Virus record (IMG/VR): IMGVR_UViG_3300032266_001037
Span: 1 to 43,341 of that record
DNA length: 43,341 nt
Origin: a virus
Lineage: Duplodnaviria; Caudoviricetes
Direction: 5' to 3' (one strand)
Shown here: piece by piece, positions 1 to 43,341 of the stretch
Position numbering within the stretch: position 1 is the stretch's first letter
How the letters are laid out: each line of letters opens with the position of its first letter
Translations under genes and position numbers: made by a program
The notes under the pieces: generated by a model
Databases searched by the model: none
What the model was told of the DNA's origin: nothing
Seen by the model: only the letters and a program-made list of their open reading frames with translations

Positions 1-1
1 A

Positions 2-1474
2 AGTCGATTTGACCCCATGACCTCTCTAGAAATAGACCCAATGGAAGCAACCATACCTGCGCGCAATACCCTGCGATATCTAACTCATACCTTTGCCACA
101 GAGGGTATCGGTAGGGGACTAGAGGAAATGTCAATGGTGGGCACCCAGCTTACCTCGCCAATTGCCCACGCGATATCTGTTACCAATAACATCGTTAACA
201 ATGCAGGTGTGCTTACCACTGTGGAGTCTTTACTCAGACGTAAAGGAGAGAATGCTGGTACGTATTTCCTACGCAACCCATTTTCAGCAGGGCAACAGTT
301 TAATACCGTAGAGGAAGCCGTCCAACACGCGCGTCATTACTTCTATTACTTCGATGACTCAACCTACCTAGATAAGACTCTTAGAGAATTCGTTATCCCG
401 TTCTATACCTTCCTATCTAAGAACGTTCCTGCTGTCGTTCGATATGCGGTCAGGCATCCGTCTAGGTTTATCGCCCACCAACGATTGTATTCATTGGCAA
501 ATATGCCTGCAATGAATGAGGAAAATATCAATGAATCAAGTGTAGACCAATGGTCACTCGACAGTAACCCTATCTATTGGAGAATCCCTCATGGTCGCTC
601 TGATGGCAGTGACGCATACTACGTCCTACCTATGGCATCGATTGACCCTGTGCAATCAGCCGTGTCCATGATAAGCGCGGGAACTACTGAAGTTCTTAAT
701 GCAATGGGTATCTGGAGAGATACCAGAACATTAACCACAGGTGAGAGACTGAATCGTAACCCATGGTCAGAGACACAGACCAACAGACTGTTCAAATCTG
801 CGTTAGACCAATCTTATAGTTACTACTCCGCTGCCGTACAAACTGTATCAGGAGAAGGCACAGACCTATCTGGAAGGTCGCTAGACAGTTCTTCTGAGTT
901 CTTGGGTATAGAGATGAATAACTTCACTCGGATGTGGTTAGAAGCGCTTCTACCTATGACCTCTACCCTCAATCGATATAATCCTGGTGGGTTTAGAGGA
1001 ACAGCCGATAGATACAATCCCCGTACTGGGGAATGGACATTAGGTAGACCCGGATGGTTGGGTAATCGAATGTCTGGTGCTGACCAGTTCAATAATGAGA
1101 ATCCTTATTCACCTCTCATGTACGCTGGAGTCAAAGTGTACCCAGTAGATGTGTTCTTGAATATGGGACGTTCCGTTGATGATATCCGTATCTCGATTAA
1201 TGAAGGGGTGAAGTTTGAACGTACCCTTAGAGAACGCGCGCTCCTACAATCTAATCCAGATGAAAGGGATAGGTTGAATGCACAAGCGGATAGAACTCAT
1301 GAGATACTTCTGCAAACACGGGAAGACCTAATCAAACTAGAAACATTCATGAGAAGACAGGGATTAAACCCCCAACAAGCTTATGACAGACTGAGAGTAC
1401 GCAACGTTAGAATAGGAGATTTACCTAACAATGGCATCCCGACCGAACAGCCAACCTCTGAACAAACGCAATAG
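2..1474 (+). CDS. C-terminal part of a large virion (internal/ejection-type) protein, 5'-truncated by the window
   Basis: Frame is open from position 2 through the ATG at 17 to the stop at 1474. It lies at the end of the plus-strand virion module and probably belongs to the ORF that starts at 42346 and runs off the right end. Confidence 0.7.
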   Translation, partial: SRFDPMTSLEIDPMEATIPARNTLRYLTHTFATEGIGRGLEEMSMVGTQLTSPIAHAISVTNNIVNNAGVLTTVESLLRRKGENAGTYFLRNPFSAGQQFNTVEEAVQHARHYFYYFDDSTYLDKTLREFVIPFYTFLSKNVPAVVRYAVRHPSRFIAHQRLYSLANMPAMNEENINESSVDQWSLDSNPIYWRIPHGRSDGSDAYYVLPMASIDPVQSAVSMISAGTTEVLNAMGIWRDTRTLTTGERLNRNPWSETQTNRLFKSALDQSYSYYSAAVQTVSGEGTDLSGRSLDSSSEFLGIEMNNFTRMWLEALLPMTSTLNRYNPGGFRGTADRYNPRTGEWTLGRPGWLGNRMSGADQFNNENPYSPLMYAGVKVYPVDVFLNMGRSVDDIRISINEGVKFERTLRERALLQSNPDERDRLNAQADRTHEILLQTREDLIKLETFMRRQGLNPQQAYDRLRVRNVRIGDLPNNGIPTEQPTSEQTQ

Positions 1475-2189
1475 GGGAGAAGGATACAAACTCGACGAGT
1501 TACATACCACTCCTAATACTGAGGGCAGTGGTACCATCTATGACCGATTATTCTTTGAATCGTTGTCTGGGGATAGCCGCGCGTCTATCCAGAAGTCAGT
1601 ATCCACTGCTGATAATGGTGCGTATGTGGATACATACGGCAAAGGTCAAGTCCCTAATATGGATGAGATATCCAAGATACTGATTGGACAAACCTACATA
1701 GGCGCGGGGACTTTCACTATCAGTGGTTCTATTTCTACTGGGGTTGTGATGACGGATTGTTGGACAGGGCAATTCAATTATCTCAATGGGTTAGGGACTG
1801 CCAGTGTAAATGGTGCTGTTTATATCGCGCCTATTAGTGGTCTAACAACAGTATACGAATGGACACTGAATGGTACGGTAGTACTCACGGGAACTAATCC
1901 CATCATCACAGACATGAGAGCGGGTATCAGACAAGTAGCAGCAGACTTAACCACTGTAACCTACACATTCGTTGGTACCAATCGGATTAATAATGCAGGA
2001 GCGGCTGGTACATCTCACACAATCCTCCCCTTTTACTCTCACTACATTCTGACCTATCTCCCTGGAACAACGGCTTATATCCAACCTACTATTGCATTGG
2101 TAACGAGCGGTACTAACCTCACAGCAACGTTGCAGACGGCATACTTCCAAGTGAAACAAGTCACATTCCCTACAGCGTATCTACGGTAA
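1431..2189 (+). CDS. Putative virion protein (tail fibre/receptor-binding candidate), 252 aa
   Basis: AGGAG upstream of the ATG; Thr/Gly-rich, beta-strand-like composition; last gene of the structural module before the terminator. Function inferred from position only. Confidence 0.5.
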   Translation: MASRPNSQPLNKRNRGEGYKLDELHTTPNTEGSGTIYDRLFFESLSGDSRASIQKSVSTADNGAYVDTYGKGQVPNMDEISKILIGQTYIGAGTFTISGSISTGVVMTDCWTGQFNYLNGLGTASVNGAVYIAPISGLTTVYEWTLNGTVVLTGTNPIITDMRAGIRQVAADLTTVTYTFVGTNRINNAGAAGTSHTILPFYSHYILTYLPGTTAYIQPTIALVTSGTNLTATLQTAYFQVKQVTFPTAYLR

Positions 2190-2206
2190 ATAACCGACGT
2201 AACACC

Positions 2207-2251
2207 AAAAAAAAAATACCCCCACTACCGTAATGGTAATGGGGGCATTTT
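2207..2251. terminator. Bidirectional intrinsic terminator between the convergent late and replication modules
   Basis: A10 run, then stem CCCCCAcTACC / GGTAaTGGGGG, then TTTT; lies between stops at 2189 (+) and 2253 (-). Confidence 0.85.
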
Positions 2252-2252
2252 G

Positions 2253-2471
2253 TTATGGGTATAGGGTATCTAAAATATCATCTTGGATACGACGAATATA
2301 TTTTAGATACTGGTTTGTGGTGACCTTAACCTCATCAGGTAGTACTGGTTCTTTGTTCACAAGGAACTCGACTATGTCTTTGAGTAGGACGTAATCTACA
2401 TACTCCTTTTGTATGTACCGTGGGTAGTGATATTCGTAGCCACCGTTCCGTTTTACATCAGCAATAGACAC
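2253..2471 (-). CDS. Hypothetical protein, 72 aa
   Basis: GTG start after GAGGAG, directly following the nuclease stop. Confidence 0.65.
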   Translation of the reverse strand: MSIADVKRNGGYEYHYPRYIQKEYVDYVLLKDIVEFLVNKEPVLPDEVKVTTNQYLKYIRRIQDDILDTLYP

Positions 2472-2472
2472 C

Positions 2473-3474
2473 TTATTCTCCTCTCTGGTATTTTTCTAAC
2501 ATGTCTGGAATGTTTTCTGGGTCATAGAAGTAGTAACCAATGTCCTCATATAACTTGAGGAGTAGTTCATTGTACATCCCGTGTGGGACTCTGTAACCCG
2601 CGACAATGGTGTGACCATTTTCAATGGTGTATTCGTAGCACAAAGGAATCATAGGAGAGCCGTACATCTTGCGAGGGACAAGATATCTACCCGTGTGCAT
2701 CTTCTCTCTTAACTCTTTCATTGGTTCTACAATACCAATGTTAGATGCTACGTCTACCCATGAATTACATTCATTCCATAAACTGATTACCTTTCGCGCG
2801 CGGTTTATGATGTCACTTGTATCATCTGGAATGTTATAGATTAACAATTCAGAGGTCGCTTTGTTTTTGACAACAATCACAGCCTCGTTTAAGCCCAATG
2901 CCGCTCTATACAACGCGGTCTGGGTGATGTGACCTCTGGTGTCTGACATCTCATTCATAAGATACGGGATGTCATCTCCATACATTCCAATGACTTTACG
3001 TTTATCGCGCTCCCGTTTCAGTCCTTTGAAGTAGTTATCTGATGCGGTCTTAGTCTCGACTACGACATCTATACCATCTAGACGCACAACAAAGTCACAG
3101 TGACCTAAGACTCCGTTGAAGTTTACCGCCATGTCATCATCAGGTGATAACACGCGCGTTACGTCTACTCCAGTATGGGTTAACCAAGTGTAGTAGTCTG
3201 CTTCAAACACATCTCCGTCATGGAACAACTGATAGATACGATTGTCACACTCCATTTCATAGTACTCTGGGTAGAACTTCCTACCCAGAGTATCTAATGC
3301 GGAATTCCCCATACAAGATAATCGAATGGACTGACTCTCTAATTTCCTATCAAACAATTGCCGATGGATTGAACGAGAGTACAGATACAGCGCTTGATTA
3401 ATCGCCTCCTGTTTAAACTCTGACAAATTTTTGTCGTAGGGATATAGCCTAGATATTCTGGGTAGGTCTAGCAT
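2473..3474 (-). CDS. PD-(D/E)xK Cas4/RecB-like exonuclease
   Basis: GHCDFVV...VVVETKT (motifs II/III) and QTALY (QxxxY); adjacent to an ERF gene. Confidence 0.8.
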   Translation of the reverse strand: MLDLPRISRLYPYDKNLSEFKQEAINQALYLYSRSIHRQLFDRKLESQSIRLSCMGNSALDTLGRKFYPEYYEMECDNRIYQLFHDGDVFEADYYTWLTHTGVDVTRVLSPDDDMAVNFNGVLGHCDFVVRLDGIDVVVETKTASDNYFKGLKRERDKRKVIGMYGDDIPYLMNEMSDTRGHITQTALYRAALGLNEAVIVVKNKATSELLIYNIPDDTSDIINRARKVISLWNECNSWVDVASNIGIVEPMKELREKMHTGRYLVPRKMYGSPMIPLCYEYTIENGHTIVAGYRVPHGMYNELLLKLYEDIGYYFYDPENIPDMLEKYQRGE

Positions 3475-3475
3475 T

Positions 3476-3949
3476 TTAGAATACCGTTTTTGCTTTTTTG
3501 GTTTTGGTGGGTGTGGGAGGCTTTGGTGTCTCTTCTTTTACTTCGTCTTGTTCATAATCCACTAGATAGCCCCTAGTCAGTCCTTGCACACCTGTGCCAT
3601 ACAGGAATCCTTGATATACCGCGTCTCCAAACACGGTATTTCCGTCACTGTCTTTGCTAACAGGTTTGACAAATGCAGTTAATAACACCTTAGACCCTTC
3701 TTTTTTAACAGGATGGAATGATATCCAATAGGATGCGTCTACCCTTTCATCCCCTACAGAAGGTGCGCTTAGGAATCCACCAAAATATACCCCATCAGAT
3801 TTGTTGGTATGTTCTTTGATTAGACCAACGTAACCGTGACCATCGCACAATACTATAAACACCTTACGAAACGTACCGTTTTCAGTTGTACCAACTATGG
3901 ATAATTCCAACTCACCAGCATGAGTAATCGTATCAGATTTAGTAGCCAT
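3476..3949 (-). CDS. Hypothetical protein, possible ssDNA-binding protein
   Basis: GGAG-preceded ATG at 3949; beta-rich body with a charged/Pro-Lys tail ending in Phe; located between ERF and the exonuclease. Confidence 0.45.
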   Translation of the reverse strand: MATKSDTITHAGELELSIVGTTENGTFRKVFIVLCDGHGYVGLIKEHTNKSDGVYFGGFLSAPSVGDERVDASYWISFHPVKKEGSKVLLTAFVKPVSKDSDGNTVFGDAVYQGFLYGTGVQGLTRGYLVDYEQDEVKEETPKPPTPTKTKKAKTVF

Positions 3950-3960
3950 AAGATTCTCCA

Positions 3961-4464
3961 TTAATAAAGGGGTTGTGATTTAGACGCGCGCTTATTTGTG
4001 GGTGTCACGGATGCCGATGTGGAGTCTGACACATCTCCCCAACCCTCCTCTGCAAGTTCGTCCTCACGGGAGACCAAACCTAGGAGATACATTAAATCCA
4101 TCCTACACCAGTAGGAATGTTGCGCACCAGTGGAGCGGAAATCAGTAGACGAGGTTATTGTAGTAACCCCATTTTTCTCTAAACTCTTGTTTACCGTGAC
4201 TGGACTCAGTGTCCGAGTGCTACTCAATTTTTCATCCGTTTCAACATCGCATACCTCAGTGATTAAATTGTATTCTGAATCAGACGAAGGTGTAACCCTC
4301 CATACAACACAAATAGATAGTTCATCCAACGTAGCTTTTATTGTATCCCACAATTGGCGCTGTGTGACGTAGTTATATGTGGAAGTTCCTGTAATTGTTG
4401 ATTCCTTATCTTTGATAAGGTCAACAGCCTGTTGCAGCATTTTAATCTTTGCGTAGATTGACAT
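3961..4464 (-). CDS. ERF-family ssDNA annealing protein
   Basis: N-terminal SIYAKI..QQ, YNYVT, and the ERF-like signature GAQHSYWCRMDLMYLLGL..ED (compare GSxxTYxxRYxLxxxFGI..DD). Confidence 0.75.
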   Translation of the reverse strand: MSIYAKIKMLQQAVDLIKDKESTITGTSTYNYVTQRQLWDTIKATLDELSICVVWRVTPSSDSEYNLITEVCDVETDEKLSSTRTLSPVTVNKSLEKNGVTTITSSTDFRSTGAQHSYWCRMDLMYLLGLVSREDELAEEGWGDVSDSTSASVTPTNKRASKSQPLY

Positions 4465-4642
4465 CACAAAACCTCTCTGCATAATAAGTTGTTAAGTCTT
4501 TCAAACTAGAAAGCGCTGCCATGAGACTCATAATTGTTAGGTGCTGTTCAGTTGGTAGTGAATTATCACTTAGCAACCCATCAAAATCATCATGCAAATC
4601 GTCTACTAAATCCATTAGCTTTTCTATTTCATCACACATCAT
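4442..4642 (-). CDS. Hypothetical protein, 66 aa, helical
   Basis: Tightly packed ORF in the operon. Confidence 0.55.
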   Translation of the reverse strand: MMCDEIEKLMDLVDDLHDDFDGLLSDNSLPTEQHLTIMSLMAALSSLKDLTTYYAERFCDVNLRKD

Positions 4643-4853
4643 CGTTATTGTTAACCTCAGTAATCGTGTTCAAAAAAGACTTAACCGTGCATAGGTGTGA
4701 ACTCTGAATAAGTAACACTTTAAGCATTCTACGTTTATCCTCTGAATCATTGTTAATTAGGGAAGACCCCAACTGACTTTGAGCATCGGATAGTAGATAC
4801 ATCGCTGTGCTGACGTGTTCAATCGCATTTAGTATTAGCTCGTTCGTATCCAT
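4632..4853 (-). CDS. Hypothetical protein (probable start MDTNE)
   Basis: ATG overlaps the polymerase stop (TAATG). Confidence 0.55.
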   Translation of the reverse strand: MDTNELILNAIEHVSTAMYLLSDAQSQLGSSLINNDSEDKRRMLKVLLIQSSHLCTVKSFLNTITEVNNNDDV

Positions 4854-6727
4854 TAGTGTACCTCTAACCAATTGTATCCTACTCCAGGAGTTCCACATAC
4901 AGGAATGTATGGGAGCATGTCCATGTTGTTAAACGCTGTCGTAATGACCATTAAAGCCTTGTCTAGGTTCTCCTCTGGCACTTCATACAATAACTCATCA
5001 TGCACTTGAATGATTAACTTGCAATCTAGGTCTTTAAGACCTCTCTTGCAAACCAACATAAGTATTTTGGCAATATCTGCTTCCGTGCCTTGTATGACTG
5101 CATTAAATGCCTGACGTTCACCTCTGGCAAGGTACTTGAATACCTCTCGACGGGTAACAACCTCTCCAGTAGGTAGTTCTTGATTTTCCCGTGCCCCTTT
5201 ATCAAGGGTAAATGTGGGATAAATTAATCGTCTACCGTAAAGTGTGTACCCTAGTCCATCATTTTTATAGAATCCATCAATCACCCCGCGCTTATATTGA
5301 TTGAACGACGGATTCTTCTGTTCAACTTTGTCTAGTATAGAACGACCAACACTGTCTTCTACCCCTAACTTTGCCACGAATGCTCGGAAACCTAGACCGA
5401 ATATTCTACCGAACGTAACGGTTTTAGATTCCGACCTACTGATGCCCATTATCTTAGACATAACACCGTGGTAATCCCCCTCTGGTAATTCGGGGTTGTG
5501 ATAGAAAATCTTAAGCATCTGTACCACATCATCAGGCAAGTACCCACACTCTTCATCGAAATACTGTGCCATCAGCGCAGCCAGTACCCGGAGTTGAATG
5601 TTCGCCAAATCAACTCCTACGAATATGTTACCTGGCTCAGGAACAATGAACTTACGGAAGGTTGCGCCTAGTTCATTCCTTTTGGGTAGTACCTGGAGAG
5701 AGGGATTCTTAGACGATATCCTTCCCGTTATTAATTCCTGTCTCCAAGACGCGCGGACTCTACCATCTGCACATACTTTTTCCTGGAATGGTTTGATGTA
5801 GGTTCCCGTTAATTTGGTGAGTTTTTTGTACTCTAGCAAGATGTCTGTCAGTTCGCAGTTGTAACACTCTAGATTTTCCGCTTGGGTATTATCTAACTCT
5901 ATATCGTACATCTCCTTATACGCAATCTTCAGGTGAGTCCCAGAGTTAGGATTAAACTCTCCATCCTTAACGAATACCCATTTACCCTGTTTATTTTGCT
6001 CTGGTAGATACGCCCCATCCGCGCGTTCCTTTTGGGTTTTGTGGTACAGCTTATCCCCAGGAAACTTAACACCTTCCACTAAATTACACAACTGCTTTTG
6101 AAGGGAATCAACCACTGGCTGTATCTCGTTCTCCCATGACTTGAGTTTAGTCTGGTCAACATACACCCCAGTACTATTCAATTCCATTACGACTTCAATG
6201 AATGGTAAGTCAACGTTTACATAATACTCCCACGCGCGCTCGTCATCCTGTAGCTGAGACAGAACTATACTTAAAACCTTCCATGTCAACTCCGCGTCAC
6301 GTCTGGCATAAGGCACCATTTCATCCGACCAGGTTTCAAAGGTCGGGGATTTAAGCTTAGGTAACCCTAATCTCTCCCCCCAAGCATTAAGGGAATATCT
6401 TTCACCGCGGTATTCTCTCATGTTGGGATTAAGGTCATACCCCATTATCATCGTGCAATGATAATGAGGTATTGATAACCCTAATGACCTCAGAACCGCT
6501 ACATCAAACGCGGCATTGTGGAACACAGGAACTCTATCTAAAATGATTGACTCCCATGTACTTTTTATTACCTCTATCGGAGTTACATCTGGTCTCCAAC
6601 GTAACTTTAATACATCACAATCCGAACCTGTAGACCATGATAAACAATATACCTCCTGTAGTTCTCCGAACGAACCTCCACCGCGCGTCTCTAAATCTAT
6701 GACTATCAACTCATCCAAGGTAATCAT
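4853..6727 (-). CDS. polA: Family A DNA polymerase with 3'-5' exonuclease
   Basis: ExoI DLET, ExoII FHNAAFD, ExoIII YARRD; TGRISS.NPSLQ; motif A DLANIQLR, motif B KTVTFGRIFG, motif C QVHDE. Probable ATG at 6727. Confidence 0.97.
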   Translation of the reverse strand: MITLDELIVIDLETRGGGSFGELQEVYCLSWSTGSDCDVLKLRWRPDVTPIEVIKSTWESIILDRVPVFHNAAFDVAVLRSLGLSIPHYHCTMIMGYDLNPNMREYRGERYSLNAWGERLGLPKLKSPTFETWSDEMVPYARRDAELTWKVLSIVLSQLQDDERAWEYYVNVDLPFIEVVMELNSTGVYVDQTKLKSWENEIQPVVDSLQKQLCNLVEGVKFPGDKLYHKTQKERADGAYLPEQNKQGKWVFVKDGEFNPNSGTHLKIAYKEMYDIELDNTQAENLECYNCELTDILLEYKKLTKLTGTYIKPFQEKVCADGRVRASWRQELITGRISSKNPSLQVLPKRNELGATFRKFIVPEPGNIFVGVDLANIQLRVLAALMAQYFDEECGYLPDDVVQMLKIFYHNPELPEGDYHGVMSKIMGISRSESKTVTFGRIFGLGFRAFVAKLGVEDSVGRSILDKVEQKNPSFNQYKRGVIDGFYKNDGLGYTLYGRRLIYPTFTLDKGARENQELPTGEVVTRREVFKYLARGERQAFNAVIQGTEADIAKILMLVCKRGLKDLDCKLIIQVHDELLYEVPEENLDKALMVITTAFNNMDMLPYIPVCGTPGVGYNWLEVH

Positions 6728-6729
6728 AA

Positions 6730-7014
6730 TCAGTCCCCATCTATCGGCTCTCCATCTGTGCAATCGGCAAGGTCGAGGGCTAAGGAAAATATTGCCCTCA
6801 AATCATCTATACAAATTGCCAGTAGATATTTGTCCTCAACCCCTATGGTGGGCAGCGTACGAATTATCGGGATATAGATGAATCCCGTTACTGAGTCTTT
6901 GTTGCCTCGATAGTCTCCTACATCTTTGAAGATGGACAATTGTCCATCCTCGTCATCTTGCACTGCAAATACTACCTTACTTTCCAGGTTGATTTCCACA
7001 TTACTACTACTCAT
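6730..7014 (-). CDS. Hypothetical protein, 94 aa
   Basis: AAGGAG upstream of the ATG; abuts polA. Confidence 0.65.
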   Translation of the reverse strand: MSSSNVEINLESKVVFAVQDDEDGQLSIFKDVGDYRGNKDSVTGFIYIPIIRTLPTIGVEDKYLLAICIDDLRAIFSLALDLADCTDGEPIDGD

Positions 7015-7092
7015 AACAAACTCCTTAGATAGACGTAAAGGCTTGCACTGATATAAGGATACACCATTTCTACTAGATTGTAGTAGACAGTC

Positions 7093-7200
7093 TTAAAACG
7101 ACACGTCCGAAGCGGACGATGTCCACACCTATACTCTGGTCTAATATTAAAACGACACGTCCGAAGCGGACGATGTCCACACCTAGATTCTGGTCTAGTA
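7093..7200. repeat. Tandem duplication of a 54-bp unit, each copy containing a GC hairpin
   Basis: TTAAAACGACACGTCCGAAGCGGACGATGTCCACACCTA.A.TCTGGTCTA.TA at 7093 and 7147; hairpin CGTCCG-AAG-CGGACG in each. Confidence 0.95.
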
Positions 7201-7788
7201 TTAAAACTCATCATCGAATTCCTCGTCAACCCAGTCATCAAACGAAACGTGCTCATAGGTATCTATAGGGATGTCGGTTAACCATTCATTTGGAATAGAT
7301 GGACTCATACTTTCTGGGGTTATCAAAGGTGCCCATTTAATGCCCAGATTCGTTGCCCACTCTCCATAATTCATTTTACGGTTAGGAACTTTCAGCTTGT
7401 AATTCTGAAAGACTATCCGATAATTTGAGAATTGTACTGGATGCTGATGGCGAAAAGTTTTTACGAGTGTGGGGAATTTGTTCTCCATCATTCCCTTTAC
7501 CTCTATCAAAATTCCGTTTAGTGTCTGGAAGTCTGGCATCCACTGATACAACCGCATCGTCCTCAGTGCCAGTAGCATCTCTTCCGTTAGTACCTTTCCC
7601 CCCACCTTCACTGGGTTTATCACATTCGTACTGTACGATTTTCTGGGGAGGTATAGATTGAACCTGGTCTTGTTCCGTTGAATCAACGGATAGTACCTCT
7701 CCATTAGACTCCGTTCTATCCCTGAATCGTAGCGTATCTTCTGACCATCTATTGTCAGATAACCCTTGTGGGCATTCTTGCCTACCAT
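7201..7788 (-). CDS. T7 endonuclease I-like Holliday junction resolvase
   Basis: YDSGIE, then PDF...ILIEVKG (PD-(D/E)xK), and YGEWA..LGIKWA, matching the gp3 pattern; GAGGTG upstream. Confidence 0.85.
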   Translation of the reverse strand: MVGKNAHKGYLTIDGQKIRYDSGIERSLMERYYPLIQRNKTRFNLYLPRKSYSTNVINPVKVGGKVLTEEMLLALRTMRLYQWMPDFQTLNGILIEVKGMMENKFPTLVKTFRHQHPVQFSNYRIVFQNYKLKVPNRKMNYGEWATNLGIKWAPLITPESMSPSIPNEWLTDIPIDTYEHVSFDDWVDEEFDDEF

Positions 7789-9157
7789 ATTTCACCTCAC
7801 TGAATGAGCCTGATAACTCATCATAATACAGAAAGACCTTACCTCGTTTACCGCGCTTGCGATTCTTTAATACATGGATACGTACTGGCTGCTTGGGGTC
7901 ATCTGGATTCTTCATTGCCCAGATGTTAAACGCGAGTTGCTCGAAGGACGAGCCAAATATCGCGTCCCGTTGTGTCGGTTCTTCATACTCCTCCCAATCC
8001 GACGGAATTTGATGTGAGTTTTTGTATTGAGCTTTAGATGGTTCTTGACTGCGCTTGTTATGAGACACTACCAAGATATGGATTGGGAATCTCTTCACTA
8101 CATCACATATCTTGTGTAGATATTTCCTAATATCGGATACAGGGTCATCCGATAAGTCAAGTAACCAGGTTATGTGGTCTATCACAAAGAAACGACATCC
8201 ATACATGATATGAGCGCACTCTATTGCCTTACATACCTCATCGATGTCTGCCCTAACCTTAGACAGGATGACCTTCTCATGCACCCTGTTGGTCTTACTT
8301 AAAATATCATCCATTGTGTTAGTGACATCACCAGTATCCGAGTAATGTATTGATTCACCTAGCATCAATGGGACAAGTTTAAGTATTTGTTCAGGAACGG
8401 ACTCCTCAAATGATATGTAATAGGGTAGTTCACCCTGCAAAGACACTTTATGCAGGAAATCACGCGCGAGGGTAGACTTTCCCCTACCAGGACTGCCTAA
8501 TAGGAGTGTCCATTCGTACATTCTGAACACACACAAACTATCTAGGTTATTAAAACCCGTAGAGATAGGTTTCCCCTCTGACTTACCAATGTGGGATAAC
8601 ATCTCACTCTCTAATTCAGGTTTTGTCCAATCAAAATCAGACACCTGAACGAGCGCGGACTCAATGATATCCTTGAATTCTTTAACCAGACCATTCAGGT
8701 TGTATTCGTAGGGGTTATCAATTCCCCCATAATCTACCAGTCTTGCTTGAGCCAACCTGAAACCTAATATTTTTCTAGCTATTTTTCCTCCATCGAATAG
8801 TAGAACAATCCTCTTATATCTGAACAACCAAGACACGTTTAATCTAAGCGCATCCTGGATATTTTCTGTGGGGATTCCTACAGAATCTAATCCCGTCATT
8901 GCATAGGCAGCTATTGTATCCCACTCATCCTCACAAACTAACAAAGTGTCTGTGGTCTTGCAGGTTTGCATCCCAAATAGCTCTGTAGAGGGGGATGGTA
9001 GCCATTCTACATCATCCCCAACTACTTTTGTTACATCCGTACCATAGGGGAAAAACACCTTACCAGGAGAGGTTTTAACCCCATACAATGACATGATTTG
9101 GATAGGAATTTTCAGCTTATCACACTGCTCTTTGGTTGGCGCGATAATTTTTTCCAT
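7382..9157 (-). CDS. T7 gp4-like primase-helicase (SF4 helicase intact, primase degenerate)
   Basis: Walker A GSPGRGKS, ISFEE, FVIDHI, VVSH, KNR; N-terminal TOPRIM remnants LFG, CEDEWD, LLFDGG. Confidence 0.92.
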   Translation of the reverse strand: MEKIIAPTKEQCDKLKIPIQIMSLYGVKTSPGKVFFPYGTDVTKVVGDDVEWLPSPSTELFGMQTCKTTDTLLVCEDEWDTIAAYAMTGLDSVGIPTENIQDALRLNVSWLFRYKRIVLLFDGGKIARKILGFRLAQARLVDYGGIDNPYEYNLNGLVKEFKDIIESALVQVSDFDWTKPELESEMLSHIGKSEGKPISTGFNNLDSLCVFRMYEWTLLLGSPGRGKSTLARDFLHKVSLQGELPYYISFEESVPEQILKLVPLMLGESIHYSDTGDVTNTMDDILSKTNRVHEKVILSKVRADIDEVCKAIECAHIMYGCRFFVIDHITWLLDLSDDPVSDIRKYLHKICDVVKRFPIHILVVSHNKRSQEPSKAQYKNSHQIPSDWEEYEEPTQRDAIFGSSFEQLAFNIWAMKNPDDPKQPVRIHVLKNRKRGKRGKVFLYYDELSGSFSEVKYGRQECPQGLSDNRWSEDTLRFRDRTESNGEVLSVDSTEQDQVQSIPPQKIVQYECDKPSEGGGKGTNGRDATGTEDDAVVSVDARLPDTKRNFDRGKGNDGEQIPHTRKNFSPSASSTILKLSDSLSELQAESS

Positions 9158-9160
9158 AAC

Positions 9161-9616
9161 CTAGGGAACCTTTGGATAAACTATCTCCAACAAAACTCTA
9201 TCTCTCAACGAAAATATATTCGCTGTTGGTTCACAATTAAACGCCACCCTTTCAATGAAGGACACACAATTAGCGTAGTTACTGTTAGTTAAAGAGCGAA
9301 TTAACGATGCAATTGTTATCTTCAAATTGTCTTTTCTATAATCATGGATTCTCCTAAGTATCTCTGTAGTTTGAAGATAAGACATCGGAAACTCGTAACT
9401 TTCGACTAACTTTCCAACATCCTTTAATGGGGTATCAGATAGTCTAATTCCTAACCCAGATAGGTCTATATAATATTCATACTCTTTGCGTTTTAAGTGC
9501 AAGGAAACATGAGCATATCTGTAGGAAGACCTACCAGTACATGACCCAACAGTGGCAATTAGATAACCTAACACACCTGTTGCACTATGAAAATTTATCC
9601 TTAAGAAATTCTCCAT
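9161..9616 (-). CDS. Permuted papain-like (NlpC/P60 superfamily) protein
   Basis: His before Cys order: YAHVSL ... ANCVSFI, typical of permuted NlpC/P60 (YaeF/LRAT/PPPDE-like) domains. Confidence 0.55.
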   Translation of the reverse strand: MENFLRINFHSATGVLGYLIATVGSCTGRSSYRYAHVSLHLKRKEYEYYIDLSGLGIRLSDTPLKDVGKLVESYEFPMSYLQTTEILRRIHDYRKDNLKITIASLIRSLTNSNYANCVSFIERVAFNCEPTANIFSLRDRVLLEIVYPKVP

Positions 9617-10520
9617 TTCTTATCTCCTTTCTCATCATCGCTAACAAATCGGATAGGGAGTATGCGCCTACGAATAAGTTTTCAGCAGGCACGTTATCTA
9701 CTGTCTTTCCATCCTCTGAGAAATCATCATCCCCCAACTCGGATATGTTTGGCATATTGGATGCCATTTCATGTACGAATGAATGTCTCAACAGATTTAT
9801 ATACATATTCAAAACGCGACTATGTGTTACCGGGCGCGCTTTGAATTCTGTCTCACCTAGGAAAAACTTTTCGTACTTTTTCCTATGATTGTCTGCCCAG
9901 GTCTTCACGGCTACAGCAGGATTCCATTCTCCTACTCTTAGTAACCCTTCGAGCCTAGAGATGTCGTTATAGGAAACACTCACTTTTGTGTCCTTGTCTC
10001 CCCCATAAGACCACCTTGGCGCGTAGTCACTATACCTTGGCTCTTTTCCTCCATTCTTATAATGGACATACATTGAAAATGATATTCCCTTATGGCGTAA
10101 CTTGCCCTCGGTCTCCCAAGAGCAATATGCCATATGATATCCCCTAAGAGCTTTCTTGGTAGCAATAACATCATTCCACTCAGGAGGGGTGTACCTATGT
10201 GGTTTTTTGTAATTCTTGATAGAAAGCGCCAGGTCAACTATCCTATCCGTCATTGGATAGTATCTGTAAGAAATTTGATTGTCGTTAGGATTAATCTCTT
10301 TCCACCATTCCGTCTTGAAATGGTACTTCACCTTCCATCTTTTGACCACTGAACGTATCACTAATAGCCTCAACAAAAACCAAATCTGTTGCCGCTCATG
10401 GTCTGTTATCTTTGATTTTTCTTCATCGGGTAGTCTCAACTTTGCTAATAGTTTAATCCGCCCTTCGTCACCTAAATCTTCAATTTCTTGCAACAACTGA
10501 ATATTGTTTAGTACTCGCAT
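9585..10520 (-). CDS. Hypothetical protein, 311 aa, basic and aromatic-rich
   Basis: Long ORF in the replication operon; no motif recognised. Confidence 0.75.
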   Translation of the reverse strand: MRVLNNIQLLQEIEDLGDEGRIKLLAKLRLPDEEKSKITDHERQQIWFLLRLLVIRSVVKRWKVKYHFKTEWWKEINPNDNQISYRYYPMTDRIVDLALSIKNYKKPHRYTPPEWNDVIATKKALRGYHMAYCSWETEGKLRHKGISFSMYVHYKNGGKEPRYSDYAPRWSYGGDKDTKVSVSYNDISRLEGLLRVGEWNPAVAVKTWADNHRKKYEKFFLGETEFKARPVTHSRVLNMYINLLRHSFVHEMASNMPNISELGDDDFSEDGKTVDNVPAENLFVGAYSLSDLLAMMRKEIRNGEFLKDKFS

Positions 10521-10521
10521 A

Positions 10522-10668
10522 TCACTTACCCGTGTCTACATCGCGGTTACAATTAGGGCATTTTCCTGAAGACTTTTCTAACTCCCACTGTCGAGTCAGA
10601 AAATTATAATACGCATTCGACATACTCATTGCGCCACAATTCGCACAACTGACAATCACTTCTCTCAT
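10522..10668 (-). CDS. Small Cys4 zinc-ribbon protein, 48 aa (missing from the ORF track)
   Basis: GGAGG SD, then MREVIVSCANCGAMSMSNAYYNFLTRQWELEKSSGKCPNCNRDVDTGK*, with two CxxC pairs. Confidence 0.8.
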   Translation of the reverse strand: MREVIVSCANCGAMSMSNAYYNFLTRQWELEKSSGKCPNCNRDVDTGK

Positions 10669-10681
10669 AAATCCTCCAGAT

Positions 10682-10720
10682 AAAAAATGCTTAGGATAGG
10701 TCGTGAATCTATCCTAAGCA
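10682..10720 (-). terminator. Intrinsic terminator downstream of the ParB-like gene
   Basis: Perfect 12-bp stem TGCTTAGGATAG / CTATCCTAAGCA followed by T6 on the minus strand. Confidence 0.8.
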
Positions 10721-10742
10721 ACCTAGGTAGCGATGAGGGATA

Positions 10743-11798
10743 TTATCCCTCAACAATTCTTGGTTTTCTAGAAATACGGACGGAGCTATTCCTCTGAGAT
10801 TTTGGTCTATTTGGTTTCTCTGGTTCTATTTTAACACGTCCAGAACCTTTTACACGGGTTGTTTCTTCGATTGCAGAGAACTCCTTGGGAAGAACAAAAC
10901 TCCCATTGTCTATTGCAATCCGAAATAATACAGAACATGCTCCTCCCATTGAATTTGTGGCGCGTGAGAAGTTTGTCACTCCTGTATTCTGCACTGCTTT
11001 GTGAGACTCAGGAATGTGTTCTACACAAAACAGGATAGCAGATTCTAGGAACTGTTCTGACTTTATCAAATACTTGAAGTCAGACCTATAGCCCTTCATG
11101 TCGTTGAAAAATGCAACACAGTAAGCGCCAATTGTCTCGTCCGATAATCCCTTGTGGTCTAGTTGTTTATCTTTCACTAGTGCCACGGATATCATCCTAA
11201 GCGCGTCCGATAGTTGTTTGCTCTGTGACCCAGACAATCCTCCCATGAAATACTGGGTAATCAATTCTGATGGGGATTCTACATTCACACCTTCGGAACT
11301 GTGTTTTATGCTTGCACCTTCTATCGCCGTGCAGCCACGGGATTTGTTGGACAGAATAATCCTCACTGGATTACTTTTAAGCACGAAACAGGGTAATACG
11401 AATTTGTCTACAAAATCCTCCAGACCCAAATGGGTGAGGATGAATAGAATCGCAGCTATCCGATGTCTACCAGACTCCAGAATCATAGGGTCTGTCCCTA
11501 CTACAATCGGATTGATGAGTGGATTCTTGAATAATAAACCAAACTCACCATACAGCACGGTAAGTACTTTTGCTTCCATGATGGGGCGTTGGACGACTGA
11601 GTCTTCTATGCTCATAAGGGTCTTCAGGGATATGAACTTCACGCTATCCCCCTCTATTCCTTCGATTACAGTGTCCTGCACGAACTGTAATAGCTCAGGA
11701 GACCCTAGATTGAACGCTCCTCTATAGGACTCCAACATCCTGTATATCTTCTGAGTTTGGCTGTCTTGCAGTTCTCTAATGACATAATCGGTTTTCAT
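10743..11798 (-). CDS. Protein with an N-terminal ParB/sulfiredoxin-like domain
   Basis: INPIVV...ILESGRHRIAA matches the ParB-N PIxV...GxHR pattern; basic C-terminal tail; AGGTGG SD before ATG 11798. Confidence 0.6.
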   Translation of the reverse strand: MKTDYVIRELQDSQTQKIYRMLESYRGAFNLGSPELLQFVQDTVIEGIEGDSVKFISLKTLMSIEDSVVQRPIMEAKVLTVLYGEFGLLFKNPLINPIVVGTDPMILESGRHRIAAILFILTHLGLEDFVDKFVLPCFVLKSNPVRIILSNKSRGCTAIEGASIKHSSEGVNVESPSELITQYFMGGLSGSQSKQLSDALRMISVALVKDKQLDHKGLSDETIGAYCVAFFNDMKGYRSDFKYLIKSEQFLESAILFCVEHIPESHKAVQNTGVTNFSRATNSMGGACSVLFRIAIDNGSFVLPKEFSAIEETTRVKGSGRVKIEPEKPNRPKSQRNSSVRISRKPRIVEG

Positions 11799-11940
11799 GT
11801 GATATACCACCTATAAATCTTTTTTGGCAACCTAGGATACTTTGGACACTTTAACAAAATACCCACAATCAATTCTGCGGGGTCTAGAAGGCTCAGGAAG
11901 GTCGGTCTAGGGGGGAGCCTTTACGATGTATCCTGAAGGA

Positions 11941-11970
11941 TATTATATACACCTTGTAGGGTATTACAAA
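11941..11970 (-). promoter_or_regulatory. Putative sigma70 promoter for the replication operon
   Basis: Minus strand TTGTAA-N16-TATAAT upstream of the ParB-like gene. Confidence 0.45.
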
Positions 11971-12047
11971 CGCATGTAACCCATATTGATAACACGTAGA
12001 TAAGCGCGAGTGTTAAGGGATACCATAAATATTTCTTGGTGTACTGA

Positions 12048-12077
12048 TTGACAAAATCAGGGTAGTATCTGTATAAT
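12048..12077 (+). promoter_or_regulatory. Consensus sigma70 promoter, module copy A
   Basis: TTGACA-N18-TATAAT. Confidence 0.85.
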
Positions 12078-12083
12078 CTAATT

Positions 12084-12171
12084 AGCCGCCGAAGGGTTTG
12101 ATATATAAGAAGAGCAGAAGTAAAACGAAACCTGTAAAACGTGAAAACACGAAATACAGGTTTCATTTTTT
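12084..12171 (+). ncRNA. Putative ~90-nt small RNA, copy A
   Basis: Runs from the consensus promoter to the hairpin GAAACCTGTA...TACAGGTTTC-ATTTTTT; no ORF; shares GCCGAAGGGTTT and GTAAAACGTGAAA with copy B. Confidence 0.55.
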
Positions 12172-12198
12172 ATGACAACCCATAGGATGAAGGTTTAC

Positions 12199-12240
12199 AA
12201 GATATAGATTCCAAGCGAATAGCGTAGGAATCTATATCTT
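12199..12240. repeat. 14-bp-stem hairpin with conserved loop, copy A
   Basis: AAGATATAGATTCC-AAGCGAATAGCGTA-GGAATCTATATCTT; inverted paralogue at 21609-21652. Confidence 0.9.
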
Positions 12241-12262
12241 TCTTGGTATGAGATTTAGTCAA

Positions 12263-12914
12263 AGGGTTATAGGACATACGAGTTTGGATAGGTGTTATAG
12301 TGCGTAAGCCCTATATCCATATCTGGAGGATTGTACTCTAGGGATTACCCTGTAACCATATGGATTTATATCTAATACCCCATATATAATATATATATAT
12401 ATAATATATATAATAAATGATTGGATATAGGGTTATTCGACTAGAATAACCCTATATTCAATCGTATGTCTAAGGGTCATAGGGTTATAGGACATACGAG
12501 TTTGGATAGGTGTTAGGTGTTTCAGTCTAGGTGTTAGAGTCTACCCTATAACCCTGTAACCCCTATAGATTCTATGACCCAGTAACGATTAGACTCTATG
12601 ACCCAGTTACTACGCGCTTAAATAACCCTTATTGTGTAAGCCCTACATGGAGTCTAAGGTGTTTGTACTCTAGGGATTACCCTGTAACCAGTAGACCCAA
12701 TCACCCAGTAATTACGCGCTTAGATAACCCTTATTGTGTAAGCCCTAGACTGTATCCTATAACCCTATTCTCTAGGGATTACCCTGTAACCATATGGATT
12801 CTAGATTATATTAGATACCAATACCCCATATATAATATATATAATATATATAATATATATAATATAATCTATTGGATATAGGGTTATTCGACTAGAATAA
12901 CCCTATATCCAATC
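12263..12914. repeat. Origin-like repeat field: iterons, TA tracts and long palindromes
   Basis: 35-mer at 12263 and 12481; TCTAGGGATTACCCTGTAACCA at 12337, 12669 and 12771; ~45-mer at 12601 and 12703; TA-rich tract plus 19-bp-stem palindrome ATTGGATATAGGGTTATTC-GACTA-GAATAACCCTATAT(T/C)CAAT at ~12420 and 12871. Confidence 0.9.
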
Positions 12915-12950
12915 TTCTATCTAAGAGTGATATATCTACTCAGATATTCC

Positions 12951-13163
12951 TTATAGATTAGATTCCATAGAATTATCTATCGGAATATCTTTCGTAGATA
13001 TACAGTCTGCGCGCGTGGAGACCTGTTTTTCCGTGGAGACCTGTGTTTCTGCGCGATATATCACCTCTGGTTGATGGTCTATTGTATCGGGATGCTCGTC
13101 ACCCCGGTAGACGTGCCCGTTGATGATGGTCATACCGATGTTATTGATGGGAATGTTGCGCAT
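12951..13163 (-). CDS. Small early hypothetical protein
   Basis: Last ORF of the early cluster; internal QVST repeat. Confidence 0.5.
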   Translation of the reverse strand: MRNIPINNIGMTIINGHVYRGDEHPDTIDHQPEVIYRAETQVSTEKQVSTRADCISTKDIPIDNSMESNL

Positions 13164-13164
13164 G

Positions 13165-13329
13165 TTATTTTGTGCATTTATCTGTTATGCACGTGTTGTT
13201 GGTTGTATAATGGGGTTGCTGATTGTGGGATGCAAGGGTGGCGAATCCGATTAAGAGTTTGATGAGGAGCGCGCCCAAAATCCAACATAGTAATATCGTA
13301 TTCCAGGAAATAGATGATGAGGTTGTCAT
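13165..13329 (-). CDS. Small membrane protein
   Basis: GGAGGG SD before MTTSS; one hydrophobic segment. Confidence 0.5.
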   Translation of the reverse strand: MTTSSSISWNTILLCWILGALLIKLLIGFATLASHNQQPHYTTNNTCITDKCTK

Positions 13330-13527
13330 AATACCCTCCCGATTGTAGGGGTAATGGGATTTAGGCACAATTGCCTACAACCCTTGGTTCGTTCTAGTAA
13401 ACAGACGCGCGTGGTTTTGGATATAGAACTCACGCGCGTCTGGGTGTATCGTTCATGTCTGGATGATTGTTAAAACAGACCTCCGGAGCCTACCATTGTC
13501 AATAAGATATCCATTGTTGACAATGGT

Positions 13528-13743
13528 TCACGCTGCTATTGATAGTAATCGATTGATGCCATCATTTTGAATTGTTGCCTGGATAAGCGCGCCCGTGACG
13601 AGGTCGGTCACAGGTAGGTCGAACTCAGTCTTGTCTATCCCATTGCAGATAACAATGTGGTAGATAGTGCTGTCGTACTGGGTTACACTGTATAGCACAG
13701 GGTAACGGTCAACAAGCACTGTAGTCGCAATTAACGTTCTCAT
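13528..13743 (-). CDS. Small early hypothetical protein
   Basis: GGGAG SD; overlaps the upstream stop. Confidence 0.55.
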   Translation of the reverse strand: MRTLIATTVLVDRYPVLYSVTQYDSTIYHIVICNGIDKTEFDLPVTDLVTGALIQATIQNDGINRLLSIAA

Positions 13744-13943
13744 GGCGTAGTCTCCCAAGTGTTTTTAAGGAATGTTTCTAGGTCTGTCTCGTATGCGTCT
13801 AGTGACACATAAGAAACTCTATCAGGGATGTCTCGAACAAACTCGTAGGTCTTGTCTTGTGGGACGAGCTTGATACAGTTGGTGGGTGTTCGCATCACCC
13901 ACACTTGACTGTTCTGTATGCACCAATCATACTGGTAATCCAT
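13740..13943 (-). CDS. Small early hypothetical protein
   Basis: GAGG SD; TAATG coupling to the upstream gene. Confidence 0.55.
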   Translation of the reverse strand: MDYQYDWCIQNSQVWVMRTPTNCIKLVPQDKTYEFVRDIPDRVSYVSLDAYETDLETFLKNTWETTP

Positions 13944-14197
13944 TAGAACCTCGCGTTGTGTGTGAGTGTAACTGGGCATTCAATGTTGTACCGACCCAGT
14001 ATCTTTGGGTCATACAACAGAATATCTGTTGACGCCAAATCGGATTCTCCTATGAGCTGGCTCACCAACTCATTTGCACAAGATGTTGGTATTAAACAAT
14101 ACTCATAATTCGTACCTGAGTATAGTTTGTTGAAACTCATCTCATCTACTAGATGTAAACCTCGTTTTGGAACAGAAACCAAGTATAAAAATGTCAT
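13943..14197 (-). CDS. Small early hypothetical protein, 84 aa
   Basis: GAGGA SD before the ATG. Confidence 0.6.
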   Translation of the reverse strand: MTFLYLVSVPKRGLHLVDEMSFNKLYSGTNYEYCLIPTSCANELVSQLIGESDLASTDILLYDPKILGRYNIECPVTLTHNARF

Positions 14198-14209
14198 TGT
14201 TCCTCATCT

Positions 14210-14452
14210 TTACTCATCACCAAAATCTAAAGTCAATTCCGTGTTGGCATGATAGAACAACAGGATGCTAGTAGGGCTTGCGTGTTGCATATCACTGAAT
14301 TCCTGGTCATTGAGTTGCATCCAAGTGTCCATATCAGGAGGGTATGGATACATTCTCTTTGTAGATTCGTCTAGAATAGGTGTCATATGTCCTCCAATTT
14401 GGGTAATTTGTTCCGTTTTTGTCCCAGTCATTAGGTTAATTTGTCCCATCAA
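14210..14452 (-). CDS. Small early hypothetical protein
   Basis: Packed ORF; internal GGAGG-preceded ATG (MTPILD) may be the true start. Confidence 0.5.
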   Translation of the reverse strand: MMGQINLMTGTKTEQITQIGGHMTPILDESTKRMYPYPPDMDTWMQLNDQEFSDMQHASPTSILLFYHANTELTLDFGDE

Positions 14453-14643
14453 TTCTTAGATACTAAGAATAATTCCGGGTACATTAGGAAGGGTTTTACA
14501 GAATCATATCCCCTCACGATGTTCACAACCTTGTGGTCTGACTTGCGCTCGACAACGTACCATCTGTCATCTAGTGTGTGCATGTCACCCTCCATTATTT
14601 TTATGGAATGTAGGTTACTAAAAAACAATAAACCCATACCCAC
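14449..14643 (-). CDS. Small early hypothetical protein
   Basis: Probable start MHTLDD after GGAGGG. Confidence 0.45.
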   Translation of the reverse strand: MGMGLLFFSNLHSIKIMEGDMHTLDDRWYVVERKSDHKVVNIVRGYDSVKPFLMYPELFLVSKN

Positions 14644-14748
14644 TGAATAGACCTAATACTATGGTGGAGACACCGCCTTCTTAGGGCGTGTCCCCATTGA
14701 ATAAATAGTATTCAATGGGCTGGGTTGTTTTGTATGTAGTCTAGGCGT

Positions 14749-15012
14749 TCACACTACGTTTCCATGCAGGTCGTATACAATCGACACGCACAATTCGCGC
14801 GCTTCATTGATAGTGCCTGCTCCCTGTAGGTATTGGACGTAGAACAGGTCTGGTTCATCTTCTGTGGAACAGTCCATGAAATATATTCCGTCGTATCCAG
14901 CGCGTTTTGCTTGGGCACTCAGACTACGGATGCGTCTGTCTGATAGGTCAGGAACACTGACCAACTCAGATGATACGAAATAGTTGTGTTTGGGACGAAA
15001 GACATGAAACAT
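14749..15012 (-). CDS. Early hypothetical protein (start MFHV)
   Basis: ACGGAG SD before ATG 15012. Confidence 0.6.
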   Translation of the reverse strand: MFHVFRPKHNYFVSSELVSVPDLSDRRIRSLSAQAKRAGYDGIYFMDCSTEDEPDLFYVQYLQGAGTINEARELCVSIVYDLHGNVV

Positions 15013-15169
15013 AATTTTCTCCGTTAACAATAAACCTATACCTATTGAATATTCCCTATTCAATAGGTATAGACATACTGTTTTCATGCTCTAGTATGTT
15101 TGACACAATTTTCTCCAAAGGTAGGTTACTAATAATGATTGGGGAAGGTGTGTATCCTCCCCCCATCAT

Positions 15170-15352
15170 TCAATCTTCACTCTCTGGATAATCGGCTGGG
15201 TCATATACCCAACAGTTTGTCCAGCATCCGTCTTCGTCATAAACTTTGTAATGCACTTCGTTTTCAACTACTGTAACTTCCACTCGCGCGCCTTTACTTT
15301 CTAAACGTGCGACGTAGCTTGTATGGTCTTCATGCTCTAGGATATTAAACAT
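15170..15352 (-). CDS. First early gene, acidic 60-aa protein
   Basis: ACGGAG SD; downstream of the strong promoter at 15553-15581. Confidence 0.65.
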   Translation of the reverse strand: MFNILEHEDHTSYVARLESKGARVEVTVVENEVHYKVYDEDGCWTNCWVYDPADYPESED

Positions 15353-15389
15353 AATGTTCTCCGTGGGCTGTCGTGTCGTGTGTATGTTG

Positions 15390-15545
15390 GGAAGGGAACC
15401 CGTCCGCTGGACGTTTGGGTTGATTGGTACCGTATGAAGAGGTTCGTTTACTGCTCTTCATCTCTTGGTGCCTAGGCTCTTGAGCGCTCATCCTGCCCCG
15501 GTATGTTAGTGACTTCCGGTTGTCTGTTTGGTTCTCTTCCCCTCA
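15390..15545 (-). ncRNA. Structured 5' leader RNA of the early operon
   Basis: Closing stem GGGAAGaGAACC / GGTTCcCTTCCC enclosing hairpins ATGAAGAG/CTCTTCAT, CGTCC/GGACG and CCGG/CCGG. Confidence 0.45.
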
Positions 15546-15552
15546 TGCCTAT

Positions 15553-15581
15553 AATATAACAAGCCAGGATGGAAGTGTCAA
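15553..15581 (-). promoter_or_regulatory. Strong sigma70 early promoter
   Basis: TTGACA-N17-TATATT with an extended -10 TG. Confidence 0.85.
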
Positions 15582-16355
15582 TCCCCTATAAAAACGCCTG
15601 TAATGCAATGGTGGTAAGGGTTCCAGCCATTTCAACTTTCATTGATAAGAAACGCTGATGGAAAATTCGTAATTTTTGTGATTGTGGATTTTGGGCTTAT
15701 GGATACGTGTAAATAATAGATTTGAGGGTACCAAAGATTGAAGTTTTTGTCAAATATTCATTCCTTATGGTACAGTCGCTCCCCGATACAGATTCCTTAT
15801 ATGACAAGGGTTTTGGGCGTTTTAGTTAACAATATCTTATGGGAATCCTGAATACGAGAAGTTAAACTTATCTGATTTGAAATTGAAATGGAAAACCCAA
15901 TCTTTCATAGGAATTAGTAATAATATTAGTTAGTGCAGTGGATTTTAACAGTAACCATCAGAAAGATTAATCATATAAATAACATTAATAGGCGCGCGCG
16001 GAGACCTGTGATTTTGCTGATATAAGATATCTATTATTGTCTGGCGATCGAATATAGGGTTATCTATTAGATAATTAGAACATTATATTTTGACGAGATA
16101 GATTTGAATGTTTTATATCAGTAATCCTTATTTGTCTGGCGGTATAATTTTGAATGTTTTATGCGCGCGCATCCGTCAAAATGTTTGATAAGAATAAGTG
16201 ATAGTACAAGTGTTCGATCGCCACATATTCTGATATATGGATTGCTTATATCAGAAATTGTGATATATGGATTGCTTATGGGCAAATGGGGGGTATAAGA
16301 AAAACTTATACCCTCTATCATCACCATAAGTTTTTTGGATGAGTGGGTACCCAAT

Positions 16356-16405
16356 AAAAAAAAAACGCAGAGGATTCTACGTCGCTTGCAGAGTAGAATC
16401 CTCTA
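16356..16405 (-). terminator. Terminator of the parM-dcd operon
   Basis: 12-bp stem AGAGGATTCTAC / GTAGAATCCTCT followed by a T10 run on the minus strand. Confidence 0.75.
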
Positions 16406-16476
16406 TTTATTGCCAACCCCTATAAAGGGTTTGTGGGAGAGAACAAGGTTATAAGAAACAAACTCCCACAAACACC

Positions 16477-16530
16477 ACAATCACGACAATCACGACAATC
16501 ACGACAATCACGACAATCACGACAATCACG
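16477..16530. repeat. (ACAATCACG)6 tandem 9-mer
   Basis: Six perfect copies; the last overlaps the dcd stop codon. Confidence 0.97.
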
Positions 16531-17092
16531 CGCGCGCGGTTATGACTTCGTGCGGTTGATTCTGATACTTACCTCCTCTTGTGTCATAGTCCACAGAACA
16601 CACATTGCCCTCAAAAAACAGTGCTTGGACAATCCCCTCATCCGCGTATATTTTGATAGGAGAAGACGCGCTATTAAACAGTTCTAATGTGAGATGACCT
16701 TTCCATCCTGCCTCACCAGGAGTCGTATTCACTATCAATCCACAGCGCGCGTAAGTAGACTTTCCAATGAACAATGCGGTGATGTCAGAAGGTATCCTCA
16801 ATAGCTCCTTTATGACCCCTAGCGCGTAGGTTTGAGGGGGAATGATATAGTATATACCCGTGTCATCAACGTGCGGATACTGGACGTACAATTGGGTTTG
16901 AGCGTCAAAATGTTTGGGGTCAATAGTAGACGCGGTATTCTTGAATATCTTCAAGGGTACATCAGAAGATAAACGTAAATCGTACCCAAAAGAAGACTGA
17001 CCATAACTAATAGCACCGTTCCTAACCAGAGTAGATTCATAAGGTTCAATCATCCCAACTCTACTAGAGATTTCTTTGTCATTCAATAGCAT
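16526..17092 (-). CDS. dcd: dCTP deaminase
   Basis: ISYGQSSFGYDLRL, GKSTYARCG, PGEAGWKGHLTLE, GKYQNQ; probable start MLLNDKEI. Confidence 0.96.
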   Translation of the reverse strand: MLLNDKEISSRVGMIEPYESTLVRNGAISYGQSSFGYDLRLSSDVPLKIFKNTASTIDPKHFDAQTQLYVQYPHVDDTGIYYIIPPQTYALGVIKELLRIPSDITALFIGKSTYARCGLIVNTTPGEAGWKGHLTLELFNSASSPIKIYADEGIVQALFFEGNVCSVDYDTRGGKYQNQPHEVITARA

Positions 17093-17276
17093 CACATTCA
17101 CTTCCGTAGTAAAGGTCATCCATGAGTACTTGATACGCGCGCGTGTAGGTCTCAATTTCTGATGCAATTACAACCCCATAGGGGTTAACCACTTCAAATT
17201 GAACAACCCCTTCAACCATGTTCCGTATAGTGTAACCGCTAGTCTTCTTCATCGTAATCATAGTCGTCATCATCAC
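17079..17276 (-). CDS. Small hypothetical protein
   Basis: Fills the gap between the T5orf172 gene and dcd; start uncertain. Confidence 0.4.
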   Translation of the reverse strand: MMMTTMITMKKTSGYTIRNMVEGVVQFEVVNPYGVVIASEIETYTRAYQVLMDDLYYGSECDAIE

Positions 17277-17691
17277 ATTCCTCTACTTCTGCACTGTTGA
17301 AAAAGTCATACATTCCATTGAATACTAATCTAAGCGCGTCTACTTGTTCCATTGTGAATTGGAACCATTCCATCGTGTATTGCCGACCATAGCCAAAACC
17401 CTTAGAGATTTGTGGATTATTGGAGCAGTGGGAGAATACCTGATGGAGCGCGCGTTCTATTTTGTGAGCAACCTCTGCATTATTGAACCAAAAGATGTAA
17501 TAGACCCCAAGAGTGGAGTCACCATTGGGGGATAGGGAATTGTGCCGTCTTAGCTTTTTCATCCGTTGCTCTATGTTTGTCGTAATGCCGATTTTGTATC
17601 GGTCATACAAGACACTGTATAGGAGATATAGGGCACACATTCCTGTATCAGGTTTTGGACATGTTTTTTGCGCGTCTGATGGTCTCAACAT
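17239..17691 (-). CDS. T5orf172/GIY-YIG-like nuclease domain protein
   Basis: YLL...YKIGIT.NIEQRMKKL...IERALH..F...EWF. Confidence 0.85.
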   Translation of the reverse strand: MLRPSDAQKTCPKPDTGMCALYLLYSVLYDRYKIGITTNIEQRMKKLRRHNSLSPNGDSTLGVYYIFWFNNAEVAHKIERALHQVFSHCSNNPQISKGFGYGRQYTMEWFQFTMEQVDALRLVFNGMYDFFNSAEVEECDDDDYDYDEED

Positions 17692-17693
17692 GG

Positions 17694-18782
17694 CTATTTC
17701 TTCTTACCAATAGGTTTGTTTAATGGAACAACTGAAGGTGTTTCTGGGGTGACGTAGCCAATACCACGCTCCTTTTTAATGCGACGGTAGGTAGACATAT
17801 CTGGCAGTAGCATAATCGCATTGTCTACAACACACGCTCGATAAGGGTTACGTTCAGATAGGACATTGAAATAATTTACGGTGCCTGGTGGTACACGTTG
17901 TGCGTTTTCTAAGGACTGTAGGTGCTTGACTGCCAATTCACCCTTTAGAACCATCGTCATATTCGCACGTAGGTCTGACTCGCCTTCCATTCCCAAGGTT
18001 TTGACCAAATAGTTGACTCCGGTCAGAATGATATTTAGGTTTTGTTTCCGTCCAATGGACAGTACATCTCCCACTACAGGAGTAACCTCTGTTTTCTTCG
18101 CCGTCCATCGATACTCATCACAAACAATGACTAATGGTTCATGGTAATCGGGGTTAGAGTAGCGCTCCAACAAGGATGCGTTCACATATTCAGAGAATGA
18201 ATTCATGGATTCCGCATCAAAATTGTTCCCTACCACTTCCCAACCCAAGAATTCCTTATCCTCTACTTCCACAGTAGGAGATAAGTAGACTTGACGTGTA
18301 TCTGCCCCTAGGACGCGCGCGCGTAAATCACCTATGACCTCAGCAACGAGGGTTTTACCTGTACCCGTAGGACTAAATACCCCAAAGTGAGGCTTTACTT
18401 TGGGTTGATTGATGTAATTTTTTACGAAATCATCCCAAGATAGGATTTTAAGCCCATCAGGGACACTGATTTTGTCTTGATTATTGATTGGGAGTGGTTC
18501 TAATGGTGTGTCATCCTTATGCTCCCACGCTTGTTGCACGTCTATCTGGTCATTGAGGTCAGTAATTGCCTGAATCTTACGTCTTAGATGGGTGGATTCT
18601 TTGTCTAGAAGACCTACCACACCAAATGTAAGGGACGCGCCTACTAACCCTGTGATTAATCGGTTGAGTTTACTGTTAGTTGTAGTCGTTAGATAGAAAA
18701 TGGTGTACGAACACGCTAGTGCAAGTACACCACAACCAATCATCGTATTAATGGAACGTTGGCGCTCCTCTAATAGGGTCAC
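17694..18782 (-). CDS. Membrane-anchored FtsK/HerA-superfamily P-loop ATPase
   Basis: Two N-terminal hydrophobic segments; Walker A SPTGTGKT, Walker B IVCDE, arginine-finger motif GRKQNLNIILTG. Confidence 0.8.
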   Translation of the reverse strand: MTLLEERQRSINTMIGCGVLALACSYTIFYLTTTTNSKLNRLITGLVGASLTFGVVGLLDKESTHLRRKIQAITDLNDQIDVQQAWEHKDDTPLEPLPINNQDKISVPDGLKILSWDDFVKNYINQPKVKPHFGVFSPTGTGKTLVAEVIGDLRARVLGADTRQVYLSPTVEVEDKEFLGWEVVGNNFDAESMNSFSEYVNASLLERYSNPDYHEPLVIVCDEYRWTAKKTEVTPVVGDVLSIGRKQNLNIILTGVNYLVKTLGMEGESDLRANMTMVLKGELAVKHLQSLENAQRVPPGTVNYFNVLSERNPYRACVVDNAIMLLPDMSTYRRIKKERGIGYVTPETPSVVPLNKPIGKKK

Positions 18783-19204
18783 AGCAGACCTCCCATAGTC
18801 ATAATCGACAGCTTAAGTAAGGTAGAGAAGGTAATCTCTCTGTCGCAAAACCCGATGTAGGCAACACAACCAATCACAAGCGCGATGATGGTAGATGGAA
18901 TTGCGATATACCACCCCATGATGGGTTGTAACAACCAAAGACTGTATTTAATGGTCTGTCCGATAAATAACCACCCAGGCAAGCGCGCCACCCCCAATAG
19001 AGTATGGGGAAATGACATGATTTGTCGGAGGTTGTAGAAGGACTGTTTGGAATTGTCTACCCGTGTACCCCAAACCGCGTAGGATTTCCATCCATCTTGT
19101 AGTTGAGGTTGATTGAATTGCCCTGTATCCCTATCAATCTGTTTAGTAGGGTCAAAACCTATCGCGTTGATTAGACCCCCTCCATCCGGCTTACTAGATG
19201 CCAT
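18779..19204 (-). CDS. Membrane protein (2-3 TM)
   Basis: Hydrophobic C-terminal half; stop overlaps the ATPase start. Confidence 0.7.
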   Translation of the reverse strand: MASSKPDGGGLINAIGFDPTKQIDRDTGQFNQPQLQDGWKSYAVWGTRVDNSKQSFYNLRQIMSFPHTLLGVARLPGWLFIGQTIKYSLWLLQPIMGWYIAIPSTIIALVIGCVAYIGFCDREITFSTLLKLSIMTMGGLL

Positions 19205-19376
19205 AGTCGATTCTCTCTTTTAACAATCCAATAATGAAATGTCTTTGTGAGTAGTAAGCTGCGTTCAATAAGTGCGCTAACTCTCTCAGTTGTTCTGTGG
19301 TCATCTTATCAATCTGAGTGTCTGTGTTTGCCTTTTGGAACGCAAGCTCTAAAGGCAACTCCGCGCTACTGTCCAT
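19194..19376 (-). CDS. nblA: NblA-like phycobilisome degradation protein
   Basis: 60 aa; ELPLELAF....DTQIDKMTTEQLREL matches the NblA pattern LSLEQQF....xxQVxxMSxEQA; AGGAG SD. Confidence 0.75.
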   Translation of the reverse strand: MDSSAELPLELAFQKANTDTQIDKMTTEQLRELAHLLNAAYYSQRHFIIGLLKERIDYGI

Positions 19377-19641
19377 CACAATTACTCCTGGTGGTACGGT
19401 GGAACCATCCAAAACCCTCTTCCTGTTGAATACATCCCAATGAACCGCGCTCGGTGGTAGAGGTTTGTTGGGTCAGTTGGAGCATCCTCATGTTGTTGTT
19501 TAGCTCTTGGATATCACGGGATATAGAGGATTGATTGTAGAGAACAAAACAACCCAGTAACCCGAACGCAAAGGGGGATATTGCTAACCACATAACGAGT
19601 AGCTTCATGGTGTAGTCCCATTCGGAATTAGAATTCATCAT
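19366..19641 (-). CDS. Single-TM protein with a coiled coil
   Basis: Hydrophobic segment followed by a heptad-like region. Confidence 0.6.
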   Translation of the reverse strand: MMNSNSEWDYTMKLLVMWLAISPFAFGLLGCFVLYNQSSISRDIQELNNNMRMLQLTQQTSTTERGSLGCIQQEEGFGWFHRTTRSNCDGQ

Positions 19642-19984
19642 AGTCTACAGGCTCCCTAATATTTTCAAGTGCAAAAAGCGCGCGGCAAATCAGGTGGGTT
19701 AGATGTGACTCTAGACTCTCGTAATCCCGTGCAGTGATAGATGGAATGGTAGCAATCGCGTGTTCGACAAGATGTAAAAGATGGTCTTCTACAGAGATGT
19801 TTCTGTAGCTGTCGGAACCGTACTTATCGCTACCTTCCTGTAGAACTTCTAGAACAAATGCCATTGTAGTCCAATTGATGAGCGACCAGTCTCTCTTTAA
19901 CTTAGAGCCATCAGGTGTAGTGGACACAAAATCATCATCGTTATGATGTTTCCAATCGGGGTCAAATTTAATCGAATAAGTCAT
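19628..19984 (-). CDS. dATP/dGTP diphosphohydrolase N-terminal domain (DUF5664) protein
   Basis: K.DWSLI...VL.EG.DKYG..SY...HL..H....ESHL.H..CR pattern. Confidence 0.75.
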   Translation of the reverse strand: MTYSIKFDPDWKHHNDDDFVSTTPDGSKLKRDWSLINWTTMAFVLEVLQEGSDKYGSDSYRNISVEDHLLHLVEHAIATIPSITARDYESLESHLTHLICRALFALENIREPVDYDEF

Positions 19985-20198
19985 TTCTGCTTAACTCCTG
20001 TAGAAGGTCATTCGTATGTCTAACGGTTTGCTGTGGCGGGATTGTGTGAGATAGAGTACTGGTTGGTTCAGATGACATGAAGTTACAGACCAGGGATTCC
20101 AAGAGCGCTTGCGGAGGAATCCCTATGTCGAACGCTCTATCTAGGAACTTGCGCCACAACTTCGGATTAATTCTTACTCTGTTGTCTGTGGAACGCAT
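19968..20198 (-). CDS. Ribbon-helix-helix-like DNA-binding protein (ParR-like adaptor)
   Basis: RVRINPKLWRKF...A...GIPPQALLESLV fits an RHH; immediately downstream of, and overlapping, parM. Confidence 0.6.
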   Translation of the reverse strand: MRSTDNRVRINPKLWRKFLDRAFDIGIPPQALLESLVCNFMSSEPTSTLSHTIPPQQTVRHTNDLLQELSRNDLFD

Positions 20199-21147
20199 CG
20201 TAAATCCCTTTGACATTATCTGATAGAGGATTAGGGGATAGTAGGAACATCTTACCTACTCCTGGTTTGTTCATGACCGCTTTGATGCAAGGTGCAACGG
20301 TGAACGCGCCTCCACCAGTCACTAAGAAGTTTGTTACTTCCCTGTTCTGAATCGCCTGTCGGTAGTCATTAAGCACCAAGTTCTGGAATATGTTTTTCCA
20401 GAATAGGGGTGTGTAGTAGTCGATGTACTTCTGGATGGATTCCCCAGTGTGACCAATCCTATAGGTCTGATTCTCTAAGCAATTGAAGAATGACTCCACA
20501 CTCACCATGATTCCGTTGTTTAGGTTGGTCACTTCATTATCGTGCTTAATGAGGTTCGCCAAATAAATCATCCCTTGCTTTGGATAGGTAGATGAGCGCA
20601 TCACCTCTCCAGAACTATTCTCAATCAGTGTGGTCACAACCGTACCGCCACCAATATCGATAACCACAGTGTAGCCTATATCAGAAATTGAACCAGAATT
20701 ACGTGCGAGGTACCATGAACCAAAACCCTCTTGGTAAACCCCTACCACTTTTAAGCGCGTCTCAAATAGGTGCCTGTCCTTCTCCCAAACATAGATATTA
20801 TTTAGCGCTTTGACTAGGTCATGTTGGTAGGAGGTCACTAACTCTGGGACTTGAATCACTATCTCTGTCGTTGGTTCCACCGTACCAAAGTCACTTAAGG
20901 CTGATAGGAGCAAGATGATTGACTCTGATATAGACGCGGTCTTGTCTGACTCCGACTGTAAGCGCACCATGTCATATTTAAGCGCGCCCACTCCTGTGTG
21001 ATAGATGAGGTCATTGATAACAATTACCCCAGGTGTTCGGAGTAGATTGTATCGACCATTCACAGACGCGATAACTGACTTGATAGATTTAATGGAGTGA
21101 CCATTGTAACCTACCGTTGAAGAGTTACCAATATCAAATGCGTACAT
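20167..21147 (-). CDS. parM: ParM/StbA-family actin-like ATPase
   Basis: Phosphate-1 FDIGNSST, connect-1 QEG, phosphate-2 IDIGGGT, adenosine LVTGGGA. Confidence 0.92.
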   Translation of the reverse strand: MYAFDIGNSSTVGYNGHSIKSIKSVIASVNGRYNLLRTPGVIVINDLIYHTGVGALKYDMVRLQSESDKTASISESIILLLSALSDFGTVEPTTEIVIQVPELVTSYQHDLVKALNNIYVWEKDRHLFETRLKVVGVYQEGFGSWYLARNSGSISDIGYTVVIDIGGGTVVTTLIENSSGEVMRSSTYPKQGMIYLANLIKHDNEVTNLNNGIMVSVESFFNCLENQTYRIGHTGESIQKYIDYYTPLFWKNIFQNLVLNDYRQAIQNREVTNFLVTGGGAFTVAPCIKAVMNKPGVGKMFLLSPNPLSDNVKGIYDAFHRQQSKN

Positions 21148-21365
21148 TAGTATTTCTCCACATGAACGAGTTTGAGTAATTCGTTTAAGGGCAGTCCCGA
21201 TAGGACTTTAGACAACTCCAACTGACTGTATAGGTAAGGAGCAGTCTGAGACACCTTGTTAGAGACCGCACGTCCCACTATATCTTCTAATTCTTTGATG
21301 GGCACTACCACATCTATCTCTAGGTGAATGGTTCCACTGTGTTCAGTAAGCACTATCTTGGACAT
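21147..21365 (-). CDS. Hypothetical protein, first gene of the parM operon
   Basis: GGAG SD; TAATG coupling to parM. Confidence 0.6.
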   Translation of the reverse strand: MSKIVLTEHSGTIHLEIDVVVPIKELEDIVGRAVSNKVSQTAPYLYSQLELSKVLSGLPLNELLKLVHVEKY

Positions 21366-21608
21366 GAGGTTCTCCATAATTGGGATATCTATATGATAAC
21401 AGTCATTGGGACAAATTATCCATATCTATAGGATTGTTTACGTTATCAATAAGGAGTGCCTTATTGGCAATAGCATGCTCCGGGTTATGAGGGTAATCCC
21501 CAGGAAACAAACATCTTTGTATGGATGTGGGGCTTACACTCACAGGGTTATTCTCTACTCGTCGTATAAAACACTAAGAAGGTATTTTTCTAGATGTATG
21601 AATAAGAG

Positions 21609-21652
21609 ATAAATATAGATTCCTACGCTGTTCGCTTGGAATCTATATTTAT
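21609..21652. repeat. 15-bp-stem hairpin with conserved loop, copy B
   Basis: Minus strand ATAAATATAGATTCC-AAGCGAACAGCGTA-GGAATCTATATTTAT. Confidence 0.9.
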
Positions 21653-21682
21653 GCATTTATCCTCTTGTATGTTTCTACGTAC

Positions 21683-21778
21683 AAAAATACCCCCACATAA
21701 TTTGATTACATGGGGGTAAATTGCATTTCACGTTTTACTACTTTCATTTCCACATACTATTAAACCCTTCGGCACCTT
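21683..21778 (-). ncRNA. Putative ~95-nt small RNA, copy B
   Basis: Runs from the promoter at 21785-21814 to the terminator UACCCCCAUGUAAU-CAA-AUUAUGUGGGGGUA-UUUUU (fully paired with G-U only on the minus strand). Confidence 0.55.
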
Positions 21779-21784
21779 AATTTG

Positions 21785-21814
21785 ATTATACAGATAATAC
21801 CCCATTTTTGTCAA
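21785..21814 (-). promoter_or_regulatory. Consensus sigma70 promoter, module copy B
   Basis: TTGACA-N18-TATAAT; near-identical context to 12048-12077. Confidence 0.85.
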
Positions 21815-21919
21815 TCAGTACTCAAAAATATTTTCTAGGTATCAGTAGTCACCTATCCACAATAGCTATAATTATAGTGTAATCTACCATAATTATCTAT
21901 CCCTATGAGCGTCTAATTC

Positions 21920-22252
21920 ATGGCAAACAATGAAAACCTAGAAGATAACAACGTACATATCGTGAAAGTAGAACAATCAACCTTACTGGGGAAACCATTA
22001 CTAGACTGGGGAATCACGTTAACGATTATTGGGTTATGCGTTGGGATTATCTCTCAAGTGATTAGGGTTTACGAGAGGCTGACGATTATGGAAGAGAGAA
22101 CCAACATTATTTTTCAAGCGTACTCAGTTGACCAGACCAGCCAGAATAACGACATTAATTTTGTACGAACCAGACAGGAAGTAGTCCTCCAACGGCTCAA
22201 CACTCTTGAGCAACGAATGGATAGGGCAGAACAATCAATTAATCTAAAGTGA
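21920..22252 (+). CDS. Single-TM coiled-coil protein (holin-like candidate)
   Basis: Hydrophobic WGITLTIIGLCVGIISQVI followed by heptads; first late gene. Confidence 0.5.
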   Translation: MANNENLEDNNVHIVKVEQSTLLGKPLLDWGITLTIIGLCVGIISQVIRVYERLTIMEERTNIIFQAYSVDQTSQNNDINFVRTRQEVVLQRLNTLEQRMDRAEQSINLK

Positions 22253-22259
22253 AACAACT

Positions 22260-22577
22260 ATGGCATTACCCACAGACGCAATTAGTAAATATCACGAACA
22301 AGACGCGCGCGCGATAATCCTTGAAGCGGAGACCCTATGTAGGACACTACGACAAGATATTTGGGACGGATATGTATTCGAGTCCCCGAGTACTGTCCGA
22401 TATGGGCGCGCTATCGACCCTGAGAACCTTGAGACGATAGGAGGAACCACTCCTGAGCTAACCCTAGGTAAACGTAAGATGCGCATCCTAGGATGTCTCC
22501 TAGGGGTATCGTACACGACAAATGACGCGACTACAGAGGCAGCAATTGTAACCGCTGTGCAGGCACTAATTCCCTAA
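22260..22577 (+). CDS. Hypothetical protein, 105 aa
   Basis: Packed ORF in the late operon. Confidence 0.65.
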   Translation: MALPTDAISKYHEQDARAIILEAETLCRTLRQDIWDGYVFESPSTVRYGRAIDPENLETIGGTTPELTLGKRKMRILGCLLGVSYTTNDATTEAAIVTAVQALIP

Positions 22578-22583
22578 ACCGTT

Positions 22584-22823
22584 ATGAATCCAATTGAAAT
22601 TAGGAATAAGTACATTAAACGTGACCGTATCAGCAAGCTGGATTCAATCGTAGAGATTCTAGATAAGTACGGCATCACCCTTCAAGAGTTAACAGACCAC
22701 ATCAATCAAGACTACGTTCATTTACGAGATAAAGTTCTAGCGCTACGTAAAAAGCGTAATCTAAAGGCAACCTATGAACAAAAAACAAAGGGCAAAAAAG
22801 AAGAACCAACAAAACCAGGATAG
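22584..22823 (+). CDS. Basic hypothetical protein, 79 aa
   Basis: Packed ORF; helical and Lys-rich. Confidence 0.55.
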   Translation: MNPIEIRNKYIKRDRISKLDSIVEILDKYGITLQELTDHINQDYVHLRDKVLALRKKRNLKATYEQKTKGKKEEPTKPG

Positions 22824-23445
22824 GCTCACCCAACCATCTAGCTCTATTGAGGATGCCCAGAAGAACGCGACTCGACTTTCTGACCAACTAACCCGTAAAC
22901 AAAACAATGCGGCGGCAATGACTGCACAGAATCAGGCAAATGATATTGCATTGATGAGACAGCAGTACGACCTACAAAACACGTCTACAGCGCAGCAACA
23001 GTCTATATATAATTCCTCTCTGGATTATCAGAATCAACAGTTAGGGCAATACAACACTAACTTTGCGGCACAGTTGGCGAACATGCAGCAATCTAATACT
23101 CTGTTGCAAAACCAAGGTAATTTGAATTCTGCCTACCAAGACCAGACGAGGGCACTTGCCCAACGAGTACAGCAACTTCAAGGGGGTGAGTTAAAGCGCG
23201 CGTCCGAGAATACCAAGTATGCAGGAATGGTTCAATCCTTAGAGTCTAAAAAGAATGCTGGGGTAGCTAATTCATTACTGCAACAGTTGAACCGTAGGAG
23301 GGCGCAGAGGGCACTTGGAACTACAGGTAGGACTCCTGTCCCTGTTAGACAAAGAGTACAGTCTAACGCCAACAAACGGCAGAATCAGGCTACATATAAC
23401 GCGCGCGTAGGTGTGCGTAACGACAAAACATTTAGGAAAATCTAA
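22774..23445 (+). CDS. Gln/Asn-rich coiled-coil protein
   Basis: Composition similar to the 34555 ejection-type protein. Confidence 0.65.
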   Translation: MNKKQRAKKKNQQNQDRLTQPSSSIEDAQKNATRLSDQLTRKQNNAAAMTAQNQANDIALMRQQYDLQNTSTAQQQSIYNSSLDYQNQQLGQYNTNFAAQLANMQQSNTLLQNQGNLNSAYQDQTRALAQRVQQLQGGELKRASENTKYAGMVQSLESKKNAGVANSLLQQLNRRRAQRALGTTGRTPVPVRQRVQSNANKRQNQATYNARVGVRNDKTFRKI

Positions 23446-23460
23446 CGGAGATAAAACAAA

Positions 23461-24090
23461 ATGGCTACATTAGATGTCACTCTTGCCAAGACTCGTACAC
23501 AGTTATGGCAGCAAAAGTTTATTGATGGTACGTTGGGGGATTATTCACCCACAGTATCTAACCAATTAATGTATTACGCTAAAACCACTGATGCGACTGC
23601 AACAGAAATGTTTATTGCAGGTAAAGGTGGGGCAAAAGCGCAAGACGGTACAACCTATTACAATCGACTCTATATTCCAGAATCCTCAATTGTGTTTCTA
23701 GAGTACACCTACTTAGGGTATAACTCCACAGACGATACCTTTGCTGGATTACAACGAGGTTTTGCTTGTGTTGAAAACCTGAATGGTACAACCGCTGCAT
23801 CTTGGGACTTGAACAAGAGTGGTTCGGGAAATGACACTTATGTACTTTTTGATACTTATAACTCTGATACTACTTCTGGTATTGATTTAGCTCACCTTGG
23901 CTCTAGTGGACTAGCATCCTTAGTCCCGACACTAGATGATACTGGAGACTTTATCAAGTTTGTAGTAACAGGCACATCAGCTAAGACAATTTATCACAAG
24001 GTTTACTGCAAAGTATTCTCCATCAATGAGACTGAATGTAAGCGCGGTCTGTATTTTGGTGATACGGCAGCACAATCTACTGGTAAGTAA
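23461..24090 (+). CDS. Putative virion structural protein, 209 aa
   Basis: Strong ACGGAG SD, the same as before the capsid gene; Thr/Gly/Asp-rich. Confidence 0.6.
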   Translation: MATLDVTLAKTRTQLWQQKFIDGTLGDYSPTVSNQLMYYAKTTDATATEMFIAGKGGAKAQDGTTYYNRLYIPESSIVFLEYTYLGYNSTDDTFAGLQRGFACVENLNGTTAASWDLNKSGSGNDTYVLFDTYNSDTTSGIDLAHLGSSGLASLVPTLDDTGDFIKFVVTGTSAKTIYHKVYCKVFSINETECKRGLYFGDTAAQSTGK

Positions 24091-24093
24091 TCA

Positions 24094-25728
24094 ATGGCTC
24101 GTACAGAACGTAAGTTTAAGCGTCCCACCTTGGCACAGAAAACAAAAGCGCTCTATGATTTTTGGGCGTTCGTTGACCTTATCTCGTTCCATGGTGGGAG
24201 CAATTCCTTTGGGGAATGTCATCGTGAGTTGATGAATTGGGATTTAGAAGAGACGTTTGATAAGAACACTAAGCTCATCATTATCCCGCGCGGACATCTT
24301 AAATCTACTCTAATGTCGGTATGCAAAACCTTATGGAGAATCTATCAAATTCCTGATATTCGTATATTCGTAGGCACCTCCACTAGACCCCTAGCTATTG
24401 CGTTCGTACGGGAAATTAGAACCTATTTAGAGGATGCGTTTCTAATCGAGAATGTTTGGAATGCACGTGACCACATTGAAGGACGGTTGATTCCAGAAAT
24501 GGAACGGCTAAAAACTAACCGATACGAGACGGAAGCGCGGGATAGGAAGATTATCTGGTCTACCCAAGCGATTCAGGTGATAAGACCTTCTATTTTGAAA
24601 GAACCGACTGTTTCTGTAGGGTCTGTGGGTACTGTTCCAACAGGGTTTCACTTTGATGAGTTGGTTCTAGATGACGTAGTTACCTATGAGAATATCTCTA
24701 CCAGAGATAAGCTGACAAAAATCAAATCGTGGGTTGACGACCTAGTTTGTGTACTTGACCCAAAGTATAGAGATGATTTCTACCAGACCATCCTCCCATT
24801 AAAAGCTGAAAAGTATGCGGATATTGGGGGAAAGATTACTGTAGTAGGGACTCGATATGGTAGTGAGGATTGGTACAACGAGCTAATAGACTCTCCTGAC
24901 TGGGCAATCTATGAACGCAACATTTATAAGAATGGGCATGATTCTTCAGAAGGGTATTTATGGCATGAGTTATGGGATGAGAAGTTGGAATCCTTCAAAC
25001 GGTCTCAAATGACAGGTTCTAGGTTTGCATCTCAATACTTAAATCGGTTACTTGCTCCGGGCGCATCTGTACTAGATGTAGATTTGGCGCATTTTATCCC
25101 CTCTTCTGACATCAACTATGTTCCTGAGCGTAATCTGTTTGAAGTAAAACATTCCAGTTTGCCTGAAGGTTCCACGCTCGTTAAGCCCTACCTAGTGGTT
25201 GACCCTGCTGGTACGGTAGGAGATGATTCTGACTTTACAGCGATAGTCGTGGGAGGAAAAGATACTCAAGGTAATCTGATTGTTCTCGATATCGATATGG
25301 GTAAATGGCGTTCTGGGGAGATGCTGAAAAACATCTATCTGCTAGCGGATAAATGGAAACTAAACGCGGTCTGGATTGAGTCTGTTGGAGGCTTTGTTCA
25401 CTTTGTTGAATTTGTGCGCTCTTCATTCAAACAATATAGACCTGTCGTGCTAAATGAATTCAGACCTACATGGGTACAAGGCAAGAAAGAGACACGAATT
25501 TCTAACGCGCTAGAACCATTATTTTCAAATGGTATGGTCTATCTCCCTAAATCTATGTCTCATCGGTTAGATATGACAGACCAGTTACTATTTTTCCCTC
25601 GCAAGAACGTTCATGATGATGTGCCCGATGTGATGGCAGCGTTAGCAGAGATAGCAAAGGCAGCGTCACCTAAACCTATCAATCGATTGGATGTAGTTAA
25701 GAACAAGGTTTATGGAGGGTATCGATAA
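24094..25728 (+). CDS. terL: Terminase large subunit
   Basis: Walker A IPRGHLKST, Walker B LVLDD, coupling VGTR, nuclease VVDPA and HDDVPD. Confidence 0.96.
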   Translation: MARTERKFKRPTLAQKTKALYDFWAFVDLISFHGGSNSFGECHRELMNWDLEETFDKNTKLIIIPRGHLKSTLMSVCKTLWRIYQIPDIRIFVGTSTRPLAIAFVREIRTYLEDAFLIENVWNARDHIEGRLIPEMERLKTNRYETEARDRKIIWSTQAIQVIRPSILKEPTVSVGSVGTVPTGFHFDELVLDDVVTYENISTRDKLTKIKSWVDDLVCVLDPKYRDDFYQTILPLKAEKYADIGGKITVVGTRYGSEDWYNELIDSPDWAIYERNIYKNGHDSSEGYLWHELWDEKLESFKRSQMTGSRFASQYLNRLLAPGASVLDVDLAHFIPSSDINYVPERNLFEVKHSSLPEGSTLVKPYLVVDPAGTVGDDSDFTAIVVGGKDTQGNLIVLDIDMGKWRSGEMLKNIYLLADKWKLNAVWIESVGGFVHFVEFVRSSFKQYRPVVLNEFRPTWVQGKKETRISNALEPLFSNGMVYLPKSMSHRLDMTDQLLFFPRKNVHDDVPDVMAALAEIAKAASPKPINRLDVVKNKVYGGYR

Positions 25729-27668
25729 TGGACAGATTAATTAAGACCAGGCTGCCAACAGACACAAAAGGAAAAGAGGATGTAGAGATACTCCATACCT
25801 TAAGAACACTGTTGGAGTCTTGGAAGTCATCTAGAAGCCAACTAGATGCCCATTGGAAAGAGTGTTGGGCGAATTACTTTGGAACACCTAACGCTCAAGA
25901 TTGGATACGGTCGAACGCGCTTAAACAGACCGTTGGAGACATCGCTGTAGATTGGAGACATCACATCTCCCAAGGTAAAGCCTACGATATTGTAGAAACT
26001 GCTATTCCTTATTTCAAAAGCGCGTCTTTTCCAAATGAGGATTGGTTCGACCTTGTTCCTACTTATCCATTACCCGATGAGAGTGGGGATACTCGAACTT
26101 ACCTGAGAGGACTAAAGGAATTTATTAAAGGGAAATTAGATGAGTCTCGATTTAAGTCTATATGGGAGATTTTCTTAAGGCAACTCTGTATCACGGGTAC
26201 ATCTTGCATCTCTATGCCTTGGAGGACAGAAACACGCGCGTCTACTCAAACCGTGTTATCGGATGTAGGGGACAAAAAGGATATCCCGGTAACAAAGGTC
26301 ATCAAAAATTCTCCAGATATGGCAGTAGAGGATATGTTGGATATCTGGGTTGACCCTGATTCAGACGACCCAAACCGCGCGAATATGATTAGACGATTCA
26401 CGCTACGTCGAGGTGAGTTGGTAAGGCTAGTAGAACAAGGGGTTTATCCCAAAGCAAACCTATCCATACTCAAATCTATCAATGCGTTTAGGAGAGGACG
26501 TAACTCAGACCGCGCGGATATTGATAGCTTCTCTTATGGGAACACTTCCTCACTGTCTACTGACGTTATTGAAGTGTATGAATTCTGGGGGAATCTAGAA
26601 CTATCCTCTGTCGAGTATTACGATGTCATTGTAACTTGGGTTGGGGATGTGCTTTTGAGGGTAGAGACCTCTCCTTATATGGGTGGAAGACCATTCGTTT
26701 TCGCACAATACACTCCGATACCAGAAACACCTTATGGGTATGGAATGTTATCCCCAGTCCTAGGGAATCTGCATGAGTTAGATACACTATCCAATTGTCG
26801 TCTGGATGGCCTGGATGTGACCCTACAGCCTACCTTCCTAGTTGTGAATGATGGGACGGTAGACCCCAATGATGTGTTTGTTAAACCCGGTCGTGTTATC
26901 CCTGTAGCTAACCCTGACAGCATTAGACCCCTGATTGTAGATAACCAATTCCAATCAGTCTCTATATCAGAAGAACAACTACGGGAACAGTTAATCGAAC
27001 GTCGGACAGGCACAGGCACTTTTGTAGGGACTGCTCCTGGTAGAAATGGGGATAGGGTAACTGCTGCAGAAGTAGAAGCAATAACCTCAGCAGGGGGGAA
27101 TAGATTATCAGGTGTTTATGAGAATATCGAACGACAGGCTCTACTGGAAATCATCCAACGTTGCTACAACTACTGCCAACAATTTCAAGAGTTTCCTGAA
27201 ATAGTCCCAGTCACGGGGTTAGATAGCGCGGAGATACTCTACCTTCAGATTGGTGCAGAACAACTTATTCACAATATGTCTGTAACCCCCATTGGGTCTA
27301 AACACATTGCAGATAAGGAATACAACACGCGCCAACTAATGTCTTGGTTAGCGGCAATCAACAGTACACCAATGATACAGCAGTATATTAATTGGATGGA
27401 AGTAGCCACGGAACTAACGAGAACCTTCATTCACAATAACCCGGATAGGTTTATCTCTGAACCACAACAGCAACCGGAGCAAAATCCCAACCCAATGGTA
27501 GACGCGGCACAACAAATCAACGGTGCCGATTTATCTAGGGGAATACAAACACAACAAATGGTAGATGGAGGAGCGCAACAAATGGCAGCAATCGCGTCTA
27601 CTATGCCCAATCAACCTACAGCACTAACACCACAACAACAGTATGCCCAACAACAACCCATCCAATGA
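25728..27668 (+). CDS. Portal (head-tail connector) protein
   Basis: 646 aa following terL; PYGYG, PGRVI and TAAEV motifs typical of podovirus portals; Gln-rich tail. Confidence 0.9.
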   Translation: MDRLIKTRLPTDTKGKEDVEILHTLRTLLESWKSSRSQLDAHWKECWANYFGTPNAQDWIRSNALKQTVGDIAVDWRHHISQGKAYDIVETAIPYFKSASFPNEDWFDLVPTYPLPDESGDTRTYLRGLKEFIKGKLDESRFKSIWEIFLRQLCITGTSCISMPWRTETRASTQTVLSDVGDKKDIPVTKVIKNSPDMAVEDMLDIWVDPDSDDPNRANMIRRFTLRRGELVRLVEQGVYPKANLSILKSINAFRRGRNSDRADIDSFSYGNTSSLSTDVIEVYEFWGNLELSSVEYYDVIVTWVGDVLLRVETSPYMGGRPFVFAQYTPIPETPYGYGMLSPVLGNLHELDTLSNCRLDGLDVTLQPTFLVVNDGTVDPNDVFVKPGRVIPVANPDSIRPLIVDNQFQSVSISEEQLREQLIERRTGTGTFVGTAPGRNGDRVTAAEVEAITSAGGNRLSGVYENIERQALLEIIQRCYNYCQQFQEFPEIVPVTGLDSAEILYLQIGAEQLIHNMSVTPIGSKHIADKEYNTRQLMSWLAAINSTPMIQQYINWMEVATELTRTFIHNNPDRFISEPQQQPEQNPNPMVDAAQQINGADLSRGIQTQQMVDGGAQQMAAIASTMPNQPTALTPQQQYAQQQPIQ

Positions 27669-28206
27669 AAAAACGCCCATCAATCGCACTCAATACCCTA
27701 CCGGAGCAGAATTACCGTTAGAGAGCAAACCAGAAGATGGAGACACAACGGAAGCAAGCGCGGAAACTACAGAGCCTACCCCGGAGGTTACTATTCCCGA
27801 AACGGAACAGGAAACGGAACAACAATCCGATAGCACTGATGATAAACCTGAAGTAGACGAGTACACAACAAAGGTAGTTGAGTCCTTAGATAGTGTCCTT
27901 AATGAACGCGCTGGTGTAGACCTTAATGGGGTGATTGAGGCATTAACAGAGTTACTACAGTGGCGTAACGATATTCTGGCAATGGGGCTGTCACCAGAAC
28001 CAGAACAATTAGACACCGCCCTCCCAGGGCGTGTCCCAAGAACTGGTACGGTTCAGAGGTCTACAGGTAGGAATCCTGTACCAACTGGTCGCTCGAACTT
28101 TGATTACTCACTTTCCCAAATAAACTCTATGAGTACTAAAGAATATGAATCGCAGAGGGAATCTATCCATAAAGCATTCTTGAGCGGTCGTGTTTTGAAA
28201 GATTGA
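27643..28206 (+). CDS. Capsid scaffolding protein
   Basis: Acidic disordered N-terminus; C-terminal INSMSTKEYE...I.KA..SGRV; sits between portal and capsid. Confidence 0.8.
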   Translation: MPNNNPSNEKTPINRTQYPTGAELPLESKPEDGDTTEASAETTEPTPEVTIPETEQETEQQSDSTDDKPEVDEYTTKVVESLDSVLNERAGVDLNGVIEALTELLQWRNDILAMGLSPEPEQLDTALPGRVPRTGTVQRSTGRNPVPTGRSNFDYSLSQINSMSTKEYESQRESIHKAFLSGRVLKD

Positions 28207-28236
28207 TAATATACACACAAAACGGAGATTAAAAAT

Positions 28237-28290
28237 ATGACTATTCGTGGAGATATGTTTGGACTATCAGATGTCCAGGTCTTTGTCCCT
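28237..28290 (+). CDS. Major capsid protein, exon 1 (MTIRGDMFGLSDVQVFVP)
   Basis: ACGGAG SD; joins exon 2 in frame to rebuild the conserved capsid motif FVPEIWS. Confidence 0.9.
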
Positions 28291-28877
28291 ATTTAGTTTT
28301 GGGGACGTTAAACTTCTACTGAATAACTGGAAAATGCTATGATGCACAACCAGAGGGAACACGAAAAAACCAAAACACGTAGTTCGGGTAATAACCTATG
28401 AAACGTTTATCTTGGAAGTATATCGCAGGTTTGATAGATGGCGAAGGTTGCTTGGATGTAATCGTATCTAAGGATAGATACATCCGTCCTAGAGTAAGAG
28501 TATGTCTAACAGAATCTAGTAAGTTTTTACTAGATATGTTATATGAAAACTTTGGTGGCGGTTTATACTATCGCCAAGGTGGTGCAACCTGGAATGGAAG
28601 TTATAGTTGGGAACTGTCAGGGTATAAACCCGTATGTATGTTCCTACGAAACATCCAAAATCACTGTTATATCAAACAGGAACAAGTCAGATTTCTGCTA
28701 TGGTCAGAAACAAACATAAAGGGTAAATGGCTTGACGTAATTGTCAGAGATACCTTTATAGATGAACTTAAAGCGATGAAACGTGACCCGCACAGACTAA
28801 GTGTAGAAGCGGTTGCCAATGTGATTAAAGCAATGGAAAACCGAAGCGATAGTCGGATATCCAATGATGGATAGTTG
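28291..28877 (+). ncRNA. Group I self-splicing intron, 587 nt
   Basis: P1 GUCCCU/GGGGAC with U-G at the 5' splice site; P3 CTTCTAC(28313)/GTAGAAG(28803); P4 CTGG/CCAG; P6 GGGAACACG/CGTGACCC; P7 GACTA(28795)/TAGTC(28850); P9 TATCCA/TGGATA; terminal omega-G at 28877. Confidence 0.93.
28398..28874 (+). CDS. Intron-encoded single-motif LAGLIDADG homing endonuclease
   Basis: YIAGLIDGEGC at the N-terminus, then L.ENFGG and IKQEQ (I-CreI-like layout); 158 aa. Confidence 0.93.
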   Translation: MKRLSWKYIAGLIDGEGCLDVIVSKDRYIRPRVRVCLTESSKFLLDMLYENFGGGLYYRQGGATWNGSYSWELSGYKPVCMFLRNIQNHCYIKQEQVRFLLWSETNIKGKWLDVIVRDTFIDELKAMKRDPHRLSVEAVANVIKAMENRSDSRISNDG

Positions 28878-29798
28878 GAAATTTGGTCAACGGAAATTAT
28901 GCGATATCGCCAAGAAGATTTGGTGTTCGCAAAATACGTCAAGAAAATTCCATTCGTGGGTAAATCTGGAGATTTACTCAGGCTACCTAGAATTTCTCGT
29001 TTAGGGGTTAAGAGCAAGGCAGCAAAATCACCCATAGAATATCAAAGCGTAACCGACACCCAATGGTCTATTACCATCGACCTTTATAAGTATGCGGCTA
29101 CGATGGTAGAGGATGTCGTAGAGATTCAGTCTCATACCTCTCTTCTATCCGAGTACACCAAAGAGTTATCGGCTGCACTCGCACGTGACCTAGACCTAGC
29201 ATTACAGGCGGAACGCGCGGCAATTATTGGTGCAGATTCTACTCACCATGTGACCTCAACGGCACCTATTTCACGCGCGGAAATCTTAGCGGCAATTGAA
29301 ATCTTAGACCGTGAGCGTGTTCCACAAGAAGGACGTACACTTATTGTTAGTCCTGCCCACTATGCCTCACTACTGGCTATTGACTCGTTTGTCAGCCATG
29401 TTTATGTAGATAACAGCCCTGTAGTTTCGGGTCAGATTGGTACATTGTATGGAATCCCAGTTGTCGTCTCTAATTACCTTGGAATTAATAGCGCTACTGG
29501 TTTATACAATGGGGATAATGACCCTGCACCTAGCCCAACCCCAGGTATGTCTGGTTCCTTGTATTACCCCACGCAGGAAGATGGAACAGTAACCGCGTTA
29601 ACGGCTAACTATTATTCGTCTATCCTCCTACATCGGGATGCAATCTGCCTTGCTATGCAGAAAATGCCTAGTGTGCAAAGTGAGTACGACCTAGACTATT
29701 TGGCATCCAAAGTAGTCGCATCTCAACTCTACGGGATTAAACTGTATCGTCCTTCGCACGCTGTAGTGATTTCGTCGGACGAGGACGGACTTATCTAG
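28878..29798 (+). CDS. Major capsid protein, exon 2 (spliced product 324 aa)
   Basis: EIWS...GDLLRLP...ITID..KY...VP.EGR.LIVSP..Y..LL...GQIG.LYGIPV..SN...LYG.K.YRP, a podovirus HK97-fold pattern. Confidence 0.93.
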   Translation, partial: EIWSTEIMRYRQEDLVFAKYVKKIPFVGKSGDLLRLPRISRLGVKSKAAKSPIEYQSVTDTQWSITIDLYKYAATMVEDVVEIQSHTSLLSEYTKELSAALARDLDLALQAERAAIIGADSTHHVTSTAPISRAEILAAIEILDRERVPQEGRTLIVSPAHYASLLAIDSFVSHVYVDNSPVVSGQIGTLYGIPVVVSNYLGINSATGLYNGDNDPAPSPTPGMSGSLYYPTQEDGTVTALTANYYSSILLHRDAICLAMQKMPSVQSEYDLDYLASKVVASQLYGIKLYRPSHAVVISSDEDGLI

Positions 29799-29823
29799 TC
29801 TGGAGAGAATATTCTAAACCCTT

Positions 29824-29859
29824 ATAGGGTAGGGTAAATTTTCACCCTACCCTATTTTT
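29824..29859 (+). terminator. Terminator after the capsid gene
   Basis: TAGGGTAGGGT / ACCCTACCCTA stem followed by TTTTT. Confidence 0.85.
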
Positions 29860-29879
29860 CGTATATTGGAGAAAAAACA

Positions 29880-30197
29880 ATGGCTCTCAATTACTATAGA
29901 AAATATCATGACGATTTCCATCCTGTAGGTTCACACACTCATAATGCTTCGTTAGGAACTGCTGTCACTCTAACAATTCCTAATGGGGCGAACGCGATTA
30001 TGATGCAATCAACTACGAATGATAAAGATATTAGGTTTACCATCGATGGTACAGTACCGACAAGCTCAAATGGTTTTGTAATGACTTCACATATAGACCC
30101 GCCACTACTTCTCAGGTTAGGTGATGGAGTTGTATTAAAGGTTATCGATGATGATTCGGGCGCTGCAATTGACTATCAATTCTTGAGGATTGAATAA
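29880..30197 (+). CDS. Small virion-associated protein, 105 aa
   Basis: GGAG SD; beta-rich with IRFTIDGTVPT..NG. Confidence 0.6.
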   Translation: MALNYYRKYHDDFHPVGSHTHNASLGTAVTLTIPNGANAIMMQSTTNDKDIRFTIDGTVPTSSNGFVMTSHIDPPLLLRLGDGVVLKVIDDDSGAAIDYQFLRIE

Positions 30198-30847
30198 TGG
30201 CTACATCCACTTCTACCCTATTAGAAGTCATCAATAGGGTACTCACCAACGCGAATGAGAGAACAGTGACCGCGTCTACTGACCCTGTTGGTTTGCAGGC
30301 TAAAGAGTCAATCAGAATGGCGCTGTTATTGTTATTTGGTACACGTCACTGGTCATTCACTCAAGTTAGGGGAGTAGCTACGAGTTGGATTACTCAACAA
30401 GCGACACTTCCTACAACTACAGTACAAATTCGTGGAGTGTCCTATAACGTAGGGGACGGTATTTTGATGCCCCTTAAATACCTACCTCCCATGCGTTTTG
30501 ACCAGTATGAACTTACTGCTGATACTACGGCATTACCCGCGCGTCCACTGTATTACACGATTAGAGACTACAACTTGGTAGATGTAAATCCTTACCCTAA
30601 TGATGCGGCTGAAAGGGCAAAGGTATTCTTCTACACCAAGTCTTATATTGCGCTTCCTGCAACTGATTCTGCTACATTTAGCATCCCTGAGTTTGATGTC
30701 AATTTGTTGGTTCTAAAAGCAACAGAGTTATTCACGAAACGGAATGACCCTGATTACATGGCAACTACTACAGAAGAGTTGGTTAGAGTACTTGCCGCGT
30801 CTACTACAATGCCTGCTACAGAATACTCACTAATTAGGAGCTATTAG
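30197..30847 (+). CDS. Tail tubular protein A (gp11-like adaptor)
   Basis: TLLEVINRVL..ANE and HWSF pattern; size and position. Confidence 0.75.
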   Translation: MATSTSTLLEVINRVLTNANERTVTASTDPVGLQAKESIRMALLLLFGTRHWSFTQVRGVATSWITQQATLPTTTVQIRGVSYNVGDGILMPLKYLPPMRFDQYELTADTTALPARPLYYTIRDYNLVDVNPYPNDAAERAKVFFYTKSYIALPATDSATFSIPEFDVNLLVLKATELFTKRNDPDYMATTTEELVRVLAASTTMPATEYSLIRSY

Positions 30848-30849
30848 AA

Positions 30850-33800
30850 ATGGTTGTGGCTGATTCCAAAGGGTTTTCCCCTATTCCGTTTAATGGAGGA
30901 TGGAATCCATCTGTCCCTCACACTAACCTCAAGCCAAATGAGTCGCCAGACATGATGAATGTCGTTATCAATAACGATGGATGTGTGGAGAAAAGGAAAG
31001 GATGTAAGGTTCTTGTAAACCGAAGTTCCGCAACACTAGGATATTATGGATTTACTTCTAGCGCGCCTTCATTGATAATTCCAATCCGAACATCAACTAA
31101 TATTAATCTTCTATTGGTTAGGAATGGAACGTCTCTTGTAGTGCTAGTTTATGAGCCAGCAACAGGGTATTGGTATCCAGATGCAGCGCCACTAGTAGAT
31201 ATATTTCCCGCGTCCTCATCGTCCTCCACTACCCCTTGGGACTTCACCGTGTTGCAAGAACAAGCATACACGCGGATAATGTTGGCGCATCCTAACTATG
31301 TGCCTATAAACATTGCGATTACATCTGGCTCAGGAGTAGCAACCTACACAGATTTAGGGGCAACTATTACAGCGGTAATTGCCACACCCCCATACATCAA
31401 TCAGAATTTTCTTAACGGTGGTTCTGCCCCAGTCATCTGGTTACACGACAATATCACTGTAGATAAACCCATTAGTATAGCCAAGGCTACTTATGATTGG
31501 AGCAATGCAACATTCACATTTACGGATATAGGTTTGACCCTACCCAATGGAGCGCATAATGTAACTTGGGTAGCAGTCACGGCAAATTTCTGCACAGAAT
31601 CTATCCTTCTCAAAGGGAATCAACTCGTAGATACGGTTGTTCAGAGTGTTTCATCTCCTCACATTCCAGTCCCCGCGAATTTGTTAAAGGATATCAGACC
31701 TTTGGGTACCTCTGTAGGACAGTATCCAATGCACGTGTATTCTTCAACCGCGTTCGATGCAAAACTAACTTATACTAATCCCCCCACTACTTCTGCAATG
31801 TGGTCACATTCAGCAGGTGATGGAGGCGCGCTCGTGGGTACTTCTCAATCCCCATCTACTCCATTCTGGATAACCATAGGGGCTAACGTTGCAACCGCGC
31901 GGACTTTGCTCATATCTCGAATGTATTGGATACCTTTTTCTGGGGGTAATGGTGCATCTCCCTATGCCACCAATACCCCTACAGCACCTAATGAAGCGAT
32001 TAACCTGACAACCGGGACACTGTTTACTCGTAACAATGCGGCAGGATTGCCTACTGCACCTCCATCAGAAGGGGGAGCGTCTACTGGGGTTACTGCTGGA
32101 GGGGGATATGCCTTAAGGAGTTTTGTGGGCGCGTTTACGACAGCGACTACTTCTTTCACTTACCCTGCTGTGAGAACTGGGGGAAGATTTTTGACCTTTG
32201 ACCAGACGGCGAACGCTACAGGAGGAGCATTCGGCAGCGCAATAAACGCGAATGATTGGTATTCATTCTCGGACACAGATGGGTACTATCTATACACGGC
32301 AGGATTTATAGGGAGCGCGTTCAATCCAGCGTCATTCTCTGGTAATGTGTCAACCGTACAGGGAGGATTCTTTGGTCTAGGTGGTACAAACTATCTTAGA
32401 TATAATGCGTACCCTATCGTAATGCCTTTAGCGCTTTACGGGATATTCGATTATGCGAACTACTACACAGGGTCATTCCCAGCGACCGTTAAAACCTTCC
32501 AACGTCGATTAGTGTTTGGAGGATTTAGAGATGACCCAATGTTATTGGCGATAAGTAATATCGATGACCTCGGAAGCGCTCAAGGTGCATTCTGTTGCAA
32601 CTTCCAGACCTATCTGCAATCTGATTACGGAGATTCATCTGGGTTGTCACTCACGCTACCTTCTAGCGCGGATGACAAAATCGTTGCGATGATAGAGCAT
32701 AACAATTCCCTTTTCGTGTTTACGAAATACAAAATATTTAGAGTGTTTGGTGCAGACGGTGTGCTTACCCCTACTAATGTTCAATACTCTGTTGTCGCAG
32801 GTATATCTTGTTTGAACTGTAGGTCTGTAAAAGTAATGGAAGGGAATATAGTATTCCTGGCGACTACTGGAGTTTATGTTATTACCCCAGATAACACAGA
32901 GTCAGGATACAATGTCCAAGATATTTCTGGTTCTATCAAAGCCCCTTACACGCGCCACATCAACGCGCCATCCTCTAATGCGTTTATTGTGTATGACACG
33001 GGACGTAAACGACTATACGTGTCAATGAAAGAGACACATGGTTCATTAACCTATCAGGTAATGTATGTCTACTTTCCCGTGTTCAATTGTTGGACGCGCT
33101 TTTCTGTGGATGGAATGGGCTTTCCAGTGACGGCAGGATGTTCTTTGTCTTATACAGACACGGCAACAGAATTACCAGACATCATATTCCAAGCGCAATT
33201 CACAAGTACGGCGAATAACCATAGATTTATATCTATGGATTCTAGGTATGACTATGACTTGATTGGTTGTGTTAAGTATCCATCTGCGTCTATTACTTGG
33301 GCAATAGAACCAGGAAAGTGTGTGTGGACGTGTAGTACTTCTAAGAACTACTGGTTTGATAGACCTACGAGCGCGCCAGTATCTATTGGGTATATGCCTG
33401 TTCCCATCACAAACCACAATGATTTTAATCTGTGGTATGAGACAGGAGTGGGCGCTGGTACGTTTACAAAATTAGTGTTCGGTACAGATTATATCAAGAC
33501 TCGCAGGGGGATTAGGTTAACGAGCGCGCCTCAATCTGGACGTAAACTGTATGCACAGATGAAAATGGATGCAGATAGTACTGCAACATACAACGTGCTA
33601 CCAACCGTGTTAGTCCAAAATGGTGTGACCTATCTTCCTAACCGTAATTTCGTGGCAACGGCAAGCGCGGCTAATGAAACCTACACAGCTAAATGGGATT
33701 TTACAGGAACACTTACTCCTGACACGACTAACCCTTGCTACTACGGGGCGGTATTCACATCATGGGTAACTACACCTGCTGTGACAGGAGATACCTTAGG

Positions 33801-34173
33801 CACTAAGAACGTCAAACACATCATCCTCTATTTTGATAATGAGAACATTCTCCAGTACACAGACCAAAGGGTTAATTTGCACATCGGGATTATGTTCAAC
33901 GATACCAACACAGGATATGAGCAGACAGACCTATATGGATTAGAACAATCAGACAGCGGCACAGGGTTATGGTTCCAATCTGACCTTTATGGTGAGCAAC
34001 AGGACAAACCCTACAGCAGGGTGATGATTCCTATCGTAGGCAATGGTGAAGTAATCAACGCTATTCTGTTCACTGATAAACCTACCGTGTTTAAGTTGGT
34101 AGGGTATGAGTGGGATTATGACCAGACAATCAGACAAGGATTTTCATATTCAGAGAGAGGAGCTTTAAGGTAA
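30850..34173 (+). CDS. Tail tubular protein B (gp12-like nozzle)
   Basis: N-terminal FNGG...MNV.I...G.VEKRKG; FQRRLVFGG and LFVFT propeller-like segments; 1107 aa with a large G/T/A-rich insertion. Confidence 0.8.
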   Translation: MVVADSKGFSPIPFNGGWNPSVPHTNLKPNESPDMMNVVINNDGCVEKRKGCKVLVNRSSATLGYYGFTSSAPSLIIPIRTSTNINLLLVRNGTSLVVLVYEPATGYWYPDAAPLVDIFPASSSSSTTPWDFTVLQEQAYTRIMLAHPNYVPINIAITSGSGVATYTDLGATITAVIATPPYINQNFLNGGSAPVIWLHDNITVDKPISIAKATYDWSNATFTFTDIGLTLPNGAHNVTWVAVTANFCTESILLKGNQLVDTVVQSVSSPHIPVPANLLKDIRPLGTSVGQYPMHVYSSTAFDAKLTYTNPPTTSAMWSHSAGDGGALVGTSQSPSTPFWITIGANVATARTLLISRMYWIPFSGGNGASPYATNTPTAPNEAINLTTGTLFTRNNAAGLPTAPPSEGGASTGVTAGGGYALRSFVGAFTTATTSFTYPAVRTGGRFLTFDQTANATGGAFGSAINANDWYSFSDTDGYYLYTAGFIGSAFNPASFSGNVSTVQGGFFGLGGTNYLRYNAYPIVMPLALYGIFDYANYYTGSFPATVKTFQRRLVFGGFRDDPMLLAISNIDDLGSAQGAFCCNFQTYLQSDYGDSSGLSLTLPSSADDKIVAMIEHNNSLFVFTKYKIFRVFGADGVLTPTNVQYSVVAGISCLNCRSVKVMEGNIVFLATTGVYVITPDNTESGYNVQDISGSIKAPYTRHINAPSSNAFIVYDTGRKRLYVSMKETHGSLTYQVMYVYFPVFNCWTRFSVDGMGFPVTAGCSLSYTDTATELPDIIFQAQFTSTANNHRFISMDSRYDYDLIGCVKYPSASITWAIEPGKCVWTCSTSKNYWFDRPTSAPVSIGYMPVPITNHNDFNLWYETGVGAGTFTKLVFGTDYIKTRRGIRLTSAPQSGRKLYAQMKMDADSTATYNVLPTVLVQNGVTYLPNRNFVATASAANETYTAKWDFTGTLTPDTTNPCYYGAVFTSWVTTPAVTGDTLGTKNVKHIILYFDNENILQYTDQRVNLHIGIMFNDTNTGYEQTDLYGLEQSDSGTGLWFQSDLYGEQQDKPYSRVMIPIVGNGEVINAILFTDKPTVFKLVGYEWDYDQTIRQGFSYSERGALR

Positions 34174-34553
34174 TGGATATTGCTAAAAGATTGGTCAAAA
34201 TATCTAAGGATAGTGGCGGGGTTTGTGTGTACATCACTTCTGAATCTAAAGGATATGATGTCATCTACAACACAGTGAGTTATAAAGTATCGTCATTTTC
34301 CTCGGCAGAGTTAGTCGCGCTTACTCGAACGTTTCTTGCGCCTAATATCGGTATCCCTGATGGAGTTGCCGCATATCGCAAATCGGGTCAGTATGTTCTT
34401 GGTTCTCTAAGAACATTCCTATTGAGGACTGATGCAGAATCGTTTGCAATAGGTAACCGAGTGCAGTATATCTATGACACCAGCACTAACACAGCGATTC
34501 AGATAACAGATTATCAACCTAGTCTCCCCGGTGATGGGGCAGTAGAGGATTAA
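34173..34553 (+). CDS. Hypothetical virion protein, 126 aa
   Basis: TAATG-coupled ORF. Confidence 0.65.
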   Translation: MDIAKRLVKISKDSGGVCVYITSESKGYDVIYNTVSYKVSSFSSAELVALTRTFLAPNIGIPDGVAAYRKSGQYVLGSLRTFLLRTDAESFAIGNRVQYIYDTSTNTAIQITDYQPSLPGDGAVED

Positions 34554-34554
34554 T

Positions 34555-35817
34555 ATGGCAGCGGCAGTTCCACTCATCGGTATTGGTGCGAGTGTTATTG
34601 GTCAAGTTGCTGGGATGTCTCAACAACAACGACAACAACAACGACAAGCAGACACCAACAGCGAATTACAACTCCAAGACGCGCTTGCGGCAGAGCATCG
34701 GGCACAATTAGCCGTGCAACGATATGCACAGGTAAAACAAAGTGCCCAGTTACTACGAGACAGAGAGATGCAAATCATCTCCGCACAAAGACGCGCGGCA
34801 GACTTATCTATCGAACAATCAAAGTTAGAAAATAAAGCGAGTCAGATTAATAGTCAATACCAAGCATCCCAATTAAGAAACCAAGGTGCTGCTACCCTAC
34901 AAACCTCCCAACAAAACGCAGAATTAACCAGACAGAACGCGCGTAATTCTGTGTTCGACCTTAATATGGCAGCGTCCGACCAAGTTGGGCAAAACATTCA
35001 ACAGCAAACATCCTCTCAGAATGAATTATCCCAATCTGTTTTAGGTGGCGCGAATGCTCAACAGTTAGCAGGACAAGGGTTACAACAAGTCTCTCAATTA
35101 TCTGGGCAGATGGGGGCTACTGGTAAATCTACAACAGGGCAAACATTACAACAGAACGCCTTACTAGACGCTACATCCCAATGGGGCGCGCTCGTTGACC
35201 CAATGAATCAACAACAGGGTCAGTCTAGGTTTAATGCGGATATGGCGGCTAATTACACTGGGTTGGCTCGTACTAATGCGGACATTACTCAACGATATGG
35301 TCTAGGGTACATGGACTTGGCAAACCAATCTGCCAATAATATTTCTGCAATGGGCGCGCTCCAACAACAGGGGTATGGAATTGGGGCAGACACAATCTTA
35401 GGGCAACAAGGGTATGTTGACCAGCAACTAAACTATGCATCTACAAACCAATATCAAATAAACGCGCTTCAGGCAAAACGGAACAGAGTGGGGGTAAAAA
35501 CAGGATATCAACAGTCCCTATCTGAAGGTTCTACCAGTGCGCTTGCTGCCGTGATGCAAGAACGTGCGAATATTGCTAACGCCTATGCAAACCAACGGCA
35601 AGGTAACGCATCAGTACAGCGCGCGGGAATAGGAGATTATGCTGGAGTAGTCGCAGGGGGAATCATGGGAGCATACCAAGTTCTCTCACAACCCAGAGTG
35701 CAACAACAAACACAACCGAGAAATGTTTATGGGTTGTCTTCTCCAGGGTTACTCAATAATACGAATACGAATATGCCATCACCATCCTGGTCAGGAGTTT
35801 TGAATCGTTATGCCTAA
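34555..35817 (+). CDS. Internal virion/ejection protein, Gln/Ala-rich
   Basis: MAAAVPLIGIGASVIG N-terminus followed by Q-rich helices, like T7 gp14/P22 gp7-type proteins. Confidence 0.7.
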   Translation: MAAAVPLIGIGASVIGQVAGMSQQQRQQQRQADTNSELQLQDALAAEHRAQLAVQRYAQVKQSAQLLRDREMQIISAQRRAADLSIEQSKLENKASQINSQYQASQLRNQGAATLQTSQQNAELTRQNARNSVFDLNMAASDQVGQNIQQQTSSQNELSQSVLGGANAQQLAGQGLQQVSQLSGQMGATGKSTTGQTLQQNALLDATSQWGALVDPMNQQQGQSRFNADMAANYTGLARTNADITQRYGLGYMDLANQSANNISAMGALQQQGYGIGADTILGQQGYVDQQLNYASTNQYQINALQAKRNRVGVKTGYQQSLSEGSTSALAAVMQERANIANAYANQRQGNASVQRAGIGDYAGVVAGGIMGAYQVLSQPRVQQQTQPRNVYGLSSPGLLNNTNTNMPSPSWSGVLNRYA

Positions 35818-38800
35818 CAATAACAATAGATACAGCACAGGTTTGGTAAACATTGTAGGTAGGAATCGGTTATCTGGGTTACTTCCCAACCAACCTTCAA
35901 TGCCTGCACAACAAACCCCTATGCCTAGCGCGCCTACTCTACAGTATCCTCAGTTTGGAGAGATACCAGACACCACGGGACAATCCTATCAAGGTGTTTC
36001 AGACAGTCAACAGCGCGAATACAATGCCCAAGTTTCTATTGCTACGTCTGTAGGAGATAGGAAAAAAGCAGAGTACTTGGCGAAGGGCGCGCCCGAACGA
36101 CAGAGTAATCTAGCAGGTCTGTTTGGCACCTTATCCACAGTTGCACTTCAAGTTTACGCAAAACAGCAAGAGATACAGGCACAAAAGGCAGAGGTCAAAC
36201 AGGCAGAATTAGAACAACAGCAGGCACAAGGAAAGTTAGAGGCGCGCGCGTCTCTTGAACAACTGTTTACCGAAGCATCAGGAAATATTGCCCAATATGC
36301 TCAAGACAATGGTTCCTTTACAACAGAGAACGATGTTCGACAAGTACTACAGGAGTATTCATGGCTACCTCCTGATGTTCAAGAAGAGTTTTACCAATTT
36401 GCGGGAACACAACTAAGAGACATCACGCGCGCTACTGTTTCTAGACAAATGACAGCGGCAGATGAAGTACGGAACGCGACCATATCTGCGACAACAGCAG
36501 TCATACAAGGGAATCTATCAACGGTGTATGCGGCATTGTCTGATGGGAGGATGAATTCTCAACAAATCTCACAGACTATGGATGAGACTAACCAATGGTT
36601 AGCAACCCAGTTAAGGGATTATGACCCAACGGTTAGAATGCAAATTCTCGCGCCTATCTTAGAACATCTTGCGTCTACTTCTGAGAACGGTTCGATTGCC
36701 TATCAACAGGCAATGCAGAGGATGTCTGATTTGAACGCGGCATTCCAAGAAGTACAGCAGTATCGGGCACAAGGATTTGACCAGAATCCCCAACAGTGGC
36801 AACAAATTATGTGGTCATTGGAGGCTAAGTATCCAGGCGCATCAGGGTTACTCTCGCAGATACCTGATGCCTTAGATATCTACTCAAGTATGTCCACATT
36901 TCAAGGTCATGTCCGCGCGAATGCACAAGCGTTCTCGGATGAGCAATCCCGTGCGAGGGCAAATCAACAGGCAAACTATGACCAGATTGGCAGAGGCGCA
37001 GAAATCGCGTTCAATATGGTGCAGCCTGGGGTAGTGGGTGTTTCCCTCTATACCACCATTAATAACAAGAAACCTGAGGATAGAACACCTGAAGAGGCTA
37101 TTGCGCTTCAAATCTATCAACAGCATCAGACGCGCGTCTCTCAAATCTCTTCTCTGCAACAAGAACTGTCTACAGCAAACGGTAGGTTACTAGAGTTAAG
37201 AAGAAACTTTAATTCTGGAGATACCCCTAGGACTACTGTTGTTACTGACCCGATTACTCGGAGCGCTACCCTTGTTCCCGTTAGTGACCCTGACGGTAAT
37301 CCAGTCTATCCTACCGATGTTCCGAGTATTGAAGAGTACAATAACCTAGTGGAGCGTACCCTCCAGATACAAGCTGAGATAGATAATGTAATGCGCCAGA
37401 GTAACCAATCCGGCATTAACATTAATAATCCGGCAGATAGAACATTTCTGGATGGAATCCTACAAGAGACACAACAGCGACAACAGCAGTCTGATGTAAC
37501 CTCATCTATGCCTGGGGTATCAGGAGTGGCACAAACTAGGGCACCCATACCCACATCACCCCAAGGATACCTACAGAGGATGAGTGTACCGGGTTTTAAT
37601 TGGGGGATTGGTGAGCAGCCTCCAGGTTTCCCATCAGGTATTCCCCCAGTACAAACACTCGCGCGCGTGAATGATGCGTCATTTGGGTCAGTAGTGATGC
37701 CCATGACAGCAAACCATTCCCCCACCATTAACAGTGGCTATGGTGTCCGAACTTTGAACGGCGAGTCTAGAAACCATGACGGACTAGACATTGGTTCTCC
37801 TGATTTATATGACACGGATGTAGGAGCGGTATCTCCTAATGGTGGGTATGTTATTGCAGTTGAAGAACAAGAGGGTTATGGGGGCACTGTAATGGTTGTA
37901 ACCCCAGAAGGGTATGTAGAACAGTACAGTCATTTGCGCGCGTTTAATGTCCGCCCTGGTCAGATGGTATCTCCTGGTGAACCATTAGGAATCATTGGAG
38001 GTGACCCCAGTGACCCTATGGCAGGTCAAAGTACAGGTAGGCATCTCCATCTACAAATTTGGAATAAGGGCGTAGAGGACTTCACAGACCCCGCAAATAA
38101 CACGGTTGACCCAATGACCTATTTGGCGCACACCCAACAGTATGAATCCTCTCCATCAGGTGTAGGGAACATCAACACTAATTCTTATGGAACCAATTAT
38201 GTTCCAACCCCTAATACCGTGCCGCTCGGAAATGGTAACTTGATTATGGGAGTTGACCCAAACCAATTCCCAAGGTTAGCGTCACTCCTCAATAATCTAG
38301 ACATTCCCGCTACAGCAATGTATGCGCCTCCAGACCCTATGCCCCAAGGGTTATCCTCTGTACATCGGGAGGATTACCCTGTTCAGAATGACCCCAATAG
38401 AGATTATGGGTACGAACAAATTCGTTCTGACCCTGAGTTCGCGCGCGCGTTGGCAAGTGCAGGTGATGTGTTAGGTATTCCGGCACAATGGTTAGCAGAT
38501 GTGATTGCGTACGAGTCAGCGGGAACCTTTGACCCTGGAGTACAGGGAGTTGTCCTAGAGGATGGGGATTATGCGATTGGATTAATTCAAGCAATGGTGT
38601 CTACTTTAAATGGAATGGGACTAGACCCTAATGTGGTAGCAAACTACTCGCGCGCGGAGTATGTAAGAAACGTGATTATCCCTTATCTATCTCCATTCCA
38701 GGGTCAAATCAATAGTATCGAAGATTTATATCAATCAATATTCGCGGGGTATATTTCTGACCCATCAGACCGCGCGGGTTTATCTGATGGGTATAACACC

Positions 38801-38977
38801 TTTAGGGATATCGTAAGACAGTTTGGAAATGGAGTGGGACGGCGGTATCGAACTTCCTATGATGATTACCAGTCATCGTTATTCCATACCCATGAAACCT
38901 ATCAGTCTGAGTGCCCCATTTGTAATCAACAACGTACTCGGTACAATGCGATAATCCCTCATGAAGCAATAGCGTAG
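35810..38977 (+). CDS. Internal virion protein with M23 peptidase and lytic transglycosylase domains
   Basis: M23: HDGLDI, YSHL, STGRHLHLQ; SLT-like: VIAYES..FDP...AIGLIQ. Confidence 0.85.
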   Translation: MPNNNNRYSTGLVNIVGRNRLSGLLPNQPSMPAQQTPMPSAPTLQYPQFGEIPDTTGQSYQGVSDSQQREYNAQVSIATSVGDRKKAEYLAKGAPERQSNLAGLFGTLSTVALQVYAKQQEIQAQKAEVKQAELEQQQAQGKLEARASLEQLFTEASGNIAQYAQDNGSFTTENDVRQVLQEYSWLPPDVQEEFYQFAGTQLRDITRATVSRQMTAADEVRNATISATTAVIQGNLSTVYAALSDGRMNSQQISQTMDETNQWLATQLRDYDPTVRMQILAPILEHLASTSENGSIAYQQAMQRMSDLNAAFQEVQQYRAQGFDQNPQQWQQIMWSLEAKYPGASGLLSQIPDALDIYSSMSTFQGHVRANAQAFSDEQSRARANQQANYDQIGRGAEIAFNMVQPGVVGVSLYTTINNKKPEDRTPEEAIALQIYQQHQTRVSQISSLQQELSTANGRLLELRRNFNSGDTPRTTVVTDPITRSATLVPVSDPDGNPVYPTDVPSIEEYNNLVERTLQIQAEIDNVMRQSNQSGININNPADRTFLDGILQETQQRQQQSDVTSSMPGVSGVAQTRAPIPTSPQGYLQRMSVPGFNWGIGEQPPGFPSGIPPVQTLARVNDASFGSVVMPMTANHSPTINSGYGVRTLNGESRNHDGLDIGSPDLYDTDVGAVSPNGGYVIAVEEQEGYGGTVMVVTPEGYVEQYSHLRAFNVRPGQMVSPGEPLGIIGGDPSDPMAGQSTGRHLHLQIWNKGVEDFTDPANNTVDPMTYLAHTQQYESSPSGVGNINTNSYGTNYVPTPNTVPLGNGNLIMGVDPNQFPRLASLLNNLDIPATAMYAPPDPMPQGLSSVHREDYPVQNDPNRDYGYEQIRSDPEFARALASAGDVLGIPAQWLADVIAYESAGTFDPGVQGVVLEDGDYAIGLIQAMVSTLNGMGLDPNVVANYSRAEYVRNVIIPYLSPFQGQINSIEDLYQSIFAGYISDPSDRAGLSDGYNTFRDIVRQFGNGVGRRYRTSYDDYQSSLFHTHETYQSECPICNQQRTRYNAIIPHEAIA

Positions 38978-38983
38978 GTAAAT

Positions 38984-41900
38984 ATGGATAACATCGTCAC
39001 AGACACAAACGACCAACTGACATTGTCAGAGGACAGACCGAACATCACCAAAGGTCAATTGGAAGCACCGTCCCAATCCCCTAATATCGTCGGATTACCA
39101 GGAGAATTATCCCGATTATCGACAGAATCCACATCGCCACAAAATACGCAAATAGAACTTCCATCATCATCTTCTCCATTTATCCCGTCTACAACTGGGA
39201 TACCCCCATGGCTCATTGGGAATCCTAATGTCAATCCCGTGCCGTTGGATATCCCAAACTACTCTCTACGCGCGCTCCAACAAATTACTAATCCATCCGA
39301 AATTCCTCCACAACCTGAAACAACGAGAATCCTTCCTCCGCTCTACGCTACCCCTTCTACCCAACCTGCATCGAATAGCCATGTATCCGATACCATGCGG
39401 CTTTATACAGAGGACATTACACGTAGGCGCGCGTTCATGAACCGTCAGGGGTTAGCAGGATTGGTAGACAGACGACCCCTATATGATTCCCAATCTAATT
39501 CTATACCCAATGCCCCGATATCTGAATCTGTCCCGCGCTCATTAGATAATGCTGCCCAAGGACTATACCGAACACTAAACCAACGGCATGAGATACCTGA
39601 CCGTGGAATCTTGGGAAACATCGCAGAACAAACAGGTGATTTGCTCAATCTAGCAGGAGCAATTGTTCAAGATACTTGGGAAAACACCTTATCCTTATCC
39701 CCCCTTACAGGGCAGAACTATACCCGAACACAAAACGCTGGGATGAATTTCCTTGAGGATTTTGTCTCTCCCACAGATGAAAATGGAAATGAGTCTTTTG
39801 ACATTACGAGAGGTTACTTTGGTTCCCAAGGTAGAGGCGCGCTCGGTGCAGCAAACTATGTCCTATCTATGCCACAGAACATAGTAATGGCATCCATCTA
39901 CAGCACAGCGGATTTAGCACAAACCCTTGCATCAGGACTCACCTACACCAATGGAAACCTTGGTTATGATATGACCAACGTGCATAGTCCCGCGTCTAGT
40001 AATGAACTGTTCCATCGATACTCTCAGGTATTCGGAGGAGAAGACCTATCCTTTACGAATATGAGGGTAGCTGGGGATGACAACTACATGGCACTTATTC
40101 CCCAAGATGCACCCAGAGAACAACAATTACTTTGGGGCGCGGCAGGTTTTATACTGGATGTTCTTACTGGAGGTATCGTTGATTCTGGGGTAGATGCGTT
40201 TACATCCATCGTCAGACCTACCGTCCAAGGGCTAAGACAAGGAATGAATGTTCCAGAAGCAATCTCTTATGGTCAAAGGATTGCTAGAACCGCGCGAGAG
40301 GAAGTTGCACGACAGGTCATTCCATCATTTGGTACGTCATCCCCGACACGCCCTGAGAGTGCGGTGTCTGCTTCTCGGTTAGCAAATATCACCCCAGATG
40401 AATTCGCGCGCGAATTGTCCAACGAACCATTAGCCCCTGTTCCGTTACCTGAGTTTTATCAACGGTCGAATACCGAGTTACAACGCGCGGCTGATTACCT
40501 CGGCATACCCGATATGCCACCTATCAATACTCCTGATGACTTGTATCAGTATCAGTTGAATCACGGTGCAACTTTTTATAGGTATGGAGTTCCCGTAGAT
40601 GTAGATTTGGATATGGCAGTATTCGATAATAACCCAATTACACAAACACCCCACGGGTTAAATGAGGATACTGGGGTAATTGATGCCAGTATAATGCCCT
40701 CTGATGTTCAGTTAGATATGGATGCGTTTAATGATTCACCATTCGCGGCAATAAACGCGGTATCTCGTAGTACACCACCAACCCAATCACTAAATCAAAC
40801 CATTATCGGGTTAGTTCAAGATGCAAAAGAACCATTAAATATCGCTACTCTGCAAGAACAATTACCGGAAACGAGTACTAGAGAATTATTAGACGCGCTT
40901 GCTCACCTAGAACGAGATAGATTGATTACGTTTGGTGTTTCTGCTGAAGGCAAACCCTCTACTATACTCTTGGCTCCTCCATCAACCAGTAGTGATTTAA
41001 TCCTAGACTTTCTCAGAAACCAAGAACAACCAGACACCGCCCTTTTAGGGCGTGTCCCACCCACAATATCTGACATACAAGAACAGTACCCTAACATTCG
41101 TTCGGATGAATTGTATAACACTCTGAACCAATTGGAACAAGATAGACAGATTATGTTTACCCCTTCTACCGAAGGTAAACCCGCGCTTGTTTCCATCGTG
41201 CCAGAGATTCAAAGATTTGTAGAGGAGGCACAAGGTATTCGAGAGTTGGAACACTCAGTCATTGGACTACGTAACCAAATAGACGCAACCTTATTAGAAT
41301 CTGATAATGTTCTTCCGATAGGAAACATCGCAGATGAAATAAACACGCGCGCGGCTTACAATGAGACGACTCCGGGTACTCAAATCAAACCTATTACCCA
41401 ATTGGTTGAACAATCAGACACCCCAATCAACAAGGAACAGTATTACTATCATGGGACACGACAGCAAGGAGAGATACTCGGTACCATCGATTACAGAGAA
41501 GGGGGAGCGCATGAATATGGGGTTGGGTTGTACTTATCAGATGACCCTCACCAAGCGACAACGGCAGCAAACGCGGCACGATTACCAAACAATCCTATAC
41601 CCGGAACTACTCGGTTATCTGAGGACGGTACCGGAAGACTACTACAACTCAGTATTGAGAATGCTAGAACTTTTGAGATAAACGAGCCGATTAACCCAGA
41701 TATCTATGAGGAGTTTACACACACCATAGAAAATCTGATGGGGTCTAATGTTGCAGATGAATATTATCGAATTACGAATAGGAATTCAGATAGTCGTTCA
41801 CTCTGGTTATCCGCGCGCGTGGCTTATCGTAATGTTAATGGAAAAAACATTCCAGAATTGATGTACCATAACTTTTCTGTGAGTATGGCTCATACCTTAA

Positions 41901-42346
41901 GGAGAGACTATGGTTTTGATAGTATCTACGATGCACATCGGGGAATTACAGTAGGTCTTCCCCATCCCGTATCCGGTAGGGTGAGGGGAGTTACACTATC
42001 CGATGCTCCCGTTGGTGCAGTAGACAGAACACAATCGATTAGAAATAGGCAAGCGCTAATGGCACACCTATCTAAAGGCTTCTCCAGTGAACCACCGTCT
42101 GTCTATCAACATATTCGAGATATGGAAGTGCAAACCCGTCGAAGATTACTTAACTCCATTGCACAAGAAAACGTAGATGAATTGAACCGCGCGAATAAAC
42201 GGTTTAAGCCGAATGTCCCATTAACCACAGACATAGATAATAGTGAACGAGTTGTAGCCAATATTATCAATGACCCTGTTCCTTTTAGGGACAGCACTGA
42301 GTTTGAACAAATTTCTGAATTACCAATTGATTGGGAATGTATGTAA
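38984..42346 (+). CDS. Large internal virion protein with two winged-helix-like repeats and an ADP-ribosyltransferase-like domain
   Basis: YYHGT...YGVGLYLSDD...GFDSI; duplicated I.xLQEQ.P....EL...L..LE.DR.I.F..S.EGKP. Confidence 0.7.
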   Translation: MDNIVTDTNDQLTLSEDRPNITKGQLEAPSQSPNIVGLPGELSRLSTESTSPQNTQIELPSSSSPFIPSTTGIPPWLIGNPNVNPVPLDIPNYSLRALQQITNPSEIPPQPETTRILPPLYATPSTQPASNSHVSDTMRLYTEDITRRRAFMNRQGLAGLVDRRPLYDSQSNSIPNAPISESVPRSLDNAAQGLYRTLNQRHEIPDRGILGNIAEQTGDLLNLAGAIVQDTWENTLSLSPLTGQNYTRTQNAGMNFLEDFVSPTDENGNESFDITRGYFGSQGRGALGAANYVLSMPQNIVMASIYSTADLAQTLASGLTYTNGNLGYDMTNVHSPASSNELFHRYSQVFGGEDLSFTNMRVAGDDNYMALIPQDAPREQQLLWGAAGFILDVLTGGIVDSGVDAFTSIVRPTVQGLRQGMNVPEAISYGQRIARTAREEVARQVIPSFGTSSPTRPESAVSASRLANITPDEFARELSNEPLAPVPLPEFYQRSNTELQRAADYLGIPDMPPINTPDDLYQYQLNHGATFYRYGVPVDVDLDMAVFDNNPITQTPHGLNEDTGVIDASIMPSDVQLDMDAFNDSPFAAINAVSRSTPPTQSLNQTIIGLVQDAKEPLNIATLQEQLPETSTRELLDALAHLERDRLITFGVSAEGKPSTILLAPPSTSSDLILDFLRNQEQPDTALLGRVPPTISDIQEQYPNIRSDELYNTLNQLEQDRQIMFTPSTEGKPALVSIVPEIQRFVEEAQGIRELEHSVIGLRNQIDATLLESDNVLPIGNIADEINTRAAYNETTPGTQIKPITQLVEQSDTPINKEQYYYHGTRQQGEILGTIDYREGGAHEYGVGLYLSDDPHQATTAANAARLPNNPIPGTTRLSEDGTGRLLQLSIENARTFEINEPINPDIYEEFTHTIENLMGSNVADEYYRITNRNSDSRSLWLSARVAYRNVNGKNIPELMYHNFSVSMAHTLRRDYGFDSIYDAHRGITVGLPHPVSGRVRGVTLSDAPVGAVDRTQSIRNRQALMAHLSKGFSSEPPSVYQHIRDMEVQTRRRLLNSIAQENVDELNRANKRFKPNVPLTTDIDNSERVVANIINDPVPFRDSTEFEQISELPIDWECM

Positions 42347-43341
42347 TGACAAATCTATCTAAGATACTCAAGTGTAATATCCCTGAATTGAATGAGGATA
42401 ACCTTAACTCACTAGATATTACTTCCAATGAAACACCTACAGAGATAGAAGCGCGCGTCCTTCGACTGCAAGGAATCCTACAGAACGTATCAGTAGGACA
42501 GTCTCTAGGTAGAGAGTTATCGGTAAAGAACATTGAGGCAATCAATACCCAAAACATGATACGTGCTGGTAACACGGTACAATCCTCTGTCCTTAAACCT
42601 GGGAATGGGCGCGCGTTCTCAGATGTACTTGCACGGGATATGGCAATTGTCCAAACCTGGTTAGGAAATGGGGATGAATATACACAAGCGGGTTGGGTGA
42701 GAGAATCTCTTAATCGAGTTCAGCGTCTTTATCGTGGAGGTCTAAATGATGCGTTCCGTCGATACGGATTCTCTAGACACGTTGATGAGCTATACCGTGA
42801 CACTGTAGCCATGCTCAGAGGTAAAGGTCTGAGACAGTCCCAGATAGATATCATCACCTCTAATAGCTTGGAGAAGGGATTCTATAACACTATCCGTCAA
42901 TCCCAATACATTGCCCCTAGAGGCACGGCAATGATGGAGCAGGAATATAAAAGATTCCTGAATTCGTTGACGAGTACTTATGGTCTTACACCCCAAGAGG
43001 CACAGACTGTAATGCGCTCAGGAGAAATGGCAGCGAACGCATATAACCAACTCTCCTCTGTCGCACTAGATGCAGGACTAAGCGCGAATAGACCTTGGGA
43101 TAAAGTACCTTTTGGGCTTACCCCCAGCGTAAACCTTAGATTCAATTGGTTGTATGAGGATGAAAATACTATTCGTTGGAACACGGGCGCGTCTAGTCGG
43201 ACTGTAGATGCGTTTATTGCATCTAAGATTTCACCCCAACATATTGTTGAGGATGAAGTTCTGATGGATACAGTCATCCGCGCGCTAGGACAAGACAGTC
43301 ATAGTGACCCGCTGTATCACTACCGACAGGCTGTACCTGGG
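42346..43341 (+). CDS. N-terminal part of a large virion protein, 3'-truncated (missing from the ORF track)
   Basis: ATG overlaps the previous TAA; frame MTNLSKILKCNIPE... stays open for 332 codons to the window end. Confidence 0.8.
   Translation, partial: MTNLSKILKCNIPELNEDNLNSLDITSNETPTEIEARVLRLQGILQNVSVGQSLGRELSVKNIEAINTQNMIRAGNTVQSSVLKPGNGRAFSDVLARDMAIVQTWLGNGDEYTQAGWVRESLNRVQRLYRGGLNDAFRRYGFSRHVDELYRDTVAMLRGKGLRQSQIDIITSNSLEKGFYNTIRQSQYIAPRGTAMMEQEYKRFLNSLTSTYGLTPQEAQTVMRSGEMAANAYNQLSSVALDAGLSANRPWDKVPFGLTPSVNLRFNWLYEDENTIRWNTGASSRTVDAFIASKISPQHIVEDEVLMDTVIRALGQDSHSDPLYHYRQAVPG

Follow-up and report, generated by a model that had tools for sequence, protein, structure and literature searches.

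The mitochondrial replisome is of the T7-phage type, and animals have lost the primase of Twinkle and prime from RNA polymerase. In the plasmid ColE1, the promoter is followed by RNA II and then by a hairpin, a primosome site, on the displaced strand. RNA priming of ColE1 is stated in an excerpt of PMC3016281, which describes the phage T4 origins oriF and oriG as a host RNA polymerase promoter followed by an AT-rich unwinding element, in a region in which the transcript would serve as leading-strand primer, and oriE as an origin with iterons. For the animal mitochondrial origins OH and OL, excerpts of PMC6299598 and PMC11057760 describe two unequal, strand-specific sites, used with Twinkle and the family A polymerase Pol gamma, at which primers arise from RNA polymerase by premature termination and RNase H processing. 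The oriV of the IncQ plasmid RSF1010 is copied in leading-strand mode only, from ssiA and ssiB, a pair of hairpin signals located one on each strand (PMC8567376, in excerpt). The motif CCGAAGG is present in ssiA, and DNA mini-hairpins like those considered below have been described at the priming sites of G4 and RSF1010 (PMC13037366, in excerpt). Finally, phage SPP1 has two origins, oriL and oriR, with iterons and an AT-rich element, both bound by its initiator; its own helicase works with the host DnaG, and the process is RNA polymerase-independent (PMC5737612, in excerpt). Here, we compare these systems with a pair of modules in an uncultured phage genome.

Twin inverted modules in an uncultured cyanophage-like genome

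The window that we analysed comprises all 43,341 nt of the IMG/VR record IMGVR_UViG_3300032266_001037 (Duplodnaviria; Caudoviricetes), which probably represents a T7-like phage of a cyanobacterial host. Its virion and replication genes are homologous to those of the Saffermanviridae (TerL 32-40% identical; the two-arm layout of Pf-WMP3 and A-4L was used for comparison), and, judged from its sequence, the phage is related to this family, in a distinct clade without cultured members, at a TerL identity of about 60%. The sole close relative with DNA for comparison, L102, has an identical gene order, with 59% identity in TerL and 76% in the capsid protein, and serves as a single paired control (n=1). 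Scans of the sequence collections returned no DNA of the six closest relatives by actin gene, P0002-P0007, and the open-access literature yielded no origin description for this freshwater-cyanophage-like clade.

As the initial annotation had proposed, two modules face each other, A on the plus strand and B on the minus strand; they yield the window's top-ranking inverted repeats. They align in three paired blocks, 12019-12084 with 21778-21843 (66 nt, 80%), 12202-12243 with 21607-21648 (42 nt, 93%) and 12304-12351 with 21490-21537. Five elements are kept, namely the promoter (53/66), GCCGAAGGGTTT (12/12), AGTAAAACG (9/9), the hairpin core (35/36) and a repeat unit (36/48), whereas the linkers (11/22, 16/37 and 37/79) and the terminators (22/50) have diverged to 43-50% identity. 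The order of promoter, RNA motifs, hairpin and unit is identical in A and B, and their spacing is similar. Module A lies back to back with the leftward replication operon (11810) and B with the rightward virion operon (21920). Logan contigs of run X1, possibly the sample from which the window derives, cover A (11933-12292) and B (18502-21852) without any letter difference. An adapter at 11933 is one among several coverage breaks and was not taken as a genome end, and for a contig end of low depth at 21360 no match exists in the window.

Each module opens with a predicted sigma-70 promoter, TTGACA-N18-TATAAT, that matches the consensus at 12/12 positions; A and B hold the only two such sites within 10.5-22.5 kb, and there is no further exact site in the window. 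In block A (12019..12084, plus strand), the -35 box is at 12048-12053 and the -10 box at 12072-12077; in block B (21778..21843, minus strand), they are at 21814-21809 and 21790-21785. A candidate LexA-type box overlapping the -35 fell below the thresholds set. As in an R-loop origin, the predicted promoter lies upstream of the start site in both modules. Predicted RNA A, of about 88 nt (12084..12171, plus strand; start deduced from the -10 box), has a purine-rich 5' half, and predicted RNA B has about 97 nt (21683..21779, minus strand). The purine share of the first 50 nt of each is 68%, and 0.6% of genome windows reach 70%. Both RNAs may form a 5' GAAG hairpin (pair probability 0.41-0.52). 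The A/B alignment places GCCGAAGGGTTT, which includes the mini-hairpin motif CCGAAGG, at 12088..12099 (plus strand) in A and at 21773-21762 in B, and AGTAAAACG at 12119..12127 (plus strand) and 21739-21731, respectively. Thus, of the motif pair that had been annotated after the promoter, GCCGAAGGGTTT holds, but A's GTAAAACGTGAAA (12134) sits within the terminator stem, and the positional counterpart of B's second motif is AGTAAAACG at 12119. The terminators do occupy equivalent places with unlike sequences, as annotated: fold prediction gives a terminator-like hairpin with a T run at 12127..12171 (plus strand; 10+4 bp with an internal loop) in A, which a simple terminator scan did not list, and that of B is at 21718-21683. 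The mini-hairpin likeness of the two kept RNA motifs has a shuffle chance of 1.1% and 0.5%, for a class defined after the fact. The loop motif is one base longer than the published mini-hairpin class. A promoter together with CCGAAGG was found in 60 other, unrelated viral stretches of 32 families, none of which has the rest of the module, and this pairing is therefore not origin-specific.

Some 28-31 nt past the T run, both modules carry a hairpin with a conserved 14-nt loop (fold and alignment), with a 14-bp stem in A (12199..12240, plus strand) and a 15-bp stem in B (21609..21652, minus strand). Both stems are perfect (z about -6 as DNA), and the outer stem differs between the copies by two double changes, G-C to A-T and A-T to T-A, in agreement with the compensatory change first noted. 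The GTAAGCCC and GGGATTAC repeats are present, not as separate repeats but as the two halves of one 45-bp unit, GTAAGCCC-N29-GGGATTAC, whose spacer is fixed at 29 bp. Pattern matching finds it four times against 0.00 expected, at 12304..12348, 12636..12680 and 12738..12782 in A (plus strand) and at 21493..21537 in B (minus strand), the latter with a double change in its inverted half-sites. Module A extends to 12913, with two AT-rich tracts, at 12366..12420 (89% AT, a candidate unwinding element) and 12801..12870 (86% AT), and two long palindromes detected by repeat and fold search, P1 at 12425..12457 (14-bp perfect core) and P2 at 12871..12913 (19-bp stem, resembling a terminator on either strand, where the small minus-strand ORFs end). 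The second and third units, the tracts and the palindromes are missing from B, and the two copies are hence not equivalents. Repeats beside an AT-rich element occur at A only, and the fixed-spacing repeats together with the AT tracts give A the anatomy of an origin.

Further copies were not found. The exact hairpin scan of IMG/VR gave 0 matches, the motif-pair scan six, all chance, and the scan for the 45-bp unit five single matches, none with a module; BLAST against phage and plasmid DNA gave no real match, and Rfam no match in the window at the gathering score, only sub-threshold hairpin matches. The module is absent from five cultured relatives and from 124 terminase-bearing loci (1.4 Mb). 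These loci extend no further than 10 kb from the terminase, with the A region of close kin outside, and all are at most 46% identical except L102 and a single partial match of 50%. A sequence-free scan for the anatomy found an 11-bp stem within 260 nt at 4/113 promoter-like sites, namely A, B and two unrelated ones.

Primase degeneration and synonymous GC skew

The T7 gp4-type primase-helicase (591 aa; 7382..9157, minus strand) has a degenerate primase domain, as the initial annotation had stated: the zinc domain is missing, the basic loop has lost about 15 residues and the DxD motif is broken. The zinc domain and DND are kept in 9/9 closest relatives, and the DxD pattern matched 55/59 other best hits examined, the remaining four having DxD on inspection. 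The window yielded no other primase-like frame, and the degenerate primase should, by prediction, be incapable of primer synthesis. It should be noted that the motif-IV glutamate is missing in 4/9 close relatives, so that an "intact" primase is not clean across the clade, and that Pf-WMP3 and Pf-WMP4 also lack the zinc domain in the aligned frame, yet have no module. L102 is only indirectly linked to an intact primase: its TerL is identical to that of P0022, whose longest contig (51,936 bp) is equal in length to that of P0292, a fully intact primase. At the site syntenic to B, L102 has the first late gene, a plain promoter and the actin gene, without module B.

The window also encodes a family A DNA polymerase with 3'-5' exonuclease (4853..6763, minus strand; family match) and, upstream of the helicase, a 311-aa orphan without relatives (9585..10520, minus strand), a candidate initiator or loader, for which structure prediction gave an unusable model. 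A 48-aa zinc-ribbon ORF (10522-10668), considered as a primase zinc domain, did not match the domain of the relatives (E 3.2). Among the 54 ORFs, some of which remain orphans, no match was found to rolling-circle Rep/dso (nick site) families, to IncQ RepB'-type primase, RepC or RepA, or to integrase, repressor or recombinase families.

Skew was scanned over 2230 four-fold G/C sites after subtraction of the strand and codon means. A weak switch is seen at A, where the best single switch falls (11.5-13 kb; r 0.07, block-shuffle p 0.007); 241/300 bootstraps placed it at 12-13 kb, and a second switch, left free, fits best at 34 kb, on the opposite side of the circle. With two-fold sites the p value is 0.24, and with all sites 0.07; the same scan gives r 0.02-0.08 in five cultured relatives, and removal of the 32-34 kb block shifts the best point to 9.5 kb. 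At B there is no switch (r 0.012), and the notion of one equal origin per strand, as initially proposed, is therefore not favoured. A single bidirectional origin at A fits the skew best (step r 0.070, sawtooth r 0.059); in 87-89% of bootstraps the one-origin step model did better than the three displacement models with two origins, which is not enough to tell them apart.

Proposed origins primed by the host RNA polymerase and competing readings

Our leading reading, to which we would give a little less than an even chance, is that the modules are origins primed by the host RNA polymerase that replace the primase, with A as the main origin and B as a minimal second site for the other strand. 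The host sigma-70 RNA polymerase would make an RNA of 90-100 nt, the purine-rich 5' half of which would remain hybridised in some events, aided by hairpins in the displaced strand, and the terminator would cap transcripts that do not stay hybridised. After trimming by RNase H or by the exonuclease of the polymerase, the RNA end would be extended by the phage PolA; the conserved-loop hairpin on the displaced strand, together with the 45-bp units, may act as a loading site for the phage helicase or for an enzyme that primes the opposite strand, and on a circular genome both strands would be copied in leading-strand mode. The degenerate primase, the absence of module B from L102 and the skew switch at A speak for RNA-primed origins. 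Moreover, conservation peaks past the terminator (35/36), in blocks for which a free RNA would have no need; this favours an origin. However, intrinsic terminators release RNA, and a free small RNA thus fits at least as well as a primer. In addition, the AT content just past the promoters is 63-66%, against 57% in the genome, and the 86-89% AT tracts lie only deeper into A, which, compared with the unwinding element of T4 oriF/G, would count against R-loop priming.

A further point of the initial annotation, the likeness to rolling-circle ssoA origins, is not supported. Copy A has a hairpin with TAGCGT in its loop, but this hexamer occurs 14 times in the window against 12.8 expected, is changed at one base in B and is non-template with respect to the sigma-70 promoter; the GCCGAAG motif differs from RS_B (PMC4598088) at 8-9 of 17 positions and is unpaired to the distal arm in A and only weakly paired in B's predicted fold. 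RS_B and the long ssoA stem are lacking, and no Rep/dso family was matched. The likeness to animal mitochondria lies in a T7-type helicase with a lost primase, a family A polymerase and two unequal strand-specific sites; here, by contrast, a host multisubunit RNA polymerase is proposed to act from a double-stranded sigma-70 promoter at both sites, the sites are paralogous copies and the predicted RNAs end in intrinsic terminators. T4 shares the host promoter and the region where a transcript would prime, but keeps an active lagging-strand primase, and its origins share no sequence and have the unwinding element directly downstream. As in RSF1010, there are two hairpin signals on opposite strands, though 9.4 kb apart, while the plasmid uses its own primase RepB', holds both signals in one origin and involves no promoter or RNA. 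ColE1 has the same order of promoter, RNA and displaced-strand hairpin, but its RNA II is far longer, with no terminator before the origin, and no antisense partner of the predicted RNAs was found here.

The main competing reading, which we hold to be unlikely, is that A is an iteron/AT-rich theta origin at which a phage initiator and the primase-less helicase recruit the host DnaG, B being a second initiator site and the RNAs released regulators or a means of transcriptional activation. The three fixed-spacing units and two AT tracts of A, the fit of the skew to a single bidirectional origin and the terminators, which imply released RNAs, would all agree with such an arrangement, as would SPP1, with its two origins and a phage helicase without its own primase; the origins of SPP1, however, have a known initiator, are independent of RNA polymerase and contain no conserved promoter-RNA-hairpin block. 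The joint conservation of promoter, RNA motifs, hairpin and unit in order and spacing would be left unexplained, and no cognate initiator was identified, the candidates being the 311-aa orphan, which has no relatives, and the ParB-like and 82-aa proteins described below. We also know of no contact between a gp4-type helicase and DnaG, which counts against this arrangement.

Less probable still is that the modules are control elements rather than priming sites, that is, paralogous small RNAs with operator- or centromere-like sites at operon heads, possibly acting with actin-like partition genes in a plasmid-like state. Each module is divergent from a major operon, and the RNAs combine a possible 5' hairpin with a terminator. 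A gene for a 355-aa ParB_N-like protein (10743..11810, minus strand; no Pfam match, a lead only) adjoins A, divergent from its promoter. The actin-like (ParM/Alp) ATPase that a ParMRC system would need is encoded downstream of B (20167..21147, minus strand; phrog_691, 3.5e-19), followed by an 82-aa protein (19968..20216, minus strand) that is strand-helix-helix in a low-confidence model (pLDDT 58), a candidate adaptor or 45-bp-unit binder for which fold searches gave no clear match. The actin-like operon is preceded by a separate, weak extended -10 promoter-like site (21393..21422, minus strand; 9/12 with TG). Nevertheless, the actin-like gene is kept in L102 without module B, no complement of at least 11 nt to RNA A was found in the phage and only three scattered ones of 11-14 nt to RNA B, among the ORFs there was no family match to an integrase or a repressor, the RHH call is unconfirmed, and primase loss and the skew switch would go unexplained. 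That the hairpins or units are inversion sites, an alternative raised initially, or genome-end or packaging signals is very improbable: their inverted orientation, the nearly identical 42-bp core and the genome end of cultured relatives, which is flanked by the first late gene and the first early gene at B's place, would suit this, but X1 contigs run through B and through the core of A, and at about 8x depth none shows a recombinant joint (one sample, in which rare inversions could be missed), the actin operon is oriented alike in L102, there was no match to a recombinase family, and L102 has just about 50 bp at the position of B, so that the clade's end is probably elsewhere, near 15.6-16.4 kb.

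A broader view, which we consider somewhat unlikely, is that a T7-type lineage independently went the way of animal mitochondria, losing the primase of its gp4/Twinkle-type helicase and copying its circle without Okazaki fragments from two newly gained origins, paralogous and strand-specific, that the host RNA polymerase primes. If true, this would be a recent phage version of the mitochondrial primase loss, with primase-positive relatives as controls, and a small bacterial system for how a T7-type replisome survives such a loss. Even if the host DnaG were used instead, the modules would mark the origin and initiator sites of an uncultured freshwater-cyanophage-like clade.

Architecture of the paired modules

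The initial annotation described twin inverted non-coding modules, and both are present as described, A on the plus strand from position 12019 and B at 21480-21843 (-). Their promoters are the two perfect promoters of the genome. These are predicted to yield nothing but short non-coding RNAs, one per strand, and each predicted RNA is followed, at a similar distance in A and B, by a hairpin with a conserved loop and a unit of fixed spacing. Conservation between the modules is a mosaic, with identities of 53/66 in the promoter block, 12/12 and 9/9 in the RNA motifs, 35/36 in the hairpin and 36/48 in the unit, and linkers and terminators that are just 43-50% alike, which points to selection acting on separate blocks after duplication. 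The two repeats noted previously do exist, but rather than being separate elements they are the halves of a single 45-bp unit, GTAAGCCC-N29-GGGATTAC, whose spacing is identical in 4/4 copies (0.00 expected); these halves are imperfect inverted repeats, and B's copy carries one double change. Module A reaches position 12913, and besides its three units it contains a pair of AT tracts (89% and 86%) and a pair of long palindromes; B, with one unit, has neither the tracts nor the palindromes.

The A core and all of B are spanned, unchanged, by contigs of sequencing run X1, which is possibly the window's own sample. No third copy of the module was found in IMG/VR, phage collections, plasmid collections or 124 related loci that extend up to 10 kb from the terminase, Rfam has no family for the module RNAs or hairpins, and no convincing antisense target of the predicted RNAs was found within the phage. 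In the open-access literature, we found no paper describing such a module, and none that reports an origin or a loss of primase for these phages. The twin-module feature is real, and known families do not explain it.

The window has other non-coding elements. Hairpins of the GACACCGCC...GGGCGTGTC family are scattered over 7100-7177, 14669-14692, 28012-28035, 40345-40368 and 41033-41056, several of them in genes or at gene ends, and may be terminators or sites of processing. At 7093-7200, just downstream of an endonuclease gene, a 54-nt sequence is repeated in tandem (two copies, 94%), and each copy has a minus-strand hairpin with a TTCG loop; the 3' 400 bp of the helicase gene also belong to this T7 endonuclease I-like gene (PF05367; 7201-7788 (-)), which is read in a different frame. 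In a second large non-coding region (15350-16500), an 11/12 promoter at 15581 (minus strand) drives small ORFs and a terminator is located at 16364-16383; on comparison with the clade relative L102 and cultured relatives, this region is likeliest to be the genome end. Tandem ACAATCACG repeats (16459-16530) directly follow the dCTP deaminase stop, and a LAGLIDADG-type endonuclease (28398-28874 (+)) is encoded between the scaffold gene and the gene for the major capsid protein.

The phage, its relatives and the state of the primase

The window comprises an entire virus record, its ends cut within a tail-fibre gene. It codes for head and tail structures of the T7-like type, for a polymerase of family A and a gp4-type primase-helicase, for Erf-like and Cas4-like proteins, and for an actin-like ATPase. 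It is placed on a long branch in an uncultured clade (terminases ~60% identical), and since the nearest cultured phages are Pf-WMP3, PP, CHP58, TR020, A-4L and Pf-WMP4 (terminase identity 32-40%), we infer a cyanobacterial host. A related terminase (36%) is present on a 38.5-kb contig (L098) inside a Calothrix genome assembly.

Compared with its nine closest relatives, the 591-aa primase-helicase (7382..9157 (-)) retains the helicase motifs, and it lacks the whole zinc domain, ~15 basic-loop residues, part of the KD motif, and the second Asp of DxD with the seven residues after it. Each of the 59 other best hits that were examined retains DxD, which a pattern match showed in 55 and visual inspection in the remaining 4, and no second primase-like frame was found in the window. 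Because the roles of the zinc domain, DxD and KD motifs are established, we infer that the primase activity of this protein has been lost. Two points count against a clean contrast: the motif-IV glutamate is absent in 4/9 closest relatives, and Pf-WMP3 and Pf-WMP4, which do not have the modules, show no zinc domain in the aligned frame, yet retain EG and DxD. The clade primases P0144, P0146, P0148 and P0150 have Thr or Ser at the motif-IV glutamate and keep the zinc domain and DND, and primases elsewhere in the clade may be decaying too. Nearby, a 48-aa zinc-ribbon ORF (10522-10668 (-)) gives weak Pfam matches, and a 151-aa ORF without a family match (9161-9616 (-)) has His and Asn-Cys motifs reminiscent of permuted papain-like enzymes.

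L102 is the only clade member that yielded DNA, and the comparison covers its B region. It has the window's gene order around B, but the first late gene and the actin gene are just ~50 bp apart; module B is absent from this syntenic site, where an ordinary promoter is found. Because its terminase is identical to P0022, and the primase P0292, with all motifs, is on a contig that matches P0022's longest one in length (51,936 bp), L102 is probably one primase-positive relative without module B.

Strand asymmetry

Skew was calculated as G versus C at 2230 four-fold sites, with strand and codon means removed, on a circle set at 44.2 kb in which the size of the missing tail-fibre piece is our estimate. 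With one switch allowed, the best position is 11.5-13 kb (r 0.07; p 0.007 by block shuffling), and 241/300 bootstraps place it at 12-13 kb; a second switch left free falls best at 34 kb. The four-fold-site scan gave nothing at B (r 0.012). The skew is weak (p 0.24 at two-fold sites, p 0.07 at all sites), the same scan gave r 0.02-0.08 in five cultured relatives, and without 32-34 kb the top position becomes 9.5 kb, followed by 12.5 kb. This weak signal speaks for an origin at A on a circular genome. Three modes of copying are not distinguished by it: theta replication (step model, r 0.070), displacement in both directions from A (r 0.059) and displacement from two origins (r 0.04-0.05), the last being beaten in 87-89% of bootstraps.

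Motif comparisons and candidate priming mechanisms

The initial annotation likened the modules to ssoA origins through the CS-6 hexamer. With CS-6 and RS_B as defined in PMC8860593 and PMC4598088, this argument fails: TAGCGT occurs at chance level in the window, is altered in B and lies on the promoter's non-template strand, and RS_B is missing. The module pair belongs neither to the ssoA nor to the IncQ origins (comparison literature: PMC3016281, PMC6299598, PMC8775771, PMC4490671 and PMC8567376). Both conserved motifs match a DNA mini-hairpin pattern (shuffle chance 1.1% and 0.5%, for a class set after the motifs were seen). In PMC13037366, CCGAAGG is named as the RSF1010 ssiA sequence, and the module's GCGAAYAGC exceeds the G4-origin mini-hairpin type described there by one base. 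This likeness is a hint only, because the pairing of a promoter with CCGAAGG turns up again in 32 unrelated viral families and CCGAAGG could alternatively form a small 5' RNA hairpin. A perfect sigma-70 promoter with CCGAAGG 8-14 nt after it occurs in 60 IMG/VR stretches (L155-L214; 32 families by our grouping), as a raw count; the following base is G in 18/32, and the best fold has a GAAG tetraloop in just 4/32. In the family of L156, L163, L189 and L213, the promoter fires antisense into a gene, twice within one contig.

For a phage with PolA and a helicase, and no working primase, the possible sources of primers are the host's RNA polymerase, the host's DnaG and recombination ends. Priming by host RNA polymerase, with A as the main origin, is favoured at a little under an even chance, because the two perfect promoters are predicted to yield short opposite-strand RNAs, followed by the hairpin and the unit, and one of them is at the skew switch. 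The module pair would most likely work like an R-loop-primed origin pair. The chief difficulty for RNA priming is the terminators: premature termination at the mitochondrial OH is not known to involve a release hairpin, whereas A and B have terminators. According to PMC11057760, the OH primers arise by premature termination and subsequent RNase H processing.

An SPP1-like origin (PMC5737612) would account for both A and the skew with no need of RNA priming, but it leaves the linked module unexplained and is rather unlikely. Pure regulation or partition would fit the location of the modules where the two big operons begin; however, the actin-like operon seems to own a separate promoter, and L102 retains its actin gene despite the missing module, and we consider such a role clearly improbable. 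No recombinant joint between A and B was found in the X1 contigs, the single apparent one being B's contig aligned on A, and inversion or packaging sites are very improbable.

Our preference for priming by host RNA polymerase draws on a single genome, a single and indirect control, and a skew that is weak. That this phage parallels mitochondria, combining primase loss with origins primed by host RNA polymerase, is possible though doubtful.

Follow-up and report, generated by a model that had tools for sequence, protein, structure and literature searches.

The virus record IMGVR_UViG_3300032266_001037, whose entire stretch of 43,341 nucleotides is called the window here, carries an operon that joins a ParM-like actin ATPase and a ParR-like adaptor with a membrane-anchored ATPase of the FtsK/HerA superfamily, a combination that is likely to have been captured jointly from a cyanobacterial plasmid. 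The carrier, as its core genes and two-arm layout indicate, is a Saffermanviridae-like podophage. The leading reading, which we regard as possible though not as probable, is that the phage uses ParM-ParR and the ATPase to keep non-integrated genomes, through episome partition combined with the pumping of DNA across septa.

The phage and its relatives

In sequence comparison, TerL of the phage matches that of Pf-WMP3 at 40%, and those of Saffermanviridae (Pf-WMP3, PP, LPP-2, A-4L, and TR020) and CHP58 at 34-40%. The portal, capsid, polymerase, primase-helicase, and two-arm genome layout are common to the phage and Saffermanviridae/CHP58, whereas ParM and the FtsK-type ATPase are both absent from the four related genomes searched. 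Judged from these relatives, which it closely resembles, the phage probably has a host among the filamentous cyanobacteria, as the initial annotation had supposed; TerL is, as also claimed there, a gene distinct from that of the operon's ATPase. A TerL scan of IMG/VR returned no relatives, and the sequence was found in one metagenome only, with no RNA run and no host-associated run among the matches listed for it. By synteny, the virion ends are placed at 21853-21902; among the contigs listed for one run, none covers this stretch, an observation that is given no weight.

Integration of relatives has reportedly been described (Shaalan et al. 2023, to go by the title), and a plasmid state would therefore be dispensable for lysogeny. 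The earlier statement that integrase and repressor are lacking is borne out: no integrase was detected among 52 ORFs scanned with Pfam and PHROG, and no repressor or plasmid replication initiator was recognised when the window ORFs were scanned with Pfam, PHROG, and further profiles. The missing integrase says little because most Saffermanviridae can lysogenise without an identifiable one, according to PMC11812291. Thus, the suggested persistence as a plasmid is so far neither supported nor refuted. A 355-aa ORF (10743-11810) that appears ParB-like by eye yielded no family or relative in profile and homology searches, and the same searches yielded none for a 311-aa ORF.

Structure of the operon

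All ORFs named in the initial annotation are present as a coupled run on the minus strand, overlapping or abutting with gaps of -1, -50, -17, -14, -47, -11, and -4 bases. The first gene (21147..21377, 76 aa) matched no family in Pfam, PHROG, and other profile scans. The same strand continues past the ATPase with a GIY-YIG (T5orf172) nuclease of 150 aa, which follows after 2 bases (17239..17691; PF10544, E 2.5e-12), and, after a further 71 bases, with a dCTP deaminase as the last gene of the run (16526..17167; PF22769, E 3e-25; 41% to phage CHP58). Inside the operon lies a dATP/dGTP diphosphohydrolase of 118 aa (19628..19984; PF18909, E 3.2e-11, above the cut-off), which, with homologues in A-4L and Pf-WMP3, is by its sequence a native phage nucleotide gene. 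These genes, together with a weakly NblA-like one, contradict the earlier description of a pure partition and transfer cassette.

The NblA-like small protein (19194..19376) has 60 aa, or 72 aa if it starts at an upstream TTG at 19412. Its match to Pfam NblA PF04485 is weak (E 0.066, 14.1 bits against a cut-off of 25), NblA is its best named Atlas cluster (0.79, a lead only), and hhalign gives a probability of 74% over 35 columns, a value reached by 5 of 1000 shuffles; the likeness is therefore suggestive only. The two membrane proteins reported earlier are supported by their hydropathy. The single-pass protein of 91 aa (19366..19641) peaks at 2.13 at residue 15 and belongs to no family in Pfam, PHROG, and further profile scans, whereas the protein of 141 aa (18779..19204), which overlaps the ATPase start and has a hydrophobic C-terminal half, peaks at 2.21. 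Against a profile of 11 positional analogues, the latter scored 2.8 bits (equalled by 103 of 500 block shuffles), and it did not match the positional analogue of phage L010; by place and hydropathy, it may be compared with the hydrophobic genes that adjoin the ATPase elsewhere, by analogy only. Overall, the small membrane genes of the operon gave no Pfam or PHROG match and one weak, unrelated NCBIfam match, and the operon contains no wall hydrolase.

A sigma-70-type promoter match (21785..21814, minus strand, 18-base spacer) points into the operon. It is the only one to score 12/12 among the 11 sites of at least 9/12 in 16000-22000, where promoter-like sites are not enriched (15.5 in shuffles), and by synteny its position matches the early-arm start of Pf-WMP3, A-4L, and TR020. 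In the likely source run, read depth is even (7.6-10) across the operon and its flanks, and one contig of 3351 bases reaches from the promoter across ParM into the beginning of the ATPase gene. GC and GC3 are 0.44 and 0.42 for the ATPase against 0.43 and 0.44 for the polymerase, and ParM has a GC3 of 0.51. The genes of the operon are real.

ParM and its adaptor

The ParM-like protein (20167..21147, 326 aa) matches PHROG 691, 'partition protein', with an E value of 3.5e-19. Its AF2 model (pLDDT 88.7) has the ParM fold, and the best Foldseek match is pCBH ParM (E 1e-15, TM 0.70), with CorM also among the matches (TM 0.74). The phosphate-1, phosphate-2, connect, and adenosine motifs are kept in 7/7 aligned relatives, which agrees with the initial annotation, and identity to solved ParMs is 13-20%.

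The overlapping gene, previously read as a ribbon-helix-helix (RHH) protein, encodes 82 aa (19968..20216; 76 aa from the second Met) and had no Pfam match. When a profile was built from 23 genes located directly behind cyanobacterial-type parM, this ORF ranked first of 220 window ORFs, with a score equalled in none of 500 shuffles; in the ESM Atlas, it reached 0.94 to small phage and cyanobacterial clusters, in one of which 10% of members are ParG. It thus appears to be a ParR-like RHH adaptor and the predicted partner of ParM. As in ParMRC of R1, pCBH, and pSK41, the phage ParM has the actin fold and motifs, and a small RHH-type gene with a short acidic-hydrophobic C-terminus lies directly behind it; unlike in those systems, no parC-like array is recognised beside the operon, and the carrier is a podophage.

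No parC repeat array was recognised next to parM, and only two-copy families of 8-16 bases occur in 21300-21930. A candidate origin or centromere is the non-coding repeat region at 12019..12930 (no strand assigned), 9 kb away, which has 10 of the genome's 17 occurrences of the 8-mer AGGGTTAT, a pair of 45-base palindromes spaced 451 bases from each other, and AT-rich tracts. On its left side, the region is homologous, in inverted orientation, to the operon promoter region (21389-21843).

The membrane ATPase

The ATPase (17694..18782, minus strand, 362 aa) begins with two hydrophobic segments, which are joined by about 25 residues to a RecA-like P-loop domain. In structure comparison (VIA), its AF2 model (pLDDT 90.5) was closest to TcpA (Z 16.0, rmsd 4.1, 203 aligned), EccC (15.1), and FtsK (13.8), ahead of VirD4-type TrwB (Z 11.2, rmsd 3.9, 213 aligned), a comparison of the kind proposed in the initial annotation; no relaxase or type IV secretion genes that would provide a VirD4/TrwB-type context were recognised in the window with Pfam and PHROG. 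The best single-domain PDB match of the family profile is FtsK (E 3e-15), and the matches of this 115-row profile to midasin, dynein, and ABC proteins were rejected as sums of weak Walker A matches.

In FtsK/HerA proteins, the arginine finger lies before the strand that follows Walker B, and a conserved Gln stands at the end of this strand. G142 and K143 of Walker A and R245 are invariant in 115/115 family members, and the Walker B Asp is kept in 113/115 (D222/E223 in the window). With its RecA-like domain, Walker A and B motifs, and arginine finger, the protein belongs to the FtsK/HerA superfamily, and the earlier description of a two-TM P-loop ATPase with an arginine finger is correct. The usual Gln position is occupied by Val256, whereas Gln is found in 66/115 family members; in the window's clade, one of nine members has a Gln, one column earlier or later. 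Only 35 residues, of low model confidence, follow Pro327, whereas the tail has at least 70 residues in 92 of 106 relatives outside this clade.

Like FtsK and TcpA of the Clostridium plasmid pCW3, the phage ATPase combines a TM anchor with a RecA-like domain. However, identity to them is 10-14%, conjugation machinery and relaxase were not recognised in the window, and the linker of about 25 residues leaves no room for the alpha domain that is part of the FtsK architecture. TcpA is the coupling protein of a relaxase-based system, and therefore the mechanism cannot be read from the fold. TraB and FtsK read their DNA sites through a C-terminal domain, which in TraB binds clt repeats.

Plasmid relatives and origin of the module

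The ATPase family is present on the cyanobacterial plasmids pDU1, pCC7120zeta, pMIC7113.05/.06, and pANN4383.01, at about 22-27% identity to the window protein; the plasmid proteins differ in having a longer C-terminus and are annotated merely as hypothetical or ATP-binding. All 12 plasmid records matched (11 plasmids, pDU1 being recorded twice) come from cyanobacteria and have been typed non-mobilizable, which is what one would expect of a motor that needs no relaxase. A survey of 401 cyanobacterial genomes gave at least 26 positives (4.1-8.5 Mb), a lower bound since five candidates were scored per genome. No literature title on this family, or on ParM in a Saffermanviridae phage, was found in a search that covers subscription journals thinly, and the family of FtsK-type membrane ATPases on cyanobacterial plasmids is uncharacterised.

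Of 50 distinct family loci, 10 include ParM, which in every case lies upstream in the same orientation, at a distance of 0.6-4.1 kb (9/38 among loci with at least 5 kb of upstream sequence); at 40/50 it was not seen within the sequence examined. At 34/49 loci, the ATPase has a gene for a hydrophobic protein next to it. On the pMIC7113 plasmids, ParM-ParR, membrane gene, and ATPase come in the same order as in the phage; pMIC7113.05 has the best-scoring ParM against the phage ParM profile (105 bits), and its ATPase belongs to the group that is sister, with support 97, to the wider clade of the window protein. On the Nostoc plasmid pn2, a GIY-YIG gene also follows the family ATPase, and phage L010 has an NblA-like/TM/ATPase trio without a ParM match.

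In trees, the phage ParM and ATPase each form part of their own well-supported, deeply diverged clade; CorM was left out of the ParM tree, in which the long-branch joins flagged are away from the window's clade. The catalytic residues are retained in relatives of 39-46% identity, and one ParM relative sits on a 42.4-kb contig; the closest homologues would appear to be phage-borne, with ParM and ATPase linked. A tblastn search of 50,697 INPHARED phage records found no match to either ParM or the ATPase, and PLSDB gave none to ParM; IMG/VR and JGI metagenomes yielded no relatives of the close clade, and a 7-row ParM profile and a 5-row ATPase profile found nothing significant among PDB sequences. 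The co-occurrence that the initial annotation proposed to check was seen on cyanobacterial plasmids, which have the same gene order; neither the four related phage genomes nor the INPHARED records gave a match to these genes. The shared order supports the plasmid-like character claimed earlier, and joint capture of ParM-ParR and the ATPase from a cyanobacterial plasmid is likely because ParM lies upstream at 10/50 loci and pMIC7113.05 is one of the nearest named relatives for both phage proteins.

Possible functions of the module

If the phage maintains episomes in a growing filament and passes them on at host cell division, as proposed, expression would be early, from the host-type promoter at the genome end that, by synteny, presumably enters first. 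ParM filaments would push ParR-bound phage genomes apart, with the 12.0-12.9 kb repeat region as the putative site bound by ParR, or as an origin. The ATPase, possibly a ring-shaped motor in which Arg245 acts in trans, would drive the phage's double-stranded DNA through the division septum as it closes, with the 141-aa and 91-aa proteins as its candidate membrane partners. Without a C-terminal domain, such a motor would depend on ParMR for DNA delivery and not on site reading of its own. Against the episome reading stand the lytic-type genes mixed into the operon behind a perfect promoter, with no repressor or initiator recognised; the lack of a recognised repeat array beside parM, and an ATPase with Val for Gln and a short tail; and the 40/50 family loci and phage L010 in which ParM was not seen.

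It is somewhat unlikely that the module serves lytic growth instead, with ParM carrying ParR-bound genomes to membrane sites and the ATPase and small proteins anchoring or clearing replicating DNA, beside enzymes of nucleotide metabolism and an NblA-like protein acting as phycobilisome adaptor. The dGTP diphosphohydrolase, NblA-like, GIY-YIG, and dCTP deaminase genes are, from gene coupling, co-transcribed with it, a perfect host-type promoter stands where the early arm starts in Pf-WMP3, A-4L, and TR020, and no repressor was found among the scanned ORFs. There is also a precedent in AlpAC of the Corynebacterium prophage CGP3, described in PMC4446434 as an early actin/adaptor pair that supports replication. 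As in AlpAC, a phage-encoded actin-like protein has a co-transcribed adaptor and an early position, although CGP3 is an actinobacterial prophage in the integrated state and the operon here includes a membrane FtsK-type ATPase. However, four related phages replicate without the module, and the order of ParM-ParR, membrane gene, and ATPase also occurs on plasmids, which have no lytic cycle; therefore, the ancestral job would be plasmid maintenance or spread.

Another reading, which is so far neither supported nor refuted and which we consider improbable, is that the ATPase is a TraB-like motor and transports phage DNA across mature septa to neighbour cells, or to another filament, without virions. 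The modelled FtsK-like fold with its membrane anchor, the family's presence on plasmids without a recognised relaxase, in genera that are presumably filamentous, and the adjoining hydrophobic gene at 34/49 loci are consistent with such a motor. The window ATPase, however, lacks the C-terminal domain common to most family members, lytic helper genes are interleaved in an operon without a wall hydrolase, and TcpA, the top structural match, belongs to a relaxase-based system. Both TraB and the phage protein are membrane-anchored FtsK-like ATPases located beside small membrane genes, with no recognised relaxase or type IV system and a filamentous host, whereas the 362-aa window protein has neither a C-terminal domain for site reading nor the usual Gln, and no clt-like repeats are evident. 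According to PMC3218068, Streptomyces TraB alone moves double-stranded DNA, binds clt, and has spd genes beside it. More generally, there is a small but real chance that, in filamentous cyanobacteria, double-stranded DNA of plasmids (e.g., pDU1) is pumped along the filament by an as yet undescribed TraB-like system without a relaxase, and that a podophage lineage captured it with ParMR for virion-free spread.

A role in host remodelling, either as a CorMR-like cytoskeleton or with the membrane ATPase shutting septal channels or blocking superinfection, is very doubtful. Multicellular cyanobacteria have repurposed ParMR as the cell-shape system CorMR/FcmBC (10.1101/2025.06.27.661541; PMC12645912), the fold of the phage ParM also matches CorM (TM 0.74), and one conserved pair that lies between housekeeping genes in five genomes is counted among its close relatives. 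The phage pair shares with CorMR/FcmBC a ParM-derived actin and an RHH partner in a cyanobacterial setting but is distant in sequence: CorM-like proteins, chosen by the features given in 10.1101/2025.06.27.661541 and not by an annotated record, score 11-12 bits against the phage ParM profile, compared with 105 for ParM of pMIC7113.05. Moreover, the disordered N-terminal extension expected of a CorM-type protein is missing from the phage ParM, and the ParR N-terminus is not an amphipathic helix (moment 0.16-0.33 vs. 0.58). Finally, although ParM and the ATPase are absent from four related phage genomes and from 50,697 INPHARED records and the sequence comes from one metagenome, a recently inserted or decaying plasmid fragment without a phage role, or a chimeric assembly, is very improbable given intact, coupled frames interleaved with native phage genes, GC and GC3 resembling the rest of the genome, even read depth, a promoter region with a homologue at a second phage site, and two proteins in deeply diverged clades.

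Implications

Episome partition with septal pumping would give a cyanophage that has no integrase a concrete way of persisting outside the chromosome. The phage operon also draws attention to an uncharacterised family of FtsK-type membrane ATPases carried by cyanobacterial plasmids, pDU1 among them, that are classed as non-mobilizable. Since pDU1 is the source of widely used Anabaena vectors, the job of the ATPase is open to immediate testing with plasmids already available. Should the motor move DNA through septa, plasmids and phage might need neither conjugation nor virions to travel along a multicellular filament.

A ParM-ParR pair and a membrane ATPase

The 326-aa protein encoded at 21147-20167 (minus strand) matches PHROG 691, a "partition protein" (E 3.5e-19), and its structural model (pLDDT 88.7) has ParM proteins as top matches (pCBH ParM, E 1e-15, TM 0.70). 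Six metagenomic relatives (43-46% identity), in which the nucleotide-binding motifs are kept, form one clade with it (support 100/100). Among the ParMs compared, the one on plasmid pMIC7113.05 scores highest against the profile of this clade, at 105 bits, and CorM-like proteins, at 11-12 bits, score lowest except for a few. The 82-aa gene directly behind (20216-19968) ranked first of the 220 window ORFs against a profile built from 23 genes located behind parM genes of this kind, and none of 500 shuffles scored as high. Thus, the ParM with an RHH-type adaptor proposed in the initial annotation is supported by fold, motifs and this profile-ranked, ParR-like neighbour. The amphipathic N-terminus of CorR, used as a reference for comparison (10.1101/2025.06.27.661541; also PMC12645912), is absent from the 82-aa protein. 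Five cyanobacterial genomes (L036 and L072-L075) carry a highly conserved parM-parR pair amid housekeeping genes, in one case on a 5.5-Mb contig; this pair is distinct from CorMR, is related to the phage ParM and is possibly a second domesticated ParMR.

In the model of the 362-aa ATPase (18782-17694, minus strand; pLDDT 90.5), two hydrophobic helices at the N-terminus are joined by a short linker to a RecA-like domain. When the model was compared with 48,161 solved chains, TcpA was the best match (Z 16.0, rmsd 4.1, 203 residues aligned), tied within 1 by EccC (Z 15.1) and followed by FtsK (13.8), HerA (12.4), VirB4 (12.0) and TrwB (11.2); Foldseek likewise gives TcpA and FtsK. The earlier reading as an FtsK/HerA-type membrane ATPase, to be compared with TraB, TcpA and VirD4 folds, agrees with this ranking, in which TcpA, EccC and FtsK stand above TrwB. 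A profile search retrieved 377 proteins with E 0.001 or better. In an alignment of 115 sequences (112 of the best 150 profile matches plus three close relatives), the Walker A Gly and Lys and Arg245 are invariant (115/115) and the Walker B Asp occurs in 113. The window ATPase belongs to a nine-member clade (support 100) and has Val where 66 of the 115 family members have Gln. The tail after Pro327 comprises 33-58 residues in this clade, compared with at least 70 in 92 of the 106 others; in the architecture of FtsK and TraB, a site-reading domain would lie in the region of this C-terminal tail.

Relatives on plasmids and in other genomes

Family ATPases were matched in 12 of 72,556 plasmid records (11 plasmids, pDU1 being present twice), all of them cyanobacterial and typed as non-mobilizable, and in at least 26 of 401 sampled cyanobacterial genomes; a motif scan returned 13 genome contigs, 10 titled cyanobacteria and three from other phyla. 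Four further viral contigs also encode a family ATPase. ParM is found at 10 of 50 distinct family loci, always upstream on the same strand and 0.6-4.1 kb from the ATPase (9 of the 38 loci with at least 5 kb of upstream sequence), as counted with a profile grown from the same loci, which distant ParMs may escape. At 34 of 49 loci the ATPase has a hydrophobic gene as its neighbour, and 12% of background ORFs reach the same cut, a loose comparison in that several ORFs are permitted per locus.

Plasmids pMIC7113.05 and pMIC7113.06 carry, in order, ParM-ParR, small genes, membrane genes and the ATPase; co-occurrence on cyanobacterial plasmids is what the initial annotation had proposed to check. 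In a FastTree phylogeny, the ATPases of both plasmids belong to the group that is sister to the wider clade containing the window protein (support 97). Because the ParM score and the ATPase tree both point to pMIC7113-like plasmids, derivation of both phage genes from the same kind of plasmid, and hence joint capture, is favoured.

On a 6.1-kb contig binned as Chloroflexi (L021), genes for ParM, an RHH ParR, a membrane protein and a family ATPase lie in tight succession, suggesting that the module may extend beyond cyanobacteria. The genes of a 5.7-kb contig assigned to Patescibacteria (L020) resemble the set on pDU1, and this contig is probably a cyanobacterial plasmid placed in the wrong bin.

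The phage genome and the setting of the operon

The record (43,341 bases, rated 100% complete in IMG/VR, end repeats absent) encodes a family A polymerase, primase-helicase, TerL, portal, capsid and tail proteins (Pfam/PHROG). Its TerL is 39.8%, 35.7% and 34.4% identical to those of Phormidium phage Pf-WMP3, TR020 and A-4L, respectively, and these relatives have the same two-arm layout. Since all three infect filamentous cyanobacteria, the host is likely to be of this type. The ParM and ATPase genes are both absent from the four related genomes searched (TR020, Pf-WMP3, CHP58 and A-4L).

Frames at the right (42331-43341) and left (17-1474) ends both match one A-4L tail-fibre gene, so the record is cut within a single gene, with part of the sequence missing between the ends. 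A LAGLIDADG endonuclease (28398-28874) directly precedes a capsid frame (28875-29798) that has no ATG start and whose capsid profile match begins only at position 43; a group I intron likely splits the major capsid gene here. Two tandem 54-base repeats (7093-7200) lie between the primase-helicase/endonuclease and polymerase genes, and, as in A-4L, the helicase end and an endonuclease-like frame (7201-7788) overlap.

Eight overlapping or abutting minus-strand ORFs run from 21377 to 17694, and the same-strand run extends beyond the ATPase to a GIY-YIG nuclease and a dCTP deaminase, directly behind which six to seven 9-base tandem repeats (16459-16530) border a 1-kb non-coding stretch (15500-16500). 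A sigma-70-type promoter match (12/12 positions) is located at 21814-21785 on the minus strand. In linear relatives, the early arm begins where the two arms diverge, which in the window is 21378-21920; by this synteny, the ParM/ATPase operon would be the first to enter the cell. Read depth in the run that is probably the source is uniform over the operon and its flanks, one contig covers 18502-21852 and the operon GC content resembles that of the remaining genome; a chimeric assembly is therefore unlikely.

The coupling of ParM, the ParR-like gene, membrane genes and ATPase stands as first described, but the view of a pure plasmid cassette does not, since lytic helper genes are interleaved. 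Two of these had been overlooked: the 118-aa gene (19984-19628) is a dATP/dGTP diphosphohydrolase with homologues in A-4L and Pf-WMP3, and the 60-aa gene (19376-19194) is weakly NblA-like (Pfam, Atlas and profile alignment). Their position indicates that plasmid genes are interwoven with lytic helper genes in one operon. NblA genes are already known in viruses (PMC12695635). In L010, an unrelated phage of 43 kb in which no ParM was matched, a comparable small gene, a membrane-protein gene and a family ATPase follow one another as they do here. A viral contig with a family ATPase (L025) has a clear NblA match (25 bits; 5030-5227, minus strand), located on the other strand at a distance of approximately 4.5 kb from the ATPase.

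A candidate parC-like region

No parC-like repeat array was found flanking the operon. A candidate parC-like site lies 9 kb away at 12.0-12.9 kb, where 10 of the genome's 17 copies of an 8-mer occur together with AT-rich tracts and two palindromes of 45 bases; at its left, this region is homologous, in inverted orientation, to the promoter region of the operon. The two non-coding blocks (12019-12430 and 21389-21843; approximately 410-460 bases) are diverged inverted copies that share a hairpin and the same perfect sigma-70-type promoter (12048-12077, plus; 21814-21785, minus), the promoters pointing toward each other over the 9-kb early region. Amid the 8-mer repeats there are two instances, 451 bases apart, of an AT-rich tract with a 45-base palindrome behind it (12374-12463 and 12820-12913), as candidate origin-, centromere- or operator-like elements. 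The adjoining 355-aa orphan ORF (10743-11810, minus) has a motif that is ParB/Srx-like by eye; Pfam and further profile and homology searches found no family or relative.

Possible roles of the operon

We tentatively prefer a model, short of even odds, in which ParM-ParR would partition non-integrated phage genomes and the ATPase would pump DNA across the septum, as this is the simplest carry-over of the module's likely plasmid job. The short motor tail would fit an ATPase supplied with DNA by ParMR. The lack of an integrase noted in the initial annotation is no pointer to a plasmid state here, as most Saffermanviridae lysogenise without an identifiable integrase (PMC11812291).

The main rival, to which we give a somewhat lower chance, is that the operon organises lytic replication as AlpAC does (PMC4446434); the lytic-helper neighbours and the promoter would suit such a role. 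TraB-like spread of DNA through mature septa (for TraB, PMC3218068) seems improbable, given that the window ATPase lacks a site-reading domain and that no wall hydrolase is encoded in the operon. Less likely still are host remodelling by the operon products, which we consider very doubtful, and passenger DNA or an artefact, which has the smallest chance.

Neither a ParM-FtsK union in a Saffermanviridae-like phage nor the plasmid ATPase family itself was found in literature searches, with most subscription journals outside their coverage. Both actin/adaptor pairs of phages and transfer motors resembling FtsK have been described before.
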